From the NCBI GenBank assembly GCA_035221665.1, contig CM069133.1, positions 79,856,001-79,920,000 on the forward strand: DNA of 64,000 nt. The letters run 5' to 3'. Position numbers and translations under genes: made by a program. Below the pieces are notes generated by a model that made no database searches, was not told where the DNA came from, and saw nothing but the letters and a program-made list of their open reading frames with translations. This DNA is from Okamejei kenojei. Taxonomy: Eukaryota. Below, one piece after another: positions 1 through 64,000 of this stretch (position 1 is its first letter; every line of letters starts with the position of its first letter).

Positions 1-480
1 GGTGCCTGTTGATGGATATTGAAGACCTTCACCCCAGTACATTCTGTTCCATTGGTACTTAGAGAGCTTCTTCATGGTATTGTTCAGCATGGAGGATCAA
101 TGATCCACCAATTGAGGAGGACAGGAAATGGTAATCAGGAGCAGATGTGACGTGATTCCAAGAAATTGTTTAGCATTCGGAATTAATGTTGAGAGCTTGC
201 AGGGTTACTCCCTCTCATTCTTTATGGTGTGTCTGTCCTACTGGTGGGATGGTTTGTACCCAACTATTGTGATGGAGAAGACTGGATCATCCATAATATA
301 CGATTCATACTTGATCTGTGTGGGCTGGTTAACCAGGCGTTGTGCATTATCAACTTTAACATAATCATAACCCAGTAGTTGATCCACACGCATATGTGGC
401 CTATTTGCTTTGCTGAGTTTTCAGGTAGGTTGGTCTTGGATTTCCTTACAGATTTTGCTGCTTTGTGTATACATTTTTTT
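1..480 (-). mobile_element. Highly decayed LINE (CR1/L2-group) endonuclease-region remnant
   Basis: Minus strand reads ...cagaatgtactggggtgaaggtcttcaatatccatc, resembling an APE 'VLWxGDFNxH' motif of an old chondrichthyan LINE; no intact ORF. Confidence 0.45.
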
Positions 481-665
481 CTAATGATGCCTTGTGCATT
501 CAGCATTCCTTGGGCTCCCCCCAGTTGATCAAGCATGACGTAGTCCTACCATCTGCCTTCCATAGACAAAGCTCCTTGTTCCTAGCGCATTATAGATAAT
601 TGCAATACCCGAGTACAAATTTGGGTGAGGGTTCCTGACCAAGTAAACCCAGAAATTCCTTCAGA

Positions 666-1075
666 TAGATGCAAAAATGCTAGAGTAACTCAGCGGATCA
701 GGCAGTGTTTCTGGTGAAAAGGAATAGGTGATATTTTGGGTCAGAACCCTTCTTCAGACTGAAAGATAGAGAAGGCCAGAACAAAACAGGGCTGGTAACA
801 GATGATGATCCATAATGACCTATCGATGGCTGGGGAAGATGAGCTAACAACAGGGATACAAAGATGTGAACAGTGGAACTAGTTGAATTATTAAGAGGGT
901 GGGGGGGAGTGGGGAGGGGCGAGAAAGGAATGCAGGAGTTACTTGAAATGAAACCGCTGGGTTGTAAGCTGCCCAAGTGAAATATGAGATGCATTTCCTC
1001 CAATTTGCGTGTGGCCTGTCTCTGACAGTGGATGGTCCAGGACAGAAAGGTCAATATGGGATGGGAAAATGTTTG
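666..1075 (-). mobile_element. Penelope-like element 3' end / terminal repeat with decayed hammerhead
   Basis: Translates 'KLEEMHLIFHLGSLQPSG', the same C-terminus as the PLE at 57.2-59.8 kb; followed by agtctgaagaagggttctgacccaaaatatc and the shared terminal unit. Confidence 0.8.
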
Positions 1076-1761
1076 GCAACCATTGTATTGTTTATTTAGC
1101 CTAATTGTAAAACATCAGTAACACGAAAATTACTGGGTCTCCATATGGAAGCTGAAATGGAAACATCAGGATTGTTATACAATTTTGAAACTGGAGCAAA
1201 ACTTCTGATTAGAGTATTCCCGACAGTTCCACCTTTTGAATGCACAATTGCATTGCAAATGGGGTGATGTTGATGCCTTTGGCTGTGAAGAGGTTGACAT
1301 CAGCAGATATTATTTATTTTCCTGTTTTGCCAGAGGCACATTGCCAAAGGTATCAAACTACTTGTGGTGATCTCTCCAGGCCATGGACAGACCGAGATGC
1401 ATGCAAGTCAACCCTTTGAAATGTAGCTTTTCTGTGCCAACATCAGCACAGAGGCAGCCATTCTCATTTGAAGTGGCTGGCTGGAATATGAGCCGGCTAT
1501 TCTCCTTGCTTTGTCCACTCCTATTGTATTTCACCACAAATTATCTACATGCATGCAGCCCTGAAACCGCTGACTCTCCAAAAACTTTCGATTCCATATC
1601 CTTTTTAAGGTCTGTCCAAATTGGACTCTTATAGGAATTAATTAAGAAATATGTCTCCACCTCCCTTTCCAGCAAAGATGCCTTTGCCACCAAGGCTTAC
1701 TGGATCTCCCAGTTACTAATTATTTTGACTTATCTTCCCTTTCCCATACTAACTTTTCTTT

Positions 1762-2378
1762 ATTATTTATTTATTTTTTATATCTTTATTTATTAGAGGT
1801 ACCATAAGTTACATCAGTGTACATCCCTTGTATTGTATTACAGTCATTGTACCCCTTAATTTTTTTTAAGGCTTTAGAAAAGAGAGAAAAGAGAGAGAAA
1901 TACCAGCATAGAAAGTAGAAGAGTGAAAAAGAGATGTGAAAGTGCAAACGTGTGACAGAGGGAAAGGAAACCCTTGAAGAGTTAGAGACCGGAGATTAAG
2001 AGATAGACCCTGGAGAGGAAAAAAAAAAAAAAAGGGAAAGGTAGATAAAGAAAGAAGAAAAGCCAGTTACTTTATTATAAACATCTCGCAAAAGGAATCT
2101 ACCAACTCTACAGTTTTTCTTCCCCCGTTACCAAGTCCCGACACCGGTACTTTTTGAGGTATTCTTGCACCTTATCCTTGTAATAGATTTATAAATGCAG
2201 ACCACGTCTTATAGAAACAGTCTGATTTTCCTGCTAGTCGGAGTCTCATATCTTCCAAGTGTAGTGTTTCGAACATAGTTGAAATCCACATATTAACTGT
2301 TGGTACAGGAGAATTTTTCCAGAATTTTAAGATTAGCTTTTTTCCAGTTATTAAGCCATATTCAAATAGAGTATTTTC
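1762..2378 (-). mobile_element. L1/Tx1-like LINE 3' end (ORF2 C-terminus, 3'UTR, A-rich tail)
   Basis: ORF 2172-2546 contains 'GKKLILKFWK..PT..W...LHLE......G....F.KTWSAF', typical of fish L1 ORF2 C-termini; T-rich tract at 1762-1795 is the tail. Confidence 0.7.
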
Positions 2379-2905
2379 TGTCCTGGGTCTCCTCCATTGC
2401 CAATATGAGGCTACAGGTAAACTGGAGGAACAACACATCATATTCTCCTTTTGTAGCTTACAACATAACAGTATGAACATTGAATTCTCAAACTTCAAGT
2501 GACCCCCTACAACCCTCACTCCCTCCCCCTCCCCTTTCTGACCCAACTGACTCTCACTTACTTCCCCCCTCCCTCAACCCTGACCCACATTCCTTCCTCT
2601 GGCTTCAAAATTCACAACACTTCAATCTTTTTTGTCTCACACCTGCTTTAATATCTAGCCTTTGTTCCAACCAAAAACCAAATATCTAGCTTTTGTTCCA
2701 ACCAAAAACAGTGTGTCTACCTATCACCTGCTCTCCTCTCTCCCAGCTTTCTTTTCCCCCGTCCCCAACCCTCTCACAATCAGTGTGGACAAGGGTCCTG
2801 ACCTGAAACCTCACTTATGTTCTCCAGAAATGCTGCCTGACCCACTGGGTTACTCCAACACTTTGTCCTTTTTTTGTAAACCAGCATCTCCAATTCCTTG
2901 TTTCG
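2379..2905 (+). mobile_element. PLE 3' end / terminal repeat
   Basis: tctgtcctgggtctcctccattgcc...aaactggaggaacaacacatcatatt matches 59472-59570; ends with the terminal unit. Confidence 0.8.
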
Positions 2906-2907
2906 GA

Positions 2908-3134
2908 TGTGTAGGAAGGAACTGCAGATGCTGGTTTAAACCGATGATACACACAAAATGCTGGAATAACTCAGCGGGACAGGCAACATCTCTGGAGAGC
3001 ACGAATGGGTGAATTTTCGGTTGGGACCCTTCTTCAGACAGCACATGGGTGACGCCTCGACCCGAAAGGTCTCCCATTCCTTCTCTCCAGAGATGATGCC
3101 TGCCCTGCTGAGTTACTCCAGCATTTTGTGTCTA
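2908..3134. repeat. Back-to-back palindromic pair of PLE terminal units
   Basis: acacaaaatgctggaataactcagc...atctctggagag is the reverse complement of ctctccagagat...gctgagttactccagcattttgtgt. Confidence 0.8.
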
Positions 3135-3773
3135 TTCTTGATTCTGATGTTGCAAGTGTCTGGTTGGTTGTTTTAAGTCCAGTTTAAGCCCAATTTAAAC
3201 AGCAAAGATATGCTACATCCACCTGGTCCTACTATAGACCCCAGTCACGCAGCTAAAGCAGAAGCATTCCGCATCCCTTCATTATCATTCTACTTTGTCT
3301 TGGCCCATTTATAACTGTCTGCGATTAAAATTGATGCCATCCATTTTCAGGTAAATTAACTTAAAAGTAGCAACCTACATTAAAAACAAAGACTTGATAT
3401 AAATTCTATGAGATAGCAAGTTATTCTCGGAGTGCCTGTTCTTGTTTTTAATGTGCTCCTTGTTTGAAGAAAATGTTGATGATGTGCAATCTGTGTTACA
3501 CAATTGAAGAATGAAACATGAGCACAATCTGTGCACATGCCGAAGGAATGGCAAGTACCACTATTGATGTGAATTTAAGGGATGTTCAGTTGTGACCTGC
3601 TCAGTTTAATTGGTCCATGTATATTCAACCCGCATACAGTTTAAACCAAAGACAGAAAATTAGATTCCCCACAACTTGCCCTGAGTGCCTTCCAGAAACA
3701 ATAATCTGAAATCCAAGGAGCAAAGAACCGAGAGGTTAAGGCTTACAAAGGGAACGTTCATTGACAGAGTACT

Positions 3774-3990
3774 TGAGGGGTAACTTTTTCACACAAAGGG
3801 TGGTGAATGTATGGAGTTGAGGCAATGACTATCCTAACATTTAAGAAATAGTTAGACAGGTACATGAATAGGACAGGTTTAGAGGGATATGGACCTAATG
3901 CGGGCAGGTGGGACTAGTGTAGCTAGGACATGTTGGCCGGTGTGGGCGAGTTGAGCTGAAGGGCCTGTTTCCAGACCGTATCATTCTATA
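3774..3990 (+). mobile_element. CR1 LINE 3' fragment
   Basis: ggggtaactttttcacacaaagggtggtg...gaagggcctgtttcc, the CR1 3' end seen repeatedly in the window. Confidence 0.75.
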
Positions 3991-4177
3991 ACACGTGAAT
4001 CCCAACCCCAATTATCAACACAGCATCCACTGCTGTCTTGTATCTACCAACTTCCTGAAGAATCTGTCAACTTGCAAACTCGTATCAGCAAAGTGGCAGA
4101 ACACACAAAAGCCTCTATCATTTTGTAGAACACAGGCAACAAATGCTGGATATTTCAGTCAAGACTAGTCATTGAGA

Positions 4178-4262
4178 GTAAACAAAAATGCTGGAGAAAC
4201 TCAGAGGGTGAGGCAGCATCTATGGAGCGAAGGAAATAGGCAACGTTTCGGGCCGAAACCCT
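4178..4262 (-). mobile_element. Short PLE terminal unit truncated within the hammerhead core
   Basis: aaaaatgctggagaaactcag...ggcaacgtttcgggccgaaaccc. Confidence 0.75.
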
Positions 4263-4579
4263 GAGAATGTTTTGTTGTCCAATGGAATGGACTAATGAGA
4301 TTCTTAATTGTTACAACTTTAACAGGTAGGTAAATACAGCAACACAAATGTACAATATACAATAATACAATTAGATTCAGTTATACTGAATAAGCAGACC
4401 ATGGCAAGTAAGTACACACTAGCAGTCCTTGCACAAACTTCATAGTACTCCAGTACTGAGGTACAGTTGCAATTAGTGTCGTGCAGTGTGTTTCAAGACT
4501 CGGATTGTTAATGAAAATAAGCTGTTATTTAACCTAGAGGCAATGGTATCTACAAGCTAAACTATAAATTGAAACATTG

Positions 4580-4910
4580 AAGATCCTGAGGGAGCACGAA
4601 GGGTAGACGTGGCTTCCACTCATGGGAGAGATTTGAAGGAGAGACATAATTACGAGCTTGGGAACCTTTTATTTAAAACTGAAGTGTGTAGAAGCTTCTT
4701 CTCACAGAGGATGGAATTCAATGCCTAGATCACTGGCAGTTTTTGCTTAAGGTACATGCATTTTTGAAAGATTGCAGAACCAAAGCCTAAGGGAAACTGC
4801 TACAGAAGAGATGAGGCTGAGGGCAAATCACCCAGAATCTCATTGAATGGTGGCCAGGTTGGAGGGGCCTAATGGCCTGGTCATGTTCCTATTTTTGAAT
4901 GTTCTCATTC
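4580..4910 (+). mobile_element. Decayed CR1 3' fragment
   Basis: ttcttctcacagagg...ttgaatggtggccaggttggaggggcctaatggcct...cctatt resembles CR1 3' ends. Confidence 0.55.
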
Positions 4911-6133
4911 TCTAAATTGCACATGATCGTGGCCTGGAAATATGTTCTCATTCCTCTTCAGTCCCTCATTTGTTGGAGTTGACCACATAACCGTTCCTTT
5001 ACTAGAAGTGGCCCATGTGGTCAGGAAGGCAACCACTCGACCTTTTTGATGGCAATTAAGGACAGTTATTGCTTGCTGACTCCCAGCTGCCTACCTCTGA
5101 CAGAAGATTGATTAAAAAGAAACCACAGTAAGACAACTCCCTCGCTGCCACTACTCCAGCGAATCTCAGAGTTCACTTGAGCACAAATCATGCATTTATT
5201 TTCACCCTATCTTTTCCCCATGACTCGAAGGGTCTTCATATGAGAAGAAAGGTCGGTCAATGGCATAAGCCTGCTTCTGTGACCATATGATTAGCTAGCA
5301 TTCCTAATGGCAGGAAAACTGCTGGATGACAAATGCTGAAGCAAAAAACCTAAGCCTAAGATTTAAGCATTTCTAAAGCTTAACGTGAATACTGACAATA
5401 CACTCGAACCTTTAATTAAGACTGGAATGATCATTCCTCCTTTTGTGGCTGCTTCTCACCGCTAAAATCTGAGAAATGAAAACATTCTTTAGCTTTAGCT
5501 GGGTAATGGTCACATTATATCGAGAAAGAGTTAAAAATAAATATTCTAATTCAGCCTCCATGTCCTCAGATTAACTCAATACACATGTTTCAAGGGCTTG
5601 GGTTGCCTCCAAGGTGAGGGAATAGCTAGTCACACATCCAAACCAAACTATACTTAAGACTTACTCAATCGTGAGGAAGGTTGGCAGTTCTTGTTGAACT
5701 AAGCCGACAGTTATTCAAATTGATGAACTGAATAAACCGTTTGGAGATTATTTGTGAACTGGTTCGATTGTCTGAATCAGATATTGATCTGGGACTTTGA
5801 GTGAGATCAGCTAAGATCATTTACCTCCTGCAGTTAGCAATAATTCACGTATATGGAACAAAATGTTGGCTGTGGGACTAGTTGATGCCACTGTGTCTGC
5901 AAGTAGACCAGACGTTTGACCGTAGGAAGTAATCAGCAATGGGTACAGCAACAATGGGCATGGTTAATGACACTTGTTCTCAAGACTATTGAACTGGACA
6001 TCCTGCAAGTCCACTCCTCCCCCACGTTCATTGCTGTTACCCATCCTGTCCTTCAGCTAACAAAATGGAAGCACAATCCAAAATTAGTATTATGCTGGTT
6101 TGGCCACTTGGGGTTCTCTGCCCATAACCCTAA

Positions 6134-6432
6134 TGTCCCTGTCACACTTAGGAAATCTGAACGGAAACCTCTGGAGACTTTGCACCCCACCCAAGGTTTC
6201 CGTGCGGTTCCTGGAGGTTCCCGGAGGTTTTTGTCCTCCGGCAACCACCTTCAACTAGCATCGCAACCGGCTTTCACTAAAAAATTACCGATTTTTAAAA
6301 CGGAAACCACTTTCGACCATTAGGGAGACTGACAAAAACCTCCGGGAACCTCCATGAACTGCACGGAAACCTTGGGTGGGGCGCAAAGTCTCCAGAGGTT
6401 TCTGTTCAGGTTTCCTAAGTGGGACAGGGGCA
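6134..6432. mobile_element. PIF/Harbinger-type MITE with ~100 bp TIRs
   Basis: TIRs tgtccctgtcacacttaggaaa... / ...tttcctaagtgggacaggggca, flanked by TAA and TTA; non-coding. Confidence 0.8.
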
Positions 6433-7162
6433 TTACAGAGTACATTTGTGGTCAAGGCTACATACACACTCTCCAAAAAAAAAAATCCATAAGCTATTAC
6501 ATTCACATAAATATGACACAGCAATTGTCTGGTTGCACTGATGTTGTGCCTTGCTCAATGATCACTGCAAAGACTTGGCAGCATGCGGGGAGAGGAAATT
6601 GTGTAAGATGTGCAGAGAATATTCTTACAGGAGTGTACTTGTCAAAGTAATTGTCCATTAATGTGCTGAACACCTTGGCAAGTGAAGATAATGGGATCTT
6701 CTATGAAATGCATGCATGCAGCAATAGAACGACGCAGCAGAAAGGAAATCAGTTAGGCCTTGGTACGTCCTGCTTCTGACACTCTGTTTGACTCCCCCTT
6801 TGATTTATCTTTCAATCTTGAATTATTTATCCAGTTCCATTTGAAAGTTGCAATGTTATCTCCTTCTGCCATGTTACCAAGCAAACTATTCCAGACCAAA
6901 TCTCACCATTTGTTCCAAGTAATTTGTAAATTGTTTTTTCATTCAGCTTTATTCTCTGTTTATTGATTCTTTATCCATCAGAACCATGCATGGTTTGTGC
7001 AGAGGGGTCAAATGAGACTGCAGATGCTGGAATCTGGAACAACAAGCAAACTTCTAGAGGAAATTAAGTCATAGAGCAACTGTAGAGGGAAATGGACAGT
7101 TGCGTTTTGGGTTGACACCTTTCATTTATCCTGAAAGAGTAGGGGGGGATAGCTTGTATAAA

Positions 7163-7517
7163 CATAGAATGTAATACAGCACAGGAACGCCATATCTCTG
7201 CTGACGCTGCTGATAATCTCATCTACCTGTTCGTGATCCATAATCCCTCCACTTCTTGCATATCCATGTGTCTATCCAAAAGTTTCTTAAATGCCACTAC
7301 CATATCTGCCTCTTCCACCACTCCTGGTAACATGTTCCAGGCATTCACCACCTTCTGTAAAAAAAAACTTTCCCCACACATCTCCATATTCTGTCCCTTT
7401 TGCCATAAAGCTTTGCCCACTCATCTATGGCATTTCTGCTCTGGGAATAAGGTTCTGGCTGTCTTGCGTTAGCCGAAAGGTTTGTTTCCGCACTGTATCT
7501 CTAAACTAAACTAAACT
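7163..7517 (-). mobile_element. CR1 3' fragment plus adjoining plus-strand SINE/CR1 tail (ctaaa)n
   Basis: ORF 7223-7420 'FFLQKVVNAWNMLPGVVEEADMVVAFKKLLDRHM' is the CR1 ORF2 C-terminus. Confidence 0.75.
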
Positions 7518-7994
7518 CCTTCAGATCACCTGCTATAAACACAGCAAATCTATTCTTCTCTTGGGCCTGGTAATGTTCTGGTGAAACACTTCACCATTTT
7601 CTCTATTGTATTGACATTCTTCCTCAGAAATGACATTCACAATTAAACACTGTACTCAAGCTAACTGAAGTTTTGTAACTGTTTAGGATAACCTTTTTAC
7701 TCTTAAAGTCTATGAATCTTATAACTCCAATAATCCCCAAAGCTCCTTCTCTGTAAAGAGCATCCTTTCCAACTGATCATTACTACCTTTGGAGATTTGT
7801 GGAAATCCATAAGCATTAATTAAATGTAATGTTACAGTATATTTAAAATAACTCCAGGTCTCTCGGCTTCTGCGCCTCATTTAAATGGCATTATTTAGAT
7901 TACATTTCCTCTTTTCATGCATCCCTCTGAAGGACATTGCTATATTGCATTGTTTCAACTGTAACATGTTAATCTTTTTCGTTAATTTAATATC

Positions 7995-8272
7995 CGAGTG
8001 AGGCCACACGGAAATTGGAGGAATAGCACCTCAAATCTGGGTTGGGCAACTTACAACCCATTGGTATGAATGTTGATTTCTCTAATTCCAAGTAACCCTG
8101 ATTGTTCTGGATTTTTCCTACCTCCAGTTCTCTCCCACTTTCAGTCTGAAGAAGGGTTCCGACTCAAAATGTCACCTGTTCCTTTTCTCCAGAGATGCTG
8201 CCTGACCTGCTGAGTTGATCCAGCACCTTGTGTCTACCTTTGGTATAAATCAGCACCTGCAGTTGCTTCCTA
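7995..8272 (+). mobile_element. PLE 3' end / terminal unit
   Basis: gaaattggaggaatagcacctc...cagtctgaagaagggttccgactcaaaatgtcacc...gcagttgcttccta. Confidence 0.75.
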
Positions 8273-8604
8273 TTCATTAACCTTTGTTATCCTGTTGGAC
8301 CACGTTGTTTACTAGATTGTAGTGTTTTATCAACAAAACTTTAATTTTGCATTGTGCATCCAGATCCACATATATAAAAAGAGGATTAACACTGCTTCAA
8401 AAGGAGTACTACCCAAGACTTTTCTCTCTTTGAAAAAGCTAACGTCTTGGGCAGTAGTTTAGCAGGATTCTATTCTCGCACTTGAGGCACCAATTGGACT
8501 TGTCCATGATGAATTCAGTGAGTTATCTGGTGAGTTTATTGAGCAGTCACCTTATTGAGCAGATGCCATCTTGTTCTGTAGACAATGTGGAGAAGGTGGC
8601 CATG

Positions 8605-8774
8605 GACATCATAGTTGTACTGCATGGAAAGAGGCCCTTCAATCCAACCTGTCTAAGCTGATCAGGTTTTTTTTTGGAGCTAGTCCCATTTGCCTACACT
8701 ACTTCCATATTCCTTTAACCTCTCCTATTCATGTACGTGTCTAAATTATTTATAAATGTTGTAATTGAACCTGC
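8605..8774 (-). mobile_element. CR1 3' fragment, left part of the host of the Rex1 insertion
   Basis: gcatggaaagaggcccttc...gtaattgaacctgc resumes at 10837 with ctcaaatacttc. Confidence 0.65.
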
Positions 8775-9331
8775 ATCCCGACAAAAACCTTCCGAGTGTT
8801 TCCCAGTCAGATACCTTGGATGAACTTTGAGATCCGCACTCTCCTGAAGTCTAGACACCGAGCATTCACGTCTGACGATCCAGTGGACTACAAGAAGTCC
8901 AGATACGACCTTGGTAAGGCCATCAAAAAAGCCAAAAGGGACTTCTGCTCCAAACTGGAGGATGAGACAGTTGTTCGGCAGCTGAGGCGGGGCCTGAATG
9001 CAATCACCTCCTACAAGGCGAAATCAGGAGGCAGCTCGAATGTCAGCGAAACATCACTCCCTGACGAGCTCAATGCGTTTTACGCATTCTTTGATAGGGA
9101 GAATACTGATGTGCCTTCCCGAGTCCACATTCGCTGTGATGGTATTTCAGTCTCAGTCACAGAGGCCGACGTCAGGAAATCCTTCAGTGGGGTGAACCCT
9201 CGAAAAGCGTCTGGACCTGATGGAATACCCGGTCGTGTTCTAAAAACCTGTGCGGACCAACTGGCTGGAGTTTTACGGACATTTTCAACCACTCACTTCT
9301 GAGGTCTGAGGTCCCCACCTGCTTTAAAAGG

Positions 9332-9453
9332 GTACACAAAAAGCTGGAGAAACTCAAGCATTAAGGAGCGAAGGAGATGGGCGACGTTTCGGGCCGAGAC
9401 CCTTCTTCAGACTGGTCAGGGATCAGGGAAACGAGAGATATAGACGGTGATGT
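9332..9453 (-). mobile_element. PLE terminal unit inserted in the Rex1 RT
   Basis: Interrupts the Rex1 reading frame; contains a hammerhead motif. Confidence 0.8.
9380..9413 (-). ncRNA. Minimal hammerhead ribozyme motif
   Basis: Minus strand AGU CUGAAGA A GGGUC UC GGCCC GAAA CG UC GCC: full core, 5-bp stem II, palindromic ACGU stem III, GUC site. Confidence 0.7.
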
Positions 9454-10836
9454 GCCTATCAATGACATCGACCAGTGGCACTAACGCCTGTGGTGATGAG
9501 GTGCTTTGAGAGTTGATCATGGAGCAAATCAACTCCTACCTCGACCTGGAAGGATACCCTGGACCCACTGCAATTCGCTTACCGCCACAACAGATCAACG
9601 GTGGATGCGATCTCGCTGGCCCTCCACTCCGCTTTGGACCACTTGGACAACAAAAACTCATATGTCAGGCTGTTATTTATCGATTACAGCTCAGCATTTA
9701 ACACAATCATCCCCTCCAAGCTGGTTACCAAACTCGCAGAACTGGGTCTCTGCACATCCCTCTGGAATTGGATCCTCGACTTCCTCATTCACAGACCACA
9801 GTCCGTTCGTATTGGTGGAAATGTGTCAGCCTCGATAACATTCAGCACGGGAGCACCTCAAGGCTGCGTGCTCAGCCCCCTGCTGTACTCTATACTCATG
9901 ACTGCGTAGCCGGTCACAGTGCGAACTCCATCATCAAGTTCGCTGACGACACCACTGTTGTGGGGTGTATCACTGATGGGGATGAGTCAGAGTATAGAAG
10001 AGAGATCTAGCAACTGTCCATATGGTGCCAGCACAATAACCTGGCCCTCAACACCAGCAAAACCAAGTAACTGATTGTGGACTTTGGAAGGAGTAGGATG
10101 GGGACCCACAGACCCGTTTATATCAATGGTTGAAAGGGTCAAGCGCTTCAAATTCCTGTGCGTGCACATCTCTGAAGATCTTTCCTGGTCCGAGAACACT
10201 AATGCAATTATTAAGAAAGCGCATCAGCGCCTCTACCTCCTGAGAAAATTACGGAGAGTCGGTTTGTCAAGGAGGACTCTCTCTAACTTCTACAGGTACA
10301 TAGTAGAGAGCTTGCTGACTGGTTGCATCATGGCTTGGTTTGGCAACTTGAGCGCCCTGGAGAGGAAAATACTTCAAAAAGTAGTAAACACTGCCCAGTC
10401 CATCTTCGGCTCTGACCTTCCTTCCATCGAGGGGATTTATCGCAGTCGCTGCCTCAAAAAGGCTGGCAGCATCATCAAGGACCCACACCATCCTGGCCAC
10501 ACACTCATCTCTCTGCTACCTTCAGGTAGAAGGTACAGGAGCCTTAAGACTGCAATGACCAGGTTCAGGAATAGCTACTTCCCCACAGCCATCAGGCTAT
10601 TAAACCTGGCTCGGACAAAACTCTGATCATTAATAACCCATTATCTGTTATCTGTTATTTGCACTTTATCAGTTTATTTATTCATGTGTGTATGTATTTA
10701 TATAATGATATATGGACACACTGATCTGTTTTGTATTAAATGCCTACTATGTTTTGTGTGCTGAAGCAAAGCAAGAATTTCATTGTCCTATCAGGGACAC
10801 ATGACAATAAACTCAATAAACTTGAACATGAACTTG

Positions 10837-11430
10837 CCTCAAATACTTCTTCTAGAAGCTCATTCCATATACCCACCATCCTCTTTGTTGTAAAAATAAC
10901 CTGAAGGGTCCCCTTTTAAGGGCCTGTCCCACTTGGTGATTTTGCCAGCATCATATCAGTGTTGCCAAAAGATTTTGAACATTTCAAAATCCAGCGGCGA
11001 CAAAAAAAATGTTGCAACACCTGAAAAAACACCGCACGTCAAACGTCATCACGCCACGTCACACGTCATCATGCTACATCACGCCGCGCATTTCTTCGGT
11101 GACCTGATACGTCAGTCAATGATGCTGTCAGTCGCCAAAAAAATGGCCAAGTGGGACAGGCCCTTAAATCTTTCCTCTGTCACCTTGAACCTATGCCCTC
11201 TAGTAATTAGACTCCGTACTCTGTGGAAAAAAAGTTACCATTAACCTTATCTATGCTGTTCATGATTTTATGTACTTCTGCTGAGTCACCTCGAATCTTC
11301 CTAACCTCTAGGGAATAAGGACACAATCCATCTAGAATCTCCTTATAAAACCTCAAATCCTTGTGTGTATGTATTTATGTAATGATATATGGACACACTG
11401 ATCTACAATCATGTAACATCCTTGTGAATC
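10837..11430 (-). mobile_element. CR1 fragment, right part, interrupted by a MITE
   Basis: aaatctttcctctgtcaccttgaacctatgccctctag...ttatctatgctgttcatgattttat is antisense CR1. Confidence 0.65.
10919..11164. mobile_element. PIF/Harbinger-type MITE
   Basis: TIRs agggcctgtcccacttgg / ccaagtgggacaggccct, flanked by TTA and TAA; interrupts a CR1. Confidence 0.85.
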
Positions 11431-11540
11431 TGCACAGTAAATGTGAGTACCATGAGGAGTGTTGTAAAATGGAGACCTAGGGGTGCAGGTACAAAGTCCC
11501 ATGAAAGTGTAGTCAATGTTCGACAGATTGTTGAAGGCGA

Positions 11541-12125
11541 TGTAGGAAAGAACTGCAGATTCTGGTTTAAATCAAAGGTAGATACAAAATACTGGAGCAA
11601 CTCAGTGGGACAGGCAGCATCTCTGGAGAGAAGGAATGGGCGACGTTTCGGGTCGAGACCCTTCTTCAGACTTTTGAATGTGGTGTTCGGCTCTGTAGAA
11701 ACAAGGAACTGCAAATGTTGGTCTACTAAGGAAAGACAAAATGCTGGAGTGATTCAAGATGTTTAAGAAACAACTGTAGATGCTGGAAAAATCAAATGTG
11801 GACAAAAATGTTAGAGAAACTCAGCGGGTGAGGCAGCATTATGGAGCGATGGAATAGGTAACGTTTCGGGTCGAGATCCTTCTTCAGACTGTTGTAGGGG
11901 TGGGGGGTGGGAAGAAGGAAGGAAGAGGCAGAGACAGTGGGATGTGGGAGAGCTGGGAAGAGGAGGGGAAGGAGGGAGAAAGCAAGGACTACCTGAAATT
12001 GGAGAAGTCAATGTTCATACCGCTGGGGTGTAAACTACCCAAGCAAAATATTCAAGCGGTCAGGCAGCATCCCTGGAGAACACAGATAGATGGCATTTCA
12101 GATCGGGAACCTTCTTGTCTGAAGA
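11541..12125 (-). mobile_element. Cluster of three adjacent or nested PLE terminal units
   Basis: Three gaactgcagatgctgg/aaatgctggag units; the middle one (~11759-12048) is flanked by attcaag duplications inside the third. Confidence 0.8.
11638..11672 (-). ncRNA. Minimal hammerhead ribozyme motif (best copy)
   Basis: Minus strand AGU CUGAAGA A GGGUC UC GACCC GAAA CG UC GCCC: all conserved core nucleotides present, perfect stem II. Confidence 0.75.
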
Positions 12126-12129
12126 TACA

Positions 12130-12702
12130 CCCTGCCCTCCACTTGAGTGAGGTAGGAATAAACAGCAGGAATAGCATCGGGGGAAGCACCTAGTTGGTCG
12201 ACACATCTAGTGGCGCTTTCGCCGGGACCACATGCAGCGATTCTTCGGCAGAGAGCTTTCATCCCAGAAGTAGGAACATCCACCCATCCATCCTCTGTCT
12301 CCTGATGATTTCTGGAAAGCAAGTCCGCATCAATGTTTTCACGACCAGGCTTAAACTGAACGTTGAATTCATAGGTGGAGAGGGCAGCTAGCCACCTGTG
12401 GTCTGTGGCATTAAGCTTGGCAGTGGTTAAGACATACGTGAGCGGATTATTATCCGTTCTCACAGTGAATTTGGTGCCATACAAATAGTCATGGAACTTA
12501 TCGACTACCGCCAATTTCAAAGCTGGAAATTCTAACTGGTGGATGGGATTGTTCCGCTCTGACTGACTGGCGAAAGCAACTGGACGGAGTCCTTCAGGAT
12601 GCTCTTGATTCATTCAGGCTTGCGTCTACATGCAATATGTAGGGCCTTGTCGTGTCCGCGAAAGCCAACACAGGAGCATGCGTGAGCTTGTGGATGATGG
12701 TG
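12130..12702 (-). mobile_element. Gypsy/Ty3 pol remnant (RNase H)
   Basis: ORF 12098-12613 'LRPVAFAS..ERNNPIHQLEF.ALK.AV.DKFHDYLYG.KFTVRTDNNPLTYVL...RWLAAL..Y.F.VQFKPGRENIDADLLSR'. Confidence 0.88.
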
Positions 12703-12703
12703 T

Positions 12704-13735
12704 AAACATAGAAACATAGAAATTAGGTGCAGGAGCAGGCCATTCGGCCCTTCGAGCCTGCACCGCCATTCAATATGATCATGGCTGATCATCCAACTCA
12801 GTATCCTGTACCTGCCTTCTCTCCATAACCCCTGATCCCTTCAGCCACAAGGGCCACATCCAACTCCCTCTTAAATATGGCCAACGAACTGGCCTCAACT
12901 ACCTTCTGTGGCAGAGAATTCCACAGATTCACCACTCTCTGTGTGAAAAACGATTTTCTCATTTCGGTCCTAAAATACTTCCCCCTTATCCTTAAACTGT
13001 GACCCCTTGTCCTGGATTTCCCCAACATCGGGAACAATCTTCCTGCATCTAACCTGTCCAACCCTTTAAGGATTTTGTAAGTCTCTATGAGATCACTCCT
13101 CAATCTTCTAAGTTCCAGCGAGTACAAGCCAAGTCTATCCAGTCTTTCTTCATATGGAAGTCGTGCCTTCCCAGGAATCAGTCTGGTGAACCTTCTCTGC
13201 ACTCCCTCTATGGCAAGAATGTCTTTCCTCAGATTAGGAGACCAAAACTGTACGCAATACTCCAGGTGTGGCCTCATCAAGACCCTGTACAACTGCAGTA
13301 GAACCTCCCTGCTCTTGTACTCAAACCCTTTTGCTATGAATGCCAACATGCCATTCGCTTTCTTCACAGCCTGCTGCACCTGCATGCCTACATTCAATGA
13401 CTGGTGTACCATGACACCCAGGTCTGGCTGCATCTACCCTTTTCCTAATGGGTCACCATTCAAATAATAGTTTACCTTCCTGTTTTTGCCACCAAAGTGG
13501 ATAACCTCACATTTATCCACATTATACTGCATCTGCCATGCATTTGCCCACTCACCCAGTCTATCCAAGTCATCCTGCAGCCTCCTAGCATCCTCCTCAC
13601 AGCTAACACTGCCCCCCAGCTTCGTGTCATCCGCAAACTTCGAGATGTTGCATTTAATTCCCTCGTCCAAATCATTAATGTAAATTGTAAATAGCTGGAG
13701 TCCCAGCACTGAGCCTTGCGGCACCCCCGAGGCAT
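12704..13735 (-). mobile_element. CR1 LINE, ~1 kb 5'-truncated, well preserved
   Basis: 'SGVPQGSVLG..LFTIYINDLD', 'SKFADDTKLGG', '[13 protein letters not shown]', 'FFTQRVVNLWNSLP'; one in-frame stop at 13434-13436; (TTTCTATG)n tail at 12704-12722. Confidence 0.95.
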
Positions 13736-13980
13736 CAAAAGGCGTCATCACAAGCTAAGGTCCAACGGTCGCTAAACGGCTCTGAGACTTTAAAGTTGTC
13801 TTTCCTGTCCTTGAAGGTGGTTTTATTTTTGTGTTGAGCTGGAGGGTACCCTTTAGTTAGGTCTGTGAGAGGGCGGACAGTGGCAGAATAGTTCTCAATG
13901 AACCGCCGATAGTACCCACAAAATCCTAGAAACGGCCTCAGGGACTTTAGGTCAATGGGTTTCTTCCACTTGGTGATGGA
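13736..13980 (-). mobile_element. Gypsy pol remnant (RT thumb/connection), upstream part of the element at 12130-12702
   Basis: Minus strand translates 'ITKWKKPIDLKSLRPFLGFCGYYRRFIENYSATVRPLTDLTKGYP'. Confidence 0.85.
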
Positions 13981-14157
13981 TTTAAGAGAGAGTTATATAG
14001 AGCTCTAGGGGCTAGTGGAATCAAGGGATATGGGGAGAAGGCAGGCACGGGTTATTGATTGGGGACGATCAGCCATGATCACAATGAAAGGCGGTGCTGG
14101 CTCGAAGGCCAAATGGCCTTCTCCTACAACTATTTTCTATGTTTCTATGTTTCTATG
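13981..14157 (+). mobile_element. CR1 3' end
   Basis: ggaatcaagggatatggggagaaggcaggcacggg...tattttctatgtttctatgtttctatg. Confidence 0.85.
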
Positions 14158-15224
14158 AAAATGGAAACACAAACTTGAAATACTGAAATACTCAGCAGGC
14201 CAGGCAGCTTCTGTAGAGAGAGAGAGAGAGAGAAACAAAACTAATTGTTCAGATCAACGATCTTTCCTGAAGTAAGTCTATAGTCTATAGGATGAAAATG
14301 TGATGTTTAATACATTAATACTTTACAAACACGGGAGAGGAAAAGTAGCAAAATAAATAAGACGGGGAAATAAAAATATATTTTCTTCAGCAGGAAAACA
14401 TTCACTGGAAGAAGTGACGAAATCCTTGCGAGAAAAAGATGGAAATAATATGAATATAAAAGATTGTAATAAAATTATATGACTAACAGATGAGCTTGTC
14501 AACCTCCAATGTCTGAGAAAGGCTGAAATGGCAATTCATGTGCTTAAAAAATACAACATTTGTGCTGCACATTTGAGACATCATGTAGCACAATGTCACT
14601 GATGCCAGTTCAACTTTTGCAGACACTTCCTTATGATCCTTAACCAACCGCAAAAATCTTTATCTTATTGGACAGACTAGACAACCCAATGGGCAGAGTG
14701 TCTTGAGCACTCACACTTTGTGCTTTACTCCATTCACTCAGTCACGAGAGAGTCAGATCATGTATCGGATCACTTTCCATTTGTCTAGCTGCACAAACCT
14801 AAAGTACCATACATCCATTGCCAATATAATGAGGGTTATTTAACTAATACAATTATGACCCCAAACATATTGTCTTGATTTATTCTATTAAACCATGGTA
14901 ACAACTGGGGAATAAAACTCGGCCATTCGGCTCGAAGGGCCGAATGGCCTCCTCCACCTATTTTCTATGTTTTCTATGTATTCAGAAATTGGGGGATCTT
15001 GTGATTTCAAATGTCCAATCCACTTCTATTTTGTTGGATTGTACCATGATAATATTTAATCCGTAAATTATTATACAAATAGCATCCTCCAAATAACTTC
15101 CTGGTAGATATGATGATGTTATAATGTGCCATGCACCTTCCAATACAAAATAGCTCTCCAAAGTGGATAAAAATAATACTAAGGAATAACATTTTGGAGC
15201 ATAAAATTCTACCCAGTTATCAAA

Positions 15225-15356
15225 TTCACTTGGACCACTACTGGTCCTCTCACCATTTTCTAGATCTCTGTCTCCATTTCAGGAGACATACTCACCACAA
15301 CTGTTTACTATAAGCATACTGACTCCCACAGCTACCTGACTATGCCTCTTCCCACT
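15225..15356 (+). mobile_element. PLE reverse transcriptase fragment
   Basis: Frameshifted 'PFLDL.VSISGDILTTTVYYKHTDSHSYL.YASSH', matching 57905-58005. Confidence 0.65.
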
Positions 15357-16146
15357 AAAAGAAAATTAGTCACCCCAACTATCCTGAATTAAAAGTCTGT
15401 AGCCTTGTCAGCCACAACTCTTGTCATATTCTCCATGCACATTGTTATCCAGGGGGTTTAGATTTTACTCTTTCCCTTTGTGGGAATATGTTTATATGGG
15501 ATGCATTGAATGTCCCTTTTAAATGCTTCCCATTGTTATGGGAATTATTTATTTCCATGTTAAAATTTACACTTTTCTTAAATCATTTCTCCGTCGAGCA
15601 AAATTGGTGTCAAACCAAATTTAGAGTTTTCAGTCCTCTTCTACCTTTTGTCCTCTTCTATAGCTATGCTCAGTCTAATTCTATTATGATTACTGGCACA
15701 AAAATATATTCCTATTGTTATTTCTTCCATCTGCCTGGTTTCATTCCTCAAAATTAAATCCAGAAATCCAATATTTATGTCCTTACTGAATGCTGGCAAA
15801 AAATGATTTCCTGAATGAAACATTGGAACTCTGTGGCCCATATACGTTTCACTATGTATCCTAGTTAATGTTGGGGCAATTGCAACATTCAACTTTGTTG
15901 TTGCACTTAGTAAAACATTGCCTTTTAGATTTGCTCCTCTATTTAGAGTATAGAACAGGACAGCATGGGAACTGGCCTTTCAGCCCACAATATTTGTGCC
16001 GAACATGATGTCCAGTTGAACTGATCTCATCTGCCTATGTATGATCACACATCCCTCTATTCCCTGCACTTCTAGTTGCCTATTTCAAAGCTTCCTAAAT
16101 GCCACTTAAACCGTATCTGCCTCCACTAGAAATGCATTCCTGGCCC

Positions 16147-17840
16147 TGTGACAAGGGAACTGGTTCAAGGATCTGACTAGTAGAACGGATAAAAGGCACA
16201 CTTGCCTTTAATTTATAAATCAGTTTTATTATCACGAGACAGAACAAAAATAATACTTATCCCTGTATGCACGGGGGCCCGTCTTACAGCAGCACGCCAC
16301 CCTCTCAGCCTCTGTCGCGGCACTAATCGCAACCCAGCCCGTCGGTGAACCCCTCTCGTCAAGAACCACCTTATGGCTTAGAAATGATTGCCGGTAAATA
16401 CTGGCCAATAGCGCTGTTCCCAAATTCAAACTACAACCAATTGCTGGGGACTGCAACCGAGCAAAACCCCCACCCCCTTTGGAAACAACGCGTTATCAGC
16501 CACAGACTGGCGCGTAAAGCAATACACACAGCGCTACAGGCTTGGTGCGCAAAGCAATGCACATGGAGCTGGTTTGACAATAGATAATAACCAGCACCGC
16601 CATTCAATGTGATCATGGCTGATCATCCCCAATCAGTAACCCGTTCCTGCCTTCTCCCCATATTCCCTGACTGCGCTATATTTAAGAGCCCTATCTGGCT
16701 CTCTCTTGAAATTATCCAGAGAATTGGCCTCCACCGCAGTCTGAGGCAGAGAATTCCACTGACTCACAGCTCTCTGTGTGAAAAAGTGTTTCACACAGAG
16801 AGTTGTTTGTCTCTGTGTTTCACACAGAGACGGATACAAAGTACCTGTTCAACTCATCTGCCATTTCTTTGTTCCCCATAATAAAATCACCTTTTTCACT
16901 CTTCAAATGTCCAACTTTGGTCTTAACTATTTTTTACCTCTCCACATACCTAAAGAAGCTTTTACTATCCTCCTTTATATTCTTGGCTATCTTACCTTCG
17001 CACCTCATCTTTTCTCCCTGTATTGCCTTTTTAGTTATCTTCTGTAGCTCTTTAAACATTACCCAATCCTCTTGCTTCCCGTTCATCTTTGCTACGTTGT
17101 ACTTCTTCCCTTTTATTTTTATACTGCCCCTGATGTCCCTTGTCAGCCATGGTCGTCTTTGGAATCTTTTTTCCTCCTAGGAATGAACTGATCCCGCACC
17201 TTCTGTATTATTCCTAGAAATGCCTGCCATTTTTGTTCCACTTTCATCCCTGCTCGTGTATCTTTCCAGTCAACTTTGGCCTGCTCCTCCCTCATGGCTC
17301 CATAGGCCCCTTTATTCAACTGTAACACTGGCACCTCCGATTTACCCTTCTCCCTCTCCAATTGCAAAGGTTTAAACAGAGCGCTGTCAGCTTAGTGCGT
17401 GGGAATTTAAACAAAGCCCTGTTGGCTGCATCGCTGTGGATTCTAAATATAGCGCTACCGGTCACAGCGCTTATAGTCTTTAAACATAGCGCTATGCTCG
17501 TTAAACATAGCACTTTAGCCACAGCACTATGGGTCACAGACTGTTCGGGCAAAATTCTCATATAAAACATTCCACCCCTCGATCAGTCTGGTTACCGTCA
17601 CATCCGGCCCGCAGGCTTTACCATGTTACATCCGGCCCACAGGCTTACAGTCTGTGACCCATAACGCTGTGGCCGGTAGCATTATGTTTAGAACCCACAG
17701 CACTGCAGCTGACAGCCCATTGTTTAAATCCCCACGCATTAAGCAGACAGCCCTCTGTTTAAACATAGTGCTACCAGCCACAGCGCTACCAACCACAGCA
17801 CTATGGGTCACAGACTGTTCGGGAAAATTCTCGTATGACC
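16147..17840 (-). mobile_element. LTR-like / TRIM-like non-coding element, interrupted by CR1 pieces
   Basis: Inserted in a CR1 with GGCCC on both sides (16142-16146, 17841-17845); repeated start gagaatttt.cccgaacagtctgtgacccatagtgctgtgg; polypurine tract before the second copy; AATAAA and ...TGTCACA end on the minus strand. Confidence 0.5.
16591..17362 (-). mobile_element. CR1 3' end joined to an upstream ORF2 fragment (internal deletion)
   Basis: 'FFTQRAVSQWNSLPQ..FKRE' (16633-16790) and 'LNKGAYGAMREEQAKVDW...KWQAF..IIQKVRDQFIPRRKK' (17143-17362). Confidence 0.8.
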
Positions 17841-18139
17841 GGCCCCCACCACCCTCTGTGTAAAACAAAAACTTGCCCCACACATCTCCATTAAACTTCT
17901 CCCCTCTCATCTTATACATATGCCCTGTAGTGTTGGACATTTCCATCCTCAGAAAAAGATTCTGACCAATTGTTCTCTCTGCTCTTTTCTCTCCGATTTC
18001 TCCCCCGTTGTTTGAAGTACACTCCTAACAATATTATTGCCCCAATATTTGACATTTTAAATTGATTCATTTTGCTTTCTTTGACGATCATTTTCAAAGT
18101 TGTGATTGTTCCTTCAACAAATGTTGCCCCCACACCTTG

Positions 18140-18475
18140 ATTCTGAAGAAGGGTTCTGACCCGTAACATCACCAATCCATGTCCTCCAGAGATACTGCCT
18201 GTCCTGCTGAGTTACTCCAGTATTTTATTTTGTTCCCATTTTTTAAATATCCTTTTCCTTATACCCTTTTACTTCTGTAACCAGAAGTGCTAAGATTGTA
18301 GGTGTAGAAACAAGTAACTGCAGATGCTAGTTTACATAAAAGGCGCAAAGTGCTGGAGTGACTAAGCGGGTCAGGCTGCATCCCTGGAGAACATGGATCG
18401 GTCACGTTTCAGGTTGGGAGTCTTCTTCAGACTGATTGTAGGGGGGGAAGAAAGCTAGATGGAGGGGCAGGAGCA
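18140..18475. mobile_element. Two PLE terminal units (+ 18140-18230, - 18300-18475)
   Basis: ttctgaagaagggttctgacccgtaacatcacc and gtcacgtttcaggttgggagtcttcttcagact, each with the shared tail. Confidence 0.75.
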
Positions 18476-19154
18476 GTTTTTATGGAAGGCGGAAAGGTGA
18501 TCAAAAAGTAATTGTAGTCTGTAACTGCTTAGGATTGAATAGGGTGGTTAAAGAACCTGATGGGTAAAGGGAAGGAGCTGCTCTTGAACCTACCTCTTGA
18601 AGTAATGGTTGTCAGGCTGCTGTAATCTGTAATACATTATGATTCTGCATTGATTTCCGATTGTAAGAAGTATACAAGATCTGTCTCATAGGATGGGAAG
18701 ACAGGTTACCAGACCCTTTGCACTGAAATAACTCTGCTGTTTAGCTTGTTTTATAACAGTTGTTCTACAATTGAAAGACAATGATGGGCAGCATGTAGAA
18801 TGTACATAGACTATGGCCGAGTCCAGAGACTGACTTTGAGATGTAGTGATGTGCATGCTCTGCTGCCTATGCATCATTGCCAGTTGAGTATTGGCTGAAC
18901 CTTCAGCACTTTGATAGTTACCCTGCCCACCAGGCCAGACTACTCCAGATGTTTTTTGCATTATGAATCTGAGGACTGTTGTCATTGCCAATCAACTGCA
19001 AGCTGTAAGAAAGCAATGGGAACCAGATTTTTAAAGAATTTATTATCCTGGTTTGGTCTCAGGGTGCACATAACCCTCGCTTCCAAAAGGCATTGCAATC
19101 TACATTTTTAAGAAGGTTATTTTTTTCCCATCATCAAGCCAGAAGGGCTGCTCT

Positions 19155-19640
19155 GGAGACGCAAAAAATGATTCAGATGCTGTAATCTTGAACAAAACAC
19201 AAACTGATGGAGAAACTGGGCACAGGCAAAGGGAAATAGGCAAGTGACATTTCAGATCAGGACCCTTCTTCAGATTGATTGGAGTGGGGGGAGATAGCTG
19301 GAAAAGAGAGGGGGGGGTGGAGCAAAACCAGGCAAGTCACAACAACGACACATTGTGCTGGAGTAACTCAACGGGTCTTCTTCAGATACTAAGAAGGGTC
19401 AGACCCGAATAGTCACTCATCCATGTTCTCCAGATCTATGTGATCTCACCACCAGTCACATCTTCTCATCATCTTTCCGCCTTCCACACAAACTGCTCCT
19501 GCCCCTCTGCTCTTATAGCTTTCTGCCCTTCCAGCTAATCACAATCAGTCTGAAGAAGACTCCCAATGTGAAACGTGACCTATCCATGTTCTCCAGGGAT
19601 GCTGCCTGACACACTTAGTTCCTCCTGCATCTTGTGTCTT
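19155..19640. mobile_element. Cluster of PLE terminal and internal fragments in both orientations
   Basis: Decayed core motifs near 19250, 19390 and 19550 with shared tails. Confidence 0.7.
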
Positions 19641-20789
19641 TGTTTTGTTGCTGCCTGAAGCTGTGCAAACAGTAATATGGACCGTGAGAGTGAAGTGGGT
19701 GGCCCAAGGTTCCCATGAAATGCTGGGCCAAAATTTCTGCTCACAAAGTCGTATGGCATAGAAATAACTTTTGGCCCACTGGGTCAAGACCAACTATAAA
19801 AAAAAACACATACTAATTCTTCCTATTCTAATTTCTCTAAATTTCCACTGATCCCCCCTCCACACCTCACCCCCTCAGGTTCTTACGCTGACACACTACA
19901 AACAATTGCAGAGGCCATTTAACCTCCCAACCAGCCACTCGCTTCCTTACAATGCTGCCAAGTAAGATATCAAGATGCAAGGGATACACTGAGCAATCAT
20001 ACATTTGAGAGACCTTAACCTTTGCCACTGGCAATACACCAGGAAGAATACAAAGCCTCAGGAGAGAGCAAGAGAAAGGGATGAGGCACATGAGATGGTC
20101 CCATTCTAGCTGGGATATTCCCTATAGCCAACTCACTCAGTTTCACCACAATGAGTGTTACTTTGATTTCCAGTTCACAAATTTCACATCTTCCCTCTGC
20201 TGGTGACTATTACTGACTCTGTGTGCCCACAATACCTACGAAAACAATGGAGAAAATTTGATACTTCAGGCATAATTGATATTGCAAGCTACATGTACAA
20301 ATCAACTTTTGTTAAATTGTTAAGAATTAACAACTAGTCACTTGCGCACAATCTTGTATCCTTTGCATTTCCATATGCTGCCCTGCTGTGCCATCCTAAT
20401 GGCTGCAGCTGGCCATTGGGAATTTGCTGGCTGAAAGAACAAGACTCACAATAATCTTAAAGAACAGCCTGGGACTGCACTGGCTGGGGAGTTCTCTATT
20501 ACCTCACTGGCCAACAGACAATAGTATAGGCATTGGCAGAGAGGCAACGGTGAGATGAAAATGCTATCTTGTGCTCCACATCTAGCCCGGTTTGACCTTC
20601 TGTGCCAGCGAGCTGATGTTCCAGTTCAGGTGGCATTTAGAAGGTGCAAGGCCTGTGCTGAATTTGAAGCTGGCGTCCACATGATCGTTGAACAAATGGA
20701 AAAGAACATAGCGCTGGAAGGATTAAGCAAGTCGGGAAGCGAATGTAGAGCAAAAGGCTAGGTCAGGTTTTGGGTTGAGACCCTCCTTA

Positions 20790-21118
20790 AAGCCCTGTCC
20801 CATGGTATGAGTTCATTCCAAGAGTTCTCCCAAGTTTGCCCTGTTTCGAACTCGGAGATTTATGGTAATGGCCACTCGTCGGTACTCGGGGCTCTAGTGG
20901 ACATTTTTCAACATGTTGAAAAATCTTCACGAGTGTTCCCGTGCTTACCTGCCATTAGCGTGTCTTCCCGAGTACTTGCTGTTAGCGTTACGAGCTGCTA
21001 AGAGACGTCCCCGAGCTCCGATATACCCGCTACGTTCATTCTCCGTGCTTACCACGAGTTTGTTTTTTTTAAACTCGAGAGAGCTCTTGGAATGAACTCG
21101 TACCGTGGGACAGGGCTA
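20790..21118. mobile_element. PIF/Harbinger-type MITE
   Basis: TIRs aagccctgtcccatggtatgagttcattccaagag / ctcttggaatgaactcgtaccgtgggacagggcta, TTA on both sides; inserted in a decayed PLE unit. Confidence 0.85.
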
Positions 21119-24100
21119 TTACTCAAATAGTCTCAATAGTTGAGACTCGGAACTGATGGAGTTACCCAGCAGGTCTGTGTTGATTCAGATGGTCCCTGCG
21201 AACGGTGCAGAGATTTGTGTTGGAACTTTCCTTGCTTGTTTATATTACCGAGTCACATTCTGATGCCACCGTACCATGAAGAATGCATGGCTACTTGATA
21301 ATAAACGGTCATGTTGAAAAGAATAGGAAGTGAGTCCCAATCTCGTACACAGGATATGGGATATTTCATTGGATAAAACTGTTGTTTATACCATTACAAT
21401 ATGATGAGGTGTCTTCTGGACAGGCCGCAATTCTGAACAGTCAGCACTCAGCAGTGGGTTTACTTGTTTCCGAGGGTTTTTTTAGAGAAGTCATTAATTA
21501 ACTACTTTCCCTCTTAATAGTCCTCTTAAGTCTGTAGTTTAGCATCTCATGAGCATAGCTTACCTTGACAATTAAGATGGTGAATATTGCGTAAGAAGAG
21601 GGGCAGGAATTTGTACATGTAAACGAGATTAAAGAGAAAGTTAAAAAAGAAAATCTTGAATTAAGATGCGCCATGTTGAACAAAGTAAGGTTAAAGAAGA
21701 TGCATTACTAGTCAATCAGCAGCCAAAATGATTAATGTTTCTTGCCTGATTCACCATCATATGTGAAATGAATATGCTTCTCATTTGATGCTTTTTCTGT
21801 TTGACTCAAATTTTCAGCTCCTTTTTTTTACTATATTCACAAGATGCTGAAGAGATCTATTAACCCTCAGGTCATTATCTATTAGATAGCTTTAGTCCCT
21901 GATTTGCTCTGCTTGCCTGTGATCACATTCAATGCAAATTTTGTTTCAACATGGAGCCATTTGAACCATGATTTCTTTCCACTGAACTTCATTTTTTTAA
22001 TAAAATGGTACACTAAACGAATAATAAGCCAGCCTTTGAGGGAATAACCAGAGGCATTAATCTGCTTTGTATGCATATGTGGTGTTGAAGCATGTGTAGA
22101 ATCTATTTTGATGTGTATGTACGACTTACATTTCAGTGTTTCATTTTGTATAAGCGTGCAACACAGATTAACGAATTTGCCTGTTAGTTTATTGAAAGCT
22201 AATCAATTTGTCCTGTGTTTGACCTTTTGTGATCACAAAGGAAAAAAAGGTAAACACAAAAATAAATTAAGAGTAGAGAATATATCACAAGGTAACAAAG
22301 AAAAGAATTGGGCAATAAAAGCGATGGGATCATGAGGAAAAATTGGAACATTGTGGCAGGTCTTTTGCTGAGGTCTATGTAGCTTTGCCGATGGAGCGAT
22401 TCCCTCACGGAGTCACTGGCAGAGTGCCAATTTCATCAGACTTCCCAGCTCTCTGCTGTGGAAATCTACCTGCTGAACCTGTGCCAGTTAATCTTGGCAA
22501 GAACAATGTTCCCGTTAAAATAAACAGGAGAAATCAGCTAAGAGAAAATGTAATCAGAGCTTTTCATTTGATTCAATTTAATTAAGTTGGTTTATTTTTT
22601 TTTTTAGTTGGCTCATGTCCTATTTAGTCTTTTGACTATTGGGGGAAAAAAGTGTATTTTGCAAGTGTATAGGTCCCTAGAGTAATGTAATGTTCAATAT
22701 CAATGAATGTTTGAACAGTCCTGAGCTGGGGGTGGAAAGCTGTGCAAATAAAAATACATCAGTGCAATGGCATTATTAGAAAAAGCCAAGCACATGATAG
22801 TGCGAGAGCTAGACTGTGATGTTTTGATGTCAGGTAGGAATGTGCTTCCACTTGAGGATATTGAAAACAAGTTCATAGTTGGAATCATTTAGAGGCACAG
22901 CATGGAAACGGGTCACTTTGGCCGACCAAGTCCATGGTGACCATCAACCTCTCACTTACTGATCAGGGGTAAATGCTGATAAATCCAGTCAATAATTAAG
23001 ACAAAGTCTTCCAAGAGTGGTTAAAATGCGGCATTTGCAATCACATTAGGTTTGTGAGGAAAATAAGGATGTATTTAAGGGGAAACTGGATGGACAATAG
23101 AATAAAAGAGTATGTTGATTGGCTTTGATGAAATGTGCTGACAGAAGATTGAGCAACAGATGAAAGACTTGTTCCTAGGCTATATGTTCCGTGTAATTCT
23201 AGATAAGCACAGTCAATTAAAAAAGCAAAAAGTTTGTATTAGGAACTCAGTGCTGTGCTATAGCAAGGGCAAGATATGCCCATGGGCAAGATATAGGTAA
23301 GATATCTTGGCCAAGATATCTACGATATGGCAACAACAGGCTTCAGAGAGGTTACCACTTAGACAACGGCAGGTAGATAAAAAGAAAACCAAAGCAAGAA
23401 GAATGGAAAAATGTTGTCATTATTGAGAAACACGGTTACCAAATGCACAAAGATCAATCATCCATAGTCAAAGAAAAACATCTCTGCTTTGGAGAAAACA
23501 ATCCAAGTCTATTCAACCTCTTCCTATAGCTGTAACCCTCTAATGCATGCTGCATTCTGATAAACCTCCTCTCCAAAACCTCCACATTTTTCCTGTAATG
23601 GGGCAACCACAACTGTAGGCAAAACATCAAATTTACTTCATAATTTTTTTATATTTTTGTTTTTGAGTGATTCCTGCTTTTTTTTACTTTCCATTTTATT
23701 CCATTTTGTATTACGCTCTGCAGGTTTAATTTCCACAAATAAAGTCGGTGTTTTTGAGACAATAATGATTAAAAAAATAAAGTTTTTCCAATCATTGTTG
23801 ACTCATGGCTCCAAATAAAAGAGAATGAAAAATAAACAAAAGGACCGTTGAGATTTGCCTGCTTGAAAAAAGGACTGTTGTATGAAAGGCAGCCTGTTTC
23901 ATAAGGGAATGTTCAGTCACTTTAGAATATTATTCATCAAGATGGGAAAAACACTGCTTTGCAAATTAAAGCACTGTACTTTCTCAGGCATAATCGGATT
24001 ATTCATAGCACGTTAAGCAATTTGTAACTAGTTACAAACGTGAATGTTCACATCTCAATTAAGTACAAAAACATAACAAAGTTTGGCTCCTAAACAGCTC

Positions 24101-24214
24101 CTATTTTTGGAAGCACCGCATATGGTGCACATGTAAACATTTTAATGGAATAAAAGTAAATGTGCCTACCATTTTGTAATAATTATTAACATCTTTATGT
24201 CAATCAGGAATGTG

Positions 24215-24540
24215 TTTCAGTTAGAGATACAGCTGGACCCACTGAGTCCATGGCGATGTTCGATCACCTGTTCATGCTGTTATCCCACTTTCTCTTTCAC
24301 TCAATGCACACGAGGGGTAATTTTATTTTACAGAGGTCAATGAACCTACAAACCCTCAGGTCTTTGGGATATGGGAGAAAACTTGAGTACCCTTAGGAAA
24401 CCCAAGCACCCAGAGGAAACCCACGCGGTCACAGGAGAATGGAAACTCCACACAGACGGCACCCGAGGTCAGGATCCACCCATGATCCACCCATGGCCTC
24501 TGGCATTGTGAGGCAGCAACTCTATCAGCTGTACCACTGT
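24215..24540 (-). mobile_element. tRNA-derived SINE (HE1/V-SINE-like)
   Basis: Minus strand has a tRNA-like head, tgtggagttt..ctcctgtgaccgcgtgggtttcct core and CR1-like tail. Confidence 0.8.
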
Positions 24541-26307
24541 AATGTATGTGCACAGGAGACATGAGACATTGCAGCTGTTAGAATCTGGAGTTACAGTGTG
24601 TTGGAGGAACTCTGGTCTAGCAGCTTCTGCGGAGGGAAATGGACAGTCAATGTTTTGGGTTGGAACTCTTTATCTGACCTGTCCAGATGAAGAGTCCCAA
24701 CCTGAAATGTCGACTGCCATTTCCCCCCTTGTATTAATGTGCACTGTTCGTTCAAGCCAGTCACTAACAGGCTTGATTGGAATTACCTCCCCCATGGAGC
24801 AGAGTCAACACAAATTAATGAAAATAAATTGCATTTGACAAATCTATGAACATTTTTATAGATTGTAAAAGCAGCACACATAATGTCAGTGAATAATAGT
24901 GTATTTCAATTTTATGAAAGCCTTTATCAAGGTGATGTATAAGAGGTCATTAAAAATATTTAGTAATCTGGTATAGATTAGGATTGGTCAATAATTGAAA
25001 AGCACAGGAGCTTTAAATGGATGGTATTCATATTGGGAACTTTTGTTTATGGGGTACCCTGGCTGTTTTCAATCCATATCAATGATTTAAATCAGATGCA
25101 ATATATCACAGCTTGCTCATGATGTAAAGCTGCGGTAGGCCATGCTCATGATGAGTGAGCTGTGGTAGGCCATGCATGATCTTACTGAATGAGTGACATA
25201 TTGGGTCGGGATTTCACCTAATAAAACCATCTCCGCTCCACACCATCAGTCTGGAAATGGGCCCCAACACAAAATGTCATCTGGCCAGTTCCCTCCACAG
25301 ATGCTGCCTGACCCATTGAGTTCCTCCAGCAGTTTTGTTTTAGTTTTTGCTCAATATGCTAGCATCTGTAGTCCCTTGCATCTCCACGAAGGATTGAATT
25401 TTTTTCTCAGTTCTAGTAGTGTTAAAATCCTATTTTACAAACCACACCCGACAATTGTTTGAAGATGAATCCAGGCTCAGAACGTCACCCATCCTTTTTC
25501 TCCAGAGATGCTGTCTGACCCGCTGAGTTACTCTAACACTTTGTGTCTATCTTCTGTATAAACAAGCAACTGCAGTTCTTGGTTCCTACAATTGGACACC
25601 ATTGTTGGGCAAGCAATCATGTCCAATACTAAATCCTTAATTTTTGTAATTTTAGAAATACTTAGCAATTACATTCCATGGTATATTTTCTTGAATCAGT
25701 TGGAGCTCTTCAGCAGTGGTGGTGAAGGAAATTGTTAAAAAATCATTAAATTGTTTGAAAGCCTTTCGTGATCATGACGCAATCCCAAAATCTTGTGCCA
25801 GAATTATATGTCCTGCAGCCAATTTACAATTCCTTAGTCTCTGATATATCCCAGATATATCCAGAGGTCTGGGAATACATTCAGGATATAACTACAAGAT
25901 TCCATGCATATCTGAAATGTGTCTCACATCTAACGCTGATTCATGTGGGATCTGTCTCCCAAACCACTAGACAAGCATTTCCTATCCTAGCCAGATTGTA
26001 AATGTTAAATTCATGTTTCTGCAGAACAACAAGATGAAACATTTAGCTAAATTCATACTTGAGATGAGATGATAGGGCAATTGTTTCGTATGCCAGATTG
26101 TGTGCCACATTGTTTCTGTTCTTGCAAATCAAGCACCCATCATGGAAACAGTCTGATATGTTATTTATTGCAGGTGAGAGCAAATACTACGAACAAACAC
26201 ATGGAAAATAAGAACAGGAGTAGGCCCTTCAAGTCTGTCATGCCATTCCAGGAGCTAGACCCAGTGACATGGAGCAAATGATGATTTATGTGATATATGC
26301 CAGTGAC

Positions 26308-26584
26308 ATGGATGGCACAGCGGTTGAGTCACTGCCTTACAGTGCTAGAGACCCGGGTTTGAACCTGACTATAGGTGCTGTCTGTACTGAGTTTGTACGT
26401 TCTCCATGTGACCGAGTGGGTTTTCTCCAGGAGCTCCGGTTTCCTCCCACATTCCAAAGACGTACAGTAAAAAAATTGTAAATTGTCCCTAGTGTGTAGG
26501 ATAGTGCTAGTGTGTGGGGTTCATTGGTCAGCACAGACTTGGTGGGCTGAAGGGTCTGTTTCCATGCTGTATCTATAAAACTAA
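26308..26584 (+). mobile_element. tRNA-derived SINE (HE1/V-SINE-like)
   Basis: A/B-box-like head ggcacagcggttgag...gggtttgaacc, core gagtttgtacgttctcc..gtgggttttctcc, tail gaagggtctgtttccatgctgtatcta. Confidence 0.85.
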
Positions 26585-27253
26585 GACTCTGAGATGGGAT
26601 GGTATATGATCTGAGGGAAGCGTGCAAGTGGTGTTTCATTGCCTTTGCAGTGATTATACTTGGTCATAGAGGTAAGAGGTTTGGGATTAGGCAGAGTAGC
26701 CTGTTTCAGTAACTGCATTGGATTTTGTACGTGATACATACTGCAGTCAGGACATGTCACTTCATTTGTTGAGAACCAGCAAATGGAATTGGACATTGTG
26801 CAATTATCAACCAACAATCCCCTTCAATACTACATCTGAGATGTATCTATCTTCACAATATTTGCTGTATCTGGTGTTCTCAGTCATTTGGTACCTGTAT
26901 TGGTCATGTGTACCGTGATGCAATGAAAAACATAATTCCTTGACTTGCCGGGGACTGGCTTCTGTGATGGTGGAAAGCTTGGGGTGGGGGGGGACCAAAT
27001 GGTTGTTCCACTTAGCACTCCCAGCAAAACTTTGTAGTTAATGCTTCAACCTTTCCTTTCGCACCCAACCCGAAACATTGCCTATACATGTCCTCCAGAG
27101 ATACCATCTGACCTGTTGAATTACTCATGCATTTTGTGGGGTTCCCCCATCCCTCCAGTATCTGCAGTTTGCTTACAGTTAGGTTTAATACTTTTGGATA
27201 CAAAGTGTTAAAGAAAGAAAATTAAAAAAATATGAAATAATTGTTCATGAGTG

Positions 27254-27481
27254 TGTCCCGGCGCCTGCTAGCGCACGCTGATATCGAACCCGGCGTTCGG
27301 AAGCCGTGGTCATGTGACTCGGGAGGGGCTGCTGGTTTCGCGCGGTTTTTCCCTTGCGCACGTTAGTTCAGTGCTGACCACCATTGTGAGCAGACGTGTC
27401 TTTAAAGCCGGTATGCTGGAGATTGAGCTTCCGAATAAAGATCTGTTGAAAACTCCAGTAGTCGTTTCTCAGACTGCTAGA
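27254..27481 (+). repeat. 5' LTR
   Basis: Direct repeat of 29720-29947; TG start, AATAAA, followed by the PBS. Confidence 0.92.
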
Positions 27482-27899
27482 TTGGTACCCCGACCTGTCT
27501 AGCCGTCGTTAGACAAGAAAAATTATGCAGGAAGAAAATATTCCCGCAGAATCGGCCAGCACAAGGCACAGCTCACCGGCCTTCAAACTGCCAGCCTTTT
27601 GGCCTGATCAACCTCAGGTGTGATTCGCCCCATGTTGAGGCACAGTATCATCTACATCGCATCAACAACGACGACACCATGCATCTTCACATGGTGGGAG
27701 CGGGAACAGATTTCAGTGACCCGCAGCGGCTTGCTGAGAGAGCTGATGAACTGTGGGCGCACACGCGATGGGACTTTTACGCTCTCGCCTGCCCCCTGGT
27801 CACACAACAGGTGTAGCCGAACCGACATCGGGAGGAAGAAGAGACCCAGCCCAGCGTCGAAGATGAATCGCCGCAGGTAGTGGTCTACAGTCAACGCAG

Positions 27900-28373
27900 A
27901 TGGTGCTACTACCACCAACGTTATGTACCCGAAGCCCGAAGATGTCAGAGCCCTTGTTCGTTTCTGGGAAACGGCCAGGCCGATCGTCAATAGAAGCGAA
28001 CGCGATCGGCCCCAATGTATGCCTCTTCGTCCGCGATCGCCTTTCCGGCCACCGTTTCTTGGTGGACTCCAGTGCCCATGCTAGTATCCTACCTCCAAGT
28101 ACCCGAGACGTTCATGCTGGTAAGGTGGGACCTGTCCTCTCGGCCGTTAACGGGAGCGATATTCGCACTTACGGGGCGTGGACTGCGAATCTAAATTTCG
28201 ACTCCCGCCAGTACAGGTGGATGTTTATCGTTGCTGATGTCGCCCAACCGATCCTAGGGGCCGATTTCCTGCGCGCGTTCTCCCTGTTAGTCGATGTGCG
28301 GGGTGATCGCATGGTCCCTGTGTCGGACTCACGCCCTGCCAAGCCGTACCCCTACAGCAATTCGTCGAGGTAG
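27900..28373 (+). pseudogene. Gypsy gag zinc-knuckle / aspartic protease remnant
   Basis: 'LFVRDRLSGHRFLVDSSAHASILP...ILGADFL'; overlapping frame gives 'WCYYHQRY..EARRCQSPC'. Confidence 0.85.
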
Positions 28374-28616
28374 CTGAGGTTCAGCAACCTTTCGCAGCCC
28401 TGCTCGCCAACTTTCCAGGGTTGCTCACGCCCCGGTTCGACGGGGCCACGCCCCGTCATGGCGTGGTCCACCACATTCCCACCGAGGGCCGACGGTACAT
28501 GCCCGCGCACGCCGTCTCCTGCCTGATATACTGCGCATCGCACGAGACGAGTTCCAACTTATGGAGGATATGGGAATTGTCCGGCGGTCAGATAGCCTTG
28601 GGCTTCCCCGTTACAC

Positions 28617-28933
28617 ATGATGCCCAAAGCGTCCAGGAGCTGGAAACCTTGCGATTACAGGCGTTTGAACACAGTAACTACAGCCAACCGGTATCCAGTC
28701 CCGAACATCCAGGATTTCTCGGCCCATCTGGAAGGTGCGACTATCTTCACGAAGGTCGACCTTATCCGCGGGTATAATCAAATCCCGGTCCACCCCGACG
28801 ACGTCCCTAAAACGGCCACCATTACCCCTTTCGACCTTTTTGAGTGGCTCAGAATGCCTTTTGGCTTGAAGAACTCTGCTCACGCGTTCCAAAGGCTAAT
28901 GGATCAGGTCGGCCGGGGTTTGCCATTTATTTT
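28617..28933 (+). pseudogene. Gypsy RT N-terminal remnant, ending before YxDD
   Basis: 'DYRRLN......RYPVPNIQD....L.GATIFTKVDL..GYNQIPVHPDDVPKTA.ITPF..FEWLRMPFGLKNS...FQRLMD'. Confidence 0.9.
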
Positions 28934-29500
28934 ATGCATCAAAATACCGCTTATCACCCGGAGTCTAACGGGTTGGTTGAGTGTTTCCATAGGCACCTTA
29001 AGTCGGCATTAAAGGCCCGACTCACCGGCACTGTTAGGGTCGACCAGTTACCTGGGTCCTCCTGGGCATCAGAACAACGCCTAAGGAGGACCTCAAAGCC
29101 TCCTCGGCCGAGTTGGTTTATGGCTCGGTTCTGCGGATTCCCGGGATTTCTTGCCAGTCCCCCGGGACCAGGAGATTTCTACCTCACAGTTGTTGGCGGA
29201 CCTTTGCGAGCGGGCGCGCGCTTTGGTCCCGGTTCCCACTTCCCGGCATGGTTCGTCTTCGGTGCATGTGCCTACTGTGTTACGGGATTGTGCTTATGTT
29301 TTTCTTCGTAGAGACGCTCATTGTTCGCCGTTACAGCAGGTGTATGAGGCTCCATACAGGGTGCTCAGTACTGGTGTCTCGACATTCACGTTGGACATGG
29401 GTGGCAAGGAGCAATTTGTCTCCGTGAGCCGCCTTATGCCTGCACACGTTGACGAGGATAGCCCAGTGACAGTGTGTACTCCACGGCGTAGAGGACGTCC
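28934..29500 (+). pseudogene. Gypsy integrase C-terminal remnant
   Basis: 'TAYHPESNGLVECFHRHLKSALKARL', then 'YVFLRRDAH..PLQ..YEAPYRVL...VSVSRLMPAH' (GPY/F-like module). Confidence 0.85.
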
Positions 29501-29719
29501 ACCTGCTGTTTTGCTGCCCTCTGCACCTGTTTCCTCCGGTCGTGTTTCTCCGGTCCCTTTTGTTACGCTCCTCCCTCGTTCGCGTTTTTCGCACCCCTCT
29601 GGTCCTGTTGTGCCGGTCCCAAATGTTACGCTCGCCCCCGGACCTCGGACTACAGGTTCCAGTCGTACAGTCCGTTCACCCGTGCGTTTCCGTACCGCGG
29701 ATTCTGGGGGGGGGGGGCA

Positions 29720-29947
29720 TGTAGCGGCACCTGATAGCGCACTCAGATATCGAACCTGGCATTCGGAAGCCGCAGTCATGTGACTCGGGAGGGGCTGCTG
29801 GTTTTGCGCGGTTTTTCCTTTGCGCACGTTGGTTCAGCGCTGACCACCGTTGTGGGCAGACCTGTCTGTAAAGCCTGTATGCTGGATATTGAACTTTCGA
29901 TTAAAGATCTGTTGAAAACTCCAGTAGTCGTTTCTCAGACCGCTAAA
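29720..29947 (+). repeat. 3' LTR
   Basis: Direct repeat of 27254-27481, preceded by the PPT. Confidence 0.92.
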
Positions 29948-30238
29948 AGTGACAATATTACCACTGAGTTTACGTTTGTTCAAAAGGTGGAATCTGAATC
30001 AATGCTTGAACTAACCTGCATTCGTACAGAATCCTAACAAATTAATCAATTGTGTCACCTTGAAAGTCTTGGCCACTGATTTCATTTAAATGTTGGTTCA
30101 ACCCACTGAAAGGCTAGTATGTACACAGTTCAGTATTTAAGATGAAAACTCCAAGTGAGACAACAACAAGGAAGCAAATATCAGCAACATTTGTTGTGAG
30201 CCCTTAGCAGAGAATTTATTGATAAATAGATCCAAAGA

Positions 30239-30436
30239 TAGAAACATAGAAACATAGAAAAATAGGTGCAGGAGTAGGCCATTCGGCCCTTCGAGCCTGC
30301 ACCGCCATTCAATATGATCATGGCTGATCATCCAACTCAGTATCCTGTACCTGCCTTCTCTCCATACTCCCTGATCCCTTTAGCCACAAGAGCCACATCC
30401 AACTGCCTCTTGAATATAGCCAAAGAACTGGCCTCT
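30239..30436 (-). mobile_element. CR1 3' end, same subfamily as 12704-13735
   Basis: Near-identical to 12706-12897, including the (TTTCTATG)n tail. Confidence 0.9.
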
Positions 30437-31244
30437 CTCAATTCTGTCCTTTCTTTTCATCCTTGAGGGTTCAGTCACTTACAGTGAACTAACATCAAAG
30501 GAAGATAATAAAACACAAAGAATATTTGGAAAGACAGAGATTGCCTTTAAAGAGAGATTCTCTGATTGCCTCACTCCATGTGGGTCAGCGAGCATTTAAG
30601 ATTCTATTTTTGCAAAAGAAAATATGATAATTCAACCAGCTCAATTGATTGAAGAAAGTACAATGGGCCTTTTGAACCGTATCTTTTCTTGAAAAATAAA
30701 TAGGATGGTTGATTCAAAGAAACATAAAAGCTGTAGGGATGTGACAGCAACTATAACGACATGGTACCACACTCCAGTGTCTGCTCCTGTTTTATCCCAA
30801 TGTGCAATTAACTGTGTCTAATCTTGTCAGTCCTGTCCAATATATGTCAGACTTGCCAAATGTAAAATACACTGGTCCTGGCGGAGATATAATCACAAGG
30901 CAATTATGCAATACAGAGCACTTAAACCCTTACATCTGGGTAAAGAAACATTGTATTCACATAAATTTGAATCAATAAAATCGGTGCCAAAATATTCAAT
31001 AAAATTAATGCATACCACACGTGCAGCCAGAAGAGCTATATTTCTGCCAGCAGTATTTTTTAATGAAAAGCATGGCAAGCCCCCAGTGCAAGAACTATAT
31101 AGTGTGATTTTAATAAGCAGTGGCAGGATGTGGGTAAAGCTGTGAAGCATTATGAGCTAAAGCCACATCCGTTGCTGTCTATTCTAAACCAGGAGTGCAC
31201 CACAAACTGTGCCTTCACCTTCAGCTCCTCGTGTACAGACTATG

Positions 31245-31515
31245 TACAATAGAGTTGCTGCCTTACAGTGCCCGAGACCTGGGTTCAATCCTGCCCACGG
31301 GTGTTGTCTGTACAAAGTTTATACATTCTCTCTGTGATGGGGTGGGATTTCTCCAGGTGCTCTGGTTTCAACCCACAAGTTGTAGCTTAATTGGCTTCTA
31401 TAAATTGTCCCTAGTGTGTAGGATAGCATTAGTCTTTGGGTGATCGCTGGTCGACGTGGCTCAGTGGACTGAAGGGCCTGCTTCTATGCTGTATCTCTAA
31501 AACAAAATAAACTAA
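31245..31515 (+). mobile_element. tRNA-derived SINE (HE1/V-SINE-like)
   Basis: agagttgctgccttacagtgcccgagacctgggttcaatcc...gaagggcctgcttctatgctgtatctctaaa. Confidence 0.8.
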
Positions 31516-31754
31516 AGAGTAGGTCCTTGAAGAAGGCATCAGATCAAGCAATGTTTATAACAGTGCATTAGTTAGTGTTTTGGAAAAATAATTAAGAAAA
31601 ATGACTGCCCGTTACAAAAAACTCAGTAACATATAGACAGATAAATTTTGAAATGCAAAAACGATAGCAAAGAAAATTAAAAGGGAAGCCAAAGAAGTAT
31701 AATGGGCATCGTGACTAACCTAAGCCTTCTGCAAAGGGAAGAAGGATGAGACAG

Positions 31755-32000
31755 CAATGCGGTTAGTAGAGCTGGTTTTGGTCCTGACCTTTACTGCTGT
31801 CTATGTGAAGCTTGCACATTTTCTTCCAAATGCTCCAGTTTCCTGCCATGTTCCAAAGATGTGTAGGTTAATTGGCTGATGTAAATTTAGCCCTCGTGTA
31901 GGTGAGTGGCAGTGAGTAGTTCTTGAGAATGTGGGGTGAATTAAACGCTTACATGGACCGACTGGTTGGATGGGCACATTACTCTACTGTATCTCTCTAT
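31755..32000 (+). mobile_element. Decayed SINE of the same family
   Basis: ctgctgtctatgtgaagcttgcac...ccaaagatgtgtaggttaattggc...ctgtatctct. Confidence 0.6.
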
Positions 32001-32439
32001 AAGACAGAAAGACATAGCCACATATTGAAACTTTGCTTGAATTGATAGAACTCTGCATGATTTTAACATGACTGAATGATCATGAGAATAGGAGCATGAT
32101 AAACAAATTGAAGGTATCTGTGAATATTATTGCAATAAATAACATATAAAACGTTTAATAATCTACTTCCAGAATTTATGATAATTGGCTAGAACAACTG
32201 AATGCTACCATCGAGCTAGTAGCATCAGTGTGGAACTATGCATGTCCTACCTTGAAAAAAGCTGTAAAATTGTGATTCTTGGAAGAATCAAACATGTATC
32301 TCCTGAATAAGAATTTGGTAGAGTAAGCTTGTGCTGGCCTACTAAGATGAAAGGAGGAATAGAGGGAAGAAATGAAAGGGGACGTCAATTTCATGTTCGG
32401 CAAAAAATGGATGAAGGGACCTGCGCCACAGAATCATCA

Positions 32440-32650
32440 GTTCAGACAGCACGGAAACAGGCCTTACAACCCAATGTACTTGTTGACCAAGATCCCCCAT
32501 CTATGCTTGTTTCACCTCCCTATGTTTGACCCATATCCCTTTGAACCTCTTCTATCCATGTACCTGTCCAAATGTCTTTTAAATGTTATTATACTAGCTG
32601 CCTCTACAGCCTCCTCTGGTAGGTCTGTCAATGTACCCTCTACCCTCTGT
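32440..32650 (-). mobile_element. CR1 3' fragment
   Basis: 'LPEEAVEAASIITFKRHLDRYMD'. Confidence 0.75.
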
Positions 32651-33792
32651 GGGTCGAAACCCTGCATCAGTCCTAATGCAAGGCTTGTACCTGAAACGTT
32701 AGCAATTGCTTTGCCAGTTCCTCCAGCAGATAGCTCATTATTCATTTTGCAGAATGGGGGCCTACTCCTGCTATTTTCTTGTGTTCCTGTAAACACTTGA
32801 CTAGAGCTTAAATGTTTGCATTCTTGGGTATAAGGCTTGCGTTTTCCTAAGTACCCTTACATTTCAACCATTTTGACAAGGAAATGGAGCAGAGGATAAC
32901 TTTGAGTGCTCAGTTTACTGTAACTATATGTGCAACAGCCAAAGGGATGAATTTACTGGGCTATGGGGAGATAGCAGTAGAGTAGTATGAGCTGGGATAA
33001 ACAACTGCCACTAAGGATCAGATGGTCCCAAATGGTGGCTCCTTGTGCTGCAACCATTCAGTGACTTCTTAAACTCTTTGTGCATTTTGGTGTGTCAGTA
33101 TCACAATCCAATTGTTAGTAACTTTTGGCGGGCACTGCACCAATTAAAAACACTCTGTCATGGAGTTAAAAGAGTTGGATTTCTTCACATTTAAAATAGA
33201 GAGCAATTGGAGGTGACATAATCTAAGTGTTTTAAATCATAAAACTGGAAATGAATTTTGCTGGCTCAGGAAAAGAGATGCAGGAATATAACTAATCAAC
33301 TGAGGAAACCTGATGCTAGGTGCAGTGTGGAAAGAGTTCCCCAGGCACTCTTCGTAGCAAAATCATAAATATTTATTTTAAACGGTTAGCAATTTTACTA
33401 CATTCCCATGTATCAGATCAGACCCGTTACAGATTCTGAGCAGGTTCAGAGATTTAAAGGAAGTTAGATTTGTGATTCAGCAGGGAGATAAGGACTGCAG
33501 GTCTGGTACCAGGCAGAAGACTGAGCACATTCTGTAAGTAGACCTGGTTAAGTGAGAGCATCAGACCATCTCGTCCCAAATTGCTAATTTCTGATGTTTG
33601 TCCTTATGATTGGTCCAGGGAAGATCCATTTACAGTATGGCTGAATGCTCTTAACAACAAGGACTGCGTTTGAAAATGGGTGCAGCACCATTGAGAAATT
33701 CAGAAACAATGTTTTATTTTATCTCCTGAAACATGTTTTAAAAAAAAAACAAATTAATAACATGCATATCAGCATCCAACACACCCTAACAA

Positions 33793-33917
33793 TCAGGGTC
33801 TTGACCCGAAACGTCACCCACTCCTTCTCTCCAGAGATGCTGCCTGTCCTGCTGAGTTACTCCAGCATTTTGTGGCTATCTTTGGTTTAAACAAGCATCT
33901 GCAATTCCTTCCTACAC
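33793..33917 (+). mobile_element. Short PLE terminal unit starting inside the hammerhead core
   Basis: agggtcttgacccgaaacgtcaccc...gcatctgcaattccttcctacaca. Confidence 0.8.
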
Positions 33918-34743
33918 AAACAAATAAATTCATCCTTAATAAATGTGGATGTTGTGTAGGGACAGTAAGGAGGCAAAATAAGTGGAAGCAAAGATCAGGA
34001 ATCAGCACCCACATACCACCGATAGCTGAAGATGCTGGAGTAACTCAGTAACATGTGACGTTTCAGGTCAGGACCCTTCCTCGGTCTGAAAGTGAAAGGC
34101 GAGCAGGAGATAGGAAAAGGTCATTAGCTTATCTGGTGAGTTCAAAATTTAAAAAAAAAGATTGGTTATGACCAAGTATTATCCTACGTTCAATTGCACA
34201 GGATTCTGAGCAGATCACACATGGGAGGCCTAAATGTCACAGTAACAAGCTATGTTTGGAGGATTGTGGTACTTGTCTGACTCGTAATTTGGGTGATTAG
34301 AAATTAAAAACAATGCTTCATAATTGTTTTGGGCGGCTGGCCCCAAACTGCAGAGTACACAAGGAACTTACAAGCAGTTCTCAGCAGGGATTGTAATTCC
34401 TGGGGTCTGACATCATGTTCAAGTAGTACTAAATTACATTACGAAGAAAAAGACAAAAAAGCATTTTGTACTTGGCCCAACGGTGCAAAACTCTCTGTTT
34501 TAGTATGGCTCTATGGTAATTTGCATATCACTGTACCTTAATTGGTACATGTGACAATAAAAGACCTTTGAAACCTTTGATGTCTTCTCGAAGTTTGCAA
34601 GTGTCACTGTTTCTTAGTAATTTTTTTAAAATCTGTTTAAATTCAATAACCAGATATCTTTTACATTTTTTTTTTAATGTACATAATAAAGATCTATGAC
34701 TACTCCAGCTAATTTTGATTTGAAACAACCCAAGTGTGCTACA

Positions 34744-34961
34744 CAAAATGCTGGAGTAACTCAACGGGACAGGCAGCATCTCTGGAGAGAAGGAATGGGT
34801 GATGTTTCAGGTCGAGACCCTTATTCGGAGTCTAAGTCAGTCTCATCCTGAAACGTCACCCATTCCTTCTCTCCAGAGATGCTGCCTGTCCTGCTGAGTT
34901 ATTCCAGCATTTTGTGTCTACTTTCGATTTAAACCAGCATCTGCAGTTCTTTCCAAAACAG
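34744..34961. mobile_element. Palindromic PLE terminal-unit pair with an 11-bp TSD
   Basis: ~70-bp inverted arms; agtgtgctaca at 34733-34743 and 34962-34972. Confidence 0.85.
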
Positions 34962-35984
34962 AGTGTGCTACAGATCTTAACAGGATTTTAAATGGTGTAG
35001 TTACGATATTACCAGTGACTAACTGTCTTCAAGGGCCTGACATAATATAAACAGCAGGGCATAATGGCCCGAAGGGCACAACATAATATATACATAATTT
35101 TACTATACTGTGATGATTGTTCTCTTGTGGCTTTTCTCAGAGTGAGACACACAGTATGTGATTTCTGATTTAAGATGGCGAAAATGTGTGCAAGATACAC
35201 GATCTATTAAAATTTTAAAAACAACAATTTAACCCATGAAGCGCACTCTTCTCTCATCTCATCCTCGGTCAATACCGTTGTAATCTTTTCCCCATGCATT
35301 TAATATCCTAAAGGCATGCTCTGCTGCTAATCTCTGAAAGTAATGGATAAGAAAGTTGTGAAATCTTACACTCAACTAATTGTTTAAGCTACTGTACTAA
35401 CCTCTCTCGAAAAATGTAGCAGCTCTAAACAATTAACTAATAAGGATGGAGAAATATATAAGTAAATGCCGAACATCGTGACAAAGACAGCAGAGACAAC
35501 ACATTGAACCCGTTCAATTTGGAGTGGATGGGTGAATGCAAGTCCTTTGTTCAGTGTGTGTACTAGACCTCAAAAGCAAAATGAAATGCAATATCTCATG
35601 AATATTATCCCCATACAACTCTAGATTTCATTATTTTTATTGGGAATTCTGTAAGGATTGAACAATTAATTGCTCATTTTGGGCAATCTAATTTAGATAC
35701 AAATGTAATTATTTAAAGGAATGTGTTTAATGAAATGAGTTAGCAGGTAAAAACAATGATAGTAGAATACAGGCAATGTGTTTTCTTTCATTTCCTGGAT
35801 GAATGCGTTGAGCAGCTGAACATTTAAATGTGAAAACAGCCAGTAAAATGAAACATTTTGTGAAATAAAATGGTAGCATATTACGAAGGAACAGATTGAT
35901 TTCTACCCTACTTTCCTAGTGCTGAATGTCATTAGACATCATGTTTTTTTTAAATCTTGGCAGTTTTAGCATTGTGACTTTAAG

Positions 35985-36475
35985 TGAATGAATGAATAAT
36001 TAAGTTTATTGGCCAAATATGTACACATACAAGGAATTTGCCTTAGTGTTCCGCTCGCAAGTAACAACATGACATACAGTAACAATTAAGAATCACACAT
36101 AAAACATTAAACATTAATAATAAAACATTACCGTTTAAACATGTGAATGAAATAAAATACCAGAGCAAAATGAGGCTGCAGATCTTTGGTTATTGAGTAG
36201 AGCTACTAATCGTGGAAAAAAGCTGTTTTTATGTCTGGCAGCGGCAGCTTTGACGCCCAGAGTTGTCTTCCAGACGGAAGTGCTTCAAAGAGTTTGTAGC
36301 CAGGGTGAGAGGGGTCAGAGATGATCTTACCCGCTCGCTTCCTGGCTTTTGCAGTCTACAGTTCCTCAATGGGGTGAAGTTGCAGCCAACAACCTTCTCA
36401 GCTGATCAGACAATTCGTTGCAGCCTCCGGATGTCATGCTTGGTGGCTGAGCCAAACCAGACCATGATGGAGAAT
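35985..36475 (-). mobile_element. Rex1/Babar 3' fragment with (ATTC)n tail
   Basis: Minus strand 'SIMVWFGSATKHDIRRLQRIV'; 3' aataaac followed by (attc)n. Confidence 0.75.
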
Positions 36476-36670
36476 GCAAGAGAAGAGTCTGCTGTTAGGC
36501 ACAGCTAAAGTGTTGAGAGTAGTTAGGGGAACGGAGCAGCCAAATGTAACAATACAACTGTAGGAGGGCTAATTTCAGAGAGTTGAAAGGAAATCTGACC
36601 TAGGGTGGCATAAACCCATGGATCAGCAGATAAAATAGCATAGGCAGGCTGATGGATAGGAGCTGCTTTA

Positions 36671-37366
36671 AGGGCCTGTCCCACTTACATGTCCTTGGCA
36701 CGCAAATTATGCGACCTCGTCGTCGCGTTGAGGTGCACGGGCATAGTATGGCCGCGCGGGGCGGGTTCCACTGAGAAGCGCAGAGGAATGTGTAGTTGTG
36801 CGCGACATCGCGGGGGACGCCAAAATGCTTGTAACGAACTAAATCTTCGTGCGCCAATGGCCTGTTGCGTAAATGATGGCCAAAGTAGGACAGGCCCAAG
36901 ACCCTGGCGCGACGCAACGTCTCACCTGCAACAGCAGCAGAAGCAGGCAAACGATCGCCGAACTCAGCCTGGGGTTCACGGCCGTTGCGGTCTGGATCCG
37001 CCCCCACTACTACTCCCAGAGCGGGGCCAAGAAAATTGAACATAGACACAAAATGCTGGAGTAACTCAGCGGCACCGGCAGCATTTCTGGAGCGAAGCAA
37101 TGGGTGACGTTTCGGGTCAAGACCCTTCTTTCAGACTGAAGAAGAGTCTCGACCCGAAACATCACCCATTGCTTCTCTCCAGAGATGCTGCCGGTCCTGC
37201 TGAGTTTCTCCTGCATTTTGTGTTCGTCTTCAAATAATGTCATGCACTCCAGACGGCTGTGCGATCGAATGAAGTCGCGCACGACCTTCGCGGGACTGTT
37301 GCAGCTCAACGTGACCACGAGGTCGCATAATTTGCGTGCCAAGGACACGTAAGTGTGACAGGCCCT
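36671..37366. mobile_element. PIF/Harbinger-type MITE carrying a PLE palindrome
   Basis: ~60-bp TIRs agggcctgtcccacttacatgtccttggcacgcaaattatgcgacc / ...gtaagtgtgacaggccct, flanked by TTA and TAA. Confidence 0.85.
37043..37230. repeat. Palindromic PLE unit pair with hammerhead motifs on both strands
   Basis: Symmetry centre ttcagactgaa (37130-37140); motifs at 37106-37134 (-) and 37136-37163 (+). Confidence 0.85.
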
Positions 37367-38677
37367 TAAGTCACAGGCTAGATACACTCTTCGTGGAGAG
37401 AAGGAAGAGTGTTGCAAATCATAACTTCCCTGCAAGACTAAGCACACAGAAATTAGAACAAAAGTTTATTTTAAAAAAAGATAAGATAAACACCTGACAC
37501 AAAATGTATTTGAGAGCATAACTGAACACAAAAGATACAAAGAAAACTGAAAAATTAAATGAGGGGGAAACGTGTCTCTGATCGTAGATCAATGAGTTAA
37601 AATAACCAAAAGCTCTTTAGAAACACATTCAGGAGAGGAAGGTTGTTAAAGGACTGGATGCAGACCAAAATAGAGATGTTCCCATAAAATCAGAGTGCAC
37701 TAAATACAAAGCATCTGTCTCCAATATGGTGGGGTGGATGATATGGGGTTTGCTAAAAAGTTGACATACCTCAAAATACAAAAATCCTTAGTTGCTTCAG
37801 AAGACGTCGAAAGCTGCAAGGGTGAAGATGGCAGAGCAGCCAAACAGAATATTCCTCAGATGTAAGACTAGGTGGCAGAAGAAGGAAAGTTAGCAAATGT
37901 TTCAGCTCAGTTCAAAGCTAGGGAAGAGGATAAACCTGGCAATTATGGCCTAGTGAGGATGCTTTAATGAGCAATATTCAGAGTTAAGATGAATTGGGAC
38001 TTGGTAAGGTATGGATAATATATTGTATGGATAGTAAACAATATAGAGTAACAGATGTCATGGCTCTGACATTTCCATGACTTGTATTAATGACTGGTGA
38101 AGGACTTTACTTCTGTCAGTCTCTGGAAGATAAATGTCCCGAAAAGGTTCAATACAATTCTGACTTGCAGCAGCACAGCAGATATGTAAACATGGAATTC
38201 AGTAAACACCATCATAAACAACAACAAAAAGTTCAATATATTTAAACAAAAGCAATATTGTGGAAAGACAAAAAGCAAAGACCTAAGTCCCAGTGTAATC
38301 AAGTCAGTTAATTGTTTGGAGTTTGTGATGCTCAGTTTCCCGATTGTTGGGAAGAAGCTGCTGCTGAACCTGGATGTAATTAAGGCAAGCGAGAGTTCTC
38401 CAGCCTTCAGAGAGATGTGTCCAAACCCCTCTGCGGGACAAAGTGATGAAGGGAAATGCTGATGAACGACTGGGTGGGCCTCCCCTAGAGCTGGACTTTC
38501 ATTGGACATGAGCAGGCCTGAAGGAGTGACTGCATCTTCACCTACTCCATAACTGCTGGCATAACAACCCAAGCAATGTTGCGATCAAGTTTACCTGTGA
38601 AGCAAAGGTGTTCTGAACTGAATCTATTCACATTGATCCCCTCACCAATATCAAAGCAAACATGTATGCTTGGCACA

Positions 38678-38993
38678 GGGCGACACAGTAGTGCAAAGGT
38701 CGAGCCGCTGCCTCCCTGCGCCAGAGATCCGGCTTCGATCCTGACCTCGTGTGCTGCCTATGTGGAGTTTGTACATTCTCCCTGTGACCGCATGGGTTTC
38801 TTCCGGGTGCTCCAATTTCCTACCACACTACAATGGCATGCAGGTCGTGGGTTAACTGGCTTCTGTAACTTGCTCTGAGTGTGCAGGGAGTGGATGCAAA
38901 ATTGGGATAACATAGAATTAGTGTAAACAGGTGATCGTTGGCGTGGACTCGCTGGGACGAAGGGCCTGTTTCCATGCTGTATCTTTAACCTAA
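38678..38993 (+). mobile_element. tRNA-derived SINE (HE1/V-SINE-like)
   Basis: gggcgacacagtagtgcaaaggtcgagccgctgcc...ttcgatcctgacctcg...gaagggcctgtttccatgctgtatc. Confidence 0.85.
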
Positions 38994-40045
38994 AGAATAG
39001 TTGTCCTATTCTTTCACAGCACTGTATAGGGGACAGTGCAGTTCAATAATTAACAGCTGTGTTTCCATGGATGGAATGTGTAAACATTTTAAAAGTAATC
39101 TACTTATGTCTTGAAAACTGCTTTTGAAATGCACGTTTCTCGTTTTCCCACCCAGCATGAATTTAGGAGCTCCAACCAGTATGGTTTCAAATCAGGATGT
39201 GATTGATATCAATGTTACCAGCTTTGCGACTTCCTCAAATCGTTCATTGTGCTTGGGCTGCCAAACAGCAATCACGTTTTCCTCTTCCTAATGTGCTCAT
39301 TTTAAAGATTATTGTGGATAAGATTTTTCAGGGGTGTTTATGCTGTTTTTGTGAGATAATAGCGTTGGCAGACTGAAAATGGAACCATATCATTTAATGA
39401 TCCCTGGTAGTAACAAGGTAGAAAGGCATAACTAAAATAGAAATTAGGTCTGATGTCTAAATATGGGGAACATCAATTTTAAGATTCTCTTGTAAGTTCT
39501 ACGCAGACGATGGCAGAAAGATATGGCCCACGTCTGGCACAAGTATTTTCCGGCCAGGGCAAAAATTACACGAGTGCCATTAGTGATGGATAAAATCTGC
39601 ATTTGAAATTCCTCAACCTTTCCTTGAGTTGATTAATTTTAGCACTGGAGTCATTATGCAACTTTGCAATGACTCCAGGCCCCTTTACCTCGAGTAGAAA
39701 TCCTTTAATTGTTACCAGAGTAGGAAACAGTATTTTTAACAAACTTTCCTGTCATACAGTATGTAGTAATTTGTTTTCAACTGATTCTGTACTAGTAAGG
39801 TCAACGATGTAGCAATATAATAGCCTTCTGGGAACGTTATTCAACACCATACTCTGGCTCCTGAGTGGCCCCAAAAAACTGTAAGCATGCCCAAGATAGT
39901 AATGAATATTACAACATGATAGCCAGAAATTCCAAACACAGTGTGTCATGATAATTATCACTAATAAAATGACAATACCAAGGAGTATAATTTTGAAGCT
40001 GGAATCCATTCTCTTTGTATAGTTAATACAGAATGTTAAGAAACT

Positions 40046-40169
40046 TGTTTAAGAAGGAACTGCAGATGCTGGAAAATCGATGGTAGACAAAAGTGCTGGA
40101 GAAACTCAGCTGGTGCAGCAGCATCCATGGAGCGAAGGAAGTAGGCAACGTTTCGGGCCGAAACCCTTC
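40046..40169 (-). mobile_element. Short PLE terminal unit with a 10-bp TSD
   Basis: ttaagaaact at 40036-40045 and 40170-40179; 5' end lies within the hammerhead core. Confidence 0.8.
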
Positions 40170-40214
40170 TTAAGAAACTCGTCAGTTTTTTGCTACTTTT
40201 TTTATAACACTACT

Positions 40215-40432
40215 GGAGACATAAGAAACTGCAGATATTAGAATCTTGAGCAAAGCACAATGTGCGAGAGGAACTCGGCAAGTCAGGCAGCTTCTGCAGA
40301 GGGAATGGACAGACAATGCTTTGGGTCTGGACCCTGGTCTGATGAAGGGTCCCGACCCGAAACATAGTCTGTCCATTCCCTCCTCAGGTGATGCCTGACA
40401 TGCTGTGGTGCTCCAGCATTTTGTGTTTTGCT
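40215..40432. repeat. Older palindromic PLE unit pair
   Basis: Inverted arms around ggtctgatgaagggtcccgacccgaaacata (core 40339-40366). Confidence 0.75.
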
Positions 40433-40904
40433 TTTTATGAAACAACACTTCATTTTACAACACTTGCCATAGCAAAGCATGCAATTTGTCTGCCAAGTTC
40501 GCAGGACTGTTTTATTCTGCACAACTCATAAGAAAGGTCATGGAGACATGAACAGGATTTCTTCTGAGTACTTAAAAGGAGCAAAACAATGTTACCATAT
40601 TCACTCAGACTTCCAGCGGGCCTTATTGCCTGAGGAAAGCTGGATCGCTCGTGATCCATCCAAATCTTCATTCAAAACTCAATAGAATGTTAAAACTGTT
40701 GCCTGGTGTGAGTGACACTGATGGACACTTCATTTTCCATTAAAATTAATTGAAGAGCAAATATAATTGCACCTTGCCCTGCAGCATTTTCACTGAATGC
40801 CCACATTTTGAAAACCCCTCTGTTTTATTGAAAAATCTGGAAATTTTCCAGAAAAAAAGAACTTTAAGAAGCCCATAGTCAATATGCAATGTTGAATTTT
40901 TTTA

Positions 40905-42170
40905 TTTCCAAGTCATTTTTTGAGATGTAGGCACTGTTGCTAAGGCCAGCAATCAATACCCCTAATTGTCCTTAGGAAGGTGATGGTGATCCATCTTCGT
41001 GAACCTCTGAGGTCCTTCAGGTGAAAGTATTTCAACAATGTTGCTGGGTAGGGGAGTTGTAGGATTTGAATCTTGCAATGGATTTCCAGCTCAGAAGAGT
41101 GTGTGAAATTGAGAAGTACCTACTGGTCATGGTGTTTCAATGTAATTGCTGCCCTTCTCACTCTTGCCAGTAGGGTCAGGATATGGAAGGTGGTCTGAGG
41201 CAACCAAATGCCAAGGTACTTTGTAGTTGATATACACAGCAGGTATGTTCACATTTGGAGAGAGGAGGAGGAAGAGGAATATTTAGGTTGGTGAAACTCC
41301 TATAGTAATACCTTGGGAGGGGGATAAATTGGCCTTCAACAATCACAGCCATCTTCATTTGTGCAGGGTATCAGTCCAACTAGAATGGTTTTCCTCTTGA
41401 TGGCTGCGAACATGAACAAAGAATTATACACCACAGGAACAGACCATTCCACCCTTAACATCTGTGCTGACCACGATGCCAAATTAAACTAAGCCCATCC
41501 TCATGAGCACAATCCAAATCTCTCCAATCCCTGCCTGTTCACTTTTCACTGTACACATGGAAATAAACTAAACTAAAATTGATCCCACTTTCTTATACAT
41601 TCCCTGTAAACTTGGAGCAATTTTTACAGAGGCCAATTAACCTTCATGTCTTTGGGATCTGGAGAAAAACACAGCACCTGGAGGAAACCTGTGCAGCTTC
41701 AGGGAGAATTATCAAACTCCACACAGACAGCACCCAAGGTCAGGATTGAACGCAGGGCTCTGGTGCTTGTGGGGCTGCAGCTCTACCAGCTGTGCCACTG
41801 GGATGATATCTTGTTGACAGAATCAGAATGGCTGGAACCTCGGTGATGAAGGGCCTCTGTGACAATAGGGATCTCAGGAGGAATCCACTATTATCTTCTG
41901 GGAGTCTCCTCCTGGTAGCTATTTAATTGTCCATCACCACTAAATGTGGAAGGATTCCAGGGCTTCGATCAAACTCACTGGTCGTGTGCCCATTTATCCC
42001 TGCCCATTGCATACTTTTTGTGCTGTGTGAATGCTGTAGTCATGGATGGCAGCTTCGCCTGATAGTCACTTCATCTTTGAAAGCTGTGCTGGGGCTGCTT
42101 GCAGAGTCCTCTACTGTACTTCTAGGATTGCTCCCCAACCTAGATATTGAGGGTAGAATGAGGGGCATGC
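40905..42170 (-). mobile_element. Decayed LINE, probably related to 1-480, interrupted by CR1/SINE pieces
   Basis: ccctaattgtccttaggaaggtgatggtg...gggagttgtaggatttg resembles the antisense 3' end of an old chondrichthyan LINE; related pieces at ~4920-5070, ~26620-26750, ~49520-49700. Confidence 0.5.
41565..41800 (-). mobile_element. tRNA-derived SINE (HE1/V-SINE-like)
   Basis: aaactccacacagacagcacccaaggtcaggattgaac...gcagctctaccagctgtgccac. Confidence 0.8.
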
Positions 42171-42694
42171 TGATCCATAAGGTTACTACAATCAATCTGA
42201 AGAAGGGACCCGATTCGAAAGGTCATCTATTCATGTTCTCCAGAGATGCTGCCTGGCTCATTGAGTTACTCCAGCACTTTAAGTTACAGATTGTGATGGT
42301 GCACCATTCTGTGAACTGCTTAGGTGGAGGCCTGGCGTGCTCTGGAGTACAGATCTTCAGTAGTACAGTTAGGTGTGGGCTAGCCCCAAAGTCTTGGTGG
42401 ATCCAGTGCTCCCAAGCAGTTCAGTACACTTCTTCCAGCAAACCAGTTAAACTGCAGATTCACAATGCATGTCTGGCTGATTTATTGGCTTAATCAGAGT
42501 AATTAATTGCAAGTGAAGCTTTCAGGAAGACAAAAACATAGAAATTAGAATGTATGGTGCCATGTTTTTGTCCATTACTGTGTTTAATTATTATGAAATA
42601 TCAAAAACAGTGATGTGGGGATTTAGTAATTGTTCTGCAATTGTGTCATTTTTCTTGACCTCAGTTCTCCTTGCACCTGTTGTGGCATATACAG

Positions 42695-42980
42695 TGGTAT
42701 CGTAGGTTGACGTAGGTGGTCGCCAATGGAATTTACCAAAGTCAGCACCCGGCGAAAACTAACATCACCTGGCGACAACCTGCATCATCCTGGCGACAAC
42801 GTACGATAGCACCTACGACAGAAGAAGACAAGCTATGTCCTGCGGCGCCCAGAAAAACGTTACGACTGTTTAGGCAACTTGAGGAGACCACTCACGACCA
42901 TACAGGCATCACCACCGCCACCATGTGAAAACAGCCTAGTCGCCTGTAGTCGCTGAAAAAAATCGCCTAAGTGGGACAGG
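42695..42980. mobile_element. Partial Harbinger-type MITE (right end only)
   Basis: Homologous to 44070-44327; ends aaatcgcctaagtgggacagg. Confidence 0.75.
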
Positions 42981-43107
42981 GGCAGGAACAGATGCAGTGC
43001 CCCTCAACCTGCCCCACCATTCAATATAATCACAGCTGAATCAATTCTTCTGTGCTGTTTCCCCTTGGCCCTTAATTCCCACTCCCCCCCCCCCCCCCCA
43101 AATCTTG

Positions 43108-43296
43108 CAAAAACGTATCTACCTCCACTTTAAATACTTCAAATGAGCTTGTTTCAACAAATTCCTGGAGCAGAGAATTCCTAGGATTCCAACAGAGTGT
43201 AATCCTAATAATTCTAATCCTAAGAATTCTCTGCTCCAGGAATTTGTGGAAACAAGCTCATTAGAAGTATTTAAAGTGGAGGTAGATAAGTTTTTG
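43108..43296. repeat. 81-bp inverted duplication of a CR1 fragment with a 27-bp spacer
   Basis: 43108-43188 versus 43216-43296, about 4 mismatches by eye. Confidence 0.9.
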
Positions 43297-43489
43297 ATGA
43301 CTTTGAGGAGTAGTCAGTAGTTGAGGAGGATTTCTTTAATCAGAAAAAAAATGATAATTTTTTTCTACACCATTGCCATCACGTTAACATGTTTACTCTG
43401 TATACTTTGAGATGGATAAAATATGCCCCATTGAAAGCACATACCATTACAATTGGATTGGCTTTGGTGAAGTCATAATCAGCATAATC

Positions 43490-44680
43490 AACAGGCCGTT
43501 CAGCCCAACTTGTCCATGTGGATCAAGAAGCTCCTTCTTTGCTAATAACATGTGCCCTCACTTGACCTAAATCCTAATTTTTCCTAACCATGTATATGTC
43601 CAAGTATTTTTAAACGTTGTTATTGTACCTGTCTGAACCATTTCCTCTGACAGCTTGTTCCATGTACTCCCGCCTACTGTGTGAAAAAGCGGCTCCTCCG
43701 GATTCATTTAAATGTTTCCCCTCACCTTAAACCTATGCCCTCTAGTTCTTGATCCCCTTACCCTGGGAAAAAGATTATGCATTCAACCTATCTATTCCAC
43801 TCATGATTTTATACACCTCTGTAAGTTCACCACTCAAGGGCCTGTCCCACATATGTCTACAACAAGCTACAACAACTTGCCACCTAGTCGGCGTCAAGCT
43901 ATGGCAAGTTACCGGCAACCGGCGACCCATTAGGACGTCCACCTAAGACCACGCCTACGACAACCCACGACCACACTGGCGACAACCATCGACAACTGAA
44001 AACAACCTACATTGACAAGCTACGACAAGCTACATCGACAAGCTACAAGCTGAAGACAATTCAGTCGCCGGTTGACGTAGGTGGTCGCCTATGGAATTCG
44101 CCGAAGTCAGGAGAAATCAAGCTACGCTCATTGGCATCAACCCATTGTCGCTGACTGTCGGCGAAAATATTTGAATATGTTGAAAATCCAACGGCGACCA
44201 GAAAGACGCTACGACTCTTTGGGCGACTGAGGAGACTACTCACGACCATACAGGCGACACCCTGGCGACCATGTGGCGACAGCCTAGTCGCCTGTAGTCG
44301 CCTAAAAAATAGCCTAAGTGGGACAGGCCCTTCATCCTCCTGAAAGCAAACAAATAACCCCCTTACCCTGCTCAACCTCTCCCTACAGGCCAGGTCCTCG
44401 CAACATCATCTTATATCTGGAAGAACCGAGTGAGACAGGCAGCATCTGTGAAGGAAATAGATAGGCGAGACTTTGGGTCAGGACCCTTCTTCAGAAGCTG
44501 CCTGACCCATTGAGCTCCTCCAGTATTGTGGGTTTTGATTAGGAGTCCAGTATCTGCAATTTCTTGTGTCTTTCGAAATCTTCTCTGCATTCTTTCCAGC
44601 TTAATGGCATCTTTCTTACTGCAGGGGTGTCCAAAACTGAACACGATACTCCAAGTGCTGCCCACCAGCAATGTGTGCAA
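43490..44680 (-). mobile_element. CR1 fragment interrupted by a MITE and a PLE palindrome
   Basis: ccctcaccttaaacctatgccctctagttcttga...; resumes tcatcctcc at 44332 and aatcttctctgcattc...ccaaaactgaacacgatactcc. Confidence 0.7.
43837..44331. mobile_element. PIF/Harbinger-type MITE with a TCA TSD
   Basis: agggcctgtcccac / gtgggacaggccct with TCA at 43834-43836 and 44332-44334; interior rich in cgac/acaagct repeats. Confidence 0.88.
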
Positions 44681-47600
44681 CTAAGCAGTCACTTTGACTC
44701 TGGTCAGTAAAACATATTTCTGTTTTGCAGATGATTTGGAATCACCAATAGCAAGGTTACGATTAGCAAGGTGAATGATAGCTCACTGATCCTAATAAAA
44801 GTAACTGATTGTTGAGCCCCTCTCAAAGCAACTGACATTGATGGAGATTAAATGTTTCCACAGCAGGAACACGAGGGAGGAGGAAATAAAGCCTTGTGCT
44901 TGCATAAACATGCGGCAAAGTGCTTTAACACCAATCAAGATTTATTATTGTGTAGTCATTGTTGTAATAACGGAAGTCAATTTGAATATGCAATCTCCCA
45001 TGAGCAGTAATTTATTAATGACTTTTTAATATTGTTGATAGAGAGATACATGTTGAAACAAGAAAACATACACACAGAATGGAGCCATTTGACCCACAGT
45101 GTCTGGACTAGACAAAAAGTTATTAACCTAGTCCGACAATCCATCACCAGGCCTTAGCCTGGTATGGTCACAGCATTTTGAGTACTTGTCCAATCAGTTT
45201 ATAATTCTTTGCTGGACCATTGGGGATAATTCCTGTGACAATGTTCAAAGTAGTACTGTTGGATCTTAGAGACCAGATGAGGGGTGGGTCAGGTGCTAAT
45301 TTCAACAGTTCATCTGTAACATGGCATTGATGGAATGTCACTTGAACCATGAATGGAACCCAAGATTTGCAGATCATATCACACAGTCATGGAGTTACAG
45401 ATACAGTCACAGGAGTCAGACACAAAAGGATAGAATTTCATATTCAAGCAAGAGGGAGGAATATTGGTGGAATAGGTGGGCGAAGGGTGGACCCAACCCG
45501 AAACATCACCTATCCATGTTCTCCAGAGATGCTGCCTGACCTGCTGGGTAACTCCAGCACTTTATTTTTTTTAGGAAACAAACATCTGTTGTTTCTTGTA
45601 TCTACATGTTTATGCAACACGTTTAGTTCAGCACACAAACCTTCCAGCCCTGAACACATATAAATAACAAATTTTCCAAAGGTCTGATACTGCAAGATAA
45701 TAGTGTTTGGTTAAGAAATCTGGACAAATTAGGAAATTTGGTAGCAGTAGCTCAATAATGCATTTCATCATAATGAAATGATTATGAAAAGTGAGGTCAT
45801 GCTGGTGGTCGTGTTTTTTTTTTCAGGAAATTCCAATGAGCTCAAGTCCTCTGCTTGTTCAACACATATGACCCTTCCTCTTTCCCAGCCACCCATGCAG
45901 ATGCCTCTGTCTTTTTGCTTATCCAAATTGAACAGTCCAGGTAGGGGGAATGTGGTGACATGAAGTAATCATAAAATAATCTGTAATGAATGCTTCGTGA
46001 TTCCTGCAACCTGCATACGATGCAGTTATATTCTTGTTCATCCCACCTCAAGCACCCATCTTCTTTCTTCCATCATATAGCACTTGCCTCCATTTTATCA
46101 ACTGCTTTCAGAACTGACTTCAAGGAACTTTTCACTCTGACCCATCTTAAACTCTAAACACAGAGCCATGTACCATCTTGTTTCACCCTGTACCATGATA
46201 AAATCAGACTATGGGCCTCACTAACATTTGCTCATGTTATCTGATGGATCACTATTTGAATAGAAACCTGCTCCCTGGTGGTATATATCACTAATTTCTC
46301 CTAGCTGATCTCAAACTTGTTAAAATCCAAGCACCACAGGATTTAATTGCTTCTTTTTGATTGAGTCCGTCTTCTTCTCACTCTTTCTACCTCTCTACCG
46401 CACGGAAGTACATGGAAGAATCATTGCAGCAGAATTTCACAGTGCCTGAAGCCAAAAGCGTGTTCACATTGAAGTGCATCAGGATGATGCAGCCTCATTT
46501 TTGAGGCAAAGTTCTCAAGGAGAATGAGAAATGTTATGTGTGCCCAACATCTATTTGGCACAAGCACAATTCATAGTCTGAGGGGTTGGATTGGAAATTC
46601 AGTGGTGTAGTTCAACCCTGTAATTGTTGGAATTGTGTCCCATTACAATTAAAATTTATGTAGCACTGATAAAAAGCAGCCCACACAAACTAGTTTCTCG
46701 GGGTCCATTGCCCTGTCGGCTCCTGATATTAACACAAAATGGCTCAGTGCTCAGACCGGTCAAATTGGGGGCATTTTGGATTCAGTCATTTGCTTCTGGA
46801 TATAAAGCAATTTCGAGAAATCCCAGGCGAAGACAAAGGTTGCATTTCTCCCCCGTGAAACCTGGAACCATTTGTATGAACGGTTTGTGGCCTCTGAGAG
46901 AAGTATTCTTGGCTGTTTTTTTCTGCCCTTCTCAATTCCAGCATTATTATTTCACAGCTGAATCACATCAGGGATTGTGCTGCGTCCCCCAACACAAGCA
47001 TTGGCTGGAAGTAGACTTCACCTTTGATCCTGGGTGCCTACCATACGCGGACACTCAGAGTGCACACTGATTTAATTCAATGTCTGTTGCTGGCATTTTA
47101 GAGAGTGGAATGGTAGTCAACCTCCAGATAACTAGCCTGCAATATATTTCATTTAAATCGGTCTTAATCTTGTCCTACGGTTTCTGAAGGACAAGTTTCT
47201 ACAGCTGGTAAACAGCAATTTCTTTGGCATGTGTGATCTTCAGTGATTTGCACAAATAAATCCAGCTGTTTTCAACTATTTCTGCCTCTGGGATTGCTGA
47301 TTCCCCTCAACTATAATTTCTGTTAAATCCAACATTTGTGTCTAAATGCAGTGTTTATTTAATAATCTGGAAATGTTTTATTATCGTATACAATCACTCC
47401 ACTATATTGATAAAGAGATTATTGTTGGGAAATAATTGCATGACCTTTGCCCATTATTCTAATAACCTAATCCAACCAAGAGGTTTTGCAGTAATATTCC
47501 TAGTTCATATATTAACACCACAGACAATAGAGGATTGTAAAGGTTAAACAAAGAGTAAACGTTGTGAAATACCGCATCTGTTTTTCTGTCCAATTTCCAT

Positions 47601-47757
47601 CTCTGATAGGGGAGGTTTGAGCAAAAGGCTTCGGAATACTTACAGATGCTTCATGTAGCCAGACAACAAATTAATCTATAGACGCTCAGCACAACTTTAG
47701 AACACATGTCACCAGCTGTTGTTGTAGTCCAGCTTTGGGCCACTCCATACACTAGGC

Positions 47758-47891
47758 AGAGTCTAAAGAAGGGTTTCAGCCCAAAACATTGCCTATTTCC
47801 TTCACTCCATAGATGCTGCTGCACCGCTGAGTTTCTCCAGCACTTTTGTCTACCTTCGATTTTCCAGCATCTGCAGTTCCTTCTTGAACAT
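47758..47891 (+). mobile_element. Short PLE terminal unit with a 14-bp TSD
   Basis: tccatacactaggc (47744-47757) and tccatactctaggc (47892-47905); begins agagtctaaagaagggtttcagcccaaaacatt. Confidence 0.8.
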
Positions 47892-48013
47892 TCCATACTC
47901 TAGGCCTTCACACTGCAAAAACAAACATCACCTCAGCACTTAAGAAGACAGAAACAGGGAAAAAAAGATATTTACCCTATTATTCCACTAAAGTGAGCAG
48001 AGTTGCCACATGT

Positions 48014-48318
48014 TTAATTTAGTTTACTTTTGAGATACAGCATGGAGACAGGTCCTTTGGCCTACCAGGTCATGGCCAACCATTGGCCACATTGGTTCTA
48101 TTCCACTTTCTCATCTGCTCCCTACACTAGCGGCAATTTAAAGAGGCCAATTAACTTACACACTTGCACGTCTTTAAGATATGGGAGGACACTGGAGGAA
48201 ACCCACGTGGCCACAGGGAGAATGTGCAAACTCCACTTAGACAGCATCTGAGTTTAGGATCAAACCCCGGGTCTCAAGTGCTGTGAGATAGTTACTCTAC
48301 CAGCTGTGACATTGTGTT
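48014..48318 (-). mobile_element. tRNA-derived SINE (HE1/V-SINE-like)
   Basis: gagatacagcatggagacagg...ggaaacccacgtggccacagggagaatgtgcaaactcc. Confidence 0.8.
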
Positions 48319-48982
48319 ACCTCATTGCTGTAAGTAAGTTAAGGAATGCTGTGTGTACTTACTGTCTAGTTACTAATAATCAAATTCAGAAATTCTCAAA
48401 GATGCAGGTGACATAGTCAGCTTCCCTTTTGAATCACATTTTGGTTTCTCGTCAGAAGTGAGAAGTGGATTGCTCAATCTGTAGAACTCCGAGTTTCTGC
48501 ACCTTATTAGGTAAGTATATAAAGATTAAATGGGCCTTGACACTGTTATGCACTGTAAAGTAAATTGAAGAAAACCAAAATATATTAGATGATGGAAGTA
48601 GGAAAACAAATGCTGATTCTCATCTCTAGAAAGAGGGCAGAATTCATGCACCATATCGATGACATTTCCGAACTGAGTGTGTTTGATGTTAACCCAGGAG
48701 TGGAGGGGCTGACCTTACAGAATGCTTTGAGCCTGTGCATGGTTTCCTCCACTGCACAGAATAAATGAGTGTGAATGCTGAATTGTTTGCAGCAGTGGGG
48801 GAGCGGTGGGGGAGAAGCCAATACAGTGCAATGAGCAGACTGTCTGAAAGGTACAGGTCAGGGCATGAAGGACAGAAATGGATTTCCCGCCACAGATGTA
48901 GCCTGACCTATTCAGTTCCTGCAGCAGTTTGTATTTTTTCTCATCATTCCTGCATCTGCAATCTCTTGAGCCTCCTTGGTGA

Positions 48983-49467
48983 ATTTAGTTTGTTTAGCGC
49001 TACAGCATGGAAACAAGCCCTTCGGCCCACTGAATGCAGGCCAAGTATCGGTAACCAGTTCAGATTACAAGTTCCATGTAATCACAATTTCTCATCCAAC
49101 CCCTACAAGCTAGGGGTGTTTTTTTCACCGAGACCCATTCACCTACAGGTGGTTTTCTTTATTTTAGTTTAGATTAGAGATACAGCACAGAAACAGGCCT
49201 TTCGGCCCACCAAGTCAGCACTGACCAGAAATCACAGTATCCTACACACACTAGGGAGAATTTACACTTACACCAAGCCAATTCACCTACCTACCGGTAT
49301 GTCTTTGGAGTGTGGGAGGAAACCAAAGATCTTGGAGAAAACCCACGTGGTCACGGGAAAATCGTACAAAGTCCGTACAGACAAGCACTGTAGTCAGGAT
49401 GGAACCCAGGTCTGTGGCACTGCAAGTGCTGTAAGGCAGCAACTCTATCGCTGCGCCACCATGCCGC
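48983..49467 (-). mobile_element. Two adjacent SINEs (partial 48983-49150, near-full 49160-49467)
   Basis: agatacagcacagaaacaggcctttcggccc...gtaaggcagcaactctatcgctgcgccaccatgccgcc. Confidence 0.85.
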
Positions 49468-51829
49468 CTCCTCGCTATGTTCTGTTGAAGCAGTGGTTAG
49501 AGATTTGAGTGACTGCATCCTATTTTGCAGGGTAAGTAAAGGTGAAGGCGAGAACGAAGGCTTAGGCTGGTGGACATGGTGTTGAACATTTCAAGTAATA
49601 TTGACATTCAGCCAGGTTTGAGGAGATTATCCCATTACACTCCTGACTTGTGCCTAATAGATGATGAAAAGGCTTTAGGAAATCTGGAGGTGAACCATCA
49701 CGAATCTGTGTAGTCAATTGATCTTCAACAGTAAAGTGAACAATGAAAGCCTTGCTTGATTATAAATAGTCCTCATAATCATCACAATCCTTGCTCTTTT
49801 TCAAAGGGTTACTTCAACTTGTTAATTAAAGTGCTAGCCAGAATGATTTGCAACCTCATTAGTGAGTGTTACAAGCCAATTTTTAATTTGCCTTGATGAT
49901 CGTGAGGTTTGCCATTTCTGGTGCTCACCTCAATGCATTTATCAAGATGGCAGCTTGTGCGAAGAACATCTGAACCAGGCAATGTAGCTTAGCATCTCAT
50001 CTCAGCCATCTCAGAGACTCATCTCGAAAAATATGATTTCAAAAGCTTGGTTGGGCAGTCAGAGCTCTAATCAAAGCTTTTGTGCTGCGGATATGAGAGT
50101 GATGTGGTCAGCAGCATAACATGGAAGCTGCATCTCTAACTTTTCCTTTTTAGGAAAAGTAGGACGTATTCCAATAAATGCATGGCAAAAGCTTGCAGCG
50201 AAACAGATGTGTTTAAAGATCGGCTGCCACCCAGCCATGCTACCTGAAACAGCAAGGAGGTTTGTATTTGCATAAACTGTAGTGTGTGTGGGCTGACAAA
50301 ACTGGTTTCAATTGAAGCTCCCTGGAAAGGAAATCTCGTGTACTCATGAAGTTGCAGCGAGCTGGAAATCATCCTTGCTACTGAACACAAAGCAGTGCCT
50401 GAATAGGACCACTTATTCATTAGGGCAGCTGTGTGTGGCACGGGATATCCCAGCAACAAAATATATTCCATGTAGATCTCCTGGTGCGAGTTTTGTGGTG
50501 AGAATTCTCATAGATGTCAACTATAAGTCTGTCGATTGTGGTGAGCCAACTGAAACAGATATCCCAGACATTAACATTTGCATTCTCACCCCATTTCCCA
50601 GCGTCCCCTTTTCCCATTCCCTTTCCCAGGCTACAGCATTCCCTATATTTTTTTCCCAGAAATGAGTTGCCGAAGGAGGTATTTGAGGCAGGTCTTATGG
50701 CAACATTTAAGATACATTGCAGTTCCTTGCAGCATCTGCAGTAACCTTGCATCTCCATTACCATTCCTCATTCCCCCCGTCACTTTCAATTACCTCTGAG
50801 TTATCTGACAAATACCCTGACCCACCAATAGACCCACCTTGATAAAGCTGTCATCGTCAGCTTTATTTTCCACAACAAAGGACATTGGCCCTGAATTTTC
50901 CCTTCATCATACTAGTGCTGTGCCATTAAAACAGACACAATCACTCACAGATTCAGGTACAAAATGGGATACCATGAGCAGCATAGTGCTGTATACTTTA
51001 TATGTCGTCCTTGGGCCTGAAATCTTGCACTGTGGAAATTAATTCCATTTGTACATTTCGAAAAAGCATTGGGATTTACTACATCAGTTTATTATCATAG
51101 TGTTAAGATTCACGTTGATTGACTTCTGTACAAAGCAACATATTTCTATTGTGTTGGATTGAAAACCCTACTTCATTCTCCTTTTAAATTACAAAAAGGG
51201 ACAACCAGAAATGAAGGAAGAAGCAGCCATTAGCTGATCTGACATTCTTCTATAAAGCCAAATAAAAATGAAAGAGTAGCTCATCATTGTTTTTGCCAAA
51301 GTGAAATGAATGCAGGAAGTATTTTTATATTTTACGTGGGGAATTGAAATCTGCAAAATTCATTAACATATGGGCCTTCCATCAGCTCCAAGGATTGGCT
51401 AACTTGACAATTTTAGATTGGCTCACTCACATGTAATCAGTCCAAACAAAGAGAAATCTTTGGTTGACTGACTTTGAATTTAGAAAGCTGACAACTCTGT
51501 CAGCTCGGGAAAAAAAAGAATATTGCAACTAATTTCCCAGTGTATTTATTTTATGCTGTTCGATTTCTTAAAAGGGAATACTGCAACGATAGTTTATGCT
51601 TTTTATTAACAGTAAAGGAATGGTACGGAACAAAGCAAAATGCAAGTGCCTGAAGAAACGGGTAACATCAGGGAAGGGAATGGACAGGTGATATTTCGGG
51701 TCAGAACTGTTCTTGAGAATCTGAACTGCAAGACATAGGCTTGTGTGAATTTCTTGGACAAAAGGGGTGTTGATGATTCAGTATCTTGTGGCTGAACAGT
51801 TGTCAGGGAGGGCAAAGCTATTTAACAGT

Positions 51830-51922
51830 CTGAAGAAGGGTCTCGACCTGAAACGTTGCCTATTTCCTTCGCTCCATAGATGCTGCCTCACCCGCTGAGT
51901 TTCTCCAGCATTTTTGTCGACC
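51830..51922 (+). mobile_element. 93-bp PLE terminal unit beginning at the hammerhead core, 7-bp TSD
   Basis: taacagt at 51823-51829 and 51923-51929; CUGAAGA A GGGUC UC GACCU GAAA CG UU. Confidence 0.82.
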
Positions 51923-52304
51923 TAACAGTTTAACTAATGTGTTTAGCTACAGGAATTCAGGAATGGGTGTAAAGTTTAATTTGCGATCATGACTTCATGA
52001 ACTTGAAGGAAATGAGAGGTTCTATTGCAGCTAGGACTTTGTAAGTCTCTGAGTGCAGCAGTATCATCTCTTTAACTAAGCCAGGACAGAAACCCTCAAC
52101 TTGTTATCAAGGCCTTGGGCAAACACCAAAAGAGTCGTGACTTTCAGGACTGTGAACCAAATCAAGGGAATTGATATTCACCTTAAGTCCATTATGGCTT
52201 GGAATGTACACAATGGCTGATTGGCCTCTTTTGTGCCATAAATTACTATGAATCTGAGGCTGCCAAATATGGAAAAGTGGACCAGCAGTGAGGCAGGTGG
52301 CAAT

Positions 52305-53003
52305 CATCGAGGATCGGTGCGGCCTTTCCCGGAGACACGCCTGAGGCTTCAGCTGCAGGCGCAGCGTGGACTCTCGTCACGGAGCGGGCGAGCCCTTGCT
52401 GGGGATCGCTGAGGGGAGCGCTCCGTTCGCTGGCCCGTGGCAGCCTGACGCCGTGGTCTGCAGAGCTCCAGCTGGCGCAGCGTCCGCAGCCTGGGATCCC
52501 TCATTTGAGACCCGGGAGGAAAAGAGCTCCGACCGCCGGCCCGTGGCCTACTTCTACCGTGGGCGCGGCGGGGACTTACCATCCAGAGCGGGATCACTCG
52601 CCGGGGACCCCTGGAGAGGAGCTCCGACTGCCAGCCCTGTGGTCTGTGGTGCTCCTGGCTGCAGCGCGGCGGGGCCTTTAGATCTTTAGATCTACAACCG
52701 CCGGCCTGCGGCCTACACCAACTTGAAGCCGCGGTCTCCGGTGGGGAGGCATTGATTCAGGACTTACTTGGACTTACCTTGTCTACACACCTGGACGCCC
52801 GCAGCGGCGGCTGCGGAGGTTGAGGTCCCGACCACGGGGGAAATGGTGGAGGACTGGCCAAATTTTGTGCCTTCCACCACAGTAATGAATACTGTGGTGG
52901 ATGTCTGTGCTAAATTTTTATTGTGTTTTTATGTGGTTTTTTTCATTGTACCGCTGCTGGCAAATTCATTTGACTTGCACTTTATGTACACTTTCACTTG
53001 CAC
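52305..53003 (+). mobile_element. GC/CpG-rich non-coding element with a Rex1-like 3' tail
   Basis: Abrupt GC-rich block followed by ttgtaccgctgctggcaaattcattt..gcactttatgt, resembling the 3'UTR style at 10740-10810; no recognisable ORF. Confidence 0.5.
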
Positions 53004-53194
53004 ATCTATGGAGGGAATGAGCAGATGATTTGTACGTGTCGCAAAAAGTCCTGACCCTAAATATCATTTGTTCTTTCCTTCCACACATGCTGTCCAACCC
53101 GCTGAGTTTCTCCAGCACCTTGTGTTTTGCTCAACAAAACTAGGTGTGTAGAATGCCTTGTGATGTGAAGGTAATGGTGAATGGTTCACTGGTT

Positions 53195-53660
53195 CCTTTA
53201 TTATTAAGTGAACCTAAGTACAGTGACATTCTTTTTTTGGAATACAGATCAGTAAGATTATTGCCACACATAATCCCTGGACAAGTACATAAATGCATAG
53301 AAACATCCCATTGAGTCAATACGCCAGAGTCGCCACGTTTTGCACCATTTCACAGTCCCAACTGCAGCTGGCCATAAAGGCAAGTTGCAGCCATCATCTC
53401 CATTCAGTCTTCCTGCGAACCATCGATCCTCTCCTTGCCCGGCCTTCTTCAACCTTTGTACCCAGAGGGGGGACTCCTACAGCCGACCTTGATGGTGCGG
53501 AAGACACCCCCTCCCCGGTTCTTCTTACTGCCTTTGTCCAACGTCCTCTGCTGTTGCCAACTCCCCCCACCTCCTCCCAGTCTTCGGGACGAGCAGGGAC
53601 TGTGCTCGGCGCGTTCCCTCTCCCGATTCCCTAGTGGGCAAGCTTAGGCCTGCTGTCAAG
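53195..53660 (-). mobile_element. Non-coding element with a Rex1-like 3' tail
   Basis: ctttattattaagtgaacctaagtacagtgacattc (antisense tail) followed by a GC-richer body. Confidence 0.4.
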
Positions 53661-54294
53661 ATATGGCCATGGCTCGCCTGGACCTTCTGCCGCATGCGGT
53701 ACACTGGGACCATCACAACTGTGTTCACATCACAAATGACCATCGCAACTGTGCTCCAATGAGGAACACAGTAAAAATTGGTTGTAGTCCAGTGGGCGAT
53801 GTTTCGGGCATATTTCAATTAGCGACAGTCGGAACCACATTCACAGGTGGAAATCTGAAAGACTAAAGGGCATATCGTTAATGACAGAGGGGGAATGCTT
53901 AAAAATGTGCAGAACAAGTTTTTTTTTTTAACAGTGTGGTGGGTACCTGTAATGCGTTCAAGGTCAGTGGTGGAAAAACTTTGTAAAATGTTGAAGGAAT
54001 AAAGCAGGACCTAATAATGTTTATTAACACAAGAAATTGCAGTTGCTACTTTACAAAAAAAAACATAAAATGCTGGAGTGCAGACAGGTCAGACTGAAGA
54101 AAAATTCCGACACAAAACATTATCCATCCATGTTCTCCAGAGGTGCTTCAAGGTCCACTGAGTTACTCCAGCACTTTGTCATTTTCTCCTAATAATTAAA
54201 AAAGTGCTGGAGTAACTCCGTTGATCTGGAGAACATGGATGGATGAGGTCACAGATATTGAAGGTGATACATGGAAAAAATATATATATATTAC

Positions 54295-54760
54295 AGGAAG
54301 CAGACCATTCTCTTTTCTCTCCTCTACCTTCTGGGAGAATCAATGGTTCAGTGGTGGTTCAATGGAGCTTTATTGTCACATGTGCAAAACTTAGTGAAAT
54401 TATTTACGCGTTGCCCGAGTTGGTGTATAGGAATGTACAGGAGCTTGAAAGTTCGTATGTCCGTATTTAAGAACAGCCTCATCCCCACTGCTATCCAACT
54501 CCTGAATCAATCACTACTTCACACCCCATTCTTGGAGGTGAAGCCACATATTCTAACTTTTAACTCTATCTAATTTGGTAATTCTGTTATTGTATTTTAA
54601 TATTATTTTGCGCTATTTGATTTTGCACTGCAGTCTCGCACCTTTATGCCCTTTTGCACCCAGCATTGTAATTATTGTTGTTATTTGATCAGTACTGTAT
54701 GACCTTTGTGTAAACAAACAATTTAATTGCACTCTGGTGTACATGACAACAAATGCATCT
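54295..54760 (+). mobile_element. Rex1/Babar 3' fragment
   Basis: 'HSLFSPLPSGR' then 'YRSLKVRMSVFKNSLIPTAIQLLN'; ends gtacatgacaacaaa. Confidence 0.7.
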
Positions 54761-57700
54761 GGATGTGAATAACACATGATGCAGCATATTTACAAACCAA
54801 TTACATTGGGCTTGGCATTGGGGAAGTAGTCCAATGTGCTGGGAAGTAGCACAAGTTACTGTTAAATGGCACACATTCACATGTGCCCAAAAGTTGTTTT
54901 GCCATTCCTGTATCCAAGTTCTCTTCTCTCACAATAGTGGGGCTATTTCCCTTCTTGGGAGCTTATGATGAAAACAAGAAATGTTAATTGTGGACTTCTC
55001 GAGAGCTCAGTTTGGAATTGGAATCCAAGCATGGCTGATTAAAATAAAAGCCTTGAAAATGTACAATATGGTTCTTCGTGTTGATTAGCCCACACATTGT
55101 TAAATTGTAATGATATTAAAGCCTCTCCTGTTTTATAACTATTCCAAATTTCCTTGATGTTCTTTATTCCAGTTATAGCTGCGTTATAGCAACATATCAC
55201 AGCTGAGAAGCCCTTGTACTCAAATGCCTTTCCCGCGCTGAGTTTGGAATTGAAACTAAGATGTGGTAGACTGTTTGATAGCATCATATAGCATGGAAGC
55301 AGGCACTTCACCTCAACCTGTCCATGCCTACCAAGATGGCCAATCTACCCGTCCAATTTATCCATGGTTCAACCCATTTCCCTTTAAACCTTTCCTATCC
55401 ATGCAATGTATCTGTCGTATTATGTTGAAAACCTTGCCAAACAAATTGGTATTACTGTTGAATGCTAAGAGTATCGAGCACTTGATTACATTTACATTCC
55501 AAAACTGAAATAAGATTTTTCTTGTTATCCTTTGTGTTCCTGCATTTAATTCATCAGTTAAACAGTTGATGAAGTTGTGTGCGTCTTATTGTACCGAGCT
55601 AAATTCCTGCAGCATAGTCAGAACCGAATTTAATGGAACTCCCTGTGGAATAAAGTAATTACTGAATAATAAATATTTCAGAGATAGACTATCATTATTG
55701 ACCGACATTTGCCACCAGGATAACTAAGTAGTTTAACCTCAGGATACAGCCAACCAAATGATCTTATCATTTAGCTATTTTTCTAATTAAACATCTACTT
55801 GTGTGGGTTAAAGAAAAACATTTTATTACAATGCATAATTAATAAATTAGGTATGTTGAGAACGATTCATCTCATAATCTTTGCTGGGTTTTTTTTTTCC
55901 ATTTCTGGGCTGCAGTTGCATGACTCTGAATGTCAAAGACTAGTAGGCTAACCTTAAGGTTAGAGGGGCAAAATTTAATGGGGATCGACGGGGCAGGTTT
56001 TTTCATACAGATAGGTGGGTGCCTGAAATACCATGCCAGGGTGGTGCTGGAGGTAGATACAAATAGTAGTGTTTAAGAGGTTTTTACATAGCACATGGAT
56101 ATGAAGGGCATGAAGGGATTTAGCTCAGGTTCAGGCAGAAGAGACAGACATCGGACTTGAACAGTGTGCCAACTGAAGATTTTTCTCAACTAGTTTCCCC
56201 ATGACAAAACTCAAGGAGGAAATCAGTTGCAATATGGATCATTGGACAGATGGGGAAGAGATAAGCAGGGATGGGGGTCAAGGAGAGGATTGGAATCATG
56301 GAGGGTTAGAGGAGATCGGGGTCACCGGGAATTCTAGAGTCACAGAGTGCATTTGGGTCACAGAGAAGATGAGATAGTAGAAGGGATGAGAAGTTAAGAA
56401 GTCAGTGCAGGGTGGAGTTGTGAGATTCAACCAGAAAGTGAAGTGCATCATTTGTGGTTGAGAAGATGGGTGATCACTAACTCAGGAGTTCAGCAGCAGA
56501 GCAATCAGGAAGGTGCACCTGATGGTGTGGGGGAAGACAGTGTGAGCATTTGGGGTTTTGGGCATTCAAAAGTGAAGAGAGAGTCAAGAGTACTTTTATT
56601 GTCATACATCCCAAACAGAACAATGAAATGTTCTGGGGGGGTTCAGTGGAGGCCTAGTGGACGCCCACTGGAGGCCCAGTGGAAGCTCAGTGGAGGCCCT
56701 GGTCCCGTCTCTCTCTCCCTCATCACTCACCCCTCTCCCCTGCCCACCCTCTGCGGCAATGGCGGTCCCATCTACCCGTCCCCCCTGGTCCGTCTCCTCC
56801 GCCGCCGCCGTTGCAGTAACTCACCCTCACGGCCTTCTCGGAGGAGATCTTCACTCTTCGAAACTCGTGGTGCCCACCGTGACAAATACCGACTACATCT
56901 GCTCCCCCCCCCCCCCATGATCCTGCGGTGGCAGCGAGCAGGCAGCTGGGCAGGGCGGGGACGGGCTGAGCGGCAGCAGCAGGTGGTCAGACAGGACGGG
57001 GACGGGCCGAGCGGCGGCTGAGCCAGAGTGGGCAGAGGAAGGGAGGGAGAGTCGGGTTGCAGGGTGGCCGTGCGTTTGAGTAACACACACACACACATAC
57101 ACACATGCACAATCTGCAAACTGGTCCAATCATCAAGTGAACGGGATCTAAACCTCAGCTAACAATGAATTACCTGTGGAGGAAGGAACTGCAGATGCTG
57201 TTTTTTATTGATGGAGGGGGGAGGTGAGGAGAGTGGGGGAGGACGGGGAATAGAGGGAGTGGAGGGGGGAGTGGGGGTGGTGAGGAATGGGGAATAGAGG
57301 GATAGGAGGGGGGCACATCCCAATTTTATTTTCTCAATCCACAAACAGGAGTGTCCTGACAGACCCATTGTTTCTGCTTGTTCATGTCCCACCGAATTAA
57401 TTTCCACATACCTCGACTTCATCCTATCCCCCCCGGTCCAATTCCTCCCTACCTATGTCCAAGATACCTCACACGCTCTTTGTCTCTTCAACGACTTATT
57501 TTTTCCATGCCCCCACTCCCTCTTCTTTACATGGATGTCTAGTCACTCTACACCTCCATCCCCCACCAGGAAGGTCGTAAAGCTCTCCATTTCTTCCTCG
57601 ACCACAGAACCAGCCAATTTCCGTCTACCAATGCTCTCCTTTTCCTGACTCCTCCCACTTCCTTGAAATCCAAGGCATAGCTATGGGCACTTGCATGGAC

Positions 57701-58666
57701 CCCAGCTATGCCTGCCTCTTTGTAAGGTGTGTCAAACAATCACTGTTCCAGGTGTACATGGTCCTATCCCCAAACTCTACCTTCTCTACATTGACGACTG
57801 CATTGGTGCTACCTCCTGTACCCATGCAAAACTCACTGATTTCATCAACTTCATGGCTAATTTCCTTTCTGCACCTAAATTCACGGATCATATCCAACGT
57901 CTCCCTACCATTTCTGGATCTCACCATCCCCATCACAGGAGACAGACCATTGACCGACATCTACTACAAACCTACCATAGCTATCTAAACTACACTTCCT
58001 CCCACCCAGCTTCCGATAAAGACTCTATCTCCTACTCCTAATTCTGTCTATGCTGCATCTGCGCCCAGGATGAGGTTTTCCACACTGGATCATCGGAGAT
58101 GTCCTCATTCTTTAGGAAACGGGGGTTCCCCTCTTCCATTGTAGATGAGGCTCTCACTAGGGTGTCCTCAATATCCCGCAGCTCCGCTCTTGCTCCCCCT
58201 CCCCCTATTCACAACAAGGACAGAGTCCCCCTTGTCCTCACCTTCCACCCCATCAGCCTTCGTATACAGCATATAATCCTCCAACACTTTCACCACCTCC
58301 AACGGGATTCCACTACTGACCACATCCTCCCATCTCCACTCTTTCCCTCTGCAACTCCCTGGTCAACTCGTCCCTTCCCACCCAAACCATCCTCTTCCCA
58401 GGTACTTTCTCCTGCAACTGCAGGAGATGCAACACCTGTCCCTTTATCTCCCCCCCTCGACTCCATCCAAGGACACCGACAGTCTTTTTAGGTGAGGCAG
58501 AGGTTCACTTGCACCTCCTCAATCTCATCTGCTGTAACCTCACCTGTTCCAGGTGTCAACTTCTGTACATCGGCGAGACAAAGCGCAGGCTCAGCGATCA
58601 TTTCGCTGAACACTTCCACTCAGTCTGCCTTAACCTACCTGACCTCCCACTTGCTCAGCACTTTAA

Positions 58667-59448
58667 TGAGCATGTCCCATTTAGGTGATTTTTCAGCGGA
58701 CTGCCGGCGACTGTCAAGTCGCTGGCAGTCGCCTGAAAAACCGGGAACTGGAACGGCAACTGTCAGAGTGGAACACACACACACACACACACATAAACAC
58801 ATCGGAAAGGCGGGGACCAAGGCAAGCAGGGGGGAGTGCTGTCAGAAATTTATACGATGCAAAGCCAAGGTGATACAGACACACACTGTGATGAACAGGA
58901 AGGTTGGCGCTGTAAAAAGACGGCTAGCACAATGTACGGTAAGTCCTTTATAACGGGGGGGGGAGGGGGGAGAGAAGGTGGGAGAAGGAACTTTTAAGAA
59001 GCCAGGCAACTTTTAATAAGCCAGAGATACACAGCTGTGATGTTCGGTGTACATTTAACATCACCGGTCGTTTATCCTTGGTTCTGAAATCTCCCCAATG
59101 AGCCAATGAAAATGACCGGTCAGCAAAGGCGATTAACTAAAACTACCTATGACTACCTCGACTACCTACAACTACATGGCCACCTCACTACAACTGCACC
59201 TACGACCACAGGATTATTGATTATCTCCATGGCGACCAATTTTTCAACATGTTTTCAAGAAAACTTTTCAACGTGTTGAGACATTTGCGGCGACCATACT
59301 GAGGCCGCGACTAGTTCCCAGAATGCAGGAACTCCTCGCGACCATGAAGGAGACTCACCAGAGACCACCAGCGAACGTGTGGCGACCATGTGGCGAGCGC
59401 AGAGTCTCCGGTACTCGCCTAAAAGGTCGCCTAAGTGGGACAGGCCCA
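58667..59448. mobile_element. PIF/Harbinger-type MITE inserted in the PLE GIY-YIG region
   Basis: tgagcatgtcccatttagg / cctaagtgggacaggccca, flanked by TAA and TAT; the PLE resumes ctccccctcccattccc. Confidence 0.82.
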
Positions 59449-59674
59449 TATCTCCCCCTCCCATTCCCAATCTGTCCTGGGCCTCCTCCATTGCAGAGTG
59501 GAGGAACAGCACCTCAGATTTCACTTGGGTAGCTTACACTCCAGCGGTGTGAACATTGACTTCTCTAACTTCAAATAGGCCTTGCTTTCCGTCTCTCTCT
59601 CCATCCCCTTCCCCTTCCCAGTTCTACCGTCTCCGACTACATTCTATCTTTGTCCCGCTTACTCCGCTGACATC

Positions 59675-59709
59675 AATCTGAAGAGGGGTCTCGACCCGAA
59701 ATGTCACCC
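59675..59709 (+). ncRNA. Hammerhead motif in the PLE 3' terminal repeat
   Basis: CUGAAGA G GGGUC UC GACCC GAAA UG UC ACCC, downstream of the PLE stop codon. Confidence 0.65.
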
Positions 59710-59832
59710 ATTCCTTCTCTCCAGAGATGCTGCCTGTCCCGCTGAGTTACTCCAGCATTTAGTGTCTACTTCCAATTTAAACCAATATCTGCAGTTCTTT
59801 CCTACACATCGCATTAACCATTCTGGTTACTA

Positions 59833-60466
59833 TAGACACTCCCCAACTTGCATAAAGGGTTTTGTTCCATGAACCCTAATGTATGTCAGATTTTATGTCG
59901 GAATTACCAACTCTGTGTCTGTTTCCATCCCCTGGCAAAAAAGAACTCATATAGAGTATTAATTGGAATTCAGCAGAAATCCATCTCTGCATGGTTAACA
60001 AATCTCCTCTCCTCGCTCAAACTGCAAGGCAATACCGTTGGGCTAAAGATCGCTGTCACAGCGGCATCCGGCTGTGACCCAGCATCAGCTAATATCTCAA
60101 CACCTTGCCACAGTATCTGTGAAGGAAATGTACATCCACGTCCTCCAGACGCTGCCTGACCCATTGAGTTACTCCAGCACTTTATGTTTTGCTCATGTTA
60201 CTTGTAAACTTGAGATGTGTTTCACTGTTGGGACGCCTTCTGTGGTGCATGGCCTTCTGGGAAGCACTGCCTCTATTGACAGTTTGTTTCCACCCATTGT
60301 CTTGCAATTGTTTAGTCACAAGAAACTACAGTTGTAAACTTGAGTTGATTGTATGGTATTGTGGAAATTACAAACTGCCTTGATTACACGAGGGACTGAG
60401 TACAGAATTGTTTACGTAAGTGTGAGTTCACGTAAATCACCTATTGCGTAAGTCAGGGAGTGTCTG
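59833..60466. mobile_element. Possible decayed Tc1/mariner (Tigger-like) non-autonomous element
   Basis: Ends ta|tagacactccccaactt... and ...gtaagtcagggagtgtctg form imperfect TIRs resembling Tigger CAGGCAGTCCCCGACTTACG. Confidence 0.45.
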
Positions 60467-60504
60467 TGTTTGTATGTGCGCAGAGACCTTTTATGATTTA
60501 AGGT

Positions 60505-60905
60505 CAAAAGTGATAGGAGCAGAATTAGGTCATTCAGCCCATCAAGTCTATTCCACCATTCAATCTTGGCTGATCTATCTCTCCCTCCTGACCCTATTCT
60601 CCTGCCCTCTCCCCATATTCCCTGACACACATATTAATCAAAAATCTTTCTATCTCTGCCTTAAAAGTATCCATTAATGGCCTCCACAACCTTCTATGGC
60701 AAAGATATCCACAGATTCACCACCCTCTAAAGAAATTCAACCTAAAGGAATGTCCTTTAATTCTGAGACTATGACCTCTAGTCCTAGACTCTCCCATGAT
60801 GGAAAACATCCTCTCCACATCCACTCTATCCAAGCCTTTCAGTATTCGGTACGTTTCAATGAGGTCCCCTTCATCCTTCTGAACTCCAGTAAGTAAAGGC
60901 CCAGT
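60505..60905 (-). mobile_element. CR1 3' fragment
   Basis: 'GDLIETYRILKGLDRVDVERMF..MGESRTRGHSLRIKG'. Confidence 0.85.
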
Positions 60906-60993
60906 CATACAATTTGTGTGGGCGGGAGCTCATGCTCGTGTGTTCATTTGGTCACCGAGGAGAGATTTCAGTCTCTAATGGAACTTACTGAAC

Positions 60994-61315
60994 AGGGTTG
61001 GCACAGTGGTGCAGCGGAGGAATTGCTGCTGTACAGCACTAGGGACCCTGGTTTCATCCTGACTACAGGTGTTGTCTGTAGGGAGTTCATACATTTTCCC
61101 CGTGACTGCGTGGGTTTTCTCCCACATGCCAAAGATGTGCAGGTTTGTAGGTTAATTGGCTTCTGTAAATTGCCCCTAATGTGTAGAATGAGAACTGGGA
61201 AAACATAGAATTAGTCTACTGGTGATCTTTGGTCAGCGTGCACTCGGTGAGCTGAAGCGCCTGTTTCCATGCTGTTTCTATAAAAGTAAAACTAAAACTA
61301 AAAATTAAAACTAAA
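60994..61315 (+). mobile_element. tRNA-derived SINE (HE1/V-SINE-like)
   Basis: gggttggcacagtggtgcagcggaggaattgctg...cctgtttccatgctgtttcta followed by (aaact)n. Confidence 0.85.
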
Positions 61316-61819
61316 CACCTATCATTATCCTCAATTTTGTTACCTATTTCTTTAAACCCTTTGAGATATTTATATCAAGCAAATATAAAGCAGCAAGATT
61401 AGTCTGCTGAATATTCATTCAATAGATGTTCATGAAAGTATCTGAACTCCCTTTTCAAGAAACCCTATTGCTTACTTGACACCAAAAAAATGACTTTAAT
61501 ACCTTCAGCAACATGGTTCGATTAACTATTGACCCTAATGTGTAGACAGATGTATCTATGTCTCTCATAATTGTATATATTTTTATCATGAGAGTGTGCA
61601 GCATCATCCATTGCAACACTTGTATGCCCTGCTAATAAGCATGACCTCAGTGCTCACAAGAGCCAATCTCTGGTTAGCAATAAGAGCTGCGAAGCTTTGC
61701 CTTTGAGCGTATCTCAGTCCTATGCCCACAAGCAAGAAATGTCGATTCTTGCAATATTGTGAACAATGCCTGTGCAAAATTATGTACATTTTCAGAAGTG
61801 CTAACAAGAAAAGTAAATG

Positions 61820-62330
61820 AGCAGAAACAAAGAACTGCAGATGCTGGTTTATACCAAAGACCGACAGAGTGCTGGAGTAACTCAGCAGGCCAGGCAGCAT
61901 TTCTGGAGGAAAAGAATAGATGACGTTTCAGGTCGGGACCCTTTTTCAGACTGAATGTAGAGGGGATGTTGAAGAGCTGGAGGTGAGAAAAGTCCAGAAC
62001 CAGGCAGAGCCGTCAGCAAATGACCTTGGGTGCCCTGGTAGGCCCATTGTTGGCTAGGGTAGATGTGATATTGAGAGGAATACAATGTGGTGAACTGTGG
62101 AACTGATTAAATGACTAGGGTGGAGGAAGGGGGCAAGAGGGGAGGAGAGTGTTAGTAGGAGTTGCTAAAAACTAGAGAATTCAATGTTCATACCGCTAGG
62201 TTGTAAGCTACCTAAGCGAAATTTGAGCTGCTGTTCGTCCACTTTGCATGTGGGAAGGGGAGTTAAAATGGTTGGCAATGGGCCTTGGCAGAACGAGTGC
62301 TTCAGCGAAACGGTCGGCGAGTGTACATTT
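61820..62330 (-). mobile_element. PLE 3' end (GIY-YIG tail + terminal repeat)
   Basis: 'LADRFAE', 'IANHFNSPSH', 'EQQLKFRLGSLQPSGMNIEFSSF*'; decayed hammerhead at ~61922-61950. Confidence 0.8.
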
Positions 62331-62334
62331 GAAA

Positions 62335-62911
62335 TATAGAAACATAGAAACATAGAAAATAGATGCAGGAGGAGGCCACTCGGCCCATTGAGTCAACACC
62401 GCCATTCATTGTGATCATGGCTGATCGTCCCCAATCAATAACCCGTGCCTGCCTTCTCCCCATATCCCTTGATTCCACTAACCCCTGGAGCTCTGTCTAA
62501 CTCTCTCTTAAATCCATCCAGTGATTTGGTCTCCACTGCCCTCTGTGGCAGGGAATTCTACAAATTCACTCTCTGGGTGAAAACGTTTTTTCGCACCTCA
62601 GTCTTAAATGGCCTCCCCTTTATTCTAAGACTGTAGCCCCTCGCCCAACATTGGGAACATTTTTCCTACATCTATCTTGTCCAGTCCTTTTATAATTTTA
62701 TATGTTTCTATAAGATTCCCCTTCATCCTTCTAAACTCCAGTGAATACAAGCCTAGTCTTTTCAATCTTTCCTCATATGACAGTCCCGCCTTCCCAGGGA
62801 TCAATCTCGTGAACCTACGCTGCACTGCCTCAATCACAAGGATGTCCTTCCTCAAATTTGGAGACCAAAACTGTACACAATACTCCAGATGTGGTCTTAC
62901 CAGAGCCCTAT
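62335..62911 (-). mobile_element. CR1 3' fragment
   Basis: '[22 protein letters not shown]...[19 protein letters not shown]'; (TTTCTATG)n tail. Confidence 0.92.
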
Positions 62912-63239
62912 GTGTTGTCAATGTATAGGAGCCTACATCTGAGACCCCGGTTACAATATATGAGGTTATAAGAGGTACATGTGGAACCTCTGTCTCACTT
63001 GGAAGGACTTGGGGTTACTGGTGAGGCCAGTGTGAGAAGCATAGACTCTTCCACAGAAGGTACCCAACGGGGTATGAAGGTTAGTGTGCTCTTCTGCTAT
63101 GGTTTTCTATGCACACACTATAAGGTTAGAGCACAGATGGAGACTTATCAGCCCATCATGTCCATGCCAGCCTTCAAGTATCTATCTTTACTAATCCCTT
63201 TGAGGCATGGTACTGTGCCTTCTAATCCTTGCAATTATT

Positions 63240-63705
63240 GAATGACATTGAACTGGAAAAGGTGCAAAAAAGATTTACCAAGATGTTATCAGGTCTGAAG
63301 GATTTGAGTGACAAGGAAAGGCTGGATAAGCTGGCTCAGAGATAACCATAAAGTTTGAAAAAGTTATGAGGGACATAAATAAGGTGAAAAGCAGCAGTCT
63401 GTTCCTCAAGGCAGAGGAGTCTAAACCTAGGGGACAGGTTTAAGGGGAGAGGAGAAAGATATAAAAGGGATTAATGGGCAATATAAATGGGCAATATTTT
63501 TCACACACAGGGTGATAAACACATGCTAAGAGCTGCCAGAGGAAGTGATTGAAGTGGATAGAATAAAGGTACTTAAAAGCCAAGTAAATTGGCAGGAAAG
63601 ATTAGGAGGGATATGGGTCAGGTGCAGGCAAATAGGAATAGCTCGGTTAAGGAACATGGATGAGTTTTGCCAAAGGGCCTGTTTCCGCACAATATACCTC
63701 TATAT
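63240..63705 (+). mobile_element. Decayed CR1 3' fragment
   Basis: ctggaaaaggtgcaaaaaagatttaccaagatgtt...ttcacacacagggtg...aagggcctgtttccgc. Confidence 0.7.
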
Positions 63706-64000
63706 GATTTTCATTCAAGTGTTCATTGGCATGCTTCTTTAATGTTGTGAGACTACCAGTCTCCACCACCCACTCAGGCATGATGCATGGACTCCAGGTT
63801 CTCAGTATGCCTCGAATGCTCAATCCCCTCAGGACCAGAGTAGAAACAAGTCATCCATCACGTTAAGGAATTTTCCAAAGAAGAAAACTTTTAACAAGTA
63901 CTTCATTGGTTGCTTAGCATTTGGCATCAGAAACAGATAAATATGTATGCATGGAGATGCAAGAGACTGCTGATGCAGCAATATTGAGCAATGAACAAAC

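Follow-up and report, generated by a model that had tools for sequence, protein, structure and literature searches.

The short repeats scattered through this stretch of the Okamejei kenojei genome (64,000 nucleotides, hereafter the window) are, with a probability that we put at about 0.7, the pseudo-LTR (pLTR) ends of a Neptune-type Penelope-like element (PLE), which were inserted singly as stubs of 100-130 bases likely copied from uncut RNA and whose hammerhead motif is likely idle outside the protein-RNA complex of the element. The places where the stubs begin and end likely record how the element copies itself. The units are real and very abundant, the motif and its host element are both of known kinds, and their possible importance lies in the scale of the family and in the footprints that replication has left.

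A 116-position profile built from window copies retrieved 49 units in the window, 38 of them with a hammerhead head, and none in reversed sequences. A first-pass annotation had counted 35-40 copies, always before the same tail; 38 headed units against none in the control is in agreement with this and far over chance. We numbered the unit from the G two bases 5′ of C3 in CUGA (position 1), so that position 30 is H17 and position 31 the first base past the predicted cut. Like the minimal type I hammerhead that PLEs carry, the motif has the core CUGANGA, GAAA and UH together with stem II; it agrees with the published form and its palindromic short stem III, as the annotation had also said. The majority of the window units are decayed or clipped: all 11 core bases are kept in 11 of the 49, the core with the five stem II pairs and H17 in 6, and these together with the CG of the ACGT palindrome in only 3 (11642, 9383 and 51830). 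The six copies previously singled out as the best do lie, from CTGA to NTH, at 11642-11669(-), 9383-9410(-), 11860-11887(-), 51830-51857(+), 59678-59705(+) and 40339-40366(+). Three of them (11642, 9383 and 51830) are intact, whereas 11860 has a stem II mismatch and stem III reads ATGT in 59678 and ACAT in 40339. An Rfam scan gave no match at gathering thresholds. The units and their parts are as follows.

669..61951, both strands: all 49 units, including 8 head-to-head pairs (profile search)
11541..11672, minus strand: focal unit, a solo pLTR, from the A three bases before CUGA through the long tail (sequence and profile)
11642..11669, minus strand: minimal hammerhead core of the focal unit, CUGA-A-GA, extra A, stem II GGGUC/GACCC, GAAA, palindromic stem III ACGU (fits the descriptor of PMC4209133)
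11640..11671, minus strand: focal stem I, GU (11671-11670) with GC (11641-11640), 2 bp only (sequence)
9324..9412, minus strand: young-family unit, core and stem II intact (G.U), ACGT kept (profile and sequence)
51828..51919, plus strand: solo unit with a short 3′ end; core and ACGT both preserved, stem II with G.U at its base (profile and sequence)
40229..40436, both strands: head-to-head pair, long arm on the minus and short arm on the plus strand, head at 40339-40366 (profile)
37036..37234, both strands: head-to-head pair (profile)
34736..34946, both strands: head-to-head pair, short and long arm (profile)
2922..3141, both strands: head-to-head pair, long and short arm (profile)

In the focal hammerhead, C17 is nucleotide 11642 and the predicted cut falls at 11642/11641. 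A target duplication was looked for around the focal unit (11541..11672, minus strand) and none was found.

Remnants of the element itself were recognized at four places in the window.

11774..12040, minus strand: 3′ end of a 5′-truncated PLE, with the ORF C-terminus, a pyrimidine-rich 3′ UTR and the headed unit 11860-11887, which has the stem II mismatch (sequence and profile)
57298..58680, plus strand: decayed PLE ORF (RT, thumb, Cys linker, GIY-YIG) over several frames (match to loci L011-L050 and L151)
59450..59806, plus strand: 3′ end of the PLE at 57298..58680, beyond an unrelated insert of ~770 nt, with the ORF end, the UTR and the headed unit 59678-59705 (sequence)
57178..57300, minus strand: inverted, partly deleted 3′-end piece on the 5′ side of the PLE at 57298..58680 (sequence)

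The ORF fragments of 57298..58680(+) gave no Pfam match. The unrelated insert (58681-59450) splits this remnant between GIY-YIG and the C-terminus, and it is adjoined at 56700-57100 by a GC-rich island that contains runs of CGG and may be a gene start.

The link between unit and element was established outside the window. In 18 of 20 loci selected by the PLE protein, the unit lies about 250 nt past the ORF on the same strand. Furthermore, the locus L151 (G000:C9) holds a young full-length element, flanked by a 12-bp target duplication, whose 179-nt end repeats are 100% identical and contain the unit. Both observations uphold the earlier description of the units as PLE-derived. The open frame of L151 (1,190 codons) carries RT, then a CX4CxxC linker (CNRKKCNTC), then GIY-YIG; the Pfam matches to RVT_1 (E=4.5e-4) and GIY-YIG (E=2.7e-3) are both weak and below the curated cut-offs. 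Its protein has 426 homologs with the RT family, the nearest named one, from Chiloscyllium, sharing 70% identity. Tandem arrangement of the pLTRs is seen in the 179-nt repeats of L151 and in L154, L158 and L166, and the traits of EN+ PLEs (inverted 5′ copies, an optional tail and target-site duplication) are present. A CX2-5CxxC linker between RT and EN marks the Neptune or Nematis clade (PMC8557442). Judged from these sequences, each unit is classed as a pLTR of a Neptune-type PLE, the clade being assigned from the linker, which Nematis shares. As described in PMC8557442, EN+ PLEs of Neptune or Nematis have the same RT-CX4CxxC linker-GIY-YIG order, pLTRs and heavy 5′ truncation, and also an inverted copy at the 5′ end and an optional 30-40-bp tail at one end only. 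The present family differs from that description in that most inserts consist only of the pLTR, in the clustered 5′ end, and in a long Pro/Ser-rich N-terminal stretch. At 11409-11753(-), a unit of an older family forms an open frame across head and tail; this frame continues into the main ORF in L158 and is closed in L151.

The hammerhead was then compared with the minimal hammerheads in metazoan PLE pLTRs (PMC4209133; Cervera and De la Pena 2014). It shares with them the core boxes, the extra base between 9 and 10.1, the G10.1-C11.1 pair, the palindromic 15.2-16.2 and the location in the pLTR. Stem I is short: it has 2 bp also in the youngest family, in line with the caveat of ~2-3 bp given at first, and among 44 intact-core copies it has 2 bp in 30, 0-1 in 10 and 3-4 in 4. 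For comparison, PMC4209133 gives 4-5 bp for S. mansoni and a helix I of 2 bp for D. virilis. A longer stem I in old subfamilies was considered and set aside, as the 6 pattern matches, with three clear units carrying GACTG past the cut site, are too decayed to judge. The palindromic stem III is kept in 30 of the 44 intact copies, and 15.2-16.2 is palindromic in the consensus of 7 of 8 subfamilies. Among the 10 positions of stem II, 9 do not vary across the 8 subfamily consensuses (at least 15 copies each), and two-sided change is seen in no pair. The variation that the first-pass annotation had described as keeping stem II paired is one-sided (G-C or U-A to G.U). This stem II is short and lacks the compensatory changes of the hammerheads presented in PMC4209133. 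Thermodynamic folding, which misses dimers and tertiary contacts, gave in three folds a pairing probability of 0-0.33 for stem II and 0.0 for stem I, and single-strand folds were no more stable than shuffles (z-scores near 0).

Across the 8 subfamilies, 10 of 11 core positions are invariant, compared with 37 of 60 in the tail (p=0.085), where the count is 7 of 18 just past the cut site and 30 of 42 in segment 49-90. Greater conservation of the core than of its flanks, which the first-pass annotation had made a test of its proposal, was thus found weakly, and the tail segment 49-90 comes close. The within-copy decay (core 0.058 vs 0.081) was left unused because the copies were chosen for having the head and the core is A-rich. 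The near-invariance of the core suggests some function. The hammerhead may be dead in this lineage, its core being kept by overlap with a promoter or a protein-binding site at the RNA 5′ end; this would account for the 2-bp stem I of the youngest family, for a stem II without two-sided change and for tail blocks about as invariant as the core. We regard this as unlikely, while giving it real weight, because 7-8 subfamilies (82-96% identity to the consensus) have retained every catalytic base, the extra one that follows A9, G10.1-C11.1 and the palindrome, because H17 varies between C and U only, and because protein-assisted cleavage has been reported in a PLE (PMC11167929).

The size of the family was estimated from sixty evenly spaced 10-kb stretches of large contigs. 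They contain 284 units, which extrapolates to 1.30 million units (bootstrap 1.07-1.55 million) in the 2.76-Gb assembly. The exact pattern (core, paired stem II, UH) has 123,645 matches genome-wide and 0 in the backwards control, and the 26 matches in the 600-kb sample are in line with this number. In the youngest family, one tail sequence of 36 bases is present 38,146 times. Such exact counts take in copies multiplied passively inside other repeats. One junction is present 151 times with shared flanks; it belongs to a single head-to-head insert inside a larger repeat with internal tandem duplications (L301-L320, at least 151 copies). A self-propagating hairpin family founded on this recurring junction was rejected, 20 of 20 loci having shared flanks. 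Units at L060, L115, L138 and L140 have the same upstream flank on different contigs and are embedded in another amplified repeat.

PMC4209133 gives about 9,000 intact cores for Xenopus and 4,000 for coelacanth, compared with the 123,645 found here, and about 1.3 million 3′ ends (extrapolated) compare with a maximum quoted in PMC8557442 of near 37,000, for Naiad. With more than 120,000 intact cores and about a million stubs, this would be the largest hammerhead census in the literature searched. Within that mostly open-access literature, which covered Penelope and hammerheads in sharks, skates, chondrichthyans and elasmobranchs as well as twin priming and promoters, the family, its copy number and the 5′ cluster are not described.

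Stubs are far more numerous than long copies (38,146 young tails vs 728 ORF starts), as they would if they were a self-standing non-autonomous family, SINE-like or a non-LTR retrozyme, made from its own short or circular RNA. The animal non-LTR retrozymes (bioRxiv 10.64898/2026.07.22.740005) likewise have a type I hammerhead from PLE pLTRs, including in the one chondrichthyan sampled there. They form tandem arrays with a hammerhead in each unit, in contrast to the dispersed singles or head-to-head pairs with target duplications observed here. Two or more consecutive units with a complete hammerhead, by which such a retrozyme is recognized, were not found in the window and the 1-Mb sample, which hold singles and inverted pairs. 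In addition, the stub sequences track the end repeats of the long elements subfamily by subfamily, whole-unit tandem arrays were not seen in the sampled DNA, where only headless minisatellites (L004) occur, and the ends do not fall at the cut site as in a retrozyme monomer. A separate family of this kind is therefore very improbable. The minisatellite-like tandem, at L004:842-1691 and 2001-2960, repeats a headless tail segment (about 48-100).

The ends of the inserts were then mapped. The 3′ ends are bimodal, near 90-100 and 120-131, with the two sites placed at about 92-100 and 124-136, and this is the tail signature of PLEs; in PAc, a Poseidon element of Anolis, the tail likewise comes from two internal sites at which RT starts (PMC11167929). 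The 5′ ends fall at -5..+3 in 107 of 248 well-aligned copies (of 474). Among 80 consecutive young copies, 42 start at -4..+5, 20 run into the UTR (including 15 starts at -41 that reflect an indel relative to the reference), 18 start at +6..+24 (of which at least 5, at +11..+24, are mutation artefacts of copies reaching the head) and 0 start at 25-31. The cluster thus sits immediately before CUGA and extends over ten bases instead of a single one. Copying of cut RNA would pile up the 5′ ends at position 31. This peak, considered as a fossil of cutting, is absent: a start exactly at the cut site is seen in 1 of the 248 well-aligned copies, in none of the 80 young copies and in 1 of the 30 copies that hold the ORF start (L341).

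Copies that start in the 5′ cluster are preceded by DNA other than the pyrimidine-rich UTR, and among 58 high-scoring solo copies 20 have a target duplication of 10-17 bp directly against the unit, as compared to 4 of 570 shuffled pairs; hence the stubs are separate insertions. Host exons spliced onto the unit were likewise rejected, as the duplications abut it. Priming near the RNA 5′ end does happen, as is shown by the 30 copies with the ORF start, 21 of which end at 192-334. The head is reached in 14 copies, with the start at -4..+5 in 7, at +8 in one and further upstream in 6.

In front of the core, at -2..+3, stands TCAGTC, which we take to fit the initiator consensus. A G precedes the first A in 3,096 cases vs 5,188 with A or T (37% of 8,284 non-C cases vs 27% expected, a comparison without a control position), and this G lies outside the target duplication in 6 of 6 cases. 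A copied cap, or an addition at run-off, would produce such an excess. Junctions with another base than G often have extra letters as well (9 of 11), and in a small sample the excess (15 of 33, p=0.10) was not significant. The pLTRs of PLEs are reported to hold an internal promoter (PMC2377424, PMC3846280).

The CAG/T at the 5′ cluster also resembles a 3′ splice site behind a pyrimidine tract, both being conserved in all subfamilies, and the cluster could mark a stop of reverse transcription or a splice-related end at CAG/T in place of a transcription start. Its width of ten bases would fit, and so would the intron of D. virilis Penelope, which ends at helix I (PMC4209133). Yet the duplications abut the unit, so that no host exon was spliced on, 20 of 80 young copies pass the site, and G is in excess before the first A. 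A lariat block, moreover, would fall 20-30 nt upstream. On balance we hold this origin of the cluster to be possible but on the improbable side.

The arrangement of the pairs gives a second footprint. Between 36 and 44% of the units are in head-to-head pairs (102 of 284 in the genome sample, 79 of 179 in the intron sample). Of 90 pairs, 63 combine a long and a short arm, 8 are short and short, 4 long and long, and 15 have a broken arm. All 11 young pairs are of the long and short type, and each lies within one target duplication of 10-16 bp; a single duplication around both arms indicates that the pair is a single insertion. Inverted pLTRs with the tail at one end have been described (PMC8557442, PMC3846280), and self-priming on an antisense template was proposed for them instead (PMC3846280). 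The fixed long and short ends fit such self-priming less well than priming on both nicked strands. The PLE hammerheads in PMC4209133 are likewise mostly single dispersed motifs from truncated PLEs, with some close opposite-strand pairs.

Tentatively, and at somewhat less than even odds, the stubs may be the fossil record of an undescribed step of PLE replication, in which an enzyme acting as a dimer would prime on both nicked strands, using a pair of fixed positions close to the 5′ end of a capped, uncut RNA, and run off at the cap, giving strong-stop-like solo and head-to-head inserts. In the main reading, the one that we favor, the transcript would start at the initiator-like TCAGTC before the core. 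With the end repeat at both RNA ends, the enzyme could prime at the 5′ copy; it would then run off at the RNA 5′ end once 100-130 bases had been copied, which amounts to a strong-stop-like product. The ordinary 5′-truncated elements would come from priming at the 3′ copy. Head-to-head pairs would result when the two nicked target strands are both primed, each at a different start site. In the anole element PAc the cDNA spans the uncut hammerhead and both target strands are extended, as here; this both-strand extension and the predicted dimer of the anole PLE fit twin priming (PMC11167929). Against the main reading stand the ten-base width of the 5′ cluster, the ORF-start copy L341 at the cut site, the G excess that is not significant in the small sample and the frequent other extra letters, the passively multiplied copies within the exact counts, and the near-invariant core (10 of 11), which hints at some function. 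Cleaved RNAs, besides, might be degraded and never copied. Contigs from four RNA runs of one study, in part probably DNA, displayed neither transcript starts nor ends nor usable expression.

A start 2-3 bases before the core would hold stem I to at most 2 bp, so that cleavage would depend on a second core and probably on the element protein. The hammerhead of the anole PLE needs protein and is dispensable for insertion (PMC11167929). The ORF of PAc starts inside the hammerhead (PMC11167929); here the first ATG is about 165 nt downstream, and position 7 is A in all large subfamilies, so that ATG is absent from the core. PLE replication and the role of the hammerhead are stated to be unresolved (PMC8557442, PMC11167929). 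A young full-length element together with tens of thousands of near-identical inserts gives fixed start and end points, which opens the replication question to simple assays.

The first-pass annotation had read the repeats as a very large ribozyme load that could cut host pre-mRNAs, and had proposed sense-strand depletion in introns as a test. We sampled 40 stretches (400 kb) from introns of four minus-strand multi-CUB genes, three of which span about 1.5 Mb, with gene limits inferred from exon matches. There was no depletion: 87 units are sense and 92 antisense, and the intact cores number 14 and 9. The 95% interval excludes a sense:antisense ratio below about 0.7 for all units and is wide for the intact cores. 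Two control repeats were likewise unbiased in the same introns, so that the sensitivity of this test is unproven. The number of units was indeed very large (123,645 intact cores), but cutting of pre-mRNA is not supported by these genomic proxies.

An active load, in which intact copies dimerise and cut host pre-mRNAs, would be favored by that number, by the palindromic stem III of 30 of 44 intact copies, and by a few inserts with two tandem heads 40-45 nt apart that could fold as a cis dimer. It is nevertheless highly unlikely given the even strand counts (87 vs 92, and 14 vs 9 for intact cores, sensitivity being unproven), the 2-bp stem I, and the 36-44% of units in head-to-head pairs, whose cores are on opposite strands so that a transcribed core is locked in a hairpin. 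Published minimal hammerheads, moreover, show no cutting as monomers and only weak cleavage as dimers (PMC4209133), and 8 of 9 tested Xenopus dimers were inactive (bioRxiv 10.64898/2026.07.22.740005). From sequence, the repeats would likely be idle passengers rather than a threat to host RNAs. These data suggest that the introns of a vertebrate can hold dozens of hammerhead cores per Mb on the sense strand and show no visible strand bias, and they caution against taking motif counts as active ribozymes.

Among the first 100 listed motifs there are 2 pairs of heads spaced 40-45 nt. Direct two-head tandems, with heads 33-44 nt apart, were found at G000:C1:466921-466989 (L241), G000:C1:2018411-2018482 (L206) and L082. 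They apparently arose from a template jump, the first head ending at about 36-38 and not at the cut site, and would be the best natural candidates for a cis dimer.

Other repeats were also noted in the window. Other decayed retroelements carry LINE-type RT and LTR-type RT/RNase H fragments (Pfam) at 8769-10626(+), 12098-12613(-), 12700-13433(-), 27867-29783(+) and 62340-63014. At 6131-6435 and 17370-17764 lie short inverted repeats (100-105 nt) that have no relation to the unit and may be MITE-like.
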